From positions 576,001 to 640,000 of the forward strand of contig OZ245020.1 in NCBI GenBank assembly GCA_965223865.1: a DNA stretch of 64,000 nucleotides, written 5' to 3'. The translations under genes were made by a program, and so were the position numbers. Of this stretch, positions 1 to 64,000 are shown piece after piece (the first letter of the stretch is position 1; each line of letters opens with the position of its first letter). The notes under the pieces were generated by a model. That model worked only from the letters and a program-made list of their open reading frames with translations. It was not told where the DNA came from and ran no database searches. This stretch comes from Nitrosarchaeum sp. (GTDB taxonomy: Archaea; Thermoproteota; Nitrososphaeria; Nitrososphaerales; Nitrosopumilaceae).

Positions 1-1593
1 CCTGTTTTAGTACTAAAGGAAAGTGCTTTACAACAAAAAGGCAAAGACGCCCAACAAAATAACATAGCTGCTGCAAAACTAGTCGCAGAGTTAGTTCGAA
101 GTAGCCTAGGACCAAGAGGCTTAGATAAAATGTTAGTTGATTCATTAGGAGATGTTACAATTACAAATGATGGCGCCACCATCTTAAAAGAAATTGATGC
201 CCAACACCCAGCTGCAAAAATGATGGTAGAAATTTCAAAAACAGTTGATAATGAAGTAGGTGATGGCACAACTTCTTCAGTGGTCTTTGGAGGAGCTCTT
301 TTGGCTAAAGCTGAAGAATTATTAAAAAAAGATGTTCATTCCTCTGTTACAGTTGAAGGATATCAAGCAGCCGCAGAAAAAACATTAGAAATCTATTCAG
401 AAATGGCAAAAAAAATAAAACCTGATGATCGAGATTCACTCCTTAAAATAGCAGTCACCAGCATGCAATCAAAATTAATCTCTGAAGATAGTGATATTCT
501 TTCCAAAGTTGTAGTTGATGCAATTCTTAAAGTGGCTACTAAAAAAGGCGAAACTTATTCCGTAGATCTTGAAAATATCAAAGTAGAAAAGAAATCTGGT
601 GGCTCTATTCAGGATACTCAAATTATTAAAGGAATTGTTTTAGATAAAGAAATTGTTCATAGTGGAATGCCAACCAAAATAGAAAATTCAAAAATTGCAC
701 TACTAAACTCTGCACTTGAAATTGAAAAAACTGAAATGAGTTCAGAAATTAGAATTACTGATCCTACTCAGATGCAGATGTTTTTGGAAGAAGAAAACAG
801 AATGCTCAAAACGATGGTAGACAAACTTCATGATATTGGAACAAATGTTTTGATTTGTCAAAAAGGTATTGATGACATAGCTCAGCATTATCTAGCAAAA
901 CATGGCATTATGGCAGTCCGTCGTATCAAAGAAAGTGATATGATTAAGCTTGGAAAAGCAACTGGCGGACGAGTCATCTCTAATTTAGATGATCTTTCAG
1001 AAAAAGACCTAGGTTCAGCAGATCTGGTCCACCAGAAGAAAGTTGAATCTGACAAATGGGTTTTCATTGAAGGTTGCAAACACCCACAATCTGTTACTCT
1101 TCTGATAAGAGGAGGTTCTCAAAGGGTGATTGATGAGGTAGATAGATCAATCCATGATGCCCTTATGGTAGTAAAAGATGTCATTGAAAAACCGGAAATA
1201 GTCGCAGGTGGTGGTGCACCAGAATCATATGCTGCATCGCAACTAAAAGATTGGGCTGATAGTTTTGATGGTAGAGAACAACTTGCAATTAAAAAATATG
1301 CAGAAGCATTAGAGACAATTCCTCTAACTATTGCTGAAAATGCAGGCATGGATCCAATAGACACTATGGCAAATCTTAGATCTAAACAAAACCAAGGTAG
1401 AAAATGGACAGGAATAGATGCCAGAAATACAAAGATTGCAGATATGTTATCCATTGATGTTGTAGAACCAATAGCAGTAAAAGAGCAAATAATCAAATCT
1501 GCAACAGAAGCAGCATGTATGATTCTTAGAATTGATGATGTAATTGCTGTATCAGGCGGTTCAGGTGGCGGTATGCCACCACCAATGGGATAA
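1..1593 (+). CDS. Thermosome (group II chaperonin) subunit, 5'-partial
   Basis: Frame open from base 1 (PVLVLKESALQQKG...); TITNDGATILKE and GDGTTS motifs; GGMPPPMG tail. Confidence 0.97.
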   Translation, partial: PVLVLKESALQQKGKDAQQNNIAAAKLVAELVRSSLGPRGLDKMLVDSLGDVTITNDGATILKEIDAQHPAAKMMVEISKTVDNEVGDGTTSSVVFGGALLAKAEELLKKDVHSSVTVEGYQAAAEKTLEIYSEMAKKIKPDDRDSLLKIAVTSMQSKLISEDSDILSKVVVDAILKVATKKGETYSVDLENIKVEKKSGGSIQDTQIIKGIVLDKEIVHSGMPTKIENSKIALLNSALEIEKTEMSSEIRITDPTQMQMFLEEENRMLKTMVDKLHDIGTNVLICQKGIDDIAQHYLAKHGIMAVRRIKESDMIKLGKATGGRVISNLDDLSEKDLGSADLVHQKKVESDKWVFIEGCKHPQSVTLLIRGGSQRVIDEVDRSIHDALMVVKDVIEKPEIVAGGGAPESYAASQLKDWADSFDGREQLAIKKYAEALETIPLTIAENAGMDPIDTMANLRSKQNQGRKWTGIDARNTKIADMLSIDVVEPIAVKEQIIKSATEAACMILRIDDVIAVSGGSGGGMPPPMG

Positions 1594-1626
1594 ATTTCTT
1601 AAGACACAATTCATTTTTCATTATTA

Positions 1627-2493
1627 TTGTATAAAATTGGAATAGATCTTGGCGGAACTAAAATAGAAGGAATTCTTTTAGATGAAAACCTCAGTACAAT
1701 ACAAAGAAAAAGAGTCCCTACACCAAAAAATGACTATCAAAAAATATTACAATCAATAAAATCCCTTGTAGATGAATTATCCCAAGATACTGATAACTTT
1801 ACCTTAGGCGTTTGCATGCCAGGAGCAATTTCAAAAAAAAGTGGATTAATTAAAAATAGCAATACTCAATCTTTAATTGGAACATCTCTAAATCAAGACC
1901 TAGAACAATTACTGAAAAAAAAAATTCCTATAGAAAATGATGCTAACTGTTTTGCAAAAGCTGAATCTACTATGGGTGCGGCAAAAGGATTTGGAATTGT
2001 TTTTGGAGTAATAATGGGAACGGGTGTAGGAGGAGGAATTGTAATTAATGGAAAGATCCATCAAGGCAGAACAAACATAGCGGGAGAATGGGGTCATCAC
2101 ACTTTACATCAAAACGGCAATGTTTGTTATTGTGGCAAAAATGGGTGTGTTGAGACCTATATCAGCGGCCCGGCATTAGAAAAACAATGGTTAGAACTAA
2201 CAGGAATATCTCAAACTGTACCTGAAATTTTACAATTTCCTGAGCATCCAAAATACCAGCAATGGAAGAATGAATTTCTTGAAAATTTTGGCTTTGGATT
2301 AGCTAATGTAATTGATATTTTAGATCCTGATGTAATAGTTCTTGGTGGTGGATTATCAAATGTTGATTTTCTTTACTTTGAGGGAAAAGATTCAGTATAT
2401 GACAAAGTTTTTTCTGATCTTGTAGAAACACCAATTCTGAAAAATAGTCTTGGTGATTCAGCAGGAGTATTTGGTGCTGCAGTATTAGAATAA
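1627..2493 (+). CDS. ROK family sugar kinase
   Basis: GIDLGGTK, ENDANC, GTGVGGG, GEWGH, CYCGKNGCVE motifs. Confidence 0.93.
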   Translation: MYKIGIDLGGTKIEGILLDENLSTIQRKRVPTPKNDYQKILQSIKSLVDELSQDTDNFTLGVCMPGAISKKSGLIKNSNTQSLIGTSLNQDLEQLLKKKIPIENDANCFAKAESTMGAAKGFGIVFGVIMGTGVGGGIVINGKIHQGRTNIAGEWGHHTLHQNGNVCYCGKNGCVETYISGPALEKQWLELTGISQTVPEILQFPEHPKYQQWKNEFLENFGFGLANVIDILDPDVIVLGGGLSNVDFLYFEGKDSVYDKVFSDLVETPILKNSLGDSAGVFGAAVLE

Positions 2494-2585
2494 TTATTCA
2501 GGACAACCTTCATCTTTTGCCTTAACATAGGTATCAAAAACATGAAACTTCATGAAGGACAAAAATTTTTTCAATATTTATTAGA

Positions 2586-3052
2586 TTACTTTTGAAACAA
2601 CAGTGTAGAATCTACATCCGAACCAATACACATATCTGTGTATTCTTCAGGATCAAGAGAATAACATACTCTTGGTTCAAATTGAATTAGACAAGATTCT
2701 CTCTGACTGATTTTTTTACTTTGTCTGATGGATTTTTTTCCAACGTATTTTTAATGATTAAATTTTTAATTTCTGATTTTGTTGGTTCATCAGTAATAAA
2801 CATGATAATTCCCCTAAATTGAAATCCTTTCAATTCTTCTTTGTTAAAAATTGAAACAGTCGCCCAGGGATTGACTTGCATATTTTTAAAAGATTTATGT
2901 TTGAAAAAATCAAGCCAATAAATTGTATTTTCTTCTACTTTGAAGAAAATTCGAGGTGATACATTTGGAAGATTATTTCCTCCTATAGTTCCAACAACAA
3001 AAATTCCTTGAGCGTCTATGAATTTCTTTATATCTTCAGGAATTTTTACCAT
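2586..3052 (-). pseudogene. Pyridoxamine 5'-phosphate oxidase-like FMN-binding protein, frameshifted in an A7 run
   Basis: ORF 3052-2687 has a PNPOx-like N-terminus (PNVSPR...NPWATV); the family-like C-terminus (ISQRESCLIQFEPRVCYSLDPEEY...QK*) continues in the -1 frame after the T7 at 2711-2717 to a stop at 2586. Confidence 0.65.
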
Positions 3053-3088
3053 GATTACAATGTATCATTTTTGTATTAAAGGAGTTTT

Positions 3089-3442
3089 TCAAACCCCAAA
3101 TTTGAGAATAATTTCTAATATTTTTTCAGTCAGTTCAATAATATTTGAGCCTAATTCTGTACTGACTATAATTAGTCCTGCTCCTCCAATGGGTATGGTA
3201 ACACAATAAATTTCCTCATATTTTGCCAAAGTAAAAATTGGTTCTCTGATTTCTCCTTAAGTTTTTTTTCTAGTAAACCATCTATATACAGTCTAAGATA
3301 AAACTGTCTCAGTTTCTTCTTTTGTGAGATAGTTCTTCAATCCTTTTCTTGTTTTGTTATACAATTCTCCATAGTCATACACTCCATAACGAATTGCTTT
3401 ATCAACATCTAGAATTTCATCACAAATTTTTTCATAATCCCC
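3089..3442 (-). pseudogene. DUF6659-like (roadblock-like) thaumarchaeal protein, disrupted
   Basis: Manual translation DYEKICDEILDVDKAIRY...VLS*...KKT*...LAKYEEIYCVTIPI...IVSTE; two in-frame stops, no ATG; resembles ORF 29019-29417. Confidence 0.7.
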
Positions 3443-3450
3443 TTCTCTTA

Positions 3451-4974
3451 CTACTGTGGTTCAATTGTTGCAGGTGGTTTGCTAGAAATTGCATATGTAA
3501 CCCAAGTAACATCCTCAATCTCATTTGTTATTCTATTACTCATTTTTTCTAATAATTCATGGGATAATCTTGTCCAATCAGCAGTCATTGCATCAATTGA
3601 ATCAACTACTCTAATCATTACAATGTTACCGTATTTCCTTTCATCTCCTACTACTCCAACTGCTTTATCATCTCCAACCGAAGCATAGGCCTGCCATATT
3701 TTCCCATAAAGATCAGCCTCTAAAAGTTCCTCTTCTACAATCTTACTTGCTACTTTTGTAATTTGGAGCTTTGTTGGGGTTACATCCCCGATTATTCTTA
3801 CTGCTAATCCCGGTCCTGGAAAGGGATGTCTCATGAAAAGTTTTTCAGGAACATCCAACAGATTTGCAATCTTTCTTACTTCATCTTTGTATAAGTCCCT
3901 TAATGGTTCTAGGATTTTTAAATTGAGCCAATCAGGAAGACCACCAACATTATGATGTGACTTTATTACTGCAGCAGGACCTTTCGAAATTCCACTTTCA
4001 ATGACATCTGGATATAACGTTCCTTGAGCAAGCCATTTGAAAGGTCCTTTTTTTTCTGCAAACTCTGAGAATACACGAATGAATTCTTCTCCTACAATCA
4101 TTCTCTTTTTTTCAGGATCTGTTATTCCCTTTAGTTTTTCCAGAAATACTTGGGATGCATTGATTGCCGTAAAATTTACCTTGAAATTATTCTTAAACAT
4201 ATCTTCAATCTCAACTTCTTCATTTAATCTCAAAAGACCATTGTTTACAAAAACACATTTGAGCCTTTCTCCAATTGCCTTATGAATTAGCAAAGCTGCC
4301 ACTGTAGAATCTATTCCTCCACTAACACCACATAATACATTACCATCAATCTTTGAAATTTCTTTAACAGCTGATTCAATAAATCCTTCCATTGTCCAAT
4401 CTTGTTTGGTACCACAAACCTTCAACACAAAATTCTTCAAAATTTCTGTTCCTTGTTCGGTGTGAACTACTTCAGGATGAAATTGAATACCAAACACTGG
4501 TTTTTCTTCTGATGCAATTGCAGCTGCTTTTGCACTTTCAGTATGTCCAATCACTTTGAATCCTGAAGGGATCTGTTCTGCTTCATCTCCATGACTCATC
4601 CATGCTCTTACTGATTCACCAATCCCTCTAAGAAGATCTTTATCATTATCAATTGTTAGAAGAGATGATCCGTACTCTTTATTTGCTCTCTTAACTTTCC
4701 CTCCAAATTTGTTTACTATTAGTTGATGGCCATAACAAATTCCAAGTAACGGCAAATCCATCTCAAAAATTTTATTATCAGGAAGAGGAGCACCCTCACT
4801 ATAAACACTTGATGGTCCGCCTGAAAAAATAATTCCTTTAGGATTATGCTTTAGCAATTCCTCATAACTAATATCATAAGGAACAAGTTCAGCATAAACT
4901 GAAAACTCTCTAATTCTTCTGCAAATTAAGTGGCTGTACTGTGATCCAAAATCTAAAACTACAATCTTATCCAT
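3451..4974 (-). CDS. guaA: GMP synthase (glutamine-hydrolysing)
   Basis: VLDFGSQY, GICYG, QFHPEV, SGGIDS, HPFPGPGL, KPPATIE; start taken at MDKIV. Confidence 0.98.
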   Translation of the reverse strand: MDKIVVLDFGSQYSHLICRRIREFSVYAELVPYDISYEELLKHNPKGIIFSGGPSSVYSEGAPLPDNKIFEMDLPLLGICYGHQLIVNKFGGKVKRANKEYGSSLLTIDNDKDLLRGIGESVRAWMSHGDEAEQIPSGFKVIGHTESAKAAAIASEEKPVFGIQFHPEVVHTEQGTEILKNFVLKVCGTKQDWTMEGFIESAVKEISKIDGNVLCGVSGGIDSTVAALLIHKAIGERLKCVFVNNGLLRLNEEVEIEDMFKNNFKVNFTAINASQVFLEKLKGITDPEKKRMIVGEEFIRVFSEFAEKKGPFKWLAQGTLYPDVIESGISKGPAAVIKSHHNVGGLPDWLNLKILEPLRDLYKDEVRKIANLLDVPEKLFMRHPFPGPGLAVRIIGDVTPTKLQITKVASKIVEEELLEADLYGKIWQAYASVGDDKAVGVVGDERKYGNIVMIRVVDSIDAMTADWTRLSHELLEKMSNRITNEIEDVTWVTYAISSKPPATIEPQ

Positions 4975-4978
4975 AAAA

Positions 4979-5554
4979 TCACTTTTTGATATTTTCAAGC
5001 ATACGTGCTAAGGACCAACCTGCAGTGTTAATAATCTCATTTACCCTTTCTTTTTGTCTATAGTTTCTGATTATTATTTCTCTAATGTCTGAACCAGTCT
5101 TTTTAATTATGTAATCGATAACTGATTCTTTTTGGATTTTTCCATTATTTGCGTCTATTGAATCCTTACGTTTCATTTCTCCAATAATTCTATCAATAAA
5201 GAACGATTTGAAGGGAGGTGTATCTACGTTGATCCCGACATTTTCATCAAGAATTATTGAAACCTGTTCGGGTGTGACATAAGCATTTGCAATAATTTCG
5301 TCATCAGCACCTCTTTTAATTGGAATTGAATTTTCTGTGAGTTTATTTTCAATTAAAGGTGGTCCTTTTTCAGAATTTGTTTTTTTTCTACTCAAAGTAG
5401 AAGCCTTTGTAAAACTAGATTCTTTAAGAACCAAATCTAAAATTATTAAATTCTTTTCAAGCAAATCTATTGCCTCTTGATGTTTATCAATCTGACCAAT
5501 CAGGTCATCTTTTAAGGCAACAATATCTTTGATTTGTTCCTCTGAGATTTTCAT
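4979..5554 (-). CDS. Hypothetical protein with N-terminal coiled coil
   Basis: 191-aa ORF, co-oriented with mptE and guaA. Confidence 0.75.
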   Translation of the reverse strand: MKISEEQIKDIVALKDDLIGQIDKHQEAIDLLEKNLIILDLVLKESSFTKASTLSRKKTNSEKGPPLIENKLTENSIPIKRGADDEIIANAYVTPEQVSIILDENVGINVDTPPFKSFFIDRIIGEMKRKDSIDANNGKIQKESVIDYIIKKTGSDIREIIIRNYRQKERVNEIINTAGWSLARMLENIKK

Positions 5555-5589
5555 ATTTTTTTGATGTTTGTATAGGTATTAAATCCATT

Positions 5590-6327
5590 CTAGGTAATTA
5601 TAGTATCAATTTCTTTAAAATCTATTTTTTTGAATCCTCTAATTGGATTAGATGTTGTAAATAATTCAGATTTTGATTTTTTTGCAAGCCATTCTAGAAG
5701 AAATTTACCCTTTTCAAGTTTTTTTAATTTTATTTTTCGTTCTGCTAACTTTGTGTTAGAAAACCTACCTATTTTATTTCCAAAATCCATTCCAAACAAA
5801 ATAATCTTCTCTGCATCAAAATAATTTGCAAGAAAAACTGCTCTGTCACCATCAGTAAACCCACCAAAATTTTGAATTTTTCCTAATGATTTTGTTTGTG
5901 TTGTTCCAATACAATTTTTAAAATTTTTAACAAAATGTAACTTCAATTTGTTGTCTCCATGTGCATGAACTACAAAAATAGTTTTGGTTTTTCCTATTTT
6001 TTTTAGTGCTTTTTCATTACCATCTAAATCCGTTACAACAATATCTGGCTTAATTCCATTTTTAATTAATGGTTCAAGGGCACTATCTGCAACAATCATT
6101 GTAGTTTTTTTAAATTTTTTTAAAAAAGGAATTGCCAAAGCTAAAGATGGCCCAGAACCAATCACAAAAACCGATTTTAAATTAATCATTTCTTTAATTT
6201 TTTGTTCTATATTAGATTCTTTTAACATTGAATCCAAAATCAATGCTGATTCCAAATCTTGTTTTTTATCGTAATTGAACTCTTTTAAAATCTCCAAATA
6301 TCTTAAATTCCAACCTGAAATCATCAT
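5590..6327 (-). CDS. mptE: 6-hydroxymethyl-7,8-dihydropterin pyrophosphokinase (DUF115)
   Basis: GSGPSL, VVTDLDG, VHAHGDN, NFGGFTDGDRA, LFGMDF; start trimmed to MMISGW. Confidence 0.9.
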   Translation of the reverse strand: MMISGWNLRYLEILKEFNYDKKQDLESALILDSMLKESNIEQKIKEMINLKSVFVIGSGPSLALAIPFLKKFKKTTMIVADSALEPLIKNGIKPDIVVTDLDGNEKALKKIGKTKTIFVVHAHGDNKLKLHFVKNFKNCIGTTQTKSLGKIQNFGGFTDGDRAVFLANYFDAEKIILFGMDFGNKIGRFSNTKLAERKIKLKKLEKGKFLLEWLAKKSKSELFTTSNPIRGFKKIDFKEIDTIIT

Positions 6328-6361
6328 ATAACTCAAATTGGTATGGTTTTTGATAAATCCT

Positions 6362-7228
6362 ATGAATAAGATTGGAAATGTCTTTGTAGGTTCTAAAAAT
6401 CCAGTTCGTATAATGGGAATATTAAACACGAGTCCTGAATCCTTTTTAAAAAAATCAATTAAAACTTCAAAACAAAAAATTTCTGAAACAGTAAAAGAAA
6501 TGGAGATTGATGGTGCCGACTTTATTGATGTTGGAGGCATGTCTACTGCACCCTATTTGTCAACTACAGTTTCTGAAAAAATTGAATCCAAAAGAATACA
6601 AGATGCAATCAGAATCATTCAAGATATTTCAAATCTTCCAATATCTGTGGATACATGTAGAGCAAGTGTGGCAAAAAAGGCATTAGACTCTGGAGTCGAA
6701 ATAATTAATGATATTTCAGGATTAAAGTATGACCCCAACATGATTGAGGTTATTAGCAATTATAACCCATCCTTAATTTTGTGTGCATTTGATTCAAAAC
6801 CCGTTTTTGGAAATCAAATTCTCGCAACAAAAAAACTATTACAAGAGAGTTTAAAACTTGCAAAAAAAGCAAGAATTTCTACCTCTAAAATTGTTTTAGA
6901 TCCTGCCATTGGCTTTTTTCGAAAATCAGGACAAGGATCTTTTTTTACAAAGATCCAATCTGATTGGTTAGAAAGAGATCTTCATGTCATTCAAAATCTT
7001 AGATCTATTAAACAAAATTACCCTCTTCTGATCTCAATCTCCAACAAGTCATTTATTGGAAAACTATTAGAAAAAGAAGATCCTTCAGCTCGATTATTTG
7101 GATCAATAGCTGCCGAAGTTATTTCTGTTATTAATGGTGCTGATATTATTAGAACTCACAATATTACTGAAACTAAAGATGCTGTAAAGATTGCATCTAA
7201 ACTATCAAGATCACACAAAGGCTTATAA
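6362..7228 (+). CDS. folP: Dihydropteroate synthase
   Basis: MGILNTSPESF, IDVGGMST, ISVDT, INDISG, SNKSF, IIRTHN. Confidence 0.95.
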   Translation: MNKIGNVFVGSKNPVRIMGILNTSPESFLKKSIKTSKQKISETVKEMEIDGADFIDVGGMSTAPYLSTTVSEKIESKRIQDAIRIIQDISNLPISVDTCRASVAKKALDSGVEIINDISGLKYDPNMIEVISNYNPSLILCAFDSKPVFGNQILATKKLLQESLKLAKKARISTSKIVLDPAIGFFRKSGQGSFFTKIQSDWLERDLHVIQNLRSIKQNYPLLISISNKSFIGKLLEKEDPSARLFGSIAAEVISVINGADIIRTHNITETKDAVKIASKLSRSHKGL

Positions 7229-7258
7229 TCCATATTTGACTTTCTTTACAAGGTTTCA

Positions 7259-8692
7259 TTGGAATTCAAAGAGGGATTAACTTTTGATGACGTTCTCTTA
7301 GTTCCCAAATATTCTGATATTACAAGTAGATCTCAGACCGATCTAAAAACTCAACTATCCCGTAATATTTCTCTCAATATCCCTTTTGTTAGTGCTAATA
7401 TGGATACCGTTACTGAATCTGCAATGGCAGTAACCATGGCCCGTGCAGGAGGAATTGGAATTATTCACAGATTTTTAACTATTCAAGAACAAGCTAATGA
7501 GGTTCTCAAGGTAAAGAGATCTGGAAGTGTAATGATTGAAAATCCCTATTCAATCCATCAAGAAAAAACAGTTCAAGATGCAATAGACCATGCTGAGGAC
7601 AAAGAAGTATCTGGTCTTTTAGTTGTTGACTCAGACTCTAAATTGGTTGGAATTGTAACTGATAGAGATCTATTATTTGAGACCGATTCAAAAACCCTTC
7701 TTAAAGATATAATGACCAAAGATATTGTCACTGCAAAACCTGGAGTAAACCTTGATGATGCAAAATCCATTTTACACAAACATAAAATTGAGAAATTACC
7801 TATCGTTGATGAATCAGGTCTAGTCAAGGGTCTGATTACTAGTAAAGATATTACAAATATTGAAGACTATCCCTCTGCATCAAAAGATAAGAAAGGTAGA
7901 CCTCTTGTTGGTGCAGCAGTTGGTGTTAAAGGTGACTTTTTAGAAAGATCTGAATTTCTTTTAGATGCCGGAACTGATGTACTAGTTGTCGATATTGCAC
8001 ACGGACATAGCGAAAATGCAATAAGCACTGTCAAAAACATTAAGAAAGCATTTCCTGATTGTGAGTTGATTGCTGGAAATATTGCTACGGCTCAAGGTGC
8101 TGAAGATTTGATCAAGGCCGGCGTTGATGCTGTAAAAGTTGGCGTTGGTTCAGGTTCAATTTGCATTACGAGAGTAATTACAGGTTCAGGAGTTCCACAA
8201 CTAACTGCAGTAATCGATTGTGCTAGAATTGGAAAAGATCATGGCATACCAATAATATCTGATGGAGGGACGAGGACTTCTGGTGATGCAACAAAGGCTT
8301 TAGCTGCAGGCGCTTCATCTGTTATGATTGGAAGTATGCTTGGTGGAACCGATGAATCGCCTGGAACCGTACTGACTAAAAACGGAAAAAGATTCAAAGT
8401 TTATCGAGGAATGGCATCTCTTGCAGCCTCTATAGGTAGAAAATCAAAAGAAACCGGTACAATTTCTCTTGATGACGATCTTAATGACTATGTTGCAGAA
8501 GGAGTAGAAGCGATGGTTCCATACAAAGGAACTGTAACTGATATTCTTAAACAACTAACTGGCGGGGTACGGTCTGGTCTTAGTTATTGTGGATCCCACA
8601 CAATCACACAAATGCAAGATAATGCAGAATTTATCAAAATGTCTCGTGCAGGTTTTGCTGAAAGTCATCCTCATGACGTTTCGTTAATGTAA
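7259..8692 (+). CDS. guaB: IMP dehydrogenase with CBS pair
   Basis: [33 protein letters not shown]. Confidence 0.98.
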
Positions 8693-8967
8693 ATTTTTAA
8701 ACTTTGGAATTCCATTAATGAATTTTTCATTAGCTTTATTTGAAATTTTATTATTATGCAAATTCTTTGTCAACCTAATTTCATATCATGAGATTTCAAT
8801 CAAGAAGACAATTAATTGTATTACTTTTCAATGTTGATAATATTGTTTTCAACTTGAGGAGCACATATGTTATTAATTAATACTTAATCTGAATCTATTC
8901 TAAAGAAATTTGTTTCTAACTAAAAATACTTCAGTCTATCATTATCTTTATCTAAAATTGTAGACTG

Positions 8968-9249
8968 TTAGACAACTACAACTTCAGGTTGTTTTCTGTT
9001 TGATTCTTGTGTAGACATTCCACCATATCCAGGATCTATCTTTTGTTTGGGGTTTAACGAAGTATCATGGTGACAAGGTTTATTGCATACCGGACAGAAT
9101 TTTCTATCTAAAACAATACATTGACAGATATGATTTTTGATATATCCTTGTGCAGCTAGATTCCATTCTCCAGTACCATTACAATACACACATAGCTTTG
9201 ATCCAAATTTGCCTAATCCTTTGCAAAAATCACAATAATCTTCTTTCAT
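8968..9249 (-). CDS. Small Cys-rich putative Zn-binding protein
   Basis: DnaJ-like CDFCKGLG...CVYCNGTG plus CQC...CPVC...CHH. Confidence 0.75.
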   Translation of the reverse strand: MKEDYCDFCKGLGKFGSKLCVYCNGTGEWNLAAQGYIKNHICQCIVLDRKFCPVCNKPCHHDTSLNPKQKIDPGYGGMSTQESNRKQPEVVVV

Positions 9250-9564
9250 GTTGTTTTTTACAAATAGAGTAGAATAACTGGAAGCATTTAATTCTAGTCT
9301 ATCCGCATCAATTAGGTCTTTATTTTACAATAAATGAAGTTTCTATAAGATTAATTCAATATTTTCTTTTGTGGCTAACTCACATTGATTTTTCTTCTTC
9401 GTATGTTTTCTAATCTCTTTTCTTTGCAAGAAAACAAGTCATTTTCTAGCCTCATTTATGCTAATTTCCAATAAAATCTCAAGTAAAAGATGGGTTTTAC
9501 GGTTATTATCTGGTACAAGCCAAAATTCGCTAATCTTTTAAGCGGTATCCAAAATTATTGAATT

Positions 9565-10032
9565 GTGTTATCTAAAAGAACAATAATTGGATTAGTAGTG
9601 GGAAGCGCAATTATTGGAATCGGTGCTGTATCGTTAATTCAACATATTGGAACTATTACAGTAAATGAAAATTATTTAGTGGAAGTAGGTGATTCAACAT
9701 TCTATACAATTCCTGCTCCTGCAAACACACCCCAATCCATGAAAATTGTTGGCGATAGTTTTGATCTAAAACTAGAAAGTCCTGCAGAAGGATTACAAAT
9801 TCCAAAAACATCTTTCAAAAAGGAAAAGAAATTAGATTGGGTACATTTAGAAGATGGAGAATCAAAAATCCAGATTCAAAATACCGGCAACACTGATTTG
9901 GAAATCACAGGTGTTCTCATTCGAAGTTCTGATCCAATCTGGTTTACATTTGATATTATGGTAATTACTTCAGGAGTGGTAATCATTGGATTTAGTATGG
10001 GATTTACTATACGAAAACCAAAAGGATTCTAG
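9565..10032 (+). CDS. Hypothetical membrane protein
   Basis: N- and C-terminal hydrophobic helices; TATA-like TTTAAG upstream. Confidence 0.75.
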   Translation: MLSKRTIIGLVVGSAIIGIGAVSLIQHIGTITVNENYLVEVGDSTFYTIPAPANTPQSMKIVGDSFDLKLESPAEGLQIPKTSFKKEKKLDWVHLEDGESKIQIQNTGNTDLEITGVLIRSSDPIWFTFDIMVITSGVVIIGFSMGFTIRKPKGF

Positions 10033-10844
10033 TTTAACTTTGCTGCTGGATAAGAACCAAGAATTTTCATAAATAATGTCTCTTTTTTTATCTTTACAAG
10101 CATTTCTGCAATTTTAGAATTCTCAAAATGACCTTCAAAATCTACATAGAAATTATATTCCCAAGTGTTTGTTTTAGTAGGCCTTGATTCAATTTTAGTT
10201 AGATTTACTCTATAATTGTGAAAGTTCTCAATAATTTTGTATAGTGCATCTGGCTCATGTTTTATCGAAAAAATAATTGATGTCTTGTCTCTTCCTGTTT
10301 CTTTTTTTTGCTGTTTTGATAATACTAAAAATCGTGTATAATTGTTCAAATTATCTGCAATTCCATCTGCAATTATAGGCATATTGTAAATCTCAGAGGC
10401 CGTCTTGCTTGCAATACACGCAACATTATTCTTTGCAATATCTTTGATAATTTTTACACTACCCGCAGTATCATATGTGGGAACTGTTTTCATGCCATGT
10501 TTTTCAATAAACTTTTTGCATTGTCCTAAAGCTTGTGGGTGAGAATATACTACATTAATTTCTTCCAACTTTCCGTTTCCAATCAAACAATGTTCAATTC
10601 TTAGATAATATTCTCCTATTGCATTAAGCGATGTCGAATACAGTAAATCATAGCTTTCACCAACACTTCCTTCCAAAGAATTCTCTACAGGCAAAACAGA
10701 AAAATCTGTTTTGTCTCTTATTGTACTTTCTAAAACTTCAGCAAAGGTTGGAAGAGGAATTGTTTCTATTTTCTCATCAAACAATGCTCTTGATGCTGCC
10801 TCGCTATATGCACCTCGTTCGCCTTGGAACGAAACACGTTTCAT
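10029..10844 (-). CDS. pheA: Prephenate dehydratase
   Basis: QGERGAYSE, PVENSLEG, SHPQALGQC, NYTRF, ACT domain with KIESRP. Confidence 0.97.
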   Translation of the reverse strand: MKRVSFQGERGAYSEAASRALFDEKIETIPLPTFAEVLESTIRDKTDFSVLPVENSLEGSVGESYDLLYSTSLNAIGEYYLRIEHCLIGNGKLEEINVVYSHPQALGQCKKFIEKHGMKTVPTYDTAGSVKIIKDIAKNNVACIASKTASEIYNMPIIADGIADNLNNYTRFLVLSKQQKKETGRDKTSIIFSIKHEPDALYKIIENFHNYRVNLTKIESRPTKTNTWEYNFYVDFEGHFENSKIAEMLVKIKKETLFMKILGSYPAAKLN

Positions 10845-10846
10845 CT

Positions 10847-11398
10847 CTATTCTCTCAGTTTTATAAAATCACTGTTGCCAAAATTAGTTGAAAGTTTTCT
10901 TTCATCAATCCATGAACATTCTGTACATTTAATAGCATCCCGCATTTGTACAACTTTGCCACCACACTTTCTACATTTTGTAAATAATACTCCTAAAAAT
11001 GGTTCATCCATTGCCGCATGAATTGTACCATTAAGATGATTAACTATCTTTAAAGTGACAATGTCATTTACTAGTGCAACATTCTTTTTTCTAATGTTTC
11101 TAGTAGAACATACACATTCAACTTTGGATGTTGTAGGTTTTCTATTAATATAATCAATTGATACTGCAATCATTGAGGACATTACAGCTGCTACTGTACC
11201 AATAATAATATCTCCTGCTTTTGGTATAGACAACATTTTTGGATGTTTGATATTTGCAGTGCGAGTTGCTTTGTCAATGTCTTTTTCACCAACTGCTGCT
11301 GCTCTTACCATATCCCCGTCATCAAAGGTATTATATCCTGCCTCATATTCTTCAATTGCGGCTATTTTATCGCCAGGAAAAATGCTGGTCTCATACAT
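10847..11398 (-). CDS. csl4: Exosome RNA-binding protein Csl4
   Basis: PGDKIAAIEEY, S1 domain, C-terminal Zn ribbon CRKC...CTEC..ERKLS; start trimmed. Confidence 0.88.
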   Translation of the reverse strand: MYETSIFPGDKIAAIEEYEAGYNTFDDGDMVRAAAVGEKDIDKATRTANIKHPKMLSIPKAGDIIIGTVAAVMSSMIAVSIDYINRKPTTSKVECVCSTRNIRKKNVALVNDIVTLKIVNHLNGTIHAAMDEPFLGVLFTKCRKCGGKVVQMRDAIKCTECSWIDERKLSTNFGNSDFIKLRE

Positions 11399-11487
11399 AA
11401 TGTGAATTTTGATGCTATGATTATAATTGTTTGTGGTAATATTGACACCTTGGCAAATCATATATCTAGAAAAAATAGAGGCAAACC

Positions 11488-12558
11488 ATGAGAGCATTAG
11501 TATATGATCAATATACTACAGATGATAATTTTTCGAAAATTCTTAAAATAAAGGATCTTCCTGAACCAACACCAAAACCAGATGAAGTGGTTTTCAAGGT
11601 AAAAGCAGCTGCACTAAATTATGATGATATCTGGGGAATGAGAGGAAAACCTCTAGCTATTCCATTACCTCATATCTCTGGAACTGACGCTTCCGGCGAG
11701 GTTATTGCCATTGGTGATGATGTAAAAAATATCAAAGTAGGAGATAGGATTGTTTCACATGGAAATATGTCATGTCGTGTCTGTAAAGCATGTACATCAG
11801 GTAGAGAATTTGATTGTAAAAAGAGACGAATTTGGGGGTTTGAAACAGGTCCCCTATGGGGCGGATATTGTGAGGTTACACACCTTCCAGAAGTAAACGT
11901 TGTAAAAATTCCTGATGAAGTGAGTTATGAAGATGCAGCTGCTGCATCAATGACATTATTGACTTCATGGCATATGTTAGTTGGAAGAGCAAAGATTCAA
12001 CCTGGACAGCTAGTATTGATTATGGGTGGAGGTTCAGGTGTTGGAAATTATGGTATCCAAATTGCCAAACTATTTGGTTGTACCGTAATTGCAACTGCCA
12101 GCCCAGATAAATTGGATAAATTACTTGAGTTAGGTGCAGACTATGCAGTGGATCACAGAAATGAAGATTGGTATAAAGAGGTACGTAGTATTGCAAAAAA
12201 TATCCCAAAACCCTATGGAGACATTCCAGGTGTTGATGTAATTTTTGAACACATTGGCGGCTCGCATTGGAACAAAGAACTTACCTTGTTAAAGTATGGA
12301 TCAACAGTTGTCACTACTGGAGCAACAACTGGATATAATGCAAAAACAGATTTGAGACATATTTTTTTCAAGGGAATTAATATTCTAGGCTCAACTCAAG
12401 GCACACGAGCAGAATTAGAACAAGGATTATTTTGGATGTCCCAAGGTAAAATAAAATCCATTATTGATTCTGTTTACACTTTAGAAAATGCAGCTGAAGC
12501 ACACACAAAGATGCTTACAGGAAAAGGCCTATTTGGAAAAATTTTGATGAAACCTTAA
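11488..12558 (+). CDS. Zn-binding medium-chain dehydrogenase/reductase
   Basis: CRVCKAC..C structural Zn motif, GGGSGVG NAD(P)-binding motif; substrate not determinable. Confidence 0.9.
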   Translation: MRALVYDQYTTDDNFSKILKIKDLPEPTPKPDEVVFKVKAAALNYDDIWGMRGKPLAIPLPHISGTDASGEVIAIGDDVKNIKVGDRIVSHGNMSCRVCKACTSGREFDCKKRRIWGFETGPLWGGYCEVTHLPEVNVVKIPDEVSYEDAAAASMTLLTSWHMLVGRAKIQPGQLVLIMGGGSGVGNYGIQIAKLFGCTVIATASPDKLDKLLELGADYAVDHRNEDWYKEVRSIAKNIPKPYGDIPGVDVIFEHIGGSHWNKELTLLKYGSTVVTTGATTGYNAKTDLRHIFFKGINILGSTQGTRAELEQGLFWMSQGKIKSIIDSVYTLENAAEAHTKMLTGKGLFGKILMKP

Positions 12559-12559
12559 T

Positions 12560-13168
12560 TTGAATACAATGAACGATCCTAAAACAGATTCTATTTTAGA
12601 TGAGGCAAATAGATTATTTCTCAAAGGTAAAATAAGAGAAGCAATATCTTATTATGACAAAATTTTAGATACAAACCTAGATCATCTCAGTTCTCTTAAT
12701 AACAAAGGATATGCCTTAAGTAAACTCAAAGATTTTGATGGGGCTATGAAATGTTATGATGCTGCATTGAAATTGGATTCTTCTGATCTTTCGGTTTTAG
12801 TAAACAAAATATCTTCTCTTCGAAAAAAAGGAGATTTAGATGAAGCATTATCTTTTTGTAATGAAATTTTGAACAATAATCCAAATTACAAAATTGCTTT
12901 ATATCATAAAGAAAGAATTTTATTTTCTCTGAAAAAATTTGATGAATCAATAATTTGTTGTGATACTATTCTTTTAGACTATCCAAATAATGGAGATGTT
13001 CTTTATGACAAGTCATGTAATCTAGTAATGCTTTCTAAAGTTGAAGAGGGACTAGTTTCTCTTGAAAAGGCAATAACTCAGGGAACTCACTATAAAATAA
13101 AGGCTAAAAAATCAAAATTTTTTGTAAAATTAATTAATGATAAAAGATTTCAGAAAATAGTTTCATAA
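12560..13168 (+). CDS. TPR repeat protein
   Basis: Repeated NKGYAL/A...YD helical TPR patterns. Confidence 0.88.
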   Translation: MNTMNDPKTDSILDEANRLFLKGKIREAISYYDKILDTNLDHLSSLNNKGYALSKLKDFDGAMKCYDAALKLDSSDLSVLVNKISSLRKKGDLDEALSFCNEILNNNPNYKIALYHKERILFSLKKFDESIICCDTILLDYPNNGDVLYDKSCNLVMLSKVEEGLVSLEKAITQGTHYKIKAKKSKFFVKLINDKRFQKIVS

Positions 13169-13170
13169 TT

Positions 13171-14166
13171 TTATAGCCAATGAGGAATCTCTAGATAACC
13201 TTCAATACTCTCATTTCTCAAAATTTTCAAAAGTGCATTTGCTTGTGGGGTTGACAAAACAGGTTTATCAAATTGGTTGTCCGTAGAAATTCGTGGGCAT
13301 GCTACTTGAATAAACGCATCAATTCCCTTTAGATTGCTTAATCTTTCATTTGTAATATCAGTTAAGGCAAATAATTGGACAGATTTTCCTTCTTTTTCAA
13401 GTTCTTTTTTAAATTTAAGCGCAAAAACTTTAGAGAGTTGGCCCTCTTTGAGACCAACAATCACGCCAAATGATTTAGCTTCTGCTGCTTTGTAAATCGC
13501 AAGAGTAGCTTTTCGCTTCAATTTCTGCGCAAAATCCGTTATTTCTCTTACCTCATTAAAATATGGATCTAGAACATATGTTGGTTTGTTTGTAGACAAT
13601 GCAATTCCTGAAGCATGAAAATTACTTTGTCCTAAAAAGACATAGGCATTAACTTCATCTTTTAATTGAATTGCTGGATAAAATTCACAACCAAATACTT
13701 GGCCGTCATTTAATTGTCCTTTACCTTTACCGATTTTTACTTGGATTCCTCCATTGGTTAAAATTTTATTAACTTTATCAACTTGATGCAAATGCTGACT
13801 ATCTGTAACTAAAGAAATTTTTCTACCCTTTAGCATTTCAACACATTTCTTTGCAACCTTGTCAAATTCAACATCATCAAATGCATCAATTAATAGTACA
13901 TTTTTTTCAAATGACTCCATGTTTATTGTGTGACCTATATTAAATTGGATTTCGGCACCAAGAACTTTTGAACCATTCGAGTTCAAATCACAAGTACCCC
14001 ACGTTGTATCTGCTAAAATATATGCAGGAATCCCAAACTTTTCTGTAATTCTCATTGCAGTGTCTTGCACTTGAGACAAAATTCCATCAGGACCATTCAG
14101 AGATACTGATGCTGGTTTTTTTGATTCAATCTCATTGAAAATACGTTCTTCATCTATTACTATCAA
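13171..14166 (-). CDS. dph2: Diphthamide biosynthesis enzyme Dph2
   Basis: WGTCD, GQVFGC and ACPR Fe-S cysteine motifs. Confidence 0.93.
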   Translation of the reverse strand: MIVIDEERIFNEIESKKPASVSLNGPDGILSQVQDTAMRITEKFGIPAYILADTTWGTCDLNSNGSKVLGAEIQFNIGHTINMESFEKNVLLIDAFDDVEFDKVAKKCVEMLKGRKISLVTDSQHLHQVDKVNKILTNGGIQVKIGKGKGQLNDGQVFGCEFYPAIQLKDEVNAYVFLGQSNFHASGIALSTNKPTYVLDPYFNEVREITDFAQKLKRKATLAIYKAAEAKSFGVIVGLKEGQLSKVFALKFKKELEKEGKSVQLFALTDITNERLSNLKGIDAFIQVACPRISTDNQFDKPVLSTPQANALLKILRNESIEGYLEIPHWL

Positions 14167-14249
14167 GTTAACTTTGAAGGTATTGATATTAATTTAAACC
14201 AACTGGGTTTTACAACAACTAAAAATGCCTGAAATTCTAACTATAAATT

Positions 14250-15578
14250 GTGAAGTCTAGGAGGACTCTTACTATTGGTTTTGATGATACTGATTCACCA
14301 AAGGGTATGTGTACAACTTTTTTAGCCTACAAGATTGTTGATGAACTAAAAAAAGAAAACTCAGAATTATCAGATTTTCCAAATCTTATCAGATTTAATC
14401 CAAATATTCCATGGAAAACACGAGGAAACGGTGCAGTCTCTATGCGTGTACTGACAAAAAATCCTTCTAAAATAAAAAACAAAATCAAAAATCTTATTGA
14501 AAAATATTCTGATATTAAAAACGGTGCTAATCCTGGTCTTGTTTTTTATGAAAATGAAACTATTCCATCTGAATTTACAGAATTTAGCAAATTAGCATTG
14601 TGGCAATTAATTAATAGAAATTATGCAAAAAAATTTGCATCAAAAAATAATCTTGAATTTTTTTACCGTGGTAATGGTCAAGGTCTGATTGGGGCAATAG
14701 CTGCTATAGGATATCATTTTGATGACTATACCTTTGAATTACTTAGTTATAGAAAAAATTCTAAATTTGGAAAAGAAAGAATAATTTCGGCTCAAAGTGT
14801 TAAGGATATGCAAGAAAAAACTTTGCCCTACACATTCAATAGTTTTGATACCAAAAAGGGTAGAATTTTGATCACACCGCATGGACCTGATCCTGTTTTT
14901 TATGGAGTAAGAGGTGAGAATATTGATTCACTGTTACTTGCTACTAAAATTTTGAAACCTAAAGAAAAGTTAGCAGGACATATGATCTTTAAATCAAATC
15001 AGGGGACAGGTGATCATCTAAAAAACGAACTTGATGTGAATAATCTCAAACCATATGCATCTGGAAAAATTACAGGATTTGTTTCAAACAACCCAAAAAT
15101 TCTAAAAGGGGGTCATGTATTTTTTTCTGTTTTGTCAAACTCAAATGAAATACCTTGCGCCGTTTACAGGCCAACAGGTATTACTTCCATCGCCCAATCT
15201 TTGATAGTAGGTGATAAAATTTGTATTGGAGGCGGAATCAAAAAGGCAACAAAGAAATATCCTAGAACCTTAAATGCAGAATTTTTAGAAATTCTTGCTC
15301 TAAAAAAGATTCTTCGAGAAACGAATCCAATTTGTAACAAATGCAATAAAAAAATGAAATCAAAGGGAAGAAACCAAAATTTTCAATGTATAAAGTGTGG
15401 CTCAAAACTCTCAAAAAAACAAATTTTGGAGATTCCAAGAAATATAAAAAAACAATTGTACATTCCTATAATTACTGCACATAGGCATCTTACAAGACCT
15501 CAACAACGACTAGGAATGATTAATAAAAATTCAAAATTTGATGAATCTTCTTCGTGGTTTTGCGTGTATGGAAATTAA
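14250..15578 (+). CDS. tiaS: tRNA(Ile2) agmatinylcytidine synthetase
   Basis: DDTDS..GMCTT, NPNIPWKTRGN, TPHGPDPV, SNQGTGDH, C-terminal Zn ribbon and HLTRP. Confidence 0.95.
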   Translation: MKSRRTLTIGFDDTDSPKGMCTTFLAYKIVDELKKENSELSDFPNLIRFNPNIPWKTRGNGAVSMRVLTKNPSKIKNKIKNLIEKYSDIKNGANPGLVFYENETIPSEFTEFSKLALWQLINRNYAKKFASKNNLEFFYRGNGQGLIGAIAAIGYHFDDYTFELLSYRKNSKFGKERIISAQSVKDMQEKTLPYTFNSFDTKKGRILITPHGPDPVFYGVRGENIDSLLLATKILKPKEKLAGHMIFKSNQGTGDHLKNELDVNNLKPYASGKITGFVSNNPKILKGGHVFFSVLSNSNEIPCAVYRPTGITSIAQSLIVGDKICIGGGIKKATKKYPRTLNAEFLEILALKKILRETNPICNKCNKKMKSKGRNQNFQCIKCGSKLSKKQILEIPRNIKKQLYIPIITAHRHLTRPQQRLGMINKNSKFDESSSWFCVYGN

Positions 15579-15579
15579 A

Positions 15580-15669
15580 TAGCGGGGAGTAGATTTGAAC
15601 TACTGATTTGCGGGTTATGAGCCCGCCGGGATGACCTAGTCCTAAATAGTCTGACTTCCCCACCCCGCT
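15580..15669 (-). tRNA. Initiator tRNA-Met(CAT) with a ~15-nt D-loop intron (15636-15650)
   Basis: AGCGGGG/CCCCGCT acceptor (A1-U72), GCGGG-CTCATAA-CCCGC anticodon arm, TTCAAAT T-loop; removing the BHB-like insert gives a 75-nt tRNA. Confidence 0.92.
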
Positions 15670-15751
15670 GATTCAGAAATGAGGGTGGGCCGTATATACG
15701 CTTTATCAAATTCTTGAAAGTAATTAATAGGATTTTAGAAGATTTGTTTTT

Positions 15752-16846
15752 GTGGATAAAAAACTTCGAATAGCTGCAATAGCTGCTGCATTGGCTTTTT
15801 CAGCATTTATCTTAACATCTCCTTCTGATCCTTTACCTATTCCTGAACCCACGTTTTCTAAATCAGACAATGATTCTGTCTTAATATTGGCAGAAAATCT
15901 TGATTCGCCTCGTTCAATTGCCGTTTCAGAGAACAGAGTTTTTGTTACAGAAAAAGATGGATTAATTCGAGTTATTCAGGATAGCAAACTGTTAGATGAA
16001 CCACTTGCTACACTAAGAACTGCAAATGTCTTTGATGGGGGATTATTAGGAATAACACTTCATCCAAATTTTTCGGATAATCACTTTCTTTATGTATTTT
16101 TTACATATGAAGAAAATGGAAAACTATGGAACAAAATTTTACAGATAAAAGAATCTGAAAATAAATTAGTTGATGCCAAAACAATATTTGATAAAATTCC
16201 TGGCTCAACATTTACAAATGGTGGATTCTTAAAATTTGGACCAGATAAGAAATTATATGTTGGCACTGGAACTATTTCTGATTCTTCACATCTTCCTCAA
16301 GAAATAGATTCACTATCTGGAAAAATTTTGAGATTAAATGATGATGGAAGCATTCCTAAGGACAATCCCTTTTCAGATTCACCCGTATTTACTTTGGGAC
16401 ATAGGAATCCACAAGGAATGACGTGGGATAAGGAAGGAAATATGTTTCTAGCAGAACTTGGACCAGAAAAAAATGATGAAATTAACCTTCTTAAACCAGG
16501 AAAAAACTATGGTTGGCCTGAACAACAATGTTCAGGGTATGACCAATTTGAAAACTCAATAATGTGTTATGATCCAAGTATTGAACCTGCTGGAATATTG
16601 CATTATTCAGAAGATAAGATTGACTTGGAAGCCTCATTTGTTATGGCATCACTTCGAGCAACTAATCTATACCAACTAGATTTTGAGGAAGGGTTAAACT
16701 CCCAAAAAACAATCCTTAGTGGAATAGGAAGAATACGTGATGTGGCACAGGGCCCTGATGGTAGTCTTTATGTAATAACTTCTAATACGGATGGAAAAGG
16801 TTTTCCAGATAGTAATGATGATAAATTATTGAGGATAACGAAATAA
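15752..16846 (+). CDS. PQQ-dependent sugar dehydrogenase (GSDH family), exported
   Basis: Signal anchor; GGLLGITLHP, GKILR, GHRNPQG, NYGWP, GRIRDV. Confidence 0.92.
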   Translation: MDKKLRIAAIAAALAFSAFILTSPSDPLPIPEPTFSKSDNDSVLILAENLDSPRSIAVSENRVFVTEKDGLIRVIQDSKLLDEPLATLRTANVFDGGLLGITLHPNFSDNHFLYVFFTYEENGKLWNKILQIKESENKLVDAKTIFDKIPGSTFTNGGFLKFGPDKKLYVGTGTISDSSHLPQEIDSLSGKILRLNDDGSIPKDNPFSDSPVFTLGHRNPQGMTWDKEGNMFLAELGPEKNDEINLLKPGKNYGWPEQQCSGYDQFENSIMCYDPSIEPAGILHYSEDKIDLEASFVMASLRATNLYQLDFEEGLNSQKTILSGIGRIRDVAQGPDGSLYVITSNTDGKGFPDSNDDKLLRITK

Positions 16847-16847
16847 A

Positions 16848-18104
16848 ATGCAAGACTCATCAATCTCAAAGTTTTTTGAAAAATCAAGAAAGGAGAGATT
16901 AGATATTGTTAAAAATTTTTCAAATTTATCTGAAGAAGAATTAAAAATTTTACAAGGTAATGATGGTGGAATCTCATTTGAAAAAGCAGACAAGATGGTA
17001 GAAAATGCAATAGGAACTTTTTCTCTACCTCTGGGTATTGCCACTAATTTCAAGATTAATGGTAAAGACTACGTAATTCCCATGGTTATTGAAGAGCCTT
17101 CTGTAATTGCTGCTGCATCAAAAGGTGCCAAAATTGCTAGAATAAAGGGGGGATTTGAGATAAGTACTGACGAATCTTACAGTATAGGTCAAATCCAAGT
17201 ATTAGATGTTGATGTATCAAATGGAATTAAAAAAATTCAAGAATCCGAAAAAGAAATACTTGAACTTGCAAATTCCAAAAGTAACACCCTATCAAAAATG
17301 GGAAAAGGTGCAAAAGAAGTCTCTTGCAAAGAAATTGATACTCCTTTAGGAAAAATGTTGATTGTTGAGCTCTTAATTGATGTAGGAGATGCTATGGGTG
17401 CAAATGTCACAAACACCATGTGTGAAGGTATAGCTCCACTAATAGAAAAAATTACTGGAGGAAGAACATTACTACGTATTCTTTCTAATTATTCTACACG
17501 AAGAATAGCAAAAGCGAAAGCAGTGTTTGATAAAGATGCAGTTGGTGGAGAAGAAGTTGTTGATAATATTTTGATGGCATTTGAATTTGCCGATAATGAT
17601 GTTTACAGAGCTGTAACTCATAACAAAGGGATAATGAATGGAACAATTGCAGTTGCAAATGCAACTGGACAAGATAGTAGAGCGATAGAAGCTAGTGCCA
17701 ATGCTTACGCTGCTAGATCTGGACAGTATAGATCCTTGAGCAAATGGACTAAAGATAAAGAAGGAAATCTTGTTGGACACTTAGAATTGCCACTTTCAGT
17801 TGGTATTATAGGAGGAATAGCAAATGTTCATCCAATAGCAAAAATTTGTACAAAAATACTAGGAGTTACCTCTGCTAAAGAATTGGCAGGCGTAATGACT
17901 GCAACTGGACTGGCACAAAACTATAGTGCAATCAGAGCATTGGCCACTGAAGGAATTCAGAAAGGACATATGCGGTTGCATGCTAGGAATCTAGCTGCAG
18001 CTGCAGGCGCTAAACCTGAACAGATTGATCAAATTGTCCAAAAAATGATTGAAGAAAAGAAAATTTCTCTTGACAATGCCAAAGAATTGTTAGAGCAAAT
18101 TTAA
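16848..18104 (+). CDS. HMG-CoA reductase, class II
   Basis: ENAIG, EEPSVIAA, DAMGAN, THNKG, GIQKGHMRLH. Confidence 0.96.
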   Translation: MQDSSISKFFEKSRKERLDIVKNFSNLSEEELKILQGNDGGISFEKADKMVENAIGTFSLPLGIATNFKINGKDYVIPMVIEEPSVIAAASKGAKIARIKGGFEISTDESYSIGQIQVLDVDVSNGIKKIQESEKEILELANSKSNTLSKMGKGAKEVSCKEIDTPLGKMLIVELLIDVGDAMGANVTNTMCEGIAPLIEKITGGRTLLRILSNYSTRRIAKAKAVFDKDAVGGEEVVDNILMAFEFADNDVYRAVTHNKGIMNGTIAVANATGQDSRAIEASANAYAARSGQYRSLSKWTKDKEGNLVGHLELPLSVGIIGGIANVHPIAKICTKILGVTSAKELAGVMTATGLAQNYSAIRALATEGIQKGHMRLHARNLAAAAGAKPEQIDQIVQKMIEEKKISLDNAKELLEQI

Positions 18105-18127
18105 ACATCCAATTATATAGATAAAAA

Positions 18128-19120
18128 ATGAAAACCCAAACTATGTCTCAAGTAAAATTTGCAATACCAAAAGGTAGTCTAGAGGAGGCTACTTTTAAAA
18201 TACTAGAAAAATCCTGGACTAAAGTTAATAGAAAAAGTAGAACCTATCGTGTTTATCTTGATGATCCAAATATTATTGTAAAAATGCTAAGACCTCAGGA
18301 AATTCCTACCCTAGTTTCAGAAGGACTCTATGATGTTGGGATTACTGGAAAGGATTGGGTTGGAGAAACTAAAGCAGACGTTGAACCAATTTTAGATTTA
18401 GAGTATGGAAAAATCAGACTAGTGATAGCATTTCCTGACAAATATAATTACAAAAATCTTGATTCAATGATTGCAGATTACGCAAAAAAGAAAAAAATTC
18501 TACGGATCTCATCAGAATATCTTACTACAGCTGCCAAATTTTTAAAACAATGCAAATCATACAAAAAATATTTTGGAAACAAAGAACCATTGATAGTAAC
18601 TCCATGGGTTAGATTAGGTTCTAACAAAGATGTCCAAATTCATTTATCCTTTGGTGCAACAGAGGCAAAACCTCCAGAGGATGTAGATGCAATCATGGAT
18701 GTCACTGAAACAGGCACTACACTAAAGCAAAATAAATTAAAAATCATAGATGAAGTTCTAACATCTACTGCACACTTGATAGTAAACAAAAAATCTCTCA
18801 AGGATCCTAAAAAAAGAGAAAAAATATTTGATATCATTACTTTAATGCGAGGTGCAGTACATGGAAGAAAGTATCTTCATATTTACCTAAATGTAGAAGA
18901 AAAAAATCTCAAGAAATTATTATCTCAGATGCCCTCTCTGAAAACCCCTACAATCAGTCCCCTTAGCGAAGATGGATGGTATGGAGTGAATACTGTAATC
19001 AAAAAAGATGAATTTCACAAACTTATCCCGAAAATGAGAAAAATTGCACAGGGATTGGTTGTTCATGAGCCTCGTCAGATACTGGAATTAGAGGAGATAA
19101 AGCGTGATGAAGAGAATTGA
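18128..19120 (+). CDS. hisG: ATP phosphoribosyltransferase (long form)
   Basis: AIPKGSL, RPQEIP, GATE, ETGTTL, C-terminal PTISPL domain. Confidence 0.95.
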   Translation: MKTQTMSQVKFAIPKGSLEEATFKILEKSWTKVNRKSRTYRVYLDDPNIIVKMLRPQEIPTLVSEGLYDVGITGKDWVGETKADVEPILDLEYGKIRLVIAFPDKYNYKNLDSMIADYAKKKKILRISSEYLTTAAKFLKQCKSYKKYFGNKEPLIVTPWVRLGSNKDVQIHLSFGATEAKPPEDVDAIMDVTETGTTLKQNKLKIIDEVLTSTAHLIVNKKSLKDPKKREKIFDIITLMRGAVHGRKYLHIYLNVEEKNLKKLLSQMPSLKTPTISPLSEDGWYGVNTVIKKDEFHKLIPKMRKIAQGLVVHEPRQILELEEIKRDEEN

Positions 19121-20391
19121 TGAAGATAATACGCGTATCTGATATTGAAAACTTTGTAGACAAAGTTTCTCCAAAACAACCTCAAAAAAATAAATCTATA
19201 ATAGAACCAATCCTAAAAAATGTTAAAAAAAAAGGCGACTCTGCTATCAGAAAATACGAAAAAAAATTCAATAATGTTAACCTTACTGCATTACAAGTAA
19301 CCAAAAATGAAATCATTTCTGCATATTCTAAAACAAGTAAAGATCAAATCCAAGCAATCAAAATGGCAAAAAACAGGATTCAAAAAACTGAAACTGCGGT
19401 AAGATCAATATTAAAAAACCAAACTATTAAAACAGATGGCATAAAAATTTCAAAAAAATTTTTACCTATCAAGAGTACTGGCTGCTACATTCCAGGAGGA
19501 TTAGCAAAATATCCAAGTTCTGCAGTGATGTCTGTAATTCCTGCAAAGGTGGCTGGAGTTAAAAGAATTGTAGTTGTATCTCCTCCTGATTCTGATGGAA
19601 AAATAGATCCTCTTACAATTGTTGCAGCAGATATTTGTGGTGCAACTGAGATTTACAAGGTGGGTGGAGCTCACGCAATTGCAGCATTATCATATGGAAC
19701 AAAATCAATTTCCAAAGTTGACAAGATTGTGGGACCTGGAGGCGCATTTGTGACAAATGCAAAATCTTTGATAAGTAGTAGAACCTCAATTGATATGTTA
19801 GCTGGACCCACAGAATTAGGAATAGTTGCAGATTCTTCTGCAAATCCAAAATATGTTGCACTAGATCTTATTTCTCAATCTGAACACAGTAAGGATACTT
19901 TTTGTTATTTAATTACAAATTCTGAAAAATTAGCAAAATCCGTTAACAAAATCGTGTCGGAACTTATCCCAAAAATTAAAAGAAGTGATCTTGTTAAAAC
20001 AAGTCTTAAACAGAATGGGTTTATTGCTATTTGTAAGAATAGATCTGAAATGATTAAACTTGCAAATGAGTTGGCACCTGAACACTTACAGGTAATGACT
20101 AGAAATCCACAAAATTTATCATCTAAAATAACTTCCCCCGGATTAATTCTTTTAGGAAACGAGACTCCCTCTTCAGCCAGCGATTATCTTTTAGGTTCAA
20201 ATCATATTCTTCCAACAAATGGATTTGGAAAGACTCGAGGCTCACTTTCTGTTTTAGATTTTATCAAAACAAGTACCTATGTTACAAATTCAAAATCATC
20301 CCTGAAAAAAATCTCAAAATATCTTGATATACTTACAAATGCAGAAAATTTGCCAAATCACTATGAAGCGGTACGTGGTAGATTAGAATGA
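19117..20391 (+). CDS. hisD: Histidinol dehydrogenase
   Basis: GCYIPGG, DKIVGPG, IDMLAGPTE, SQSEH, APEHL, GSNHILPT. Confidence 0.96.
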   Translation: MMKIIRVSDIENFVDKVSPKQPQKNKSIIEPILKNVKKKGDSAIRKYEKKFNNVNLTALQVTKNEIISAYSKTSKDQIQAIKMAKNRIQKTETAVRSILKNQTIKTDGIKISKKFLPIKSTGCYIPGGLAKYPSSAVMSVIPAKVAGVKRIVVVSPPDSDGKIDPLTIVAADICGATEIYKVGGAHAIAALSYGTKSISKVDKIVGPGGAFVTNAKSLISSRTSIDMLAGPTELGIVADSSANPKYVALDLISQSEHSKDTFCYLITNSEKLAKSVNKIVSELIPKIKRSDLVKTSLKQNGFIAICKNRSEMIKLANELAPEHLQVMTRNPQNLSSKITSPGLILLGNETPSSASDYLLGSNHILPTNGFGKTRGSLSVLDFIKTSTYVTNSKSSLKKISKYLDILTNAENLPNHYEAVRGRLE

Positions 20392-21458
20392 AAAAGAATT
20401 GGGTTGAAAAGAAGGTAAAAGAATTTTTGTTGATTGGTGGCTATAAAAAACCAGAATTACATCAAGATGTTCTAAAATTAGATTCCAATGAAAATTATGT
20501 AATACCTAAACAATTTCAATCTGATTTAATTTCTACAGCTAAAAAAAATTCTGATGTAAGAGAATATCCACTAGGAGGAGTAGAACGTCTAATTCAAATG
20601 ATTTCAAAATTTATCAAAGTTCCATCATCAATGATTGGTGTTGGAAACGGCTCTGACCAAATTCTCGATTTAATACTATCTAATTTTGCATCAAAAGAAA
20701 CCAGGGTATTAACATCGAATCCTACATTTGGTTTTTTTGAAGAAAGATGTAAATTGTATTCTATACCAATAATTACAATTCCATTTTCAAACAACATGAC
20801 TCTGGATATTCAAGAATTTCTAAAGCAATCAAAAAATGCTGATATTTTGTATTTAGATACTCCAAATAATCCAACAGGTTTTCAGTTCTCAAAACCCGAT
20901 TTAACAAAATTAGTAAAATCATTTAATGGATTGGTGATAATTGATGAAGCATATGGTGAATTTAGCGATTATTCTTTGTCAAGTATGGTAAAAACCCAAA
21001 ATAACCTAGTTGTTGTTCAGACACTCTCAAAATCTTTTGGATTGGCTGGCTTGAGACTAGGATATTTTATTGCAAATAAGGAATTTACTGCGGCATTTAA
21101 TCAAGTACTGCAATATCCATATCCATTAACCACTTTAACTATCGAATCAGGAATTCTAGGATTAGAAAAATCAGATCAAATGAAGGATGCAGCAAATACT
21201 GTTAAACTAGAAAGAAAAAGAATTATTGAAAATCTAAGAAAGTATGATGCCTTTGAAGTATTTGATTCCAAGTCCAATTTTGTACTTTTTGATGCACATG
21301 GTTCCTATCAGAGAGTATATTCAGCATTAATTGAGCAAGGAATTGCAATTAGAAAGCTCGGAAAAATAGGAAAACACGAAGGATGCTTGAGAGTTACAAT
21401 AGGAACCAAAGAAATGAACTCAAAATTTTTACTTGCAATTCGTGATTTGTTAGGATGA
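20388..21458 (+). CDS. hisC: Histidinol-phosphate aminotransferase
   Basis: LDSNEN, NGSD, PNNPTG, IDEAY, TLSKSFGLAGLRLG. Confidence 0.95.
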   Translation: MKKNWVEKKVKEFLLIGGYKKPELHQDVLKLDSNENYVIPKQFQSDLISTAKKNSDVREYPLGGVERLIQMISKFIKVPSSMIGVGNGSDQILDLILSNFASKETRVLTSNPTFGFFEERCKLYSIPIITIPFSNNMTLDIQEFLKQSKNADILYLDTPNNPTGFQFSKPDLTKLVKSFNGLVIIDEAYGEFSDYSLSSMVKTQNNLVVVQTLSKSFGLAGLRLGYFIANKEFTAAFNQVLQYPYPLTTLTIESGILGLEKSDQMKDAANTVKLERKRIIENLRKYDAFEVFDSKSNFVLFDAHGSYQRVYSALIEQGIAIRKLGKIGKHEGCLRVTIGTKEMNSKFLLAIRDLLG

Positions 21459-22426
21459 CTTTAACAAAACAATCCGATGGAATTTACATAGATGATACTA
21501 TTTTAGAAAATCTAATAAAATGTGATGCAATAATATTTGATTGTGATGGAGTATTAATTGATATTACAAAATCATATGATCTTACAATAAATAAAACAAC
21601 TCAATATATTTTAGAACATTTTGCAGACATTACTAATGGAATTACAATTGATTCAAAAATAATTGATGGATTCAAATCTACAGGTGGATTCAATGATGAA
21701 GTTGATGTCACATATGCTGCAATCATTTCAATTGTGGCTGCAAATAAACTAGGAGAAGATCAACATGATTTTATTTTTGAAGTCATTAAAAATGCAGATG
21801 TTTCTGGAATTACATCTGTTGAAAAATTTCTTGATAATGCTGATATTGAAGAAATTAAGGAAAAACTATCCTATCCTGGAACTCATCACAATAATCCATT
21901 ATACAAAATATTTGATCAGATTTTTTACGGACCGGAACTCTACAAAAAACTATTCGGTCAGCCTTCTCAGTTTTCTGAACTGGGTTTAATTGAAAATGAT
22001 ATTGTACTTTTTAATGGTTTACTTGCAAATAAGTTCAAAAAGAAATTTTCATCAAATATTTCAATAGTTACCGGCAGGGGAAAAGAATCTGTAAAATATT
22101 CTTTAAAGAATTTGCTAAATGAATTTAATTTGAAAAATTCGGTATTTTTAGAAGACGAATCACGAGATTTAGCAAAACCAAATCCAGCATCCTTACTTCG
22201 CTCTATTAATGGAATGAATTGTAGTAATGTCATCTACGTGGGTGATTCAATGGAAGATTTCATTATGGCAAAAAAGGTCACAGAAAAAGGTCACAACACC
22301 ATATTTTGTGGTATAATAGGAACAAGTAAGAATCCTCAAAAAAAAATAGAATTATTTGAACGAAATGATGCTAAATTAATTCTAGATTCTATTAAATTAC
22401 TTCCGAAGGTATTAAATTTAGAATAA
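21455..22426 (+). CDS. HAD-superfamily hydrolase, probable histidinol-phosphatase
   Basis: FDCDGVL, TGR, KPNP and VGDS HAD motifs; lies between hisC and a monofunctional hisB. Confidence 0.8.
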
Positions 22427-22452
22427 AACAAGTTACATCTCCTGTGAGAAAT

Positions 22453-23040
22453 ATGAAAACAAGAAAAAGTTCGATTAATCGTGCCACTAAAGAGACAAGT
22501 GTTTTGGTCTCTGTCAATCTAGATGGAAGTGGAAAAACAAGCATATCGACTGGAATAAACTTCCTTGATCATCTGATTACCTCATTTGGAAAACATGGAA
22601 TGATGGACCTTAAGGTCAATGCCCAATCAAATGACAAAATTGAACATCACCTAATTGAAGACACTGCAATTACAATAGGATTGGCAATAGACAAAGCTTT
22701 GGGAAATAGAAGTGGAATCACAAGATTCAGCTATGCATCTGTTCCAATGGATGAGTCTTTGGCAGAGGCATCTATTGATCTCGTAAAACGACCTTTTTGG
22801 AAAATAGCATTATCAATCAAACGAAGTAAAATTGAAGACATGTCAAAAGAAGATTTGGAACACTTTTTCCATTCCCTACTTCAGAATCTTAATAGCTGTA
22901 TTCATCTTACTGTAAAGTATGGAGAAAATGATCATCACAAAGTAGAGGCTGCGATAAAATCTCTTGCAGTAGCATTTAGATCAGCTTCTTCATATGACAA
23001 AAAACAAAAAGGAATTCCAAGTACAAAAGGTTCAATGTAA
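22453..23040 (+). CDS. hisB: Imidazoleglycerol-phosphate dehydratase
   Basis: [32 protein letters not shown]. Confidence 0.97.
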
Positions 23041-23648
23041 TGGTTAAAGTAGCAATCTTTGATTATGGGGCTGGAAATATTTTCAGCCTAAAAAATTCTT
23101 TTGAGAAAGCAGGAGCTACAACAGATGTAATTACAAATTTTGATAAACCTAATGAATATGCTGGATTACTTCTCCCAGGTGTGGGTAATTTTGATCCAGC
23201 TATCAAAAGTATCAATCAAATCTCAAAAACAGGATTCCAAGATTTTGTAAATAATACAACTCCTGTTTTAGGAATTTGTCTTGGAATGGAAATGTTTTTT
23301 GAAAAAAGCGAAGAGGGTAAGGAAAAAGGTCTAAACGTAATTGATGGTGAAGTGATTGTTCTACCCCCATCTATGAAAGTGCCTCATATGGGCTGGAATG
23401 ATTTGGAGATAAAAAAACCTGGTAAAATTTTAGAAGGAGTTGATAATGGTTCATGGGTTTATTTTGTTCATTCATACAGGGCTAAACCAAACTCAAATGA
23501 TGTAATCACTGCAGAATCTGATTATGGCATCAAAGTTCCTGCCGTAGTTGAACAAGACAATTATTTTGGTACCCAATTTCATCCAGAAAAATCTGGTTCT
23601 GTTGGCAAAATAATGATAAAGAACTTTCTAAATGTGTGTAAAAAATGA
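23040..23648 (+). CDS. hisH: IGP synthase glutaminase subunit
   Basis: DYGAGN, GICLG, VPHMGWN, YFVHSY, QFHPEKS. Confidence 0.97.
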   Translation: MVKVAIFDYGAGNIFSLKNSFEKAGATTDVITNFDKPNEYAGLLLPGVGNFDPAIKSINQISKTGFQDFVNNTTPVLGICLGMEMFFEKSEEGKEKGLNVIDGEVIVLPPSMKVPHMGWNDLEIKKPGKILEGVDNGSWVYFVHSYRAKPNSNDVITAESDYGIKVPAVVEQDNYFGTQFHPEKSGSVGKIMIKNFLNVCKK

Positions 23649-24352
23649 AAATCATTCCTGCAATTGATCTAATGGCTGGACAAGTAGTTCGACTTTACAA
23701 GGGTGATCCAAAACAAAAAACAGTTTATAGTGACAATCCTGTTGATATTGCAAAAAAATGGGAATCGAATGGTGCTGATATGTTGCATATAGTAGATCTG
23801 GATGCTACTTTGGGAATTGGTTCAAATCTTTCTGTAATAAAAAAAATCTTAGAACAAATATCCATTCCTGTTGAGGTAGCTGGTGGTCTAAGAAGTGAAT
23901 CTCTAATAATGGATATGGCAAAAACCTCAAAACGAATAGTTATTGGAACTTTAGCCTTTAAGGACAAAGAATTATTAAAAAAAATTTTTTCGTCTTTAGG
24001 ACCTGAAAAAATTGTAATTTCAGTTGATCATAAAGATGGAAAAATTGTAATACATGGTTGGCAGGATGAAACCGAAATTAAATTAATTAATTCTATCAAA
24101 GAATTTCTTGAGATCGGATTTACTGAATTTTTACTTACAAATGTAAGTCGTGATGGAACTATGAAAGGGCCAGATTTAGAATTTCTAGAACAATCATGCA
24201 AATTAGAAAATGCTAATGTCATTGCTAGTGGTGGCATTTCAAATGTTGGAGATGTTATAGATGTAAAGAAGAAAAATGCATTTGGAGTTATCCTTGGAAA
24301 AGCACTTTATGAAAATAAGATTTCAATTGAGGAGGCAAAAAAATATTCATGA
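23645..24352 (+). CDS. hisA: ProFAR isomerase
   Basis: IIPAIDL..GQVVRL, VDLD, RDGTMKG, IASGGI. Confidence 0.96.
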
Positions 24353-25152
24353 CTCTAACAAAACGAATAATCCCATGTCTTGATGTAAAAAATGGCCGAG
24401 TTGTTAAAGGTCTTCATTTTGAATCAATAAAGGATGCTGGAGATCCAGTTGAACTTGCTGAAAAGTATAGCAACGAAGGTGCAGACGAACTTGTTTTTTT
24501 AGATATTACGGCATCTGATGAACAAAGAGAAACCATAAAAGATCTAGTCCGAAAAGTCGCATCTGTCATTAACATTCCATTTACAGTTGGAGGCGGCGTA
24601 AAATCTTTAGAAGATGCAAGAAATATTCTTCTTAATGGTGCTGATAAAGTCGGAATCAACACTGGTGCTATAAAAAATCCTAAAGTAATTACTGAATTAA
24701 TGGAACTATTTGGTCGTCAATGTGTTGTAATAGCAATAGATGCCAAAAGAAATTACAACGTAAAAGAGGAACAAAATATTTTTTCAGAGAATGGTAAGAA
24801 ATTCTGGTTTGAAGTTTTTATTTATGGTGGAAAACAGGGAACAGGCATTGATGCCATAAATTGGGCCAAGCAAGCAGAAAAGCTAGGAGCAGGAGAGATA
24901 CTTCTTACCAGCATCGATAAAGATGGTACAAAAGACGGCTACGATATACTGCTTACAAAAAATATCGTCAACTCTGTTTCTATTCCAGTAATTGCCTCTG
25001 GTGGTTGTGGAAAACCAGATGATATAATTGATGTATTTAAGGAATCGAATGTTGATGCAGCTCTTGCAGCATCAATATTTCATTATGAATCTCATGGAGT
25101 AAATGGTGTAAAAAAATATCTTAAAGATAAAGAAATCCCTGTAAGATTATAA
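24349..25152 (+). CDS. hisF: IGP synthase cyclase subunit
   Basis: [35 protein letters not shown]. Confidence 0.97.
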
Positions 25153-25174
25153 AGCATGATCCTAAACCATTCTC

Positions 25175-25504
25175 ATGGAAAGATCAATTAATGATATAGA
25201 TTTTGAAAAAAGTGGTGGTCTGGTTCCAGTAATAGTTCAGGATGCAAACACTAAAGATGTTTTGACATTAGCTTATTCAAATAAAGAATCATTGGAGCTT
25301 GCGAAGAAAACAGGAAACTCTTGGTTTTGGAGTCGTTCTAGAAACAAACTCTGGATGAAAGGAGAAGAATCAGGCAATACACAAAAGATTAAAGATATTT
25401 TGGTTGATTGTGACTCTGATGCAATTATTTATTTGGTTGAACCATCAGGACCTGCTTGTCATTTAGGTGAACGAGTATGTTTTCATAATATTTTGGAAAA
25501 ATAA
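25175..25504 (+). CDS. hisI: Phosphoribosyl-AMP cyclohydrolase
   Basis: WSRSR, KGEESG, DCDSD, ACHLG..VCF. Confidence 0.96.
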   Translation: MERSINDIDFEKSGGLVPVIVQDANTKDVLTLAYSNKESLELAKKTGNSWFWSRSRNKLWMKGEESGNTQKIKDILVDCDSDAIIYLVEPSGPACHLGERVCFHNILEK

Positions 25505-25505
25505 A

Positions 25506-26084
25506 TCAACATACTGGTTGATAATTTTCTTCATCTCCAGGCAGGATGTCTCCTGTTATTCTGAATTGAATATCTGAATAATCTGTTCCTCTAAAAACAA
25601 CTCTCCAGTTTCCAATAAGGTCATCTACAGTACAAAACCCATTATTTTTTGAAAGCTTAGGTTCTAAATAATAATTAAAATCAGATCTTTTTGCGCCATC
25701 AAATGGGATTGTCAGATAAACAGATTGATGTGTCACGTTTAATGGTCTAAGAAATGCAACTTGTCCTTTTTCATCTTTATTTAATCCACCAATAACAAGA
25801 AAAATCTTTTCTCCTAAAACATATTCACTACGATCAATTTGAAATGGCCCAGAAGTGATCCATTCTCTTGGTTTAGGTGAATATTCATTTTCCAAATTAA
25901 TTTTCTCAATTTCATCTAGTTTTTTCTGAATTTCTGGCAATGACTCTTCTTCAAATCTTAATTCCTTGTCTAAGACATCTTCAAGTTCTATACTTCTAGG
26001 TTCTTGATTCGTAGCAAAAAATACTGCAATTATTATTACCACAACTCCAATTCCTATGGGTACAGAAATTTTTCCCTTGTTCAC
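25506..26084 (-). CDS. Hypothetical membrane-anchored protein
   Basis: N-terminal TM helix, 192-aa ORF. Confidence 0.75.
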   Translation of the reverse strand: MNKGKISVPIGIGVVVIIIAVFFATNQEPRSIELEDVLDKELRFEEESLPEIQKKLDEIEKINLENEYSPKPREWITSGPFQIDRSEYVLGEKIFLVIGGLNKDEKGQVAFLRPLNVTHQSVYLTIPFDGAKRSDFNYYLEPKLSKNNGFCTVDDLIGNWRVVFRGTDYSDIQFRITGDILPGDEENYQPVC

Positions 26085-26303
26085 AGATCTCTTCTTCTAA
26101 AAATCTCTAAAAACCTTGCTCAAAATTGAAATTTTCATAAATTGATTCTTTTTAATTGATTTTTTCCAAAAATACAATTTTTCTGTATATTTTTTCTGGA
26201 TTGGAACAAAAATATTCATTATATTTTTTATCTCTTAAAATTAAGTATTACTTAACTTGATATTAGGATTTTTTATGTATGCTAACAAAGGAGAAAATTA
26301 ATC

Positions 26304-27518
26304 TTGGCTAGAATATCATTACGGTGTAGGGAATGCAAAAAGGACTACAAATCTACTTTCAAGTATATCTGCGATGATTGTTTTGGCCCTTTAGATGTAA
26401 AGTATGATTTTCCTTCGGTTTCAAAGGATACATTTACCAACCGTGAAAAAACCTATTGGAGATATTTTGAGCTACTTCCAATAGAACAGAAATCAAATAT
26501 TGTTAGTATTGATGCTGGAATGACTCCTCTTACAAAAGCAGAAAATCTTGGTGAGCAATTAGGACTAAAAAATCTCTATATCAAAAATGATTCTGTAAAT
26601 CCCACATTTTCATTTAAAGACAGACCTGCAGGAATTGCAGTATCTAAAGCAAAAGAGTTTGGAATGTCTGCAGTAGGTTGTGCATCCACTGGTAATTTAG
26701 CATCAGCAACTGCAGCTCATGCTGCAAAAGGTGGATTTCCATGTCATATATTTGCTCCAAGTGATATTGAAATGGCAAAGATTGCACAAGCATTGTCTTA
26801 TGGTGCAAACTATATCGCTGTTGATGGTACATATGATGATGCAAACAGAATAGCAGCACAAATTGGAGATAGTAAAGGAATTGGTATTGTAAATATTAAC
26901 ATGCGTTCTTACTATGTTGAAGGTTCTAAAACTTTAGCATATGAAGTAGCCGAACAACTTGACTGGCAAGTACCTGATCAATTAATAGTTCCAGTTGGTA
27001 GTGGTGCAATGCTAAATGCAATTTGCAAGGGATTTGAAGAATTACAACACATTTCATTACTTGATGATGTTTCCAATATGCACATGATTGCAGCACAACC
27101 ACATGGATGCGCCCCTATTGTTGATGCATATAAGAAAAATAGTAGTGAGGTAATTCCAGTTGAAAACCCTGATACCATAGCAAAAAGCTTGGCAATTGGT
27201 GATCCTGGAGATGGTAGATATGTTTTGAAACGATTAAAACAATACAATGGACTTGCTGAAGAATCAAACAACAAGGAAATTCTTGATGCAATTTTGCTAC
27301 TTGCAAAGACTGAAGGAATATTTACAGAGCCTGCAGGTGGTGTTTCAGTTGCTGTTCTCCAAAAAATGGTTGAACAAGGTAAGATTGATTCAGATGATAA
27401 AGTGGTGTGTTATGTTACTGGTAATGGCCTCAAAGCAACTGAGGCAATAATGCAAGTTTTAGAAAAACCAACAGTAATGAAGGCAGATGTTGGAGAAATA
27501 TCGGCGGTAGTAAACTAA
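26304..27518 (+). CDS. thrC: Threonine synthase-like PLP enzyme with N-terminal Zn ribbon
   Basis: NPTFSFKDR, ASTGN, EGSKT, PVGSG, TGNGLK. Confidence 0.9.
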   Translation: MARISLRCRECKKDYKSTFKYICDDCFGPLDVKYDFPSVSKDTFTNREKTYWRYFELLPIEQKSNIVSIDAGMTPLTKAENLGEQLGLKNLYIKNDSVNPTFSFKDRPAGIAVSKAKEFGMSAVGCASTGNLASATAAHAAKGGFPCHIFAPSDIEMAKIAQALSYGANYIAVDGTYDDANRIAAQIGDSKGIGIVNINMRSYYVEGSKTLAYEVAEQLDWQVPDQLIVPVGSGAMLNAICKGFEELQHISLLDDVSNMHMIAAQPHGCAPIVDAYKKNSSEVIPVENPDTIAKSLAIGDPGDGRYVLKRLKQYNGLAEESNNKEILDAILLLAKTEGIFTEPAGGVSVAVLQKMVEQGKIDSDDKVVCYVTGNGLKATEAIMQVLEKPTVMKADVGEISAVVN

Positions 27519-28858
27519 TGGCAAAAATTACATTTACAATTCCTTCTGTTTTAAACCAAGGTGGAGGAGAAAAAAAAACAGAGATTTTAGCAGAATCTCT
27601 AACTGACGCATTTGCAAAAATCTCTGAGTCTATGGGTGATGATTTTAAGCGAAGGGTCTTAGAAGGTGATGGAACCCCACGTTCACTAATAAACATCTAC
27701 ATCAATGGAAAGAATGCAAAATTTTCCGGTGGAATGGAAACTACTCTAAAAGATGGTGATGAAGTGTACATACTGCCTGCAGTAGCTGGTGGTTCTGAAG
27801 AATTATCCTCAAAAGAACTTGACAGATTTTCAAGACAAGTTATGCTAGAGGAGATTGGTTATCAAGGACAGCTCAAATTAAAAAATGCCAAAGTCTGTGT
27901 TGTTGGAACCGGGGGTCTAGGAAACCCAATAACCTCAAGACTTGCTGCAATGGGTGTTGGTACTTTGAGAATTGTTGATAGAGATGTAATAGAATTATCT
28001 AACTTGCATAGGCAGACAATGTTTGATGAAGATGATGTAGGCCAAGTTAAAGTTGAAGTTGCTGCAAAAAAACTGCAAAAACTAAATCCTGACTGCAAGA
28101 TTGAAGCCTTGGCTGTTTCTGTCAATGATTATACTGCACTTGAAGTAGTTGAAGGGTGTGATGTTGTGATTGATGCACTTGACAGTGTTAATGCGCGATA
28201 TGCATTAAACAATGCATGTGTCAAATTTGGAATTCCATTTGTAACAGGTGCAGCAGTTGGAGTTTCAGGGCAAGCATTTACAGTTTTACCAAGACAAAGT
28301 GCATGCTACTTTTGCATGTTTCCAGAACTAAACGAAGACACAATGCCAACATGTAGCATTGAAGGAGTTCATCCATCAATTCTTTCCCTTGTAGGTGGAA
28401 TTGAGGTTGCAGAAGCTGTTAAAATCATAATTGGAAAAAAACCTAGTCTTTCAGAGAGGATACTTCATATTGATCTAGAAAATCTTGACTTTAACAGTAC
28501 TAGAACATTTAGAGCAGAAGAATGCCCAATTTGTGGAACAGGGAAACTCAAAGTTGTTCCAAAAGAAGAATTGATCCTAGAAGAACTATGCGGAAGAAAT
28601 AGAGGAAAGAGAACTTATTCTATAACTCCAACTGAAACATTTGATCTTGAAGTTGATGCTGTAACCAATACAGGAAAAGAAATGGGATTCACAGTTGAAA
28701 ATCAAGGTGAACTTGGACTGTCCTTGCGAACAAATGAAATGTCTGTCAATTTTATGAAAAAAGGATCCGCTGTAATTGTTGGACCAAAAGATGAGCAAGA
28801 GGCAATTTCATTATATTATGAAATTTTAGGCAAAAAACCAATTGAATCTGCAACCTAG
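27518..28858 (+). CDS. MoaD/ThiS sulfur carrier fused to MoeB/ThiF E1-like adenylyltransferase
   Basis: Ubiquitin-like domain ending ILPAVAGG, then RFSRQ, GTGGLG, SNLHRQ, CYFC, CPIC. Confidence 0.9.
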   Translation: MAKITFTIPSVLNQGGGEKKTEILAESLTDAFAKISESMGDDFKRRVLEGDGTPRSLINIYINGKNAKFSGGMETTLKDGDEVYILPAVAGGSEELSSKELDRFSRQVMLEEIGYQGQLKLKNAKVCVVGTGGLGNPITSRLAAMGVGTLRIVDRDVIELSNLHRQTMFDEDDVGQVKVEVAAKKLQKLNPDCKIEALAVSVNDYTALEVVEGCDVVIDALDSVNARYALNNACVKFGIPFVTGAAVGVSGQAFTVLPRQSACYFCMFPELNEDTMPTCSIEGVHPSILSLVGGIEVAEAVKIIIGKKPSLSERILHIDLENLDFNSTRTFRAEECPICGTGKLKVVPKEELILEELCGRNRGKRTYSITPTETFDLEVDAVTNTGKEMGFTVENQGELGLSLRTNEMSVNFMKKGSAVIVGPKDEQEAISLYYEILGKKPIESAT

Positions 28859-29018
28859 ATTCATTGATGAAATAAAATCTGGATAAAAAGTACAAACTAG
28901 TTTGTTTTAGTTATTTTATAATTTTTTGGATACCTCCAACAATAACCAGAAAATAATTTTATCTTTTACCTTGATCCGATATTTTTAATTTAAACTTAAT
29001 ATCATAACTTAATGAAAG

Positions 29019-29417
29019 TTGTTAGAACAAGGAACTCCTTACTACAAGTTGTACGATTCGATAGTTAATTTAGATTCAAAAATAAGATTTGTGACAATCA
29101 TAGATTCAAATGGTAGATTAATTTTAGGTGGCCAAAAAGATGGAATACAAAATTACTTGATTCCAGAGGATCAAAAAAAATCCCTCAAATCTGCAAGCAA
29201 AATGTGGGAGATTCGTAATCAATTTGTTGATTTTCTCGGTAAAGGAAAATACGCAATGGCAGAATATGAGAAAGTAAAACGATACACTTTCCCCTTAGAT
29301 AATACTAATTTGTTATATATCACTACTGAACCAGAACTAGAGCATAATTTCTTTATTAAGCAAATATTCAAATTATTAAATTATTACAAAATTAAATCAG
29401 ATTCAATTAAACAATAA
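29019..29417 (+). CDS. DUF6659-like (roadblock-like) protein
   Basis: LDSKIRFVTII...YAMAEYEKVKRYTFPL..LYITTE pattern typical of this expanded thaumarchaeal family. Confidence 0.75.
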   Translation: MLEQGTPYYKLYDSIVNLDSKIRFVTIIDSNGRLILGGQKDGIQNYLIPEDQKKSLKSASKMWEIRNQFVDFLGKGKYAMAEYEKVKRYTFPLDNTNLLYITTEPELEHNFFIKQIFKLLNYYKIKSDSIKQ

Positions 29418-29592
29418 CAAGCGAATTATTTTCAATATTACCAATAAATAAAAAAATCAAAAACTCTTTGTTAATTTTTTTTCAAATAATTACCGTCAAT
29501 TCGTAAATATTTTTAATAAAATCAAATTAAATGAAAATATTGTAGTTTATTTCTAAAAAATGCTATATAGTTGAATTTGATTAATTTGACAG

Positions 29593-30444
29593 ATGGAGGT
29601 TGTTGATAACTCTATAGTGGAACCTATTGAATTACGAATGATAAGACAATCAAAATTTCCAGTCCGATACAAACTCCCAAAAAATACTGCAGAATTTACA
29701 AATCTCAAATCAAGCATTAATGAGCATGGACTTTTACAGCCAATTGTAATTAGACCTCTAGAACATGGATTTGAAATAGTTGCAGGGCACAGAAGATTTG
29801 CAGCATGCAAATCATTACGTTGGAGGTTTATTCCCTGTAAAATACGCGACTTTTCTGATAAACAAGCATACGAAATTCAGCTAACTGAAAATATCCAAAG
29901 AAAATCAATGGACCCAATTGAAGAGGCTGAAGCTTATCAAAAATATGTAAATGAATTTGGTTGGGGAGGTGTAAGTGATCTTGCCAAAAAAATTGGAAAA
30001 AGTGAAGAATATGTCTCCCACAGAATGCAGCTACTTAAACTTCCAGCAAATATGAGAGAGAAAATTGCTCAAAATGACCTGAGCGTAAGCCAGGCTTTAG
30101 AACTTACAAATGTAGATGCTTCTCTGAAAAATGAATTTGTCGATGAAATTGTCAACAATAAACTAACTGTAAAACAAATTCGAACTATGAAGAAAAATTT
30201 TACTCCTTCACCAGATCCTTACACACCAAGAAAAAACAATGATTCAAAATCAATTAATTTGATAAAGAAAAGCAATCTGGCCTTAAAAGTAACCCTTTCT
30301 AGACTAGACGATCTTATTGAAGATGCTCATGGAATTAATAATAAACAGAAAGTCGAATTAATAGAGTTCTTGATGAGTCTTAGATTAAAAACTCATTCTA
30401 TGATTGATGATACCATCAAATTCAAAAAGAAATACTCAAAATAA
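29593..30444 (+). CDS. ParB/Spo0J-like CTPase with HTH; no adjacent parA
   Basis: GLLQPIVIRP, AGHRRFAA (GxxRxxA), ENIQR, PIEEAEAY, HTH LAKKIGKSEEYVSHRMQLLKLP. Confidence 0.93.
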   Translation: MEVVDNSIVEPIELRMIRQSKFPVRYKLPKNTAEFTNLKSSINEHGLLQPIVIRPLEHGFEIVAGHRRFAACKSLRWRFIPCKIRDFSDKQAYEIQLTENIQRKSMDPIEEAEAYQKYVNEFGWGGVSDLAKKIGKSEEYVSHRMQLLKLPANMREKIAQNDLSVSQALELTNVDASLKNEFVDEIVNNKLTVKQIRTMKKNFTPSPDPYTPRKNNDSKSINLIKKSNLALKVTLSRLDDLIEDAHGINNKQKVELIEFLMSLRLKTHSMIDDTIKFKKKYSK

Positions 30445-30451
30445 TATTCTA

Positions 30452-30991
30452 TCAAGTACCAAGAAACGGTGGAACCCATTCCTTGAGAAAGGTTTTGTAT
30501 TCTTTTTCTGTATATGTAAGAGCATAAAGTGATGCTTCTGTTTGTGGAACAAAATCATACACTTCATATGTCTGAATAATATCTCCAAACAAATTTCTGT
30601 AAATATCATTTTCTTCATCAGCCATGTCATTAGACAAAAAAGATTTCACTGTAATCCAATCATATCCTCCCCTTGTCCTTCCAGAAAACAAAACAAATGG
30701 TGCATCATTAAGATATTTCTTTAGACCAGCTAATCGCTTGGGAAGTGCTTGTGAAGTTCTAAACGTTACAAGATCTACTCTAATAACTCTATGAGGGAGT
30801 TTTTTTGCATCTACAGTAATGGTGTATCCCTTGATAATTTTTTCTTCTTCTAATCTTGAAATTCGTGATTCTATCTCTTCTTCAGTTAAATTATAATTAA
30901 ATCCCTTTAAAAAATCCCAAATTTCAAATGTACTCTGTTTTGAATTCTGGGATAGAGTTGAAATTATCAACTCATCAATTTTATCTATCAT
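30452..30991 (-). CDS. Lrp/AsnC family transcriptional regulator
   Basis: DKIDELII..L, RISRLEEEKIIKGY, C-terminal RAM-like GGYD. Confidence 0.85.
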   Translation of the reverse strand: MIDKIDELIISTLSQNSKQSTFEIWDFLKGFNYNLTEEEIESRISRLEEEKIIKGYTITVDAKKLPHRVIRVDLVTFRTSQALPKRLAGLKKYLNDAPFVLFSGRTRGGYDWITVKSFLSNDMADEENDIYRNLFGDIIQTYEVYDFVPQTEASLYALTYTEKEYKTFLKEWVPPFLGT

Positions 30992-31000
30992 TTGATATAC

Positions 31001-31016
31001 TAGTCTAATTCCACTA
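31001..31016. promoter_or_regulatory. Degenerate copy of the island palindrome, TAGTCTAATTCCACTA
   Basis: 12/16 match to TAGTCGATATCGACTA; 10 nt upstream of the asnC start, next to its TATA-like TTAAATAG. Confidence 0.4.
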
Positions 31017-31116
31017 TTTAATGATCATTACTAATCAGTAATTAGGGCTAAAACCCATTTTGTTTTGAAATAAATTATAATTTATTTTAATACAAGTTTT
31101 TACCTTTTTTACTACC

Positions 31117-33429
31117 ATGAGTGCGATTTTACCTGAAAATATTGGTTTTTTTGTCTTAATTGGAGTTGGTCTAATTATGGCATTATCTGTTTTACTTTTG
31201 GTTAAAGCTGAAACAAAATGGTTAGGTACTAGAAAAACATCTGAATGGTTCTATACTGCCGGCAGAACCATCAAAACTGGTTTAATTGCATCCTCTATTG
31301 TATCTGCCTGGACTTGGGCTGCCACTTTATTACAATCTTCTACTGTAACTTATGAATTTGGTTTAGCTGGTTCTTTTTGGTATGCTGCAGGAGCAAGTAT
31401 TCAAGTAATTTTGTTTTCAATTCTTGCAATTGAATTAAAACGAAAAGCTCCAATGACGCATACTTTCCCAGAAATGATTAATGTTCGATTTGGAAAACAA
31501 TCACACAAAGTTTTCTTATTTTTTGCACTTATGACAAATACAATTGTTACTGCAATGTTAGTTTTAGGAGGAGCTGCAGTCATTAATTCTCTTACAGGTG
31601 TTGACATTACTCTAGCTGCCTTTTTAATTCCTGTAGGAATTATTATTTACACAATATTTGGTGGACTAAAAGCAACATTTTTTGCTGAATATCTAAACGC
31701 TGCTTTAATTTTTGTTGTAGTTTTAGTTTTTGTAACAGTAATCTATTTTCTCACTCCTGAAATTGGTGGTATATCAGGCATGTATGAAAAGCTAGCCGCA
31801 GCTTCTATCCTAAAACCAGTCGAAGGCAATGCATTTGGAACTTACCTGACTTTGGCATCTGTTGGTGCATTGATATTTGGTATTATCAATATAGTTGGAA
31901 ACTTTGGAACTATATTCGTTGATCAGTCCTACTGGCAGAGAGCAATTGCTGCAAGACCAAAAGCCGCTACTGGTGGCTTTATCATGGGTGGATTGGCATG
32001 GTTTGCAATTCCTTTTACTTTGGCTACTACCTTAGGACTGGCTGCAATTGCAACTGGAGTTACACTTACTGAAAATGAAATTGGATTAGGATTAGTTGCT
32101 CCCACTGCTGCAGCAAACTTGATGGGAGATGTTGGCGCCATCCTGATTCTAACCGTATTATTTACAGCAGTTACTGCTGCAGGTTCGTCACAACTAGTTA
32201 GTGTGTCGTCTCTTGTAACCTATGATGTATTTCGTACCTATCTAAAACCCTCTTCTTCAGGCCGTGAATTAATGAGAATTTCAAGATTTACAATTCTTGG
32301 TTTTGGAATAGGCATGGGAATTTTAGCATCATTGCTATTTCAATCAGGATTTAGTTTACAATATGTTTATCTCATGATGGGAGTTTTGATTGGTTCTGCA
32401 GTTGCTCCGATTTCATTTTCTATTTTATGGAAAAAGACAAACAAACACTTTGCCACAATAGCTGCAATAGTTGGACTTGTTTGTGGTGTGTCAGCTTGGA
32501 TTGGTTCTGCAGGCTTTTTCTATGATGAAATAACTCTTTCTTCAACTGGTAATATGTTACCTCTTCTAATTGGTAACATTACTTCTATTACTGTTAGTTT
32601 AAGTATCACCATTATTGGAAGTTTGATAAAACCAGAAAACTTTGATTTTGGTCTTATGAAACAGAAAATTCTTGTTGTAGATGATAAGGTGCGATCTATG
32701 CTAAAACATGATACCAATGAGAAGATTCTTCAACAATCTCTAAATTTCTGCAAAAAAGCGGGTTTTTCCATATCTATCTTTTTGGTAATTGTATGGCCTG
32801 CATCATTCTATCTTTCTGAATTTGTTTTTGATGAACAATCTTTTCATCTTTGGGTATGGCTTGCAATAATATGGGCATTAGGTGCAGCTGGAATCATCAT
32901 ACTTCTTCCGTTACTTGAGGCTCGAAAAAGTATTGGTGAAATTTTTCATCGTGTTAATGTTGAATCCGATATGATTACACAACCCGAAAATAACTCCTTA
33001 TCTAAATCGTCTGAAGCTCCTCTATTGAAAATTTTGGTTCCTGTAGACGGTTCGGCTAAATCCCTTAATGCTCTTTATCATGCTAATTATCTTTTAAGGG
33101 GAGCTGTAAAAGTGAGGATTTACCTATTATATGTAATTGAATGGAGTGATGAAAATGAAGAAAATATGGATGAAGAACTTTCAACTCAGATTCAAGAGGA
33201 AGGAAAACTTGTTTTACGAAGTATTGTGGTGCCAAAACAGCTTAATGATTACAAACGTATTGTGAAATTAGGAGACCCGTCTGAAAAAATTGCTGAAGTT
33301 GCAGAAAAACTCAATGTTGATATGATTGTAATGGGGAAAAAGGGAATTGGTAAAACAGATTCTGATTTAGGTCATGTCACTAGAGGCGTATTGAATATTA
33401 GCTCAAAACCGGTTATCTTACTCGATTAA
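31117..33429 (+). CDS. dur3: DUR3-type Na+/H+:urea symporter (SSS family) fused to a C-terminal Usp domain
   Basis: SAWTWAATLLQS, WYAAGA, GNFGTIFVDQSYWQRAIAA; C-terminal KILVPVDGS...DMIVMGKKG...LGHVT Usp motifs. Confidence 0.9.
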   Translation: MSAILPENIGFFVLIGVGLIMALSVLLLVKAETKWLGTRKTSEWFYTAGRTIKTGLIASSIVSAWTWAATLLQSSTVTYEFGLAGSFWYAAGASIQVILFSILAIELKRKAPMTHTFPEMINVRFGKQSHKVFLFFALMTNTIVTAMLVLGGAAVINSLTGVDITLAAFLIPVGIIIYTIFGGLKATFFAEYLNAALIFVVVLVFVTVIYFLTPEIGGISGMYEKLAAASILKPVEGNAFGTYLTLASVGALIFGIINIVGNFGTIFVDQSYWQRAIAARPKAATGGFIMGGLAWFAIPFTLATTLGLAAIATGVTLTENEIGLGLVAPTAAANLMGDVGAILILTVLFTAVTAAGSSQLVSVSSLVTYDVFRTYLKPSSSGRELMRISRFTILGFGIGMGILASLLFQSGFSLQYVYLMMGVLIGSAVAPISFSILWKKTNKHFATIAAIVGLVCGVSAWIGSAGFFYDEITLSSTGNMLPLLIGNITSITVSLSITIIGSLIKPENFDFGLMKQKILVVDDKVRSMLKHDTNEKILQQSLNFCKKAGFSISIFLVIVWPASFYLSEFVFDEQSFHLWVWLAIIWALGAAGIIILLPLLEARKSIGEIFHRVNVESDMITQPENNSLSKSSEAPLLKILVPVDGSAKSLNALYHANYLLRGAVKVRIYLLYVIEWSDENEENMDEELSTQIQEEGKLVLRSIVVPKQLNDYKRIVKLGDPSEKIAEVAEKLNVDMIVMGKKGIGKTDSDLGHVTRGVLNISSKPVILLD

Positions 33430-33448
33430 CATACTTTAGTCATTCATT

Positions 33449-33466
33449 TTAGTCGACGTCGACTAA
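33449..33466. promoter_or_regulatory. Perfect 18-bp palindrome TTAGTCGACGTCGACTAA, candidate protein-binding site
   Basis: Exact self-complementarity; intergenic, ~33 nt upstream of the second dur3 TATA box; near-identical copy at 36926. Confidence 0.75.
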
Positions 33467-33485
33467 CTCATTCGTAATTTCTCAT

Positions 33486-33506
33486 CCGTGTACCACGGTT
33501 ATATAA
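33486..33506 (+). promoter_or_regulatory. Promoter of dur3-2: inverted repeat CCGTG-TAC-CACGG abutting TATA box TTATATAA
   Basis: Inverted repeat at 33486-33498 over the BRE position; TATA at 33499-33506. Confidence 0.55.
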
Positions 33507-33555
33507 AGAAATATTCTGCCTTAATTGCTAAGTAAATTAGATTTTCATTAATTTC

Positions 33556-35553
33556 GTGGATACGAAAAAGTCTACCCTTCTTTTGTTTTCCGTTCTAACA
33601 CTGACCATAGTTTCGTTTGCCAGTAATCCACAAACAGCTGAAGCTGCCGGCGCAATATCTGAAGGCTTCACTCTCGGAGAAGTTCTTGACGAATCCTGGG
33701 GTTGGTTTATTGTAGTTGGCTTGGGTGCCGTCTTTGCCATTGTAATTTCAGCTGAAATCAAAATTGAAGAAAAGTTTCTAGGTGTTGACCAAAGTTCAGA
33801 ATGGTTCAACACTGCAGGAAGAGTTATCAAAACCGGACTGACTGCAGCAGCAATAGTCTCTGCCTGGACTTGGGCTGCCACTTTGCTTCAATCATCAACC
33901 GTAGCGTACCTGTATGGTGTTAGTGGACCATTCTGGTATGCTGCCGGGGCTTCTATTCAGGTATTGTTATTTGGTATTTTGGCAATTGAATTGAAAAGAA
34001 AGGCACCAAATGCCCACACATTTTTAGAAATTATTAGAGCCAGATTTGGAAACGGCTCACACAAGGTTTTCCTTGTTTTTGCACTAATGACTAACATGAT
34101 AGTTACTGCCATGCTCCTTTTGGGAGGTTCTGCAGTAGTAAATGGTCTAACTGGCATGGATATCTCACTTGCTGCATTTTTGATACCAATAGGCGTGATG
34201 ATCTATACTCTGGTTGGTGGACTCAAAGCCACATTTGTTGCTGACTATATGCACACTATAATCATATTTGTTGTAATTCTGACATTTGTTGCTGCAGTTT
34301 ACATGAATTCTGACATTACAGGTGGCGTTGAAGGAATGTATGACAAACTGGTGGAGGCTGCCAGGATAAACCCCGTTGAAGGAAATGCGATGGGTGCATA
34401 TCTTACCATGGCCTCTCTGGGTGGATTGATGTTTGGTATCATCAATATAGTTGGAAACTTTGGTACTGTATTTGTTGACCAGGCGTACTGGCAGAGAGCA
34501 ATTGCTGCAAGACCATCTTCGACTGTAAAGGGATTCTTACTTGGCGGTGCATGTTGGTTTGCCATTCCATTTACTTTGGCTACTACGATGGGACTGACGG
34601 CGGTCGCGCTTGATGTAGATCTCACTCCAGAGCAAGTCCAACTAGGACTGGTAGTTCCAGCTGCAGCTTCAGTATTAATGGGTGAAGTTGGTGCAATCTT
34701 GGTACTAACAATGTTGTTTATGGCAGTAACATCAGCAGGTTCAGCTGAGCTTATTGCGGTATCGTCGCTGATAACTTATGATATTTACCGAACGTACAAG
34801 AATCCAAACGCCAGTGGCAAAACGCTGCTTAAAGTATCGCGTATGAGTATAGTTGGGTTTGGCCTAGGAATGGGCGGACTAGCAGTTATACTACTTGGTG
34901 CAGGATTGAGTCTAGGCTTTGTCTATCTTGCAATGGGTATTCTCATTGGTTCGGCAGTAATTCCTATTGCGATGACCATCTTATGGAAAGGTGCAAACAG
35001 GGTAGCCGCTACCATTGCACCAATCATTGGATTGATGGTATCTCTTACTGTTTGGTTAAGCACAGCAGCATCACTTCCAGCATATGGTGGTGAGATAAAT
35101 CTTGCAAGTCTTGGAGATAACTATTCGATGTTATTTGGAAACATTGCAGGAATATTGACTGGTGGTGCAGTTGTAATATTTGGTAGTTTGGCAAAGAAGC
35201 CCAAATTTGAATGGTCTGACCTTAAAGAAAGAATCACTCTAGTAGAGCAGACCCCCGCTGACATAGATGCAAGAGAGCAAGACGAAGCTGAGCTAAAAAA
35301 GGCCTTCAAGTTCAGTCTTAAAGGTGGAGGTATAATGACTCTCATACTAATCATAGCATGGCCAATGCCATTGTTTGCTGCAGACTACGTGTTTGATATA
35401 GGATTCTACTCATTGTGGGTGATAATCTCAATTGCATGGGTAAGCTTTGCAACCTTCTTCATTGTAGGATTGCCAATAATTGAGGCAAGAAAGGGACTGG
35501 CCCAAGTAATCAGTGGAAAGAAGACCGATTCTAAAGGAGGTACTCCAGCATGA
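33556..35553 (+). CDS. dur3: DUR3-type urea symporter (SSS family) with N-terminal signal-like extension
   Basis: SAWTWAATLLQS, GPFWYAAGA, GNFGTVFVDQAYWQRAIAA; next to urease genes. Confidence 0.92.
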   Translation: MDTKKSTLLLFSVLTLTIVSFASNPQTAEAAGAISEGFTLGEVLDESWGWFIVVGLGAVFAIVISAEIKIEEKFLGVDQSSEWFNTAGRVIKTGLTAAAIVSAWTWAATLLQSSTVAYLYGVSGPFWYAAGASIQVLLFGILAIELKRKAPNAHTFLEIIRARFGNGSHKVFLVFALMTNMIVTAMLLLGGSAVVNGLTGMDISLAAFLIPIGVMIYTLVGGLKATFVADYMHTIIIFVVILTFVAAVYMNSDITGGVEGMYDKLVEAARINPVEGNAMGAYLTMASLGGLMFGIINIVGNFGTVFVDQAYWQRAIAARPSSTVKGFLLGGACWFAIPFTLATTMGLTAVALDVDLTPEQVQLGLVVPAAASVLMGEVGAILVLTMLFMAVTSAGSAELIAVSSLITYDIYRTYKNPNASGKTLLKVSRMSIVGFGLGMGGLAVILLGAGLSLGFVYLAMGILIGSAVIPIAMTILWKGANRVAATIAPIIGLMVSLTVWLSTAASLPAYGGEINLASLGDNYSMLFGNIAGILTGGAVVIFGSLAKKPKFEWSDLKERITLVEQTPADIDAREQDEAELKKAFKFSLKGGGIMTLILIIAWPMPLFAADYVFDIGFYSLWVIISIAWVSFATFFIVGLPIIEARKGLAQVISGKKTDSKGGTPA

Positions 35554-36071
35554 CATCTTGTGCTGGATGTGGCTGTGTCTTAGGTTTCAAGAAATACAAA
35601 TTCCACAAGATGTGGCGTATCCCTGGATATTACTGCAAAAAATGTATGCACACGTTAGGACAAGACTTTGATGATCATGGCAAGTTGACTCTACCCCAGC
35701 GCCCATGTGATCTTTGTAAAGTGGAATTATTCTTCCCAAAGAGAATTACAAAACAAGGCAAAGTACATCGTTACTGTACGGTTTGTCATCAAGCAGTACA
35801 AAGTGGTGCAGTGCCAACAGATCCTAAAGCCAGACACATTCCAAACAAGCTTCCACATGTGATGATGGTATTTGCAGGACTGGGAGTATTGATGATGGCA
35901 TTAGGTTTGATATTTACACTTAGCTCAGGTGGTGAGACAAACATGGTAAACATTATCTTCGGTTCAGTAACAACAGCACTAGGATTTTTGCTATTCAAAA
36001 AGACAATAAAGTCACGCAGTCTGCTTTTAGGAAAGACAAGACAACAACAAGAGACAGAGGCATTGAGGTGA
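35550..36071 (+). CDS. Cys-rich (four CxxC) protein with two C-terminal TM helices
   Basis: CAGC, CKKC, CDLC, CTVC; ATGA overlap with the dur3-2 stop. Confidence 0.8.
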   Translation: MTSCAGCGCVLGFKKYKFHKMWRIPGYYCKKCMHTLGQDFDDHGKLTLPQRPCDLCKVELFFPKRITKQGKVHRYCTVCHQAVQSGAVPTDPKARHIPNKLPHVMMVFAGLGVLMMALGLIFTLSSGGETNMVNIIFGSVTTALGFLLFKKTIKSRSLLLGKTRQQQETEALR

Positions 36072-36075
36072 TAAA

Positions 36076-36399
36076 ATGAAGAGTATCCGTGCAGTAATTC
36101 CAGAGAGAAATTTTGATGCAGTAAATGACGCACTGCATAAAATCGGAGTATCAGGATTAACCGTGTATAACAGCAAAGGCAGAGGCAAAGAGCCACCAAG
36201 ACCTAATCAGATGGGTCACTGGTTTTACTTTTCTGAATTTGGTGATAACAGCTCAATTCTGGTTCTATCCAAGGATGAAGATGTTGGCAAAATTACAGAA
36301 GCAATAAGAGAAAACGCAAATGTTGGAAAAATATTCGTTAGTCAGCTAGAAGAGTTGATAGATATTAAAAACAACACAAGAGGCGAAGAGGCACTTTAA
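36076..36399 (+). CDS. glnB: PII-family nitrogen regulatory protein (divergent)
   Basis: MKSIRAVI, GVSGLTV..SKGRG, GKIFVS, TRGEEAL. Confidence 0.9.
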   Translation: MKSIRAVIPERNFDAVNDALHKIGVSGLTVYNSKGRGKEPPRPNQMGHWFYFSEFGDNSSILVLSKDEDVGKITEAIRENANVGKIFVSQLEELIDIKNNTRGEEAL

Positions 36400-36925
36400 T
36401 TATTCCCCAAAAATACCAATAAAAAACCAGTAATTCATGCGTAGAATCATGTATCATACAAGATACATAGATTAAATCACAATCCTCATCATCTTTGTTC
36501 AATTTCTATTCATGCAAATGAAAAACAAGATTTTTTCTGGGAATGTTATCTACTAACACTTCCATAGTTACTCTTTTAATCTCCTTGAGAAATGAATGGT
36601 ATTTTGGTTTGAAAAATCGCTCTAACAAGTTTTTTTGAACAGCTTCAGACATTCTATTTTTTCTTATTCCCATAACCGCATTATATCCACAAATTATAAG
36701 AAATTGTTCCAAGTCTGTTTTTCCTTTTTTTTGATATTTTCTTTAGTTACTTCATACAATATGTCAAGATTTTTTTCATGATTATTACAGAATTCAATTT
36801 TCTTAGTAACTACATTATCATCAAATTGAAAAAAATATTTGATCTGAATCATCACATTAATTACGTAAATACAAAAAATAGCATTTTATCAAATAAAATG
36901 ATTTAAAGAGAATTGTCTTTTAATT

Positions 36926-36941
36926 TAGTCGATATCGACTA
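36926..36941. promoter_or_regulatory. Perfect 16-bp palindrome TAGTCGATATCGACTA
   Basis: Exact palindrome, 14/16 identical to 33450-33465, intergenic. Confidence 0.75.
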
Positions 36942-37046
36942 GTATCTAGTTAGTCTGTCTGGTTAAATTTCTAGAATAATTTAACATGACAAATAATAAT
37001 TAAACACGATACTTTCTATAGGTTTAATTTTAAAATAAAATAATAC

Positions 37047-37156
37047 ATTTGGAAGCCGATATGAAACTACTTTAACCATCGTCTGGTCAACCGTCTAATG
37101 AAGCAAATGGTTTTACTGGGAAATTCTTGACAAAGCCTCATTATCGGCTTCCAAAT
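37047..37156. ncRNA. Putative structured RNA (or MITE) closed by a perfect 15-bp inverted repeat
   Basis: ATTTGGAAGCCGATA (37047-37061) pairs with TATCGGCTTCCAAAT (37142-37156); inner AACCAT/ATGGTT stem; GC richer than flanks. Confidence 0.45.
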
Positions 37157-37179
37157 ATTCCTCATAAATTTTTAAGATA

Positions 37180-37219
37180 AACATTTTTAGAAAATAAAAA
37201 TTTATTTTCTAAAAATGTT
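37180..37219. repeat. AT-rich inverted repeat, 19-bp arms with 2-nt spacer
   Basis: AACATTTTTAGAAAATAAA-AA-TTTATTTTCTAAAAATGTT. Confidence 0.85.
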
Positions 37220-37362
37220 ATCTCCACGAAAATTATTGAGTTTTCTGATATTGCCATTTATCTTAGTGACGATATTAGAATAATTAGACTACAAAATTTG
37301 TTGTAATAAACTGATAAAATTCTTAATACATTCATTATTGATATTAATTACACGATAAAGAA

Positions 37363-38115
37363 TTGGTTGAAGAAATTATCTCTACAATAACAGATTTCAC
37401 TCCAGCTCTAATATTGGGCTTAGGATTAGTTATTGGAATTGAACATGCATTTGAGCCCGATCATATGGCAGCCATAGGAACTCAAATGATAAAAAAAAAG
37501 ACAAAAAATACTTCAAAGAATCTTTTCAAATCTGCCTTTACTAAATCATCCATACTTGGTGCTTTCTGGGGGGCAGGTCACACCACTACCCTTGTAATAA
37601 TAGGACTATGCGTCTATCTTTTTGCAATAACTATTCAAGATGAGATATTTTCTAGCCTTGAATTTGTTGTAGGGGTAATGTTAGTTACGCTTGGAATTAG
37701 TGCCATTTGGAACAAAAAATTCTTCAAATTTCAACATAGACATCCTCACCATCATGTAGATGGGAATCTCCATTTTGATGTTCATATGCATAATGATGCA
37801 AATCATAAACATGGTCATAAATCCTACATAATTGGCCTAATACACGGATTGGCAGGCAGCGGAAGCCTAGTTACCCTGACAGCAGCTACCTTTGGAAATA
37901 TAGAGATGGCTCTAAGTTTTATTTTGATATTTGGATTTGGCTCTCTAATTGGAATGGTAATTGTCAGTGGATTGATGGGTCTACCATTTGTTTTTGCAAA
38001 TAAGACCAAAAATCTTAACAAAATATTTCGTTACGTTACAGGTGCAATTAGCTTATCTATTGGGTTTAGTGTAATGTTTGATATTGGAATATTGTCTAAT
38101 CTATCTGGATTCTAA
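37363..38115 (+). CDS. Nickel transporter / urease accessory UreH-like (NiCoT-related)
   Basis: HAFEPDH, WGAGH, His-rich loop HRHPHHH...HKHGH, GLIHGLAGS. Confidence 0.88.
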   Translation: MVEEIISTITDFTPALILGLGLVIGIEHAFEPDHMAAIGTQMIKKKTKNTSKNLFKSAFTKSSILGAFWGAGHTTTLVIIGLCVYLFAITIQDEIFSSLEFVVGVMLVTLGISAIWNKKFFKFQHRHPHHHVDGNLHFDVHMHNDANHKHGHKSYIIGLIHGLAGSGSLVTLTAATFGNIEMALSFILIFGFGSLIGMVIVSGLMGLPFVFANKTKNLNKIFRYVTGAISLSIGFSVMFDIGILSNLSGF

Positions 38116-39035
38116 TTTTTTCGTAATTTACTAAATGACGCATTAAGAATCTTTTTCCTACAAACTTTAAGTGTTTCATAAACTGCCTCAAAAATATCTT
38201 CAGTCAAATTTCCTAGTATTCTAACCATTATTCCTGATTCATCTGGGAGAATAGATGTTCCAATTGAGACCTCTAATTTTTTTTTGATTTTACTAATCTC
38301 TTGTTCTAATTCTTGTATGTCTTTTTTTTTCGAAAGGATGTAAATGGTACCAACCACATTATAGTTCCCTAAAATACCGAAGTCATTCAAATTTTGTTTT
38401 TTTGGTTCAATCTTCATATTCTCTAAAAATCTAATTTTTTTATCTTGATTCTTACAATCCAATTTTAGATAACAAATATCATACTCAAAAGATTCTCCCA
38501 TTGCTACTCTTCCAGGAGTTAAAATTTCTGAATAAATCAAAGTAGAATTGTCATGAACTTTTAGATTCACTTTTTGATAATATCTAGAGTTTTTGTAAGG
38601 AATTATCTGGTCAGGAATAAATTCAAGATAACAGTTCTCACCAACTGAAAGATTCACAATCTGTGATGCCGAGTTTGAATTCATGCTGTAAATTCTAGTC
38701 GCACCTTGAGTAGTAATGTGGGCGATTGCCTTGTTTTGCAATGAAATATCAATTCTGTATCTGTCTCCTTGTAAAATTCCTCCAGAAGGTGAAAGGACAT
38801 AGAGATATGCCATTTCTGGAAGTGATTTTTCAGGGTATAATACACGTTGAATTTGTAATGGGACTTGAGAAAATTGGTTTGTAACTACTGTCTTTCCTAA
38901 GATATCTCTTTTCAACTCCAAATCAAGAATGCCTACTTTACCTGATTTTCCAACTTCTAGTTGTTTTACTTTGGAGTTGAAAACCTGAATCTCCTTTGGT
39001 ATGTCATCTGGTGTACAATATTCTAGTTTATTCAA
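38112..39035 (-). CDS. ureD: Urease accessory protein UreD
   Basis: SPSGGILQGD, TTQGATRIY, PDQIIPY, EILTPGRVAMGESF. Confidence 0.95.
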   Translation of the reverse strand: MNKLEYCTPDDIPKEIQVFNSKVKQLEVGKSGKVGILDLELKRDILGKTVVTNQFSQVPLQIQRVLYPEKSLPEMAYLYVLSPSGGILQGDRYRIDISLQNKAIAHITTQGATRIYSMNSNSASQIVNLSVGENCYLEFIPDQIIPYKNSRYYQKVNLKVHDNSTLIYSEILTPGRVAMGESFEYDICYLKLDCKNQDKKIRFLENMKIEPKKQNLNDFGILGNYNVVGTIYILSKKKDIQELEQEISKIKKKLEVSIGTSILPDESGIMVRILGNLTEDIFEAVYETLKVCRKKILNASFSKLRKN

Positions 39036-39038
39036 AAA

Positions 39039-39695
39039 TCATACCTTTTGTGTAATTGCTGATTTTGGTACAGATCCCAATAAAACATCATGAATTATAT
39101 GCTCAGTTACTTTCATTACCCCTTCATCAGTTTTACAGTTAACGAATTCAAATGGTTTATCTTTTCTAATTTTTTGTGCATCAATTCTCATAACTTCCAA
39201 GTCTGCATCCACCATCTCTGCAAGATCAATTTTGTTGATCACTAAAAGATCACAGCTCTCAATTCCTAAACCACCTTTTCTTGGATACTTGTCACCTCCT
39301 GCTACATCAATTATGTAAATAAAATAATCTGCTAAAATGGGACTAAATGTTGTTGTAATGTTGTCACCACCACTTTCGATAATTATTAGATCAAGATCAG
39401 GATGCTCTACTTCCATTTCTTCTATTACTGATAGATTCATGGAAGGGTCTTCTCGAACTGCAGTATGAGGACATCCACCAGTAGCAAGACCTATAACTAA
39501 ATTTTCAGGAAGTAGTCCTCTTTTTGTAGCTAAATTGTTTCTCATTCGGTCTGCATCTTCTTTTGAAATTACATCATTTGATATTATACTTACACTGTAT
39601 CCTTTTTTTGCTAACATCGGAACTAGTCTCTCAATGAGCATACTTTTTCCTGAACCAACAGGCCCACCAATACCAATTCTTGGAATATGAGTCAT
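39039..39695 (-). CDS. ureG: Urease accessory GTPase UreG
   Basis: [34 protein letters not shown]. Confidence 0.97.
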
Positions 39696-39712
39696 GTAAA
39701 AAAATCCAATTT

Positions 39713-40420
39713 TTACGTAATAAACATTTTAGAATCCATTTTCTCATGTGACATCTGGGTAATGTCTACCTGTGGAGCAAACTGCCACATCTCTGAAAGT
39801 GATTTATTTGAATACTCTTTGATAGTTTGACTGATAATTGGTTTTATGCTGTGAATAATTTTTTGACCTTCAAAATGCTGAATTATTCCTAACCTTAAGG
39901 CAGCACCTACCATACTGACAGTAAAACCATAAAGCATCATCATCATGCTTTTTTCTTTTCTAATCTTTAGTGCATTACAACAAACTGCAAATGCAACAGG
40001 AAATACTCCATACGCTTTTTTTTGTAAAATATTGTTATTATAGTGATTCAAAATTTCATCATCTTTTACAAATTCGGCCACACATTTGACTAATTGAACA
40101 CCTGATCTTATTGAAGCATCCCGAATTTCTTTTATTGATTTTGTAGCAAAGATCAGGCTGTCTGCTTCAATAACTTTGTCATAATCATGATTTTTTGCAC
40201 CCTCAAATGTATTTGAAAGGGCAACACAATCTGATGGTCCTAACTGTTGATTGATGTTTACTGTGATAACTTTAATTAAATCATCCATTACTCTAATTTT
40301 CTTCTCCGCAAATAGATATTCTAATCCATTTGATGTAGCAAAAATACCTGAAGGAAAAAAAGAATCAGATAACTGCATTACTCCTAGTTCTTGTTCTATC
40401 TCATCAATGTTCATGTACAT
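39713..40420 (-). CDS. ureF: Urease accessory protein UreF
   Basis: [10 protein letters not shown]...SNGLE; AALRLG...GQ; [12 protein letters not shown]-terminus. Confidence 0.95.
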
Positions 40421-40880
40421 CAGCTCCCGAGTGTGGTAAAAATATTCGCTCTTCTACTTTCATCTCAATATAGTCAATTATACTATGAAATAATTTTCTA
40501 AATACTTCTTCTTCTGAATCTGCTTGAATTGGAAATAAGACCCCATCATTTTGGATAGATATGGGTCTATGTCTGTTTCCAATGATGTGTCCTAAAAGCA
40601 CTAAAACATCATTTGTGTTTGTCTTTACTTTTACAGAAATTATTTTTTCTGGTAACTGCTCTATGGCAATTTTTCTCTCATCATTTTTTATAATATCACC
40701 ATTACGAAGTTTTACGCCCGGGGTTAAATTCAAACCAACATCTGTTCCATGATCAGTTTTTCTTCTCAAAATTCTTTTCTCTAATTCCATTCGTGTAACT
40801 TTGAGTTTTTCATAATTTTCTTGATTTTGCTCAAATCCTTTATCAAAAATATTTCCAATTGGTGAATTTACTTCTATCAC
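40404..40880 (-). CDS. ureE: Urease accessory Ni chaperone UreE
   Basis: TDHGTDVGL, LRNGD, LGHIIGNRH, HEH tail. Confidence 0.93.
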   Translation of the reverse strand: MIEVNSPIGNIFDKGFEQNQENYEKLKVTRMELEKRILRRKTDHGTDVGLNLTPGVKLRNGDIIKNDERKIAIEQLPEKIISVKVKTNTNDVLVLLGHIIGNRHRPISIQNDGVLFPIQADSEEEVFRKLFHSIIDYIEMKVEERIFLPHSGADVHEH

Positions 40881-40965
40881 AAATAATTTTAAATTTTGAC
40901 AAAGTTAAATTTTCTCAAATATTATTGGATTAATTATTAAATAATATAGCTAATTATTCAATTCA

Positions 40966-41268
40966 ATGATGCTTACTCCGCGAGAATTAGAAAAATTAAA
41001 CGTATTTGTTGCAGCAGAACTGGCCCGTAGAAGAAAAAATCGAGGTTTGAAATTAAATCATCCTGAAGCAGTATCCCTTATTTCTGATCATATTTTAGAG
41101 GGTGCAAGAGACGGACGAACAGTACCAGAACTTATGAGCTCTGGAAAAAAAGTTCTAACAAAAGATGATGTTTTACCCGGTGTTGCAGAACTTATTCATT
41201 CCATTCAAGTAGAAGCAACTTTTGAAGATGGAACTAAACTAGTAACAGTCCATGATCCAATAGTGTGA
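40966..41268 (+). CDS. ureA: Urease gamma subunit
   Basis: [35 protein letters not shown]. Confidence 0.98.
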
Positions 41269-41642
41269 AAAATATGATTCCTGGAGAGTATTTTCTATCT
41301 GATGAGCCCATAATTGCAAATGAAGGAAAATCTACTAAATCTATTAGTGTTAAAAATACTGGTGATAGACCAATTCAGGTAGGATCTCACACACATTTCT
41401 TTGAAGTAAACAAGGCACTTGAATTTCAAAGAGAGCATGCATATGGTCACCATCTGAATATTCCGGCGGGAACCTCAGTAAGATTTGAGCCTGGAGAAAC
41501 AAGAGAAGTTGAATTAACTGAATTTGGTGGAAAAAAAATTGTCTATGGATTTAGTGGTCTTGTAAATGGATCTTTGTCTGAAAAACAAGAAGAGGCAATT
41601 AAAAAAGCAAAAGAAAAGAGATTTCGAGGAATAGGATCATGA
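41265..41642 (+). CDS. ureB: Urease beta subunit
   Basis: [36 protein letters not shown]. Confidence 0.98.
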
Positions 41643-43351
41643 CCCTGACTATTCCAAGAAAAAATTATGCTGATTTGTTTGGACCAACCACTGGCGATAG
41701 GATTCGTCTTGCTGATACTGAATTGATTATTGAAATTGAAAAAGATTTGATCAAATATGGAGATGAATCTGTCTTTGGTGGAGGAAAAAGTGTAAGAGAT
41801 GGCCTAGGACAGGCAAGTGGTGTTTCAAGAGAGAACTCTCTTGATCTTGTAATAACAAATGCTATTGTGATGGATCCAGTTTTAGGAATCATTAAAGCTG
41901 ACATTGGGGTAAAAGATGGAAAAATTGTAGGCGTTGGAAACGCCGGAAACCCAAATGTTATGGATGACATTGATATGATAATTTCATCAAACACTGAGGT
42001 AATAGCAGGTGAGAATACAATTTGTACTCCTGGTACCATTGATTCACATATTCATTTTATTTCTCCGCAACAAGCAATACATGCAATTTGTAATGGTACT
42101 ACTACAATGATTGGAGGGGGAACAGGTCCAGCTGATGGAACAAATGCAACAACATGTACTCCTGGAGAATGGAACATTCAAAGAATGATAGAATCTATTG
42201 ATGAACTTCCTCTAAACTTTGGTTTTCTTGCAAAAGGGAATGATTCTCTTGAAACTGCATTAATTGAACAAATCAAAGCAGGAGCTTGTGGATTAAAATT
42301 GCATGAGGATTGGGGAACAACCCCTGCAGCAATTGATTCGGCATTAAGTGTAGCTGATAAAACTGACATCCAAGTTGCAATTCATACAGATACCCTAAAT
42401 GAATGTGGATTTGTTGATGATACAATTGAGGCAATTGCTGGAAGAACAATTCATACTTATCACACAGAAGGAGCTGGTGGTGGTCATGCCCCTGACATTA
42501 TGAAAATTGCAGGTGAAGCAAACATTCTTCCATCATCTACAAATCCTACAAGGCCTTTTACTGTAAATACACTTGCTGAACATCTTGATATGATGATGGT
42601 TTGTCATCATCTAAATTCATCAGTTCCTGAGGATGTCTCCTTTGCAGAATCACGTATTAGAGGAGAAACAATTGCAGCTGAAGATGTTCTTCATGATATT
42701 GGAGCCTTGAGTATGATGTCCTCCGATAGTCAGGCCATGGGAAGGGTAGGAGAAGTAACCACCCGAAACTGGCAGACAGCTGATAAAATGAAAAAGATGA
42801 AAGGCAAATTGCCTGAAGACAATGACAAAAATGATAATCATAGAGTAAAGAGATACCTTGCAAAAATTACTATCAATCCTGCCATCACTCATGGCATTTC
42901 AGAATATGTTGGCTCACTCCAACCAGGTAAATTGGCTGATATTGTGATTTGGTCACCTCAATTTTTTGGTGTAAAACCCAAAATCATAGTCAAAGGAGGC
43001 TTTATTGCATATTCATTGATGGGTGATCCTAATGCTTCAATTCCAACGACTGAACCAGTATTATATCGACCGATGTTTGGTTCTCTTGGTGAGACAAAAC
43101 GTTTTACTTCTGTAACTTTTACATCAAAACTCGCATTAGATAATGGTCTTGAAGTAAAAGTAACATCAAAAAAGAAATTGGTTCCTGTAAAAAACTGTCG
43201 TAAAATTGGTAAAAAAGACATGTTGTACAATGATCTTACTCCACAAATTGAGATTAATCCTGAAACCTACGAAGTTAAAGTTGATGGTGACATTGCAACC
43301 ATAGATCCTGCAGACAAAATTTCTATGGCAAGACTTTACAACTTGTTTTGA
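41639..43351 (+). CDS. ureC: Urease alpha subunit
   Basis: [49 protein letters not shown]. Confidence 0.99.
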
Positions 43352-43458
43352 AGTATCACCAACTTGATTATTTTTTCAACTATCATAACCATTGATGTAA
43401 TTACCACTATTGAAAAAAAGTTGCTCAGATTAAATATAATAAATCAGTATTTTAGTTA

Positions 43459-43548
43459 ATGGGTAAAATTTGTGATGCATTGTTAAAACTTGAGGGCAAA
43501 TATACAAAACATCACTCCGGTTATTTAGGCGAGAAAGTATGGATATAA
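43459..43548 (+). CDS. Putative 29-aa microprotein MGKICDALLKLEGKYTKHHSGYLGEKVWI
   Basis: ATG ~25 nt after TATA-like TTAAATATAA; overlaps the next small ORF. Confidence 0.35.
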   Translation: MGKICDALLKLEGKYTKHHSGYLGEKVWI

Positions 43549-43655
43549 CAGTTCTTTCCTCTACTATAGGTGTTAGTTTTGCAATTGTGGCTCTTTGGTA
43601 TATTGCAATGCGTCAAGATAAAGAAATTGAAGAACAAGGAAGTATGACAGCTTAG
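43539..43655 (+). CDS. Putative 38-aa single-TM microprotein
   Basis: MDITVLSSTIGVSFAIVALWYIAMRQDKEIEEQGSMTA: hydrophobic helix plus charged tail. Confidence 0.55.
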   Translation: MDITVLSSTIGVSFAIVALWYIAMRQDKEIEEQGSMTA

Positions 43656-43834
43656 CAATTAAAATTATTTTAAAGAAAAATACTTCGTTGAAAATCACTT
43701 TTTTTCTTTTTTTAAATCTGCATTAGTCCTGAAAAAAATATCATCAGAAAAATACATTATTTTTCTTGGCAATAATTGAAAATCCATAACAAATAATGCT
43801 TTTTTATTTCAACAAGTCATTTTAGTACCAAGAA

Positions 43835-44275
43835 ATGATTCCAAAAATTAAAAAAATTCTTGTTTTATTGGATGGTTCTCAAAACTCATTTCGTGCCCTT
43901 GATCAAGCAATTATTCTTGCTAAAGCAAGCGACTCTATAATTATTGGACTAAACGTTGTTTCATTTTATACGATGGGCTTTCAACCTTTTACTTCAATTA
44001 CAGTTCACTCTCCAATTGAAAAAATATTGGAAAAAGAATCTTTACAATTCCTAAAACAGGCAAAATCAAGATGCAATGAAAATGGTGTCTCCTTTTCAAG
44101 TATTATAATTCACGGTCCAGAGGGTCGTACAATAATTTCATTTATTCAAAAAAATAAATTTGATCTTGTAGTTGTTGGTTCTCGAGGCAGAGGTTCAATT
44201 AGAGAAATATTTCTTGGCAGTGTTTCAAACTATGTTTTACATAGAACACACACTCCTGTACTTGTTGTAAAATAA
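43835..44275 (+). CDS. Universal stress protein
   Basis: KILVLLDGS, DLVVVGSRG, FLGSVS..V, PVLVVK. Confidence 0.95.
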   Translation: MIPKIKKILVLLDGSQNSFRALDQAIILAKASDSIIIGLNVVSFYTMGFQPFTSITVHSPIEKILEKESLQFLKQAKSRCNENGVSFSSIIIHGPEGRTIISFIQKNKFDLVVVGSRGRGSIREIFLGSVSNYVLHRTHTPVLVVK

Positions 44276-44392
44276 TTTGGTGGTATTTGAATTACAAGAT
44301 ACAAATTGCAAATACAATATTAATTAAAAATAATTTACAAGAAAATTATTTTGTTCCTTTTATTATGTAAAAAGATTTTCTAACCCAATATC

Positions 44393-44557
44393 TTACCAAG
44401 TACCTGTTCTTCCCTCAAAGTTCGGATCCATTTTCTTTTCAGGAACATTTCCATGTGCTTTTTTCATATGTCTTTTTAGTCGTTCAAAATTATGCAATTC
44501 CAATCCACATTCTTTGCATTTTGTTTCATTTTTATTTTCTTTACGAAATAATCCCAA
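44393..44557 (-). CDS. 54-aa C2H2 zinc-finger protein
   Basis: TTG start; MGLFRKENKNETKCKECGLELHNFERLKRHMKKAHG... has Cx2C-x12-Hx4H. Confidence 0.75.
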   Translation of the reverse strand: MGLFRKENKNETKCKECGLELHNFERLKRHMKKAHGNVPEKKMDPNFEGRTGTW

Positions 44558-44760
44558 GATAAAACAATTCGATCAAGCATACTATTAAAAATTTAATACA
44601 ACATGAACAAGAAAATTATCTTTATGGTTTGGATATAATTATTGAGATTGTAAGAAAAAGTCTCAAACATGAGTAGTCTTGTTAATCCAATGAATTACAC
44701 ATCTCTTTGGATTCAACTAAAGATATGAATTCTTAAATTCTTTAATCATATGATGATAAT

Positions 44761-44850
44761 ATGAAAAGAGCAAAAAGTTCAAGATACCAAAAATTAATGT
44801 GGGCTTTGGTTGGTATTTGTGCTGCAATAATACTATTGGTGAATATGTGA
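44761..44850 (+). CDS. Putative 29-aa membrane microprotein
   Basis: MKRAKSSRYQKLMWALVGICAAIILLVNM: basic N-terminus plus TM helix. Confidence 0.45.
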   Translation: MKRAKSSRYQKLMWALVGICAAIILLVNM

Positions 44851-45254
44851 AAATAATTGTGATATAATATTGAACCAATTGAATGCTCAATTTTTATAAA
44901 AATTTTATAATTTATCCTATCTTCTCTTAATACGTAAACCAGAAAGAAGTATCGATCATTTAACAAAATTAAAAATTATTCAAAGTCGTAAATTAGCAAT
45001 CTTAAACTCCAAGTTTTCTATATAGTAATAAAGAAATATTTTGTAATAAAGGATAGAAAAATTATAATAATTACATAATCTAATCAAACTAGACAAAAAA
45101 GCATGTATTTGATCCAAGAAATATAGAAATTTCAAAAAAACTAGGATTCAAACAAAATATTTGATTGATGTAAAAAATAGGCATAAATTCTACAATTTGT
45201 GGATGAATCGTCCATTAGGCTTAAATACAAACTTCAAAGAAAAAATTCAATAAC

Positions 45255-48200
45255 ATGAATAACGAAATAGGACGTAAAATAACTAGTCTTACATTAATGA
45301 CAATTATGGTTGCCGGTGGACTGACATTTGCTGTCCCGGGTGTAATGCCTGCAGCACATGCAGCCAACGCTAATCTTTTTGTTTCCGCAGAAAACTCTCA
45401 ATTTGATAACTACATGTCAGGACCTCAAGTAATTGAGGTAGTAATAATTGATTCAGATATCAATGAAACTGATGAATCAAAAGGTGAGCCAGATGTTGAA
45501 GTAAACGGCCAGGACCTTAGAATGGTTCAAGCCGTTGACGGAAACTGGTATGGTTACTTTGCAGATATAACGCGTGCAACAATTGCTGATGCAACATCCA
45601 CAGTCCCAGGTGTCGGATTGGACTTCGGTTCTGTCTGTACTCCAGCTGAGGGTACCACCTCAACAGGAATGGACTTTAGTGATGCAGATGGTGTTGCAAC
45701 AAACTCTGCTGTTTGTGCTGGCGCTCCTGCTGTTCCTTCGATACTAAATGTACTCAGAGAAGCAAAGGACGTTAACACTGTTACAGCTAATCCTCCAGAT
45801 TTAACAACTCCTGGTCATTGGCCATTCATTCAACTTTATGACCTAAGCGTAGGTGGTAACGTAGTCGTTCAGTATAACAAAGGTGGTGGTGTTCAAACAA
45901 CAACACTAACTTATGATACTGTTGAAAACTATGCATCCGCCTCATTAGACAGGTCTTTCTATGCTCCAGGTATGGAAGTTCATGCAACCATCACAGATCT
46001 TTGGTTAAACATTGATCCAACTGATGAGGATTCATGGACATTTGCTACCCAAGTAGATGGACCTGCCAATACACTCGGTCCATACTATCAGATATTTGAT
46101 GAAAACGGTGCCGTAGCAGGAGACGACGATGGTGTCGCTGCTAGTGTTTATAGATTAAATGCATCGGAAAGAGATGACCTCCTATGTGAGGACAACTGTA
46201 TTATTCGCCTTAACATAAACACACAAGGTGCTCCTGACGATGTAATTGGTATTCAAGATAACGATGACAGTGAAGTTCTTGGTGCTGGTCCTGACAATGA
46301 TGCAACAACAGCTGCAACATTGACATTACCAGCCGGAACAGGTCCATTAACCTTCACAGAACAAGGCCCAAACAGTGGTGTATTTAGTTCAACTGATGAA
46401 TCAGATGTATCTAACATTATAATTTCAGCTATTGCTGAAAGAGGCACATCTGGTACAATGGATTATAACGAAAATCCAGTATCTATCCTAGTAGGATTTA
46501 CTTCTGGTTCAATCGATATCCAACCAGTTGACGATGAATGGAATTCTGGTGAGGAAATTCCAGTTGTAGTAAATGATCACGACTTGAACACAAACAGTCG
46601 TGCAGATGAAGATTTGGATTTATTTAATCCAGATGTTGATCACATTCCTACACTAGAAACTGGTTCTCCAATAACACTAGAAGAAACAGTCGTTGCAACA
46701 CTTGATGGCGCTGATGTACTTGGAGGCGCACGAACTTACGATGAAACAATTGAACAATTCTCTCAAAGATTATTCCTTGAAACTACTGGAGTTGTTCCTC
46801 TAGATGACGGTGATTCACTTATCATTGGACTCGATCAAACATTCGAGGACTTGTATGATGAAATCGGTCAAGATGGAGTAGACGGCTTTAGTGGCACATC
46901 TCTTATCAACTACGATGTTAGATCATTATTTAACAATGCAGATATTGACTCTGTAGACATCAGTGTTTCTGATGGTACAGACACAATACTCTTAGTAGAT
47001 GATGGAGATTCACAAGGACTTGTCAATTTAGAAGATCTTGGAGTATTTACACCAGGACCTGACTTCTTCGATCTAGATGAAGATGAACTAATTGACATTA
47101 TCATTGACTTTGATACTGACGGTGCATCCACTGCAATTCCTGCAAACACTGTAATGCCTGTTGTTGTTGACTTCTTCTCATTTGGTTTCATTGATGATGG
47201 TGAGGCAAGTAACGATAGAGTTGCTAACCAAATCATCAGATTGGAACTAGAAGAGACAGGTGATAACACAGGATTGTTTGAAGGCTCATTAGAATATACT
47301 ATGATCAACCAGCTCAACATCTTAGATGATGAGACATATGAAGATCTTAGTACAATTGCAGATGATCCATCATTCATTGTAATTGAAGATCTAACAGATG
47401 AAGACTCACCAAGAGTAAACTACTTGGAGATTATCGATGACGGTGTGCCAACAAAGCGTGCTGATCAAGAAGAAGCCCCAAGTCACTCAGGTATTGTCTC
47501 ATTTGATATGGATACTTACAAGGTAGCTGACACTGTTTATATCACTCTCGAAGACCAAGACCTAAACGTTGATTCTGACTTACTTGAAATCTATACTACT
47601 GTTGGCGATGACACTGATATTGCATTTGGTACTGTAGGAGCTGAAGACCTTCCGGAACTATCATTTGGTCCACTAGGTAGACTACTTGATGTCACATTTG
47701 ATGATATTAGGTGGCAAACTCCAACAGGTACATGTGCAGCAGAACTTGCTGGTACTGATGATACTGGCCTAGATGCCGTCACATTCAGCCTAGTTGAAAC
47801 TGGTGCTGAAACTGGTATCTTCATAGGAAGTTTCGAAATACCAGACAGATGGTGTCGTGCTGATGATGCTAGTGTAGAAACAACTACTGGTTTAGATATT
47901 GAAGTTAATTATGTCGACTTTAGAGATGCTTCAGGTGAAATCATTGAGGTAGGAGATAGTGCTGGAGTTAGAGCACATACCGGTTCAGTCAGTCTTGATA
48001 GAACCGTCTATCCAGTACCATTTGGTATCGCAAGTAATTTCGCATCAACTAGTGAGACATCTCCAGATGGTAGAGCCATATTCCCAATCCACGCAAGTGG
48101 AATGAATACGGCTGGCACTCCAAGAGAAGCTGCAGGTCTACAAACTGGTGAATTCTTGCCAGGTGGTGACTTGCAAGTTCATCTTAGAGTAAACGACCCA

Positions 48201-50774
48201 GACTTTGATACATCAGGTGCAGGTGAAAACTTCATCGAACAAAACAGAGCTGACGAACCTGTCGGACCTGTTGAAATCTCTGTAATTAGAGGTTCTGATA
48301 CTGTGATCCTCGGTTATGCTGGTGGTCCAGAATCTAACATAGGAGAATCTAACGAAGGTTACATCAATGTCGGAACAACACTAATTGGAAACGGCATCAT
48401 AGATGACGCATCTGAATTAGTTGATTATTCCGGCGGTGCAGGCTTCGTAGATGGTCAAGATGTAGTAATTTCACAAGTAGGCGCAGAAGATGCAGAAGGA
48501 ACTTACTTCGATGTTTCAGCTGGTGTACTTAATCTAGGTGAAATCGACATTATAGATGATGGTGCTGATTTCACTTCAGGTCCAGTAACAGTTGAAGGAG
48601 CTAGTTCTGGAGCAATTGCAATAGTGTTGTTTGAGGATATGAACAGTGATAATGAAGTCGCAGCAGCCGAACTCGTAGATGTTCTTGCATCTGACGATTT
48701 CTTTGATCCAACTGAAGATGTATTCATCTCTCAAGCACCAGGCCCTGGTATTCCAGGTAGCTCTGATGATTCAGAGGGTGTATTTACAGATGTAATAGGT
48801 TCATTTGGTTCTGGTAGCATTGTTGACTTCGTATATGATCCTCTAGCAGGACCTCTAACAGGACCAAATGCTGACTTTACTGATGGTTTACCCGTCACTA
48901 TTAGTTCAGCTACCTCTACTGAAGATGCAACAGCAATATTTGATGATGCACCAATAGTAAGAGAATTTGGACCAATCGAAGAGATTGCACCAGATGCAGG
49001 AATCTTTGAGCTTGACTTTGAAGTAAGATATACCGATGGTCCAGCTGATGCAAGATGTCCAGAAACTCTTGACTTTGAACCACTAGATGATTCTGATCCA
49101 GCTGGAACAAATCCAGAGTTGCATAGATTTACATCAACCTCAGGTGCAGGTGAGAACTTCTGTGTACTACAAGGAGATATCCTCCAAGTAGAATACGAAG
49201 ATCCAACTGACGCTTCTGGTGATGCAAACACTGTTACTGACTCTGCAACATTTGACCTAAGAAACGGTGTATTACAATCTGACAAATCAGTTTACATTAT
49301 CGGATCTGACATGATCTTAACCCTCATTGAGCCAGACCTTGATCTGGACAATGACCAGGCTGAGACATGGGACTTAGACTTAATTGAATGGGACTCTGAT
49401 GCCGCAACAATTACCATGGGTAATGCTGACGGTGAAGGAGCCGCATTTGATCCAGAACCATCTGACTTTAGAGAAACAGGTGACAGCACTGGTATATTCC
49501 AGATTGTCATTGAAATTCCTGAAGTATTAGAAGGTGACAGATTAGAAAGAGGAGAAGAAATTATCCTTGAGTATACTGACTGGGGTCCATCCGGATCTGA
49601 CTATGTAGGTGAGGAAGATGAAGATGTCAACTTGACACTTTACACTTCTAACTTCGGAGCAACTGTAGAACTTGACCAAAAAGTCTATTCTTGGACTGAC
49701 AAAGTATACGTAACCGTTGTTGCACCAGACCACAACTTTGACGGTGACTTAGTTGATGAAATCGGTGAGACTGATCTTGATCCAATAAAGATCTCGACCA
49801 GAGGATTCGATCTTGACAACTATAAACTAGTCGAAACTGGTACTGACACCGGCATCTTCACTGGTGAGGTAATCCTTACAGGATTCCCACATGATGCTGA
49901 CGGTGATGCAACCACTGGTGATAGTGGTATTGATACTAACCCACGTACATCAGGTGACGGTCCAACCGATGGATTCCTACAAACTGATGATGATGACGGT
50001 ATTACTGTCTCCTTTGAATTCTCAGAGGATGAAACAGTAGTCGGCTCAGCACTCATCAGATGGAACATTGGTGAAGTCCAATGGCTTGAGGCAAGCTATC
50101 CAGCAACCGGTACAGGTGTTGTAAGAATAATTGACCCAGACATGAACTTAGATCCAGAAGCAGTCGACAACTTCGATGTCGATGTGTGGTCTGACTCCGA
50201 CGCCGGAGGTATTGACCTTACTGTAACTGAGACTAATGAGGCAACTGGAATATTCGAAGGAACTGTGTTCTTCACAGTAACTGACGAATCATCTGGTCAC
50301 AGACTCAGAGTCGCAGAAGGTGACACTGTCACTGCAGAATATGAGGACAATACACTACCTGATCCATATACAACTGCAGATGAACTTGATATCACTGCCA
50401 CTTCACTCATAGGTACTGTTGTACCACCTCTAGAGAGAGCACCAATTGCTAGCTGTAGAGTAGTTGATGCATTTGATAACACTCTAAGTAGTGTATCAGT
50501 TGATCAACAAGTACAAATTGTCTGTGATATAGCAAATGGCCAAGATAGAGACCAACCATTTGCATACTTGATACAGATTCAGGATGCTAACGGTGTTACA
50601 GTTCAACTAGCATGGATTACTGGTTCATTAACTGCTGGTCAATCATTCAGTCCGTCACAATCATGGATTCCACAACAAGCAGGAGCATACACTGCCACTG
50701 CATTTGTATGGGAGTCTGTTGATAACCCAACGGCATTATCACCACCAGTAGACACACCAATAACTGTCAACTAA
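45255..50774 (+). CDS. S-layer protein (Nitrosopumilus type), very acidic, multi Ig-like domain
   Basis: MNNEIGRKITSLTLMTIMVAGG...ANANLFVSAENSQF; repeated ETGxxTGxFxG motifs; C-terminal WESVDNPTALSPP; TATA TTAAATA at ~45221. Confidence 0.93.
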   Translation: MNNEIGRKITSLTLMTIMVAGGLTFAVPGVMPAAHAANANLFVSAENSQFDNYMSGPQVIEVVIIDSDINETDESKGEPDVEVNGQDLRMVQAVDGNWYGYFADITRATIADATSTVPGVGLDFGSVCTPAEGTTSTGMDFSDADGVATNSAVCAGAPAVPSILNVLREAKDVNTVTANPPDLTTPGHWPFIQLYDLSVGGNVVVQYNKGGGVQTTTLTYDTVENYASASLDRSFYAPGMEVHATITDLWLNIDPTDEDSWTFATQVDGPANTLGPYYQIFDENGAVAGDDDGVAASVYRLNASERDDLLCEDNCIIRLNINTQGAPDDVIGIQDNDDSEVLGAGPDNDATTAATLTLPAGTGPLTFTEQGPNSGVFSSTDESDVSNIIISAIAERGTSGTMDYNENPVSILVGFTSGSIDIQPVDDEWNSGEEIPVVVNDHDLNTNSRADEDLDLFNPDVDHIPTLETGSPITLEETVVATLDGADVLGGARTYDETIEQFSQRLFLETTGVVPLDDGDSLIIGLDQTFEDLYDEIGQDGVDGFSGTSLINYDVRSLFNNADIDSVDISVSDGTDTILLVDDGDSQGLVNLEDLGVFTPGPDFFDLDEDELIDIIIDFDTDGASTAIPANTVMPVVVDFFSFGFIDDGEASNDRVANQIIRLELEETGDNTGLFEGSLEYTMINQLNILDDETYEDLSTIADDPSFIVIEDLTDEDSPRVNYLEIIDDGVPTKRADQEEAPSHSGIVSFDMDTYKVADTVYITLEDQDLNVDSDLLEIYTTVGDDTDIAFGTVGAEDLPELSFGPLGRLLDVTFDDIRWQTPTGTCAAELAGTDDTGLDAVTFSLVETGAETGIFIGSFEIPDRWCRADDASVETTTGLDIEVNYVDFRDASGEIIEVGDSAGVRAHTGSVSLDRTVYPVPFGIASNFASTSETSPDGRAIFPIHASGMNTAGTPREAAGLQTGEFLPGGDLQVHLRVNDPDFDTSGAGENFIEQNRADEPVGPVEISVIRGSDTVILGYAGGPESNIGESNEGYINVGTTLIGNGIIDDASELVDYSGGAGFVDGQDVVISQVGAEDAEGTYFDVSAGVLNLGEIDIIDDGADFTSGPVTVEGASSGAIAIVLFEDMNSDNEVAAAELVDVLASDDFFDPTEDVFISQAPGPGIPGSSDDSEGVFTDVIGSFGSGSIVDFVYDPLAGPLTGPNADFTDGLPVTISSATSTEDATAIFDDAPIVREFGPIEEIAPDAGIFELDFEVRYTDGPADARCPETLDFEPLDDSDPAGTNPELHRFTSTSGAGENFCVLQGDILQVEYEDPTDASGDANTVTDSATFDLRNGVLQSDKSVYIIGSDMILTLIEPDLDLDNDQAETWDLDLIEWDSDAATITMGNADGEGAAFDPEPSDFRETGDSTGIFQIVIEIPEVLEGDRLERGEEIILEYTDWGPSGSDYVGEEDEDVNLTLYTSNFGATVELDQKVYSWTDKVYVTVVAPDHNFDGDLVDEIGETDLDPIKISTRGFDLDNYKLVETGTDTGIFTGEVILTGFPHDADGDATTGDSGIDTNPRTSGDGPTDGFLQTDDDDGITVSFEFSEDETVVGSALIRWNIGEVQWLEASYPATGTGVVRIIDPDMNLDPEAVDNFDVDVWSDSDAGGIDLTVTETNEATGIFEGTVFFTVTDESSGHRLRVAEGDTVTAEYEDNTLPDPYTTADELDITATSLIGTVVPPLERAPIASCRVVDAFDNTLSSVSVDQQVQIVCDIANGQDRDQPFAYLIQIQDANGVTVQLAWITGSLTAGQSFSPSQSWIPQQAGAYTATAFVWESVDNPTALSPPVDTPITVN

Positions 50775-50793
50775 GACTAGAAAATTCACACTA

Positions 50794-50810
50794 TTCCTTT
50801 TCTTTTTTTT
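50794..50810 (+). terminator. Oligo-T archaeal terminator after the S-layer gene
   Basis: TTCCTTTTCTTTTTTTT about 20 nt after the stop. Confidence 0.6.
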
Positions 50811-50869
50811 GAATCACTCTTAACGAAAGTTATAGACAATTTTTCCAGAAGTAATATCTAGTAGAAGAT

Positions 50870-51859
50870 TTGTTGAAAGGTAAATTGAGATTACAAATTA
50901 TAGTGGTTCTTTTGATTGTTGTTTTAGCTATACAAATTCCCAATTCTTATTCAGAGACTTTGGAACTATATTCAAACAGTAAAGTTTACTCTGAAGACCA
51001 ACCTTTGTTTGTTTACGGAAAGGGATTACCTAATGAAAATCTCATTATTCGTTTATTTGCACCTGATGGAACAATAGCAAAGTTTGATCAAATCACCACA
51101 AATGAGGATGACGGCACCTTTAATCACGTTTTGATTATATGGCCTGAATCATCATCTACTTTTCCTTTTGGAACTTATTCTGTTGAAGTAATAAGTACTG
51201 AACAAGATGGTTTATCTCAAATTTTAGATGTAAAGTTTACTTCAACTGATGAATTAATAGAGGTACCAGTTGAGAGACAGATTAACACTTTGGTATTTGC
51301 ACCTGAAACAGCAGCAGTTGATCAATCATTAAGAGTATTTGTTCAAACAACAAGTGATGGTCTTTTGGTTGGAGGTGATCCAAGCATACTTCTTCAAACC
51401 ACCCATGTACATCTTCCATCTGGTAAAGTAGAAACATTGACTGATGCATTTTCGACATTACATCAGGGATTATACTTTACAGATTACACTCCAACTGAAC
51501 AGGGAACCTATGTATTTCACGTTGTTGCATTTAGCCGAGGAACTATATCTCATGGTTCTGTTGCAACAAATGTCATGAGTCAAGATATAAGAGGAATATC
51601 TAATCAAATTATAGAGTTAAACTCTATTTTGGATGAAACATCAAAAGAACTTGAAATCTTAAAATCAGAAATTTCAGGATTTGGATCTACCCTAGAAAAT
51701 GCCAGTACAAATATAGAAAAAAGCACATCTGCTATTTCTTCATCAGTAACTAACATTGAAGAAGCCTCATCCCAGCTTAATTCTCTCTTCTTTCCAATTG
51801 TCGCCTCTATTGGAATAATTGTAGCACTTCAGATTGCCATTCTTGCAAGAAGAAGATAG
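50870..51859 (+). CDS. Secreted, C-terminally anchored protein with coiled-coil stalk (possible S-layer associated)
   Basis: Signal peptide, Ig-like segments, heptad Ser/Thr-rich stalk, TM plus RRR. Confidence 0.75.
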   Translation: MLKGKLRLQIIVVLLIVVLAIQIPNSYSETLELYSNSKVYSEDQPLFVYGKGLPNENLIIRLFAPDGTIAKFDQITTNEDDGTFNHVLIIWPESSSTFPFGTYSVEVISTEQDGLSQILDVKFTSTDELIEVPVERQINTLVFAPETAAVDQSLRVFVQTTSDGLLVGGDPSILLQTTHVHLPSGKVETLTDAFSTLHQGLYFTDYTPTEQGTYVFHVVAFSRGTISHGSVATNVMSQDIRGISNQIIELNSILDETSKELEILKSEISGFGSTLENASTNIEKSTSAISSSVTNIEEASSQLNSLFFPIVASIGIIVALQIAILARRR

Positions 51860-51877
51860 TTATAATAAATACAAAAT

Positions 51878-54800
51878 ATGAAAATTTACCATATGCCCAA
51901 GGTGGCTATCTTCTTTTGTGTGCTTCTTCTTTCATCTTTATCTGTAAACTCTTATGCATTTCAAACTGGAGATACTATAGAATTTAATTCAAACCAAAAT
52001 GATTTGATTTTTGATTCTGGAATTATTGATATTGAACAAGATTTTTCACCAAATAACTTTAAGCGATATCTTGTATTTGGCACAAATTCTCAAGATTTAG
52101 ATTTTCTAAAGAATAATTCTCTTTATGGAGTTCAGTCAGATAATGGGTTTTTTTATGTTGCAGTGCTAAAAGAAAAATCTGCTTCAAATCTCATATCTCA
52201 GGGATATAATGTAATGGAAGATATTCAGCTAGATTTTCATTCTAAGGATTCAAAGTTTTTGGATGCATCACGAATTGGTAATGTTACTGGTTCAACACTG
52301 GCTGAGACAAATTATAACGTTACAGGACATGGAATTAAAATTGCAGTAGTTGATACTGGAGTGGATTTTTCAAATTTAGATATCAGGCATTCCCTTGCTA
52401 GAGATGAAAAGAATCATCCAATAATGCTAGATCCTGATGGTCAAGGAATCGTTCTTACAAATGCAACTTTTTTTGCATATATTGACAAAGATGAAATCAT
52501 AAGAAATTACAGTAAACCAATTCCTGAACAAATTACATCATCAGCATATGTTACAAAGAAAGGTATCTTTCTTGATGTTTCACAGGGAGGTAAGGGAACA
52601 AAAATTCCAATTTACAACTCCTTTTTCCCACAATTTGGAACATCTATAATTTTTAATGGAACATTAGCTGATGATCTAAAGATTGGACAAGACAACAGAA
52701 ACTATATCAAATCAAAAAGTGGGATTTATCATTTAGGTGTGATTTATCAGGGAGCATTGCAAGGGCCTCTGGCACGAGTACAGGTAGTCCCAGTTCTTTT
52801 AGTTGATTCTAATACTGCAGGAGTATACGATACAATAATCCCAGACATGACAACTTCTTGGGAAGATTATACCAGATTTGATTTAAAACCCGGAGAAAAA
52901 CCAAAATACGATTTTGATTTTACAGATGAAAAACCAATTGTTTTAGGAAGTGGAAATGAATTTCTTGTTTATGATTCAAACAAAGACGGTAAAGCAGATT
53001 ATAGTGCAGGAACTGTTGGAGCACAAGTTTTAGATGTATATGGAGTGATTCAAAATAAAACAGCTAACATTGATGATTCACTAAAAGCTATCAATGGAAC
53101 ATTATTGCCTGCAATAGATCCTGATGGGGAATTTTTTGGTATAATGACTGATTTTCTTGGACATGGCACTTCTAGTGCTGCTTCGATTGCATCAAAAGGA
53201 CAAGAGACATATGATATCTACAACAACACAAAGAAATTTGTGATAAAAGGAGTATCTCCTGATGCAAAAATTATTCCAATAAAGGCATTGTGGTTTGGCG
53301 ATACTGTATTTGCATGGTTGTGGTCTGCAGGATTTGAAAATATAGAAAATAATTGGAAATTCACTGGTACTCCAAAAGCTGATATTATTTCAAACAGTTG
53401 GGGAATCTCAAATTTTCCTTCCTTTGAATCAGCACCAGGCCTAGATATACTATCTTTGATTCTTAGCGTATTGGTAACCCCGCATTCCTTAGATGATGAT
53501 TATCCTGGAATTACTATAATTTCTAGTGCTGGAAACTCAGGACACGGATATGGGACAATTGGATTGCCAAATGTATCTCCCTTTGGAATTTCAGTAGGAG
53601 CTACTACAAACAATGTTTTTGTTGGGTATGGGCCATTCAAAGATCAACCAAGATTTGGCAATACAACTTCTAACTATAACCACGTAGTTGATTTCTCAAG
53701 TAGAGGTCCAGGGATTATTGGAGATCCAAAACCAGATATTATGAGTATTGGTGCTCATGGATTTGTTCCATCCAATGTAATTAAAACTGAAAAAGATTCT
53801 AAAGCAGAATCTTTTTCTTTGTTTGGAGGAACTAGTATGGCAGCTCCTTTAGTTTCTGGCAGTGCAGCTTTATTGATGGAAGGATTACAAAAAAACTCTA
53901 AAGACTATGATCCATTTACAATAAAAAATATTTTAATGTCAACAGCAAAAGACTTGAAAAATGATCCTCTAACACAAGGTTCAGGTTTAGTTGATGTTCA
54001 TACTGCATTAAAATTTGTAAATGAAGAGCCAGGAATTTTCATAGTTTACAATGATAATTCATATATTAACATCAAAAAAATTCTAGACCCCGTAATTGAA
54101 GATGTAAATTCTACAAAAATAGGATTTGAAAAATTCCAACTTCCATTAAAATCTAAACCTACAACAAACTGGTTTGCCGGACAACTTTTACCTGGAGAAC
54201 GAAGTACCACTACATTTACTATAGAAAATCCAACAAATTCTACAATTCAAGTAAATATTAAACCCCAAAAATTATCTTTAATCAAAAATAGTGCATTAAA
54301 TGGAACAACTATTGTACGTCAGCAAGATCCAATATTAAACAAAACGGATGTTTTTATTCCCAACTACATACATCTATCTGACGTAAAAGAACACAAAAAG
54401 ATTAGTCAATTTTTTGAAAAAGAAGATCCTATTCCTGATGACTCTTCTTTAATGATACTTAATGTAAATTTCCCATTTCATAATTTTATGAATAAAACAG
54501 ACGATGTATATGCAAATGATCTAAAAATTTCATCACTTTATCTTTATGACTGGATTGATAAAAACAACGATACAAAAATTGTTAGTGATGAACTATCCAT
54601 GATTAGCAGAGCTGGTTCTTGGGGTACTGTTCAAGAATTACGAATATCTGAACCAAATGAAAAATTTGAAGGAATTCCTCTCGTAGGAATTTATCCAGTT
54701 CCCACAAGGTACTCTTACTGGCAAGGCGATACAAAACTAAATTCAACTTCTATGGATTATACATTATCTGCTAGTCACTATCAAAAAACAAAGTGGCAAG

Positions 54801-55735
54801 AATTTTGGGTAGATGATGAATCAATTACAGTTCCTCCAAAAGAAACAACACAAGTAAGTGTTACATTAGTTGCACCAAATAATTTGCAATCTGGAGTTTA
54901 CCAAGGGTTTCTAACTTTTGAAAGTGAAAACCATACTGTTAATGCACCAGTTTCTTATGTTATCAAAAAAGAAATCAACCAAAAGGATTCTCTTTTAATA
55001 ATATCTGGAAAACAGAGTGATGATGTAGTTTTTGGAAATGGATACATCAAGGGTGCATTTGACATGGTAAATAGATACATGGCAGGAGATTGGAGACAAT
55101 ATTATTTTGATATTAAAGATAAAACAATAGATTCTGCTTCAATTGAGTTCTCTTGGGAAAATGAGGATACCAATCTAGCAGTATTTGTAATGGATCCAAA
55201 AGGAAAAATTGTTCAAACTAACATGCCATCAGGGGTGTTTGGACATTTTCTTGGATGGCCGTCTCTTGATTGGTTAGGAAATTCACTTTTCAGTCAAGGC
55301 GGTGGCTTCTTCCCGGTAAAAAATAAAGATGATACTTCAACTGTACTTTTTGTCCCAATCAATCAAACCGGAACATATTCTCTTTTGACACATTCTACTC
55401 TTTTTGGAGGAAATCATACAACTGAACCAATTTCAATTGCAGCTAAATTCTCCACAATTACTTCTGAAGAAATAACAATTCCTCCAGAACCTACTCAATC
55501 TGAAACTACTATCGATATTGAGGAGAATGAAAATGAGTCATTATCTATTATACAAAATATATCTGAATCAAAAACAGAATCTATATCTGAATTCGTATCA
55601 GAACCGAATACATTTGAAGCGCAAGAAACATCTCCTGACAACTTTACATTTGGAATAATCTTAGGAATTGCAATTGGAATTGCGATCGGAGCTGCTTTCT
55701 TTTTTATCATTAGACAAAAGAAAGCAATTGATTGA
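51878..55735 (+). CDS. S8 subtilisin-like serine protease, membrane anchored
   Basis: VVDTG, GHGT, AGNSG, FSSRGP, GGTSMAAP; C-terminal TM. Confidence 0.93.
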   Translation: MKIYHMPKVAIFFCVLLLSSLSVNSYAFQTGDTIEFNSNQNDLIFDSGIIDIEQDFSPNNFKRYLVFGTNSQDLDFLKNNSLYGVQSDNGFFYVAVLKEKSASNLISQGYNVMEDIQLDFHSKDSKFLDASRIGNVTGSTLAETNYNVTGHGIKIAVVDTGVDFSNLDIRHSLARDEKNHPIMLDPDGQGIVLTNATFFAYIDKDEIIRNYSKPIPEQITSSAYVTKKGIFLDVSQGGKGTKIPIYNSFFPQFGTSIIFNGTLADDLKIGQDNRNYIKSKSGIYHLGVIYQGALQGPLARVQVVPVLLVDSNTAGVYDTIIPDMTTSWEDYTRFDLKPGEKPKYDFDFTDEKPIVLGSGNEFLVYDSNKDGKADYSAGTVGAQVLDVYGVIQNKTANIDDSLKAINGTLLPAIDPDGEFFGIMTDFLGHGTSSAASIASKGQETYDIYNNTKKFVIKGVSPDAKIIPIKALWFGDTVFAWLWSAGFENIENNWKFTGTPKADIISNSWGISNFPSFESAPGLDILSLILSVLVTPHSLDDDYPGITIISSAGNSGHGYGTIGLPNVSPFGISVGATTNNVFVGYGPFKDQPRFGNTTSNYNHVVDFSSRGPGIIGDPKPDIMSIGAHGFVPSNVIKTEKDSKAESFSLFGGTSMAAPLVSGSAALLMEGLQKNSKDYDPFTIKNILMSTAKDLKNDPLTQGSGLVDVHTALKFVNEEPGIFIVYNDNSYINIKKILDPVIEDVNSTKIGFEKFQLPLKSKPTTNWFAGQLLPGERSTTTFTIENPTNSTIQVNIKPQKLSLIKNSALNGTTIVRQQDPILNKTDVFIPNYIHLSDVKEHKKISQFFEKEDPIPDDSSLMILNVNFPFHNFMNKTDDVYANDLKISSLYLYDWIDKNNDTKIVSDELSMISRAGSWGTVQELRISEPNEKFEGIPLVGIYPVPTRYSYWQGDTKLNSTSMDYTLSASHYQKTKWQEFWVDDESITVPPKETTQVSVTLVAPNNLQSGVYQGFLTFESENHTVNAPVSYVIKKEINQKDSLLIISGKQSDDVVFGNGYIKGAFDMVNRYMAGDWRQYYFDIKDKTIDSASIEFSWENEDTNLAVFVMDPKGKIVQTNMPSGVFGHFLGWPSLDWLGNSLFSQGGGFFPVKNKDDTSTVLFVPINQTGTYSLLTHSTLFGGNHTTEPISIAAKFSTITSEEITIPPEPTQSETTIDIEENENESLSIIQNISESKTESISEFVSEPNTFEAQETSPDNFTFGIILGIAIGIAIGAAFFFIIRQKKAID

Positions 55736-55774
55736 ACAAGGTTTATAAGCAATTTGGCGAGTACGACAGCTTGA

Positions 55775-56380
55775 ATGTCAGAGCAGGGGACCCAAAAATC
55801 TGGCGGATTATCCAGAAGGGATTTTCTTAAATTAATGGGAGCAGCAGGAACAGGTTTAGCCTTTGCTCCATTTGTTCCATTTGGAAATTTCATGCCAAAC
55901 CCATCAAGTGCTTCTCTTGAGAAAGTCCCAGTAATTTTACCAGATGGTACTCAAGCTCATGTTGAAACATTTCCAATTAATCATTCAGAAGTCATTACTT
56001 ATCCAAGTACTGGTGATGCTGCACTTGATGCAGAGGCATTTAGAAAATGGCAATTCATTAGATTGCCAGAAGAACTTGGAGGTACTGCAAAGGATGTATC
56101 TGCTTTTAGGGCATTTAGTATGGTTTGTCTTCATCTTTGGTGTCTATGGAAATATTGGCCTGAAGAAGGACGAAAGAGAGGTGAGTGTCCTTGTCATGGT
56201 AGCATGTATGATGCAAGAACTGGTACTGCATATGTTGGACCCGCATCGTTACAAGCAAAACCTTCTGATACTTTACCAAAATTAGATTTTGAAGCTGATG
56301 CAGACGGTTTTCTGTGGATTCTTCCACCAACATGGGGAGTTAATGCCAATGGAGTAATAGGATATGGCCGTTTCGCTTAA
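55775..56380 (+). CDS. petC: Rieske Fe-S protein of complex III, Tat signal
   Basis: SRRDFLK, CLHLWC, CPCHGS; TATA TTTATAA at 55742. Confidence 0.95.
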   Translation: MSEQGTQKSGGLSRRDFLKLMGAAGTGLAFAPFVPFGNFMPNPSSASLEKVPVILPDGTQAHVETFPINHSEVITYPSTGDAALDAEAFRKWQFIRLPEELGGTAKDVSAFRAFSMVCLHLWCLWKYWPEEGRKRGECPCHGSMYDARTGTAYVGPASLQAKPSDTLPKLDFEADADGFLWILPPTWGVNANGVIGYGRFA

Positions 56381-57953
56381 ACGACAAACAGGCGCAGTTG
56401 CGTTCTTTTACTGGTTATGGGATGGATTAGACAGAACAATCTTTACTGCAATTAAATTTTCATTCCCTGCTCGTTTTGTTAGTCCTTTTGGATTTTTAGG
56501 AATGTTAACATTCATTGTATTTGTAATCCTTGGAATCTCAGGTGCTCTGTTGATGTTTTACTATCAACCAATGTTAGATAGAGCTTGGGATAGTGTTGCA
56601 TTCATTAATGATGAAGTACCTTATGGTTTCCATATTAGAAACATCCACTATCACGGATCTAATGCAATGGTACTTTTGGCAGTTCTTCACATGTATTATC
56701 AATACTTTAGTGGAAGATACAAAATTAGAAATGAAATTTTATGGGCAACAGGAGTTATTCTTGGAACCGTAACTATTCTTGAAGCATTTACAGGTTATGA
56801 TGTTATATTTAGTGAAAGAGCGCAACTCGCAATTAGTATTGCTGCATCACTCACTACTTCCATTCCTCTTATAGGGCCGACAATGCGTGATGCGATGTTT
56901 GGAAGTGGGTTCTCTGACTTTGTTTTGAGATTCTATGCCCAACATGTGTTCCTCTTGCCGCTTGTCATGCTTGGATTGATGGCAGTTCACTTCCCACGAT
57001 TCTTAGTATTTGACGTACCTATGGTAATGGCAATTGGTGGTGCTATTCTGATAACTGGTGGAGTCTTCCCAATTGATATGGGATTCAAGTTTGAACCTAC
57101 AGTACCTCCCGGGATTACCGTCCCTGAATGGTATCTGACGGGAATCTATGCATTTTTGAGGACTCAATACGACAAATTTGTAACTGGTGTCTTATGGCCA
57201 GGAATATTCATAGCTGCTATACTGCTAACGCCTTTCATTGATCGATACAAAAAGTTCTCATGGAAGGATCGTCCAATTATTACAGCATTTGGTATAACCG
57301 GAATTGCCCAGGTTATGGTGACTACCTATTGGGGATTTTACATTCCACAAGACACCACTATTCCATTAGTAGAACGTCTAGTTATCGATCCGGTCTTTTT
57401 GTATTCAGTAATGATACTGATGCTTCCACTAGGATTTGGATTTACATATATGATGATTAAGCTAGCAAAAGAGTCTGAAAGAAAAGCAAAACTTGCAAAA
57501 GAAAAGGGCCCCAACAAAGTAGCAACAATTAGCCTCTCTCAACAATGGATTAATTGGTTACTTGTAGCACTATTAGCATTCCAAGTATTTCTTAACATTG
57601 CAGCCTACAATGCAGCCTTGACTGGAATGAAGAATATTTCGTTATTCTTTATTGGGTTGATATTGATTGTGTTTGCAGCATTCTTCCACATTTACAGATA
57701 TGGAATGAATGAAGCAAAGAATGCCCCACCACCACCTCCAATTCCAATCCCAGAGGAAAAACCAAAGGAGATTCCAGAACCACAATCTGCACCAGAGCCA
57801 AGCAAATTACCTGAAGGTGAAAAAGAAACTGCAAAACCAAAAGAAATTGCAGCTGAGGTTCCTACTCCAAAGACTCAAGCTGATTCGGGAGGAGGAACAA
57901 CAGGTGCAAACAACTCTCCTAACGTTGGCGGTTCAGATCTAAACAAGCCCTAA
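56364..57953 (+). CDS. petB: Cytochrome b of complex III with extra TM helices and Pro/Glu-rich tail
   Basis: IRNIHYHGS, LHM, FTGY, RFYAQH, VPEWY. Confidence 0.95.
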   Translation: MAVSLKRQTGAVAFFYWLWDGLDRTIFTAIKFSFPARFVSPFGFLGMLTFIVFVILGISGALLMFYYQPMLDRAWDSVAFINDEVPYGFHIRNIHYHGSNAMVLLAVLHMYYQYFSGRYKIRNEILWATGVILGTVTILEAFTGYDVIFSERAQLAISIAASLTTSIPLIGPTMRDAMFGSGFSDFVLRFYAQHVFLLPLVMLGLMAVHFPRFLVFDVPMVMAIGGAILITGGVFPIDMGFKFEPTVPPGITVPEWYLTGIYAFLRTQYDKFVTGVLWPGIFIAAILLTPFIDRYKKFSWKDRPIITAFGITGIAQVMVTTYWGFYIPQDTTIPLVERLVIDPVFLYSVMILMLPLGFGFTYMMIKLAKESERKAKLAKEKGPNKVATISLSQQWINWLLVALLAFQVFLNIAAYNAALTGMKNISLFFIGLILIVFAAFFHIYRYGMNEAKNAPPPPPIPIPEEKPKEIPEPQSAPEPSKLPEGEKETAKPKEIAAEVPTPKTQADSGGGTTGANNSPNVGGSDLNKP

Positions 57954-57997
57954 GTTCAAACAAGCTTTATAAGAACACCAAAGGCCTACTAAAATCG

Positions 57998-58462
57998 TTG
58001 AGTGCACCAACATCTAGTCATGCATATGGAGTTGGAGTCATTGCAATTGTTGTTGCATTATCAGCTAGTGTTGTTTTTTACACATCATTTTATCTTCCTG
58101 AATCTTTGGCAAAACCCTCAGTTGATGATCACATATTACATCCTGTTAAATCTACAATTATTGATATGATACCTGGTTCTGCAAGCCCAGAACAACAAGA
58201 TAACTTTGTTCCAAAACTAGTCAACCTACAGCTAACAATTGATAATCATGTGATTTGGACAAATAGTGATGATACCCCACACACTGTAACTCCAGATCAT
58301 AGACATGCAGATGGCTATAGTGGTGACTTTGGTTCACCTGGAGTAGTAAAGGCAGGTGAGGAATATGAATTCCTATTTACTGAACCTCAAGAAGTTCATT
58401 ACCATTGCTCTCCTCATCCCTGGATGACAGGAACAATTATTGTAACAAAAGCCAGATTCTAG
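57998..58462 (+). CDS. Membrane-anchored plastocyanin-like blue copper protein
   Basis: NSDDTPHTV and YHCSPHPWMTG type-1 Cu ligands. Confidence 0.93.
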   Translation: MSAPTSSHAYGVGVIAIVVALSASVVFYTSFYLPESLAKPSVDDHILHPVKSTIIDMIPGSASPEQQDNFVPKLVNLQLTIDNHVIWTNSDDTPHTVTPDHRHADGYSGDFGSPGVVKAGEEYEFLFTEPQEVHYHCSPHPWMTGTIIVTKARF

Positions 58463-58809
58463 TTAGAATATTTTGCAAAAATTATCTGACTTTCGATTTC
58501 TTTGTGTTGTTCAATTATTGATGCTCTAAATTTTACCTCGTATTCTTGTTTTGGTTCGAATTCAATGGTTGCAGTAAATTCAGCCTTGTTTTCAGGCATC
58601 ACGTCTTTGTTAATGAATAACCTTGAAACATGCTGTGATATTTTTTTTTTATTATAGGATTTATAGATGATGTGCTCATTTGAATCCAAAATTTGAGTAT
58701 TAATTACGACTCCGTCATATCGTCCAGGATATGAAACAAAAATTTTCCCTTTAATCTCTGATTTGGGATGAATTTCTTTTGGTTCTAAGGAAAATTCTAT
58801 GTCTTTCAC
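58459..58809 (-). CDS. Hypothetical protein
   Basis: 116-aa beta-rich ORF convergent with the cupredoxin gene. Confidence 0.7.
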   Translation of the reverse strand: MKDIEFSLEPKEIHPKSEIKGKIFVSYPGRYDGVVINTQILDSNEHIIYKSYNKKKISQHVSRLFINKDVMPENKAEFTATIEFEPKQEYEVKFRASIIEQHKEIESQIIFAKYSN

Positions 58810-59145
58810 GAGATAATCACGTGTACTTGAGAATAAATAATTTTGTTAAGTGGGCCCAAAGGTTCCTGCATTCTCCAGCATTTGAAACCTTGTTTTTTAT
58901 TAACGTAATCAAGACTTCAGACGCTTTTACATTATCATATTTTATAATGTTTTAGTTGATCAAAATCAATCTATTTGAGATAACTGATCGCTTATGTTCT
59001 ATCTCTGCTAACTGTACTTATTGCTACCATTAAGTTCATCCATATAATGCAAAACTAGACAGAGTTCATGGAATTTACATATTCTCAACATAAAAAACAC
59101 AATATCTCATGTATCATTCTGACATATTCCAAGATTTGCACCAAA

Positions 59146-59305
59146 TGTGGCACAATTTGTACAAGCAGATCACATTGAGTTTCAAAAAGGCATAATCAAG
59201 AGAAGATGTCAAACATGTGAAATATTTATCAAATGAGAAGGACCGTGGTACCCGTGACGTGGATACAGGTTAAGAACAATTCCAAAGAATAGACAACTCA
59301 AGTAA
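59146..59305 (+). pseudogene. Decayed thaumarchaeal small Zn-finger protein
   Basis: RCQTCEIFIK*EGPWYP*RGYRLRT versus the family pattern RCxxCEIFIKWxGxxCPCCGYRLR. Confidence 0.65.
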
Positions 59306-59476
59306 AAGTTTCACAAAGAGATAAAATGTAAAATCAAAACTATAGGTGAATGAAATAGCAGTATCATCTAATTAAATTATGTAACACTGTCACTATAACC
59401 TGTGTTGTAATTGGTGGAAAAATTTCAATTTTGGATTAAATTCCAGTAAATTATTATTTTAGGTTGATTAATACTG

Positions 59477-59560
59477 ATTCTAGTGACATTTATGTTACAA
59501 CAAACAAATCACAATACGGCATGGGAGATACAATCATAGTTTCAGGAATAGTTGATTAGA
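59477..59560 (+). pseudogene. Fragment of a surface-protein Ig-like domain
   Basis: SSDIYVTTNKSQYGMGDTIIVSGIVD* resembles the TDKxxYxxGDTIxISG motif. Confidence 0.45.
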
Positions 59561-59791
59561 CCAAAAATAATTCAAGAGTTACAATATAGATATTTCTAGA
59601 GTAATCTTGTAGATGTTGCATAAATCATGATAGCGTAAGACTGAAGTTATTCTCATACTATTACGTAGAAGGTCCATATGGAAAGAAAAACGGAGAAATT
59701 GAAAACTGGATAATACAAAAAAGAACAAAAGAAAATTACAAAACAAGAACAGATCAAGAGTTTTATAGTTGTACCAGTTTTTGTTGGTTTA

Positions 59792-60538
59792 ATGATATCT
59801 AACAAAACAAGAACACTTGGCGTTTCTTCCATTGCCATACTGGCAGTAATAATAACGGTTACACTTCCAATGGGAGCAGCTGACGCAATAGGTGAGGCAG
59901 TTGACAAGGCACGAATATTGACATTTGATGACAATGAAAGTATAATCACACTTAAGGTCAATCCAACTGAAGACCTTAATGATTTGTCATTTAAAGGGTA
60001 CGCAATATTAACTGCAGATCCTAATACTGAAGACATTGGAACATTGATTGCAATAACAAGACATGGTGGTGTGTATGACAGCCAGGCCCAAACTGGTCCT
60101 TCAGATAACAACTGGCACGCACATTATGTTGAATTAATACAGCAAAATGAATGTGTAAATGAAGAAACAAACCCAAACGGTCTTGCAGTAGATCCATTTA
60201 GAATATCCTTTACAGAACCTGGTAAAGTGATTGTAAAGGAAGGCAAGAACGGCTTGGTACTAAAGAAGGCACAAACTGTTGACTACATTGATATTAACTA
60301 CTTTGCTTTCCTAAAAGATCCACTGCCTGCGCTTCCAACTGACAACATACAAAAATACACTTTGGGAGATATTGGAGATGGCCAGGCCGTATCCTTTGAT
60401 CTATCATTAGGAGATCATGGATTTGCAAACCAAGATGCCGGAATTCCAAACGGTGTGTGTATTGATAATGTACAGCCAATCAAGACAAAACTAGTAAACA
60501 AATCACCTACTTCTGCAGAGGAAGAAGATAATAGTTAA
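59792..60538 (+). CDS. Secreted hypothetical protein
   Basis: Signal peptide; TRHGG..D...WHAH motif; T-rich terminator follows. Confidence 0.8.
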   Translation: MISNKTRTLGVSSIAILAVIITVTLPMGAADAIGEAVDKARILTFDDNESIITLKVNPTEDLNDLSFKGYAILTADPNTEDIGTLIAITRHGGVYDSQAQTGPSDNNWHAHYVELIQQNECVNEETNPNGLAVDPFRISFTEPGKVIVKEGKNGLVLKKAQTVDYIDINYFAFLKDPLPALPTDNIQKYTLGDIGDGQAVSFDLSLGDHGFANQDAGIPNGVCIDNVQPIKTKLVNKSPTSAEEEDNS

Positions 60539-61167
60539 AAAACTAGAATAGGTATCCAAAATACTCTCTTTCTATTTTTTATTTCATTTCGTAGTAACTT
60601 CTCAGGATCAATTTTAAATTTTACAAATGGAGGAAAATTCTCAATCTTAGAACCAAAAGTAAACTTAATTCCTTTCACTTTATTGAATTAACTTCTTGCA
60701 CTTGTATATCCCAAACTAATCAAAAAAACCGATAAATTAAGTCAAAACAAATGACATGTAATTTGTTGACGCAAAAACCATTTTTCATAATTTTATTATT
60801 ATCATTATTTTCTATTCAATAACTATGTGTTATCTCTAGAATTGTAAACAAATATTTCAAAAACACTATCTAACAAAATAATTATCTTCAATAAATTGAC
60901 AGAATTTTTTCATCTTTTATAATATCTGCGATATTATACCATGAAGATTAAGTTTTTGTTATAATCATAAATTTGAAGTATCACAAGAAAAACAGTAAGG
61001 TTAACTGGATTAAACAAGAGAATTTTGACCAGCAAATCCCAATATCTTATGTAGATCTTCAAATATTTTAACATCTATGGATGGGGAACATTCTTTATCT
61101 TTTTTACAAAATGCTTCTGAATTTCCTACAAAGTAATAAAAAAGAAGATGAAATGATCATCATCTAG

Positions 61168-61956
61168 TTAGTTATTTCCAATCAGAAATATCACATTTGC
61201 AGTTGTTGTGACATCTTGGTCTGACGAGAATACAGGTGTTGAAGCGGCCCGTACTGCCATGCTTTCCTCAAATGCCATGTCAAACATTGGCATTGGCATA
61301 AGTGGAGTAGGGAACATTCCAAACTCAGATAATGATATTGCTTTTACTCCAACAATTGCATAATCGAGTGGAGCAAGTGCATTTTCTGCCTTTATCTTTG
61401 CGTTTTGTATTGCCTTTTCAATCAGACCGTCTTTCAGATGCATATACTTTTCGGATGACAGAGTAAATGACACGTTGTCTACCCTATTGGCTCCTGCAGT
61501 AACTGCATCATCAATGATGTCAGCTGACAAGTTCAAGTTGGCAGTCTCTACATTTATTGTGTTTGTAACCTGATATCCCACTAGATCTTGCTTCCATCTT
61601 TTGGTCAGCGTATCCTCATATCCATCATATATAGGATATATGTTGAATCGTGATGTACTGATCTCGTCTTCGGTGATTCCTACATCCTTTATTGCCTCAA
61701 TTACGCTGTTCATTGCCTGAGAGTTTGAATCTAGTGCCTGTTTTGCAGTTGGTTCCTGGTTTTCCATGCCAAACGTGATGACCAACAAGTCAGGCTCAAC
61801 TGTTGTAGTTGCCGTTCCTGTAACCGAGATTACATTTTCCTGAATGAGTACTTCCTGGGCAACTGCATGATTGCTGTTGAAGAATACAGAACCTACAGTA
61901 GCAATCATGACAATTGCAAGCATTGTACCAATTGTCAAGGTTTTTGTTTTGTTCAT
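61168..61956 (-). CDS. SIMPL (DUF541) domain protein
   Basis: ISVTGTA...EPD, GYQVTN, AGANRVD, AIQNAKIKAE. Confidence 0.92.
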   Translation of the reverse strand: MNKTKTLTIGTMLAIVMIATVGSVFFNSNHAVAQEVLIQENVISVTGTATTTVEPDLLVITFGMENQEPTAKQALDSNSQAMNSVIEAIKDVGITEDEISTSRFNIYPIYDGYEDTLTKRWKQDLVGYQVTNTINVETANLNLSADIIDDAVTAGANRVDNVSFTLSSEKYMHLKDGLIEKAIQNAKIKAENALAPLDYAIVGVKAISLSEFGMFPTPLMPMPMFDMAFEESMAVRAASTPVFSSDQDVTTTANVIFLIGNN

Positions 61957-62115
61957 TGTATTGAAATAAAACAGTTAGAAGATAAGGTTTGATTAAATCA
62001 GGATTTAACCAGAAACATTATAAATCAAATCTACAAGAAAAGAAGAAAATAGATTATTCGTTATCAATCTTGACACTAAATCTATCTTATGAAGTATCGA
62101 CTATTTGCAGGTAAA

Positions 62116-62627
62116 TTACATGGTGTCATGATATATCGAATTGTGCTGAATCACAACTGCACAGATCAATTGTGTCTTCGTGTTAGATCCTGCTGACAGT
62201 TTTGTGTATGAACGTCTGATCCTGAATCTCCACGTATAGTATTGTGTGCAATACCTGTCATCAAACTCAGTCGCATCTGATCCTGCAAATACCCTACCAG
62301 GACAGACCATTTGGATGAACCTGTCAATAGCAGCATACAACAGTACATCACTCAGCCCTGATGCTGCCTTTTGCAGTATTGTAAAATGTGGAATGGTGTT
62401 AATGCCAAGCATTGCAGTTATCTGATTACATACTTGCAACCATTCTACAAATGACTCGTAGCTTTTTGATTCGTACTAACTAAGAACAAGCATGAGGATA
62501 TGATGATGTACAGAAAAGACATGTTTTGATTTTGGATACAGATAAAGAAACATGCATTTTCTTGAGAATCTGGTGCATGAGTACAATCATACGTTGGTAT
62601 TTGTTTTTCATGGAATGGAATAATCAT
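62116..62627 (-). mobile_element. Degraded DDE transposase remnant (IS5/IS4-like)
   Basis: Frameshifted pieces: ...YESFVEWLQV, IPHFTILQK, DATEF, YY..RRSYTKLS, TQLI; 3' part missing. Confidence 0.7.
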
Positions 62628-63088
62628 GAATGATTCATTGATCCTGATGATCTGCTCCGATCTACAAATAAGTGAAAACTAGATTGTCTAGGGAGTCCTT
62701 ATAGATCTTTTTGTATATCTAAATCAAACTATTACAAACATCATTATCGATTGTTGTTATAATATTACAACATAACGACAAAGATGTTCACTGAAGTAGA
62801 CGGTAGTATTGATTTAGTACGATAATGGACCTGATGGGTGAAGGATACAGTAAAGAGATGACAGAACGTATAGACCAGATTACGTATATCATTAACTTAA
62901 TTAAAAAATAAACTGAAAATTCCATGTCAGTAGAGAAGGGCTAAAACTTCAGTCTTAACAGATGGTTCTTGATTCTACTCAAGAGAATCTTCATCTCTAT
63001 GATAATAACGTGGACGATGGATTCTCTCGAAAAATTATTGATTTGTAAAATCATAAATTAGAATTATCATTACAGCTATCGTTAAAGA

Positions 63089-63334
63089 CTATGATAATCG
63101 GTGACATCCTCCATTATCACCTACATCTGTTGAACACCACAGTAAGGGGGTTCCTTTGTCTGTTTGTTGGCAAAACATTTCATTAGACGCATCAATCTTA
63201 TCTATGTGGCCTTCAGGAAACTGAATCCAACATTCATCTGGAGGTTCAATTCCAAAAGTAGCGTACATACCATACGAAATTATAAGAGAACCAATAACCA
63301 TTCCAATTGGAATTGTTACGTCTTTAGAATCCAT
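63089..63334 (-). CDS. Small membrane-anchored Cys-containing protein
   Basis: N-terminal TM, four Cys. Confidence 0.55.
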   Translation of the reverse strand: MDSKDVTIPIGMVIGSLIISYGMYATFGIEPPDECWIQFPEGHIDKIDASNEMFCQQTDKGTPLLWCSTDVGDNGGCHRLS

Positions 63335-63717
63335 AGTTATTGTTTAACTTCACATTCTAATAACTTTTTAGAAATCCTCTGAATTTACAACAATTCTAAT
63401 ATCTAGTTTAGTGCAGACCCTAACAGACTATCAGATACAAACAGTAATGACGTACGATGGCAGCATCAATTGCATCTGAAACCGTCAAGGCAGTTACGTA
63501 GTCTTGACGAATTTCTGGATCCCAAATTATTGTTATTATTTGATATTCATTCCTCCTATCGTTATCAGAATTCCTTGGTCATTGTTTTGCGTGATGGAAG
63601 TTACTGGCAATAAAAAATGACATTCATCCGATAAATTGGTAGTTTCTCAAAGGTAACCCATTGTAGTGTTAGAAGGACTGAAACACCACAAACTATAAAC
63701 AAATCACATTCTGGACT

Positions 63718-63909
63718 TTACTGTTTTCTTTCTGTACTGGTTGCCCTTTGGCTTGCTTCTCAGCATAAATCCACAACAGGGACATAACAGCTCTTCCCAT
63801 TTTATGTATATTGAACATGTGATACACTCTTGGCACCTTTCTTGTACTAGGAATCATTTTGATTCCTTTTATTGATTTTGTACCTGTGACATATTCCTTG
63901 GCATACTAT
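63718..63909 (-). pseudogene. Second decayed small Zn-finger protein of the same family
   Basis: CQGICHRYK...DS*YKKGAK, frameshift, then CITCSIYIKWEELLCPCCGFMLRSKP. Confidence 0.7.
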
Positions 63910-64000
63910 GATGATAATGTTTTCACAAAGGTTTGTAGTCAATTAATTTTTGGATTAGATTCCATCCACATGGTCAGTCCAGTACTATGAGGAATTGGAA

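Follow-up and report, generated by a model that had tools for sequence, protein, structure and literature searches.

KorB of plasmid RK2 is a ParB-family repressor working with KorA; it has a palindromic operator and regulates transcription, and some of its operators are located away from promoters. In the archaeal pNOB8 system, site-specific DNA binding is performed for ParB by AspA, and a ParA is present. ParB, AspA and ParA of pNOB8 are cited as a segregation system in PMC12704722. VirB of Shigella flexneri is a CTP-dependent anti-silencer which counters H-NS on the virulence plasmid. The loading of VirB takes place at a specific site ahead of promoters and, according to PMC10770331, VirB keeps the GxRR motif without part of the catalytic pair. 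A chromosomal ParB-like gene resides next to urea genes in the window, i.e. the whole 64-kb archaeal DNA stretch analyzed. Genes and sites of the island are the following:

29593..30444, plus strand: orphan ParB-like protein, 283 aa (Pfam, NCBIfam, PDB, AF2, Foldseek)
30452..30991, minus strand: divergent Lrp/AsnC-like protein, 179 aa (weak LrpA matches, AF2 model)
31117..33429, plus strand: sodium:solute symporter and universal stress protein fusion (SSF-Usp), 770 aa (Pfam SSF, Usp)
33450..33465, no strand: palindrome site 1, TAGTCGACGTCGACTA (same position conserved upstream of the DUR3-like gene in relatives)
33499..33508, plus strand: TATA-like box TTATATAAAG of the DUR3-like operon (read from sequence)
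33556..36399, plus strand: putative operon of DUR3-like transporter, 173-aa protein and PII (Pfam SSF, P-II)
33556-35553, plus strand: DUR3-like SSF transporter (Pfam SSF)
35550-36071, plus strand: conserved 173-aa Cys-rich protein (transporter and 173-aa pair conserved in relatives)
36076-36399, plus strand: PII protein (Pfam P-II)
36506..36853, minus strand: small conserved gene, 117-132 aa in relatives (tblastn)
36926..36941, no strand: palindrome site 2, TAGTCGATATCGACTA (motif before the same small gene in relatives)
37363..38115, plus strand: NicO/DsbD_2-like membrane protein, putative Ni transporter (Pfam)
38112-40880, minus strand: urease genes ureD, ureG, ureF, ureE (Pfam UreD, cobW/UreG; ORF map)
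40966-43351, plus strand: urease genes ureA, ureB, ureC (ORF map)
43835..44275, plus strand: stand-alone universal stress protein downstream of ureC, 146 aa (Pfam Usp, 3.3e-30)

SSF-Usp is the first putative urea transporter of the island, and in relatives its gene always adjoins the AsnC-like gene, which faces the parB-like gene tail to tail and is transcribed away from SSF-Usp. The NicO-like protein matches Pfam DsbD_2 (6.6e-8) and, under the cut-off, NicO (3.4e-4). The small gene has no Pfam or NCBIfam matches; it is split in the window by a frameshift near an A-run, and an intact 117-aa relative used as tblastn query retrieved it in two pieces, in frames -1 and -2. Urease clusters of relatives were recovered by using the urease proteins of the window as tblastn queries.

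The ParB-like ORF matches the Pfam domains ParB_N (6.3e-20) and HTH_ParB (4.2e-20), and scores 124.5 bits on NCBIfam TIGR00180 (cut-off 58.45); the TIGR04285 match (4.2e-47) is yet under the NCBIfam cut-off. The best PDB match is B. subtilis Spo0J (6sdk, 1.5e-28), followed by Noc (3.7e-27), and KorB (8qa8) is among the matches (6.9e-6). ParB, Noc and KorB ranked on top when the AF2 model (pLDDT 81.9) was used in Foldseek searches, and the pNOB8-like ParB-N domain (5k5d) was matched at 4.8e-6. The nucleotide-binding domain of the ParB type at the N terminus is followed by the HTH domain, also of the ParB type, and by a linker disordered at residues ~205-215. The C-terminal domain, which has no Pfam match, is a conserved helical hairpin (residues 217-282). 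In an alignment including 25 orthologues, GHRR and ENIQR are invariant or nearly so, residues G65, R67, R68, E99, N100, Q102 and R103 being invariant. Pfam, TIGR00180 and the alignment thus bear out the sequence-only reading of a bacterial-type ParB carrying GHRR, ENIQR and an HTH.

The protein of these ammonia-oxidising archaea (AOA) resembles KorB in having the ParB N-terminal domain and HTH, a putative palindromic binding site, a putative regulatory role, and a similar fold (Foldseek match 8qa9, TMq 0.54). KorB comes from a bacterial plasmid and has the ParA-type IncC as partner, whereas the AOA protein is chromosomal, archaeal and devoid of ParA; it also differs in the putative control of a metabolic island, the helical-hairpin C-terminal domain, and the replacement of both hydrolysis residues. 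Like VirB, it is a putative orphan ParB-like regulator. In contrast to VirB, it is archaeal, and archaea are not known to have H-NS; moreover, its sequence has more in common with chromosomal Spo0J and Noc than with ParBs of plasmids. Spo0J-parS and Noc provide the best sequence and structure matches; the AOA motif is, as their sites, an even palindrome of 16 bp with a YR centre, and in some genomes it is found, as parS, at the gene of the ParB-like protein itself. Unlike Spo0J and Noc, the AOA protein has no ParA and no ParA-binding peptide, has the catalytic Gln and Glu replaced, and is confined to urease-bearing genomes, with one to six sites, all in one metabolic island. The pNOB8 ParB and the serine kinase SerK, likewise archaeal, share with it the ParB/Srx fold; SerK is, however, an enzyme without HTH domain, and the NCBIfam SerK match (3.5e-4) is far under the cut-off.

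Sites 1 and 2 are perfect palindromes, described by the 16-mer consensus TAG-Y-CGA-YR-TCG-R-CTA. They are the sole exact copies in the whole genome of 2,012,789 bases, in line with the sequence-only reading, which saw no full copy elsewhere; 0.0017 exact copies are expected from base composition, and each of 100 window shuffles gave fewer than three matches when up to 3 mismatches were allowed. Site 1 is located 21 bp past the SSF-Usp stop codon, ~90 bp upstream of the DUR3-like gene and 33 bp upstream of the TATA-like box; in relatives, too, this box comes after the motif, with a spacing that ranges from 9 to 34 nt and is sometimes much longer. Site 2 precedes the small minus-strand gene (36853-36506) by 73 bp, and the NicO-like gene by 435 bp. 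Its equivalents in relatives are always found before the small gene, or before a gene for a 357-363-aa secreted protein ahead of it, as in G030, G091, G107 and G141. Two weaker copies, suggested earlier at 31001-31016 and 37276-37291, were rejected as real sites: neither was returned by the window scan at up to 3 mismatches, and 21 related loci, compared over the matching intergenic region, conserve TATA-like boxes only, not the 31001 copy.

A type-1 ParB-like orthologue was found in 39 of the 201 genomes of the family, after setting aside G002, whose match groups with a non-urea paralogue. All 39 contain ureC, in most cases on the contig of the ParB-like gene and at a distance of 1-25 kb; ureC itself is present in 98/201 genomes. 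Scored as an exact degenerate core in the 800 bp ahead of the DUR3-like gene, the motif (GYCGAYRTCGRC) was detected in 30/35 ParB-positive genomes, and in 0/9 of the ParB-negative genomes that have the transporter next to ureC; related genomes such as these are not independent samples. Among ParB-positive genomes, G033 and G110 carry intergenic copies with 1 mismatch, G094 two copies counted by one scan and not by the other, and in G052 and G154 the motif was not found upstream of the transporter. Within genus g24 the motif is present in four ParB-positive genomes (G024, G137, G157, G166) and absent in four ParB-negative ones (G068, G116, G180, G186). Family f3 has a ParB with 55-58% identity, and in 4/4 of its loci the same 16-mer precedes ureA by ~90-145 bp; 1-mismatch copies are found ~85 bp upstream of ureA in G270 (family f2) and G314. 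Some traits of the motif recall parS, namely a copy beside the ParB-like gene in G080 and G006, tandem arrays in G124 and G110, and the variable spacing to the TATA-like box. The co-occurrence of motif, parB-like gene and ure/dur3 genes, proposed from one island, is thus found in many related AOA genomes, and comparative genomics indicates that ParB-like gene and palindromes are a conserved system.

On these grounds the ParB-like protein probably binds the 16-bp palindromes, as a dedicated transcription regulator of the AOA urea-uptake and urease island. The control of dur3, PII, Ni-transporter and urease genes had been envisaged earlier. Comparative evidence supports the underlying link of palindrome and ParB-like gene with each other and with urea genes. 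Direct control of the Ni transporter from site 2 is unlikely, this site being at the promoter of the small divergent gene. As to urease, no site was found at the ureABC or ureEFGD promoters in the window, and sites upstream of ureA mark other families.

ParB and palindromes might alternatively be the remains, or a still working part, of a partition or maintenance module of a mobile urea island, or mark a chromosome-organising site, with no transcription role. The island is indeed patchy (ureC 98/201, ParB 39/201 genomes), the urea island of Ca. Nitrosopelagicus brevis U25 is reported as a 15-gene indel relative to strain CN25 (10.1101/175141), orphan ParBs are often tied to mobile elements according to PMC12704722, and tandem site arrays (5.4 x 64 bp in G124, 2.9 x 27 bp in G110) resemble centromeres. 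This makes a poor match with other data. No ParA/CbiA-type gene was found in the 64-kb window, as noticed earlier; ~35 kb separate the parB-like gene from the nearest PF01656 match (G000:C1:570537). The ParA-binding motif is absent in 25/25 ParB-like sequences. The position of the site, upstream of the transporter or ureA, is fixed in at least three families, and the same genera hold other islands with urease and transporter, and without ParB or motif. We regard this explanation as very improbable; a pure segregation role, in particular, is unlikely because the ParB-like gene is limited to urease-bearing genomes.

The palindromes could be bound by a factor encoded elsewhere, or be DNA or RNA structures (cruciform, terminator, or insulator separating the two transporter genes), ParB simply hitch-hiking in one island type. 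The short distance of site 1 from the SSF-Usp stop codon, and the location of several paralogue palindromes within 30 bp of stop codons, fit this idea, and a palindrome at a gene 3' end could be a structural or termination element instead. However, the motif is found also where no gene ends, as upstream of ureA in f3. Its centre varies as YR only and its arms change symmetrically (e.g. GCCGACATCGGC), as typical of sites read by dimers; a perfect palindrome is loopless, hence a poor hairpin; and among island genes, only the ParB-like one tracks motif presence in the comparisons made. The explanation is accordingly held to be improbable.

The AsnC-like neighbour is a more direct competitor. It would bind the palindrome upstream of BRE/TATA as a ligand-responsive dimer or octamer, activating or repressing the DUR3-like promoter, ParB doing otherwise. 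The protein has no Pfam matches at E up to 0.05, and its LrpA matches are weak, in PDB (1i1g, 5.2e-5) as well as in NCBIfam, where the match (3e-7) is under the cut-off. The AF2 model (pLDDT 75) features a winged HTH, a RAM-like beta-alpha-beta-beta-alpha-beta domain and C-terminal helices. The gene is present in 36/39 ParB-positive genomes (78% mean column identity), and archaeal Lrp-type activators bind just upstream of the TATA box, where the motif is found. Published Lrp-type sites, however, are as far as known of odd length with AT-rich centres, and the motif shares with parS and the Noc site the form of a palindrome of even length (16 bp). G038 keeps ParB-like gene and motif, and its AsnC-like gene is a remnant with 3 stop codons; by profile search, ParB-like gene and motif occur without AsnC-like orthologue in G028 (one contig, 99% complete), G314 and G270. 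In G028 and G038 the AsnC-like gene was lost along with SSF-Usp, as fits a regulator of that divergent gene, and no AsnC-like orthologue without ParB was found among the 201 genomes. The retention of the motif in four lineages lacking an intact AsnC-like gene favours ParB as the partner, as first supposed, and makes binding by AsnC alone rather unlikely.

The two proteins might also act jointly, in the KorB/KorA manner: ParB would load and slide, and a promoter-bound, metabolite-responsive AsnC-like protein would capture or lock it. The genes are strictly adjacent in the 36/39 genomes in which both reside, a second, paralogous pair is found elsewhere in G006 and G307, and in G080 and G006 a motif copy is flanked by the stop codons of both genes. 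ParB and motif nonetheless persist without the AsnC-like gene in the four lineages above, and 21 loci showed no further conserved operator between the AsnC-like and SSF-Usp genes. A joint system seems unlikely, although the 36/39 co-occurrence leaves some probability to joint action, or to AsnC binding in most lineages. Most likely, the AsnC-like protein acts on its own, regulating the SSF-Usp transporter gene that diverges from it.

A second, divergent type of ParB-like protein bears on the same issue. The type-2 paralogue (249 aa, ParB_N and HTH_ParB, 25-28% identity) was found in two genera, g5 and g10, where it has urease, a Usp gene and an SSF transporter as neighbours. Type-2 islands feature a 17-bp palindrome of their own, AGTTCGA-NNN-TCGAACT, the exact copy of which is unique per genome and located at the 3' end of the type-2 gene in the 5/5 genomes searched. 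Near-copies lie ~23 nt upstream of the transporter TATA-like box and just after ureC in 4/4 loci. An AsnC-like homologue was not found in the four loci by tblastn, which again speaks against AsnC as the binder. Type-2 islands may be viewed as an independent replicate of the pairing of ParB-like protein, palindrome and urea genes.

If the ParB-like protein is the regulator, a dimer would recognise the palindrome via the ParB-type HTH domains, and the N-terminal gate would close on a nucleotide (CTP by homology) in the GxRR/ENxQR pocket. Held by the C-terminal helical hairpins, the dimer would form a DNA clamp beside the TATA box of the DUR3-like operon; further clamp sites would be those upstream of the small gene and, in soil lineages, of ureA. 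Homology suggests that the protein would bind CTP, load as a clamp, slide, and act on distant targets. Nucleotide-binding motifs are kept, and both CTP-hydrolysis residues of the M. xanthus type are replaced: P23 aligns with the Gln of YQPR, and H66 (Tyr in 3/25 sequences) with the Glu of GERR, in B. subtilis Spo0J. The M. xanthus ParB catalytic residues are Q52 and E93, and alanine variants are reported to stay longer on DNA (10.1101/2021.05.05.442810); VirB, with one of two catalytic residues left, has weak CTPase activity (PMC10770331). The term CTPase may therefore be a misnomer for the AOA protein, and CTP dependence is uncertain, because these residues are replaced and the ParB fold is able to use ATP or GTP (PMC12704722). 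Since Pro23 and His66 take the place of both residues, the closed state of the clamp would be long-lived, as proposed for VirB.

Promoter access would be the favoured target of the clamp. The position of the site ahead of the TATA box makes us lean slightly to activation or insulation of the strong DUR3-like promoter; a classical archaeal activator would fit this location no less than a clamp. Ca. N. brevis U25 has two adjacent SSSF urea transporters, one of which is reported to be 139-fold more abundant than ureC, the neighbouring one being expressed at low level (10.1101/175141); from gene order we infer that the former is the gene preceded by the motif. No published description of a ParB-like regulator of archaeal urea genes was found, in agreement with the earlier view that no such system had been described in archaea. 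Together, the ParB-like gene and the rare palindromes point to a so far undescribed urea-use switch in ammonia-oxidising archaea.

The ParB-like gene of the host genome (G000), an archaeal, low-GC (G+C about 34%) genome of 2.01 Mb, opens a urea island which spans 29.6-44.3 kb of the window, itself G000:C1:576001-640000. Genes and palindromes are listed below in island order, with window coordinates where assigned.

29593-30444, plus strand: ParB-like gene (283-aa product, type 1), first in island order
30452-30991, minus strand: Lrp/AsnC-like gene (179-aa product, AsnC-like)
31117-33429, plus strand: SSF transporter with a fused Usp domain (SSF-Usp)
33450-33465: palindrome, site 1
33556-35553, plus strand: DUR3-like SSF transporter
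35550-36071: conserved 173-aa Cys-rich protein, after the DUR3-like gene
After the gene for the 173-aa protein: PII protein
36506-36853, minus strand: small conserved gene, near site 2
36926-36941: palindrome, site 2
After the small minus-strand gene: NicO-like gene, putative Ni transporter
Minus strand: ureDGFE
Plus strand: ureABC
Last in island order: stand-alone Usp gene

The two perfect palindromes noticed in the sequence-only reading are both present, and are the sole exact copies of the 16-mer in the whole genome; a base-composition model predicts 0.0017 copies genome-wide, against the 2 observed. All exact sites reside within the urea island. The degenerate 12-mer core GYCGAYRTCGRC is found three times in the genome versus 0.33 expected, and two of the three matches are sites 1 and 2. 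The third (AAGTCGATATCGGCAG) is located at G000:C1:1230098, with no ORF of at least 100 aa within about 1.3 kb. Two weaker copies, formerly placed at 31001 and 37276, did not hold: a scan with up to 3 mismatches returns neither, and no conserved counterpart of the 31001 copy appears in 21 aligned AsnC-like/SSF-Usp intergenic regions, in which only TATA-like boxes recur.

Site 2 had been linked to the control of the putative Ni-transporter gene. It is 435 bp away from that gene, and because the small gene is on the minus strand, site 2 is to be viewed as the promoter-side element of the latter, not obviously of the Ni transporter; this part of the proposal is not sustained. The small gene (36853-36506) is broken near an A-run, its two parts reading in frames -1 and -2, and the relative in genome G030 is intact and encodes 117 aa. 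Contigs from public runs covering 36300-37400 break at 36708 and 36793 in 4/4 runs, and a single 138-nt X1 contig spans the gap, letters unchanged. The split gene may be a pseudogene, or the run may be a slippery or a variable tract. Upstream of the NicO-like gene lie a 15-nt perfect inverted repeat (37047-37061 and 37142-37156, 80-nt spacer) and a 19+19-nt near-contiguous palindrome (37180-37219), neither matching an Rfam family. An Rfam scan of 29000-44500 detected no riboswitch near the Ni-transporter-like gene; the sole match above the gathering score in this interval is 5_ureB_sRNA (41809-42080, minus strand, antisense in ureB/ureC; 47.5 bits, gathering score 40), which may only reflect conserved urease coding sequence. 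The 173-aa Cys-rich protein matched no family in Pfam and NCBIfam, and its gene is always found 3' of the DUR3-like gene, in genomes with and without the type-1 gene alike.

Type-1 genes are patchily distributed. Matches at E below 1e-70 were found in 40/201 genomes of the family, reduced to 39 by leaving out G002, where the match clusters with a non-urea paralogue and the surroundings hold no urea genes. All 39 carry ureC, a gene present overall in 98 of the 201 genomes (the unpublished genome G092 included), and the type-1 gene usually shares a contig with ureC, at a distance of 1-25 kb. Allowing one mismatch at most, the 16-mer was identified in 18/201 genomes, and in 11 of these the copy is intergenic and in the urea island. 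Matches in the other seven (G006, G012, G037, G059, G151, G164, G188), together with the second matches in G041 and G141, fall inside long ORFs, and were treated as chance or coding. Island copies occupy two positions, either 5' of the DUR3-like transporter, usually right after ureC or the SSF-Usp gene, or 5' of a small gene encoding 116-132 aa, which is sometimes preceded by a gene for a 357-363-aa secreted protein.

The co-occurrence of motif, ParB-like gene and urea genes, which the sequence-only reading had proposed to look for in relatives, was scored in the 800 bp 5' of every DUR3-like gene in the fetched islands. An exact match to the degenerate core was found in 30 of the 35 genomes with the type-1 gene and enough sequence, versus 0/9 genomes which lack the gene and have the transporter beside ureC, where the best matches have 2 or more mismatches. 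Among the remaining genomes with the gene, G033 and G110 feature intergenic copies with 1 mismatch, and G052 and G154 have no match in the 800 bp. G094 carries two copies 118 bp before the aligned gene start, and is not counted among the 30 because the 800-bp scoring relied on an estimated start codon; G091, G043, G113 and G174 (contig ends, or stretches not fetched) are outside the motif scoring. The contrast holds within a single genus (g24), in which four genomes (G024, G137, G157, G166) have both gene and motif, and four (G068, G116, G180, G186) neither. Since related genomes are not independent, counts are given and no P-value.

G080 and G006 also have a motif copy where the ParB-like gene itself ends. 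Motif variants with GTCGAC or GCCGAC arms do not sort clearly into specificity classes. In G124 the motif-bearing unit is in tandem (L059 4129-4472; 5.4 copies of 64 bp, 100% identity), and in G110 it forms an array of 2.9 copies of 27 bp, present twice (L050 14512-14588 and 19347-19462) because the transporter region is duplicated. In a class-wide sample, full-length ParB-like relatives were identified in 60/201 genomes and 26/57 genera. In family f3, whose ParB-like proteins are 55-58% identical to the window protein, the ParB/AsnC-like/SSF-Usp triad recurs, and the 16-mer is located about 90-145 bp upstream of ureA in 4/4 loci.

The neighbouring AsnC-like protein had been named as the alternative binder of the palindromes. 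AsnC-family matches are found in 98/201 genomes (the unpublished G077 included); the orthologue proper is restricted to 36, all among the 39 with the ParB-like gene, and none of the 201 genomes has it without the ParB-like gene. In four lineages, G038, G028, G270 and G314, the ParB-like gene and the motif are kept without an AsnC-like orthologue. G038 carries a remnant of the AsnC-like gene with three stop codons, and the motif TTGTCGACGTCGACTA. G028, a single-contig genome, yields no match to the AsnC profile, and features the motif CTGCCGACATCGGCTA 9 nt before a TATA-like box. G270 (family f2) and G314 (family f3) each have a 1-mismatch copy about 85 bp 5' of ureA. The SSF-Usp transporter is also missing in G028 and G038, which suggests that the AsnC-like protein and the divergent transporter make up one module, ParB-like protein and motif another. 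Most likely the AsnC-like protein acts as a regulator in its own right, with the second transporter, SSF-Usp, as its target. Its sequence matches are weak or below cut-off (LrpA in PDB, 5.2e-5; NCBIfam, 30.4 bits vs 250), with none in Pfam; the AF2 model (pLDDT 75) displays a winged HTH and a RAM-like (beta-alpha-beta-beta-alpha-beta) topology.

The favoured binder, the ParB-like protein, matches the ParB N-terminal (ParB/Srx) domain (PF02195, 6.3e-20), the ParB-type HTH (PF17762, 4.2e-20) and the NCBIfam partition-protein model TIGR00180 (124.5 bits, cut-off 58.45). Residues 9-199 align to Spo0J (6sdk); the closest solved structures are those of Spo0J, Noc and, more distantly, KorB, and fold matches are to ParB, Noc and KorB. 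The AF2 model (pLDDT 81.9) is made of four parts: the ParB nucleotide-binding domain, the HTH, a low-confidence linker (205-215), and a conserved C-terminal helical hairpin (217-282; block-mean pLDDT mostly 86-93, 71 at the last residues), which has no Pfam match and is the candidate for the dimerisation domain that would close the clamp. The GxRR/ENxxR nucleotide motifs are kept, and G65, R67, R68, E99, N100, Q102 and R103 are invariant in 25 aligned orthologues. The catalytic pair for CTP hydrolysis, formed by the Gln of box I and the Glu of GERR, is absent. In the alignment to B. subtilis Spo0J, Pro23 takes the place of the Gln of YQPR, and His66 that of the Glu of GERR; in the 25 sequences, column 23 never shows a Gln, and column 66 has 22 His and 3 Tyr. 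The corresponding residues in M. xanthus ParB are Q52 and E93, and their alanine variants still bind nucleotide and close, hydrolyze poorly and exit DNA more slowly (10.1101/2021.05.05.442810). VirB keeps one of the two catalytic residues, and its CTPase activity is weak (PMC10770331).

A cognate parA with origin-proximal sites had been named as the observation pointing to a pure segregation role. No parA is present in the window, as already stated in the sequence-only reading; some 35 kb separate the ParB-like gene from the nearest CbiA/ParA-type match, and AAA_31 matches are further away. Hallmarks of ParABS, such as an adjacent ParA, an N-terminal ParA-activating peptide and general presence in the lineage, were not found, and none of the 25 orthologues carries the ParA-binding motif [LFI]G[KR]G[LFI]. 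With neither a ParA nearby nor a peptide to bind one, and with its gene confined to genomes that have urease, the system is not a ParABS segregation system. Enrichment of Spo0J/ParB in sponge Thaumarchaeota is read as chromosome partitioning in an earlier study (PMC9289680). A scattered occurrence of canonical ParB-HTH fusions among archaea was noted in a 2025 survey, which considered a segregation role unlikely and assigned them no function (PMC12704722).

KorB and VirB, ParB-fold regulators with specific sites, are the systems which the proposed regulator would resemble in its working. The AOA (ammonia-oxidising archaea) system differs in being archaeal, chromosomal and tied to a metabolic island, and the AOA protein differs in that chromosomal Spo0J and Noc are its nearest relatives by sequence, in having a different C-terminal domain, and in lacking both hydrolysis residues.

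A second ParB type is found beside urease in genera g5 and g10. The type-2 protein measures 249 aa, features ParB_N and HTH_ParB domains, is 25-28% identical to the window protein, and matches the type-1 profile at 98% probability (hhalign). Neighbouring genes encode a 530-aa SSF transporter and, separately, a 154-aa Usp protein. Type-2 islands have a 17-bp palindrome of their own, AGTTCGA-NNN-TCGAACT, the exact form of which occurs once per genome in 5/5 genomes searched, at the 3' end of the type-2 gene. Near-copies reside about 23 nt 5' of the TATA-like box of the transporter in 4/4 loci, and further ones in the stretch that separates the ureC stop codon from a small gene, again in these 4 loci. 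No AsnC-like homologue was detected by tblastn in the four loci; a 173-aa protein of type-2 islands, considered as a possible relative, showed no relation to the AsnC-like profile in hhalign. Two divergent ParB types, with different but related palindromes, are hence placed alike in urea islands, type 2 counting as an independent replicate.

More distant ParB-like paralogues are 37-45% identical, and perfect 16-22-bp palindromes with a GC core accompany some of them. In four loci (L108, L109 and L110 from G298, L114 from G301) the palindrome overlaps the stop codon of the paralogue gene or is at most about 30 bp away, and in three (L107 and L115 from genus g43, L111 from G298) it is inside the gene; none was found near the gene in L005, L067, L068, L112 and L113. 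Each exact copy of the four G298 palindromes is unique in the 3.4-Mb genome, and one has a symmetric second copy with 2 mismatches. Paralogous ParB-like/AsnC-like pairs away from urea genes reside in L068 (G006) and L112 (G307), adjoining a SHOCT-domain protein and a small ORF of 118-121 aa. The host carries a second orphan ParB_N gene (G000:C1:198798-199613; L005 1462-2277; 271 aa, GQRR and ENIHR), adjoining a CBS-domain-like ORF.

The distance from motif to TATA-like box is 17-34 nt in the window and 9 nt in G028, and reaches hundreds of bases, or the motif is in tandem arrays, in other genomes. Variable distance, arrays, and copies at gene 3' ends are more in keeping with a loading site than with an activator site of fixed placement. 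A conserved element, roughly TTSAAT-N-(G)CTAAGTAAA, is found at about 33525-33545, some 20 nt 3' of the DUR3-like gene's TATA-like box; it also occurs at the equivalent places in L025, L029, L034, L037 and L046, and is present in G038, which lacks the AsnC-like gene. It could be an initiator or leader element, or a second operator.

On the best reading of the data, in our judgement a fairly probable one, archaeal urea-uptake and urease genes are under a palindrome-binding regulator of the ParB type. The ParB-like dimer would bind the palindrome, nucleotide would close the clamp, and the closed form, presumably long-lived, would alter promoter use. Of two SSSF transporters encoded side by side in Ca. 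N. brevis U25, one ranks with the most abundant transcripts and the other is expressed at a low level, as reported in a preprint (10.1101/175141). Judging from gene order, the highly expressed transporter would be the motif-preceded gene. The location of the site 5' of the TATA box and the expression of the U25 transporter make us lean towards activation or insulation; repression relieved on urea fits as well.

More tentatively, and with a good deal of doubt, ParB, the clamp of bacterial chromosome segregation, may have given rise in Nitrososphaeria to a family of gene-specific regulators with parS-like palindromes of their own, of which types 1 and 2 would gate urea uptake and urease. Having kept the nucleotide pocket and lost the hydrolysis residues, such proteins would be nucleotide-sensing switches, not timers. 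Glutamine or ammonia supplies the nitrogen when UTP is converted to CTP, so that, speculatively, the CTP level could report nitrogen status directly to urea promoters.

Among the papers searched, none links ParB to urease or urea genes in AOA, and the words regulator, promoter, ParB and Lrp are all absent from a 2025 paper on urea use by marine AOA (PMC12686405). Taken as a whole, the initial observation was largely right, and its interpretation is partly supported: the motif tracks the ParB-like gene at urea islands, and the weak copies have to be dropped.

In soils, and in ocean waters poor in ammonium, a large part of archaeal nitrification runs on urea. A defined candidate operator, together with its likely binder, provides a testable handle, a 16-mer to mutate and a protein to purify, and motif and gene could serve as a marker by which urea islands in metagenomes are sorted into regulated and unregulated ones. 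For ParB biology, the proteins offer a natural loss of both hydrolysis residues, combined with a new C-terminal domain. If the proposal is true, it would add the first ParB-type transcription factor in archaea, which would also be the first to act on a chromosomal metabolic regulon.
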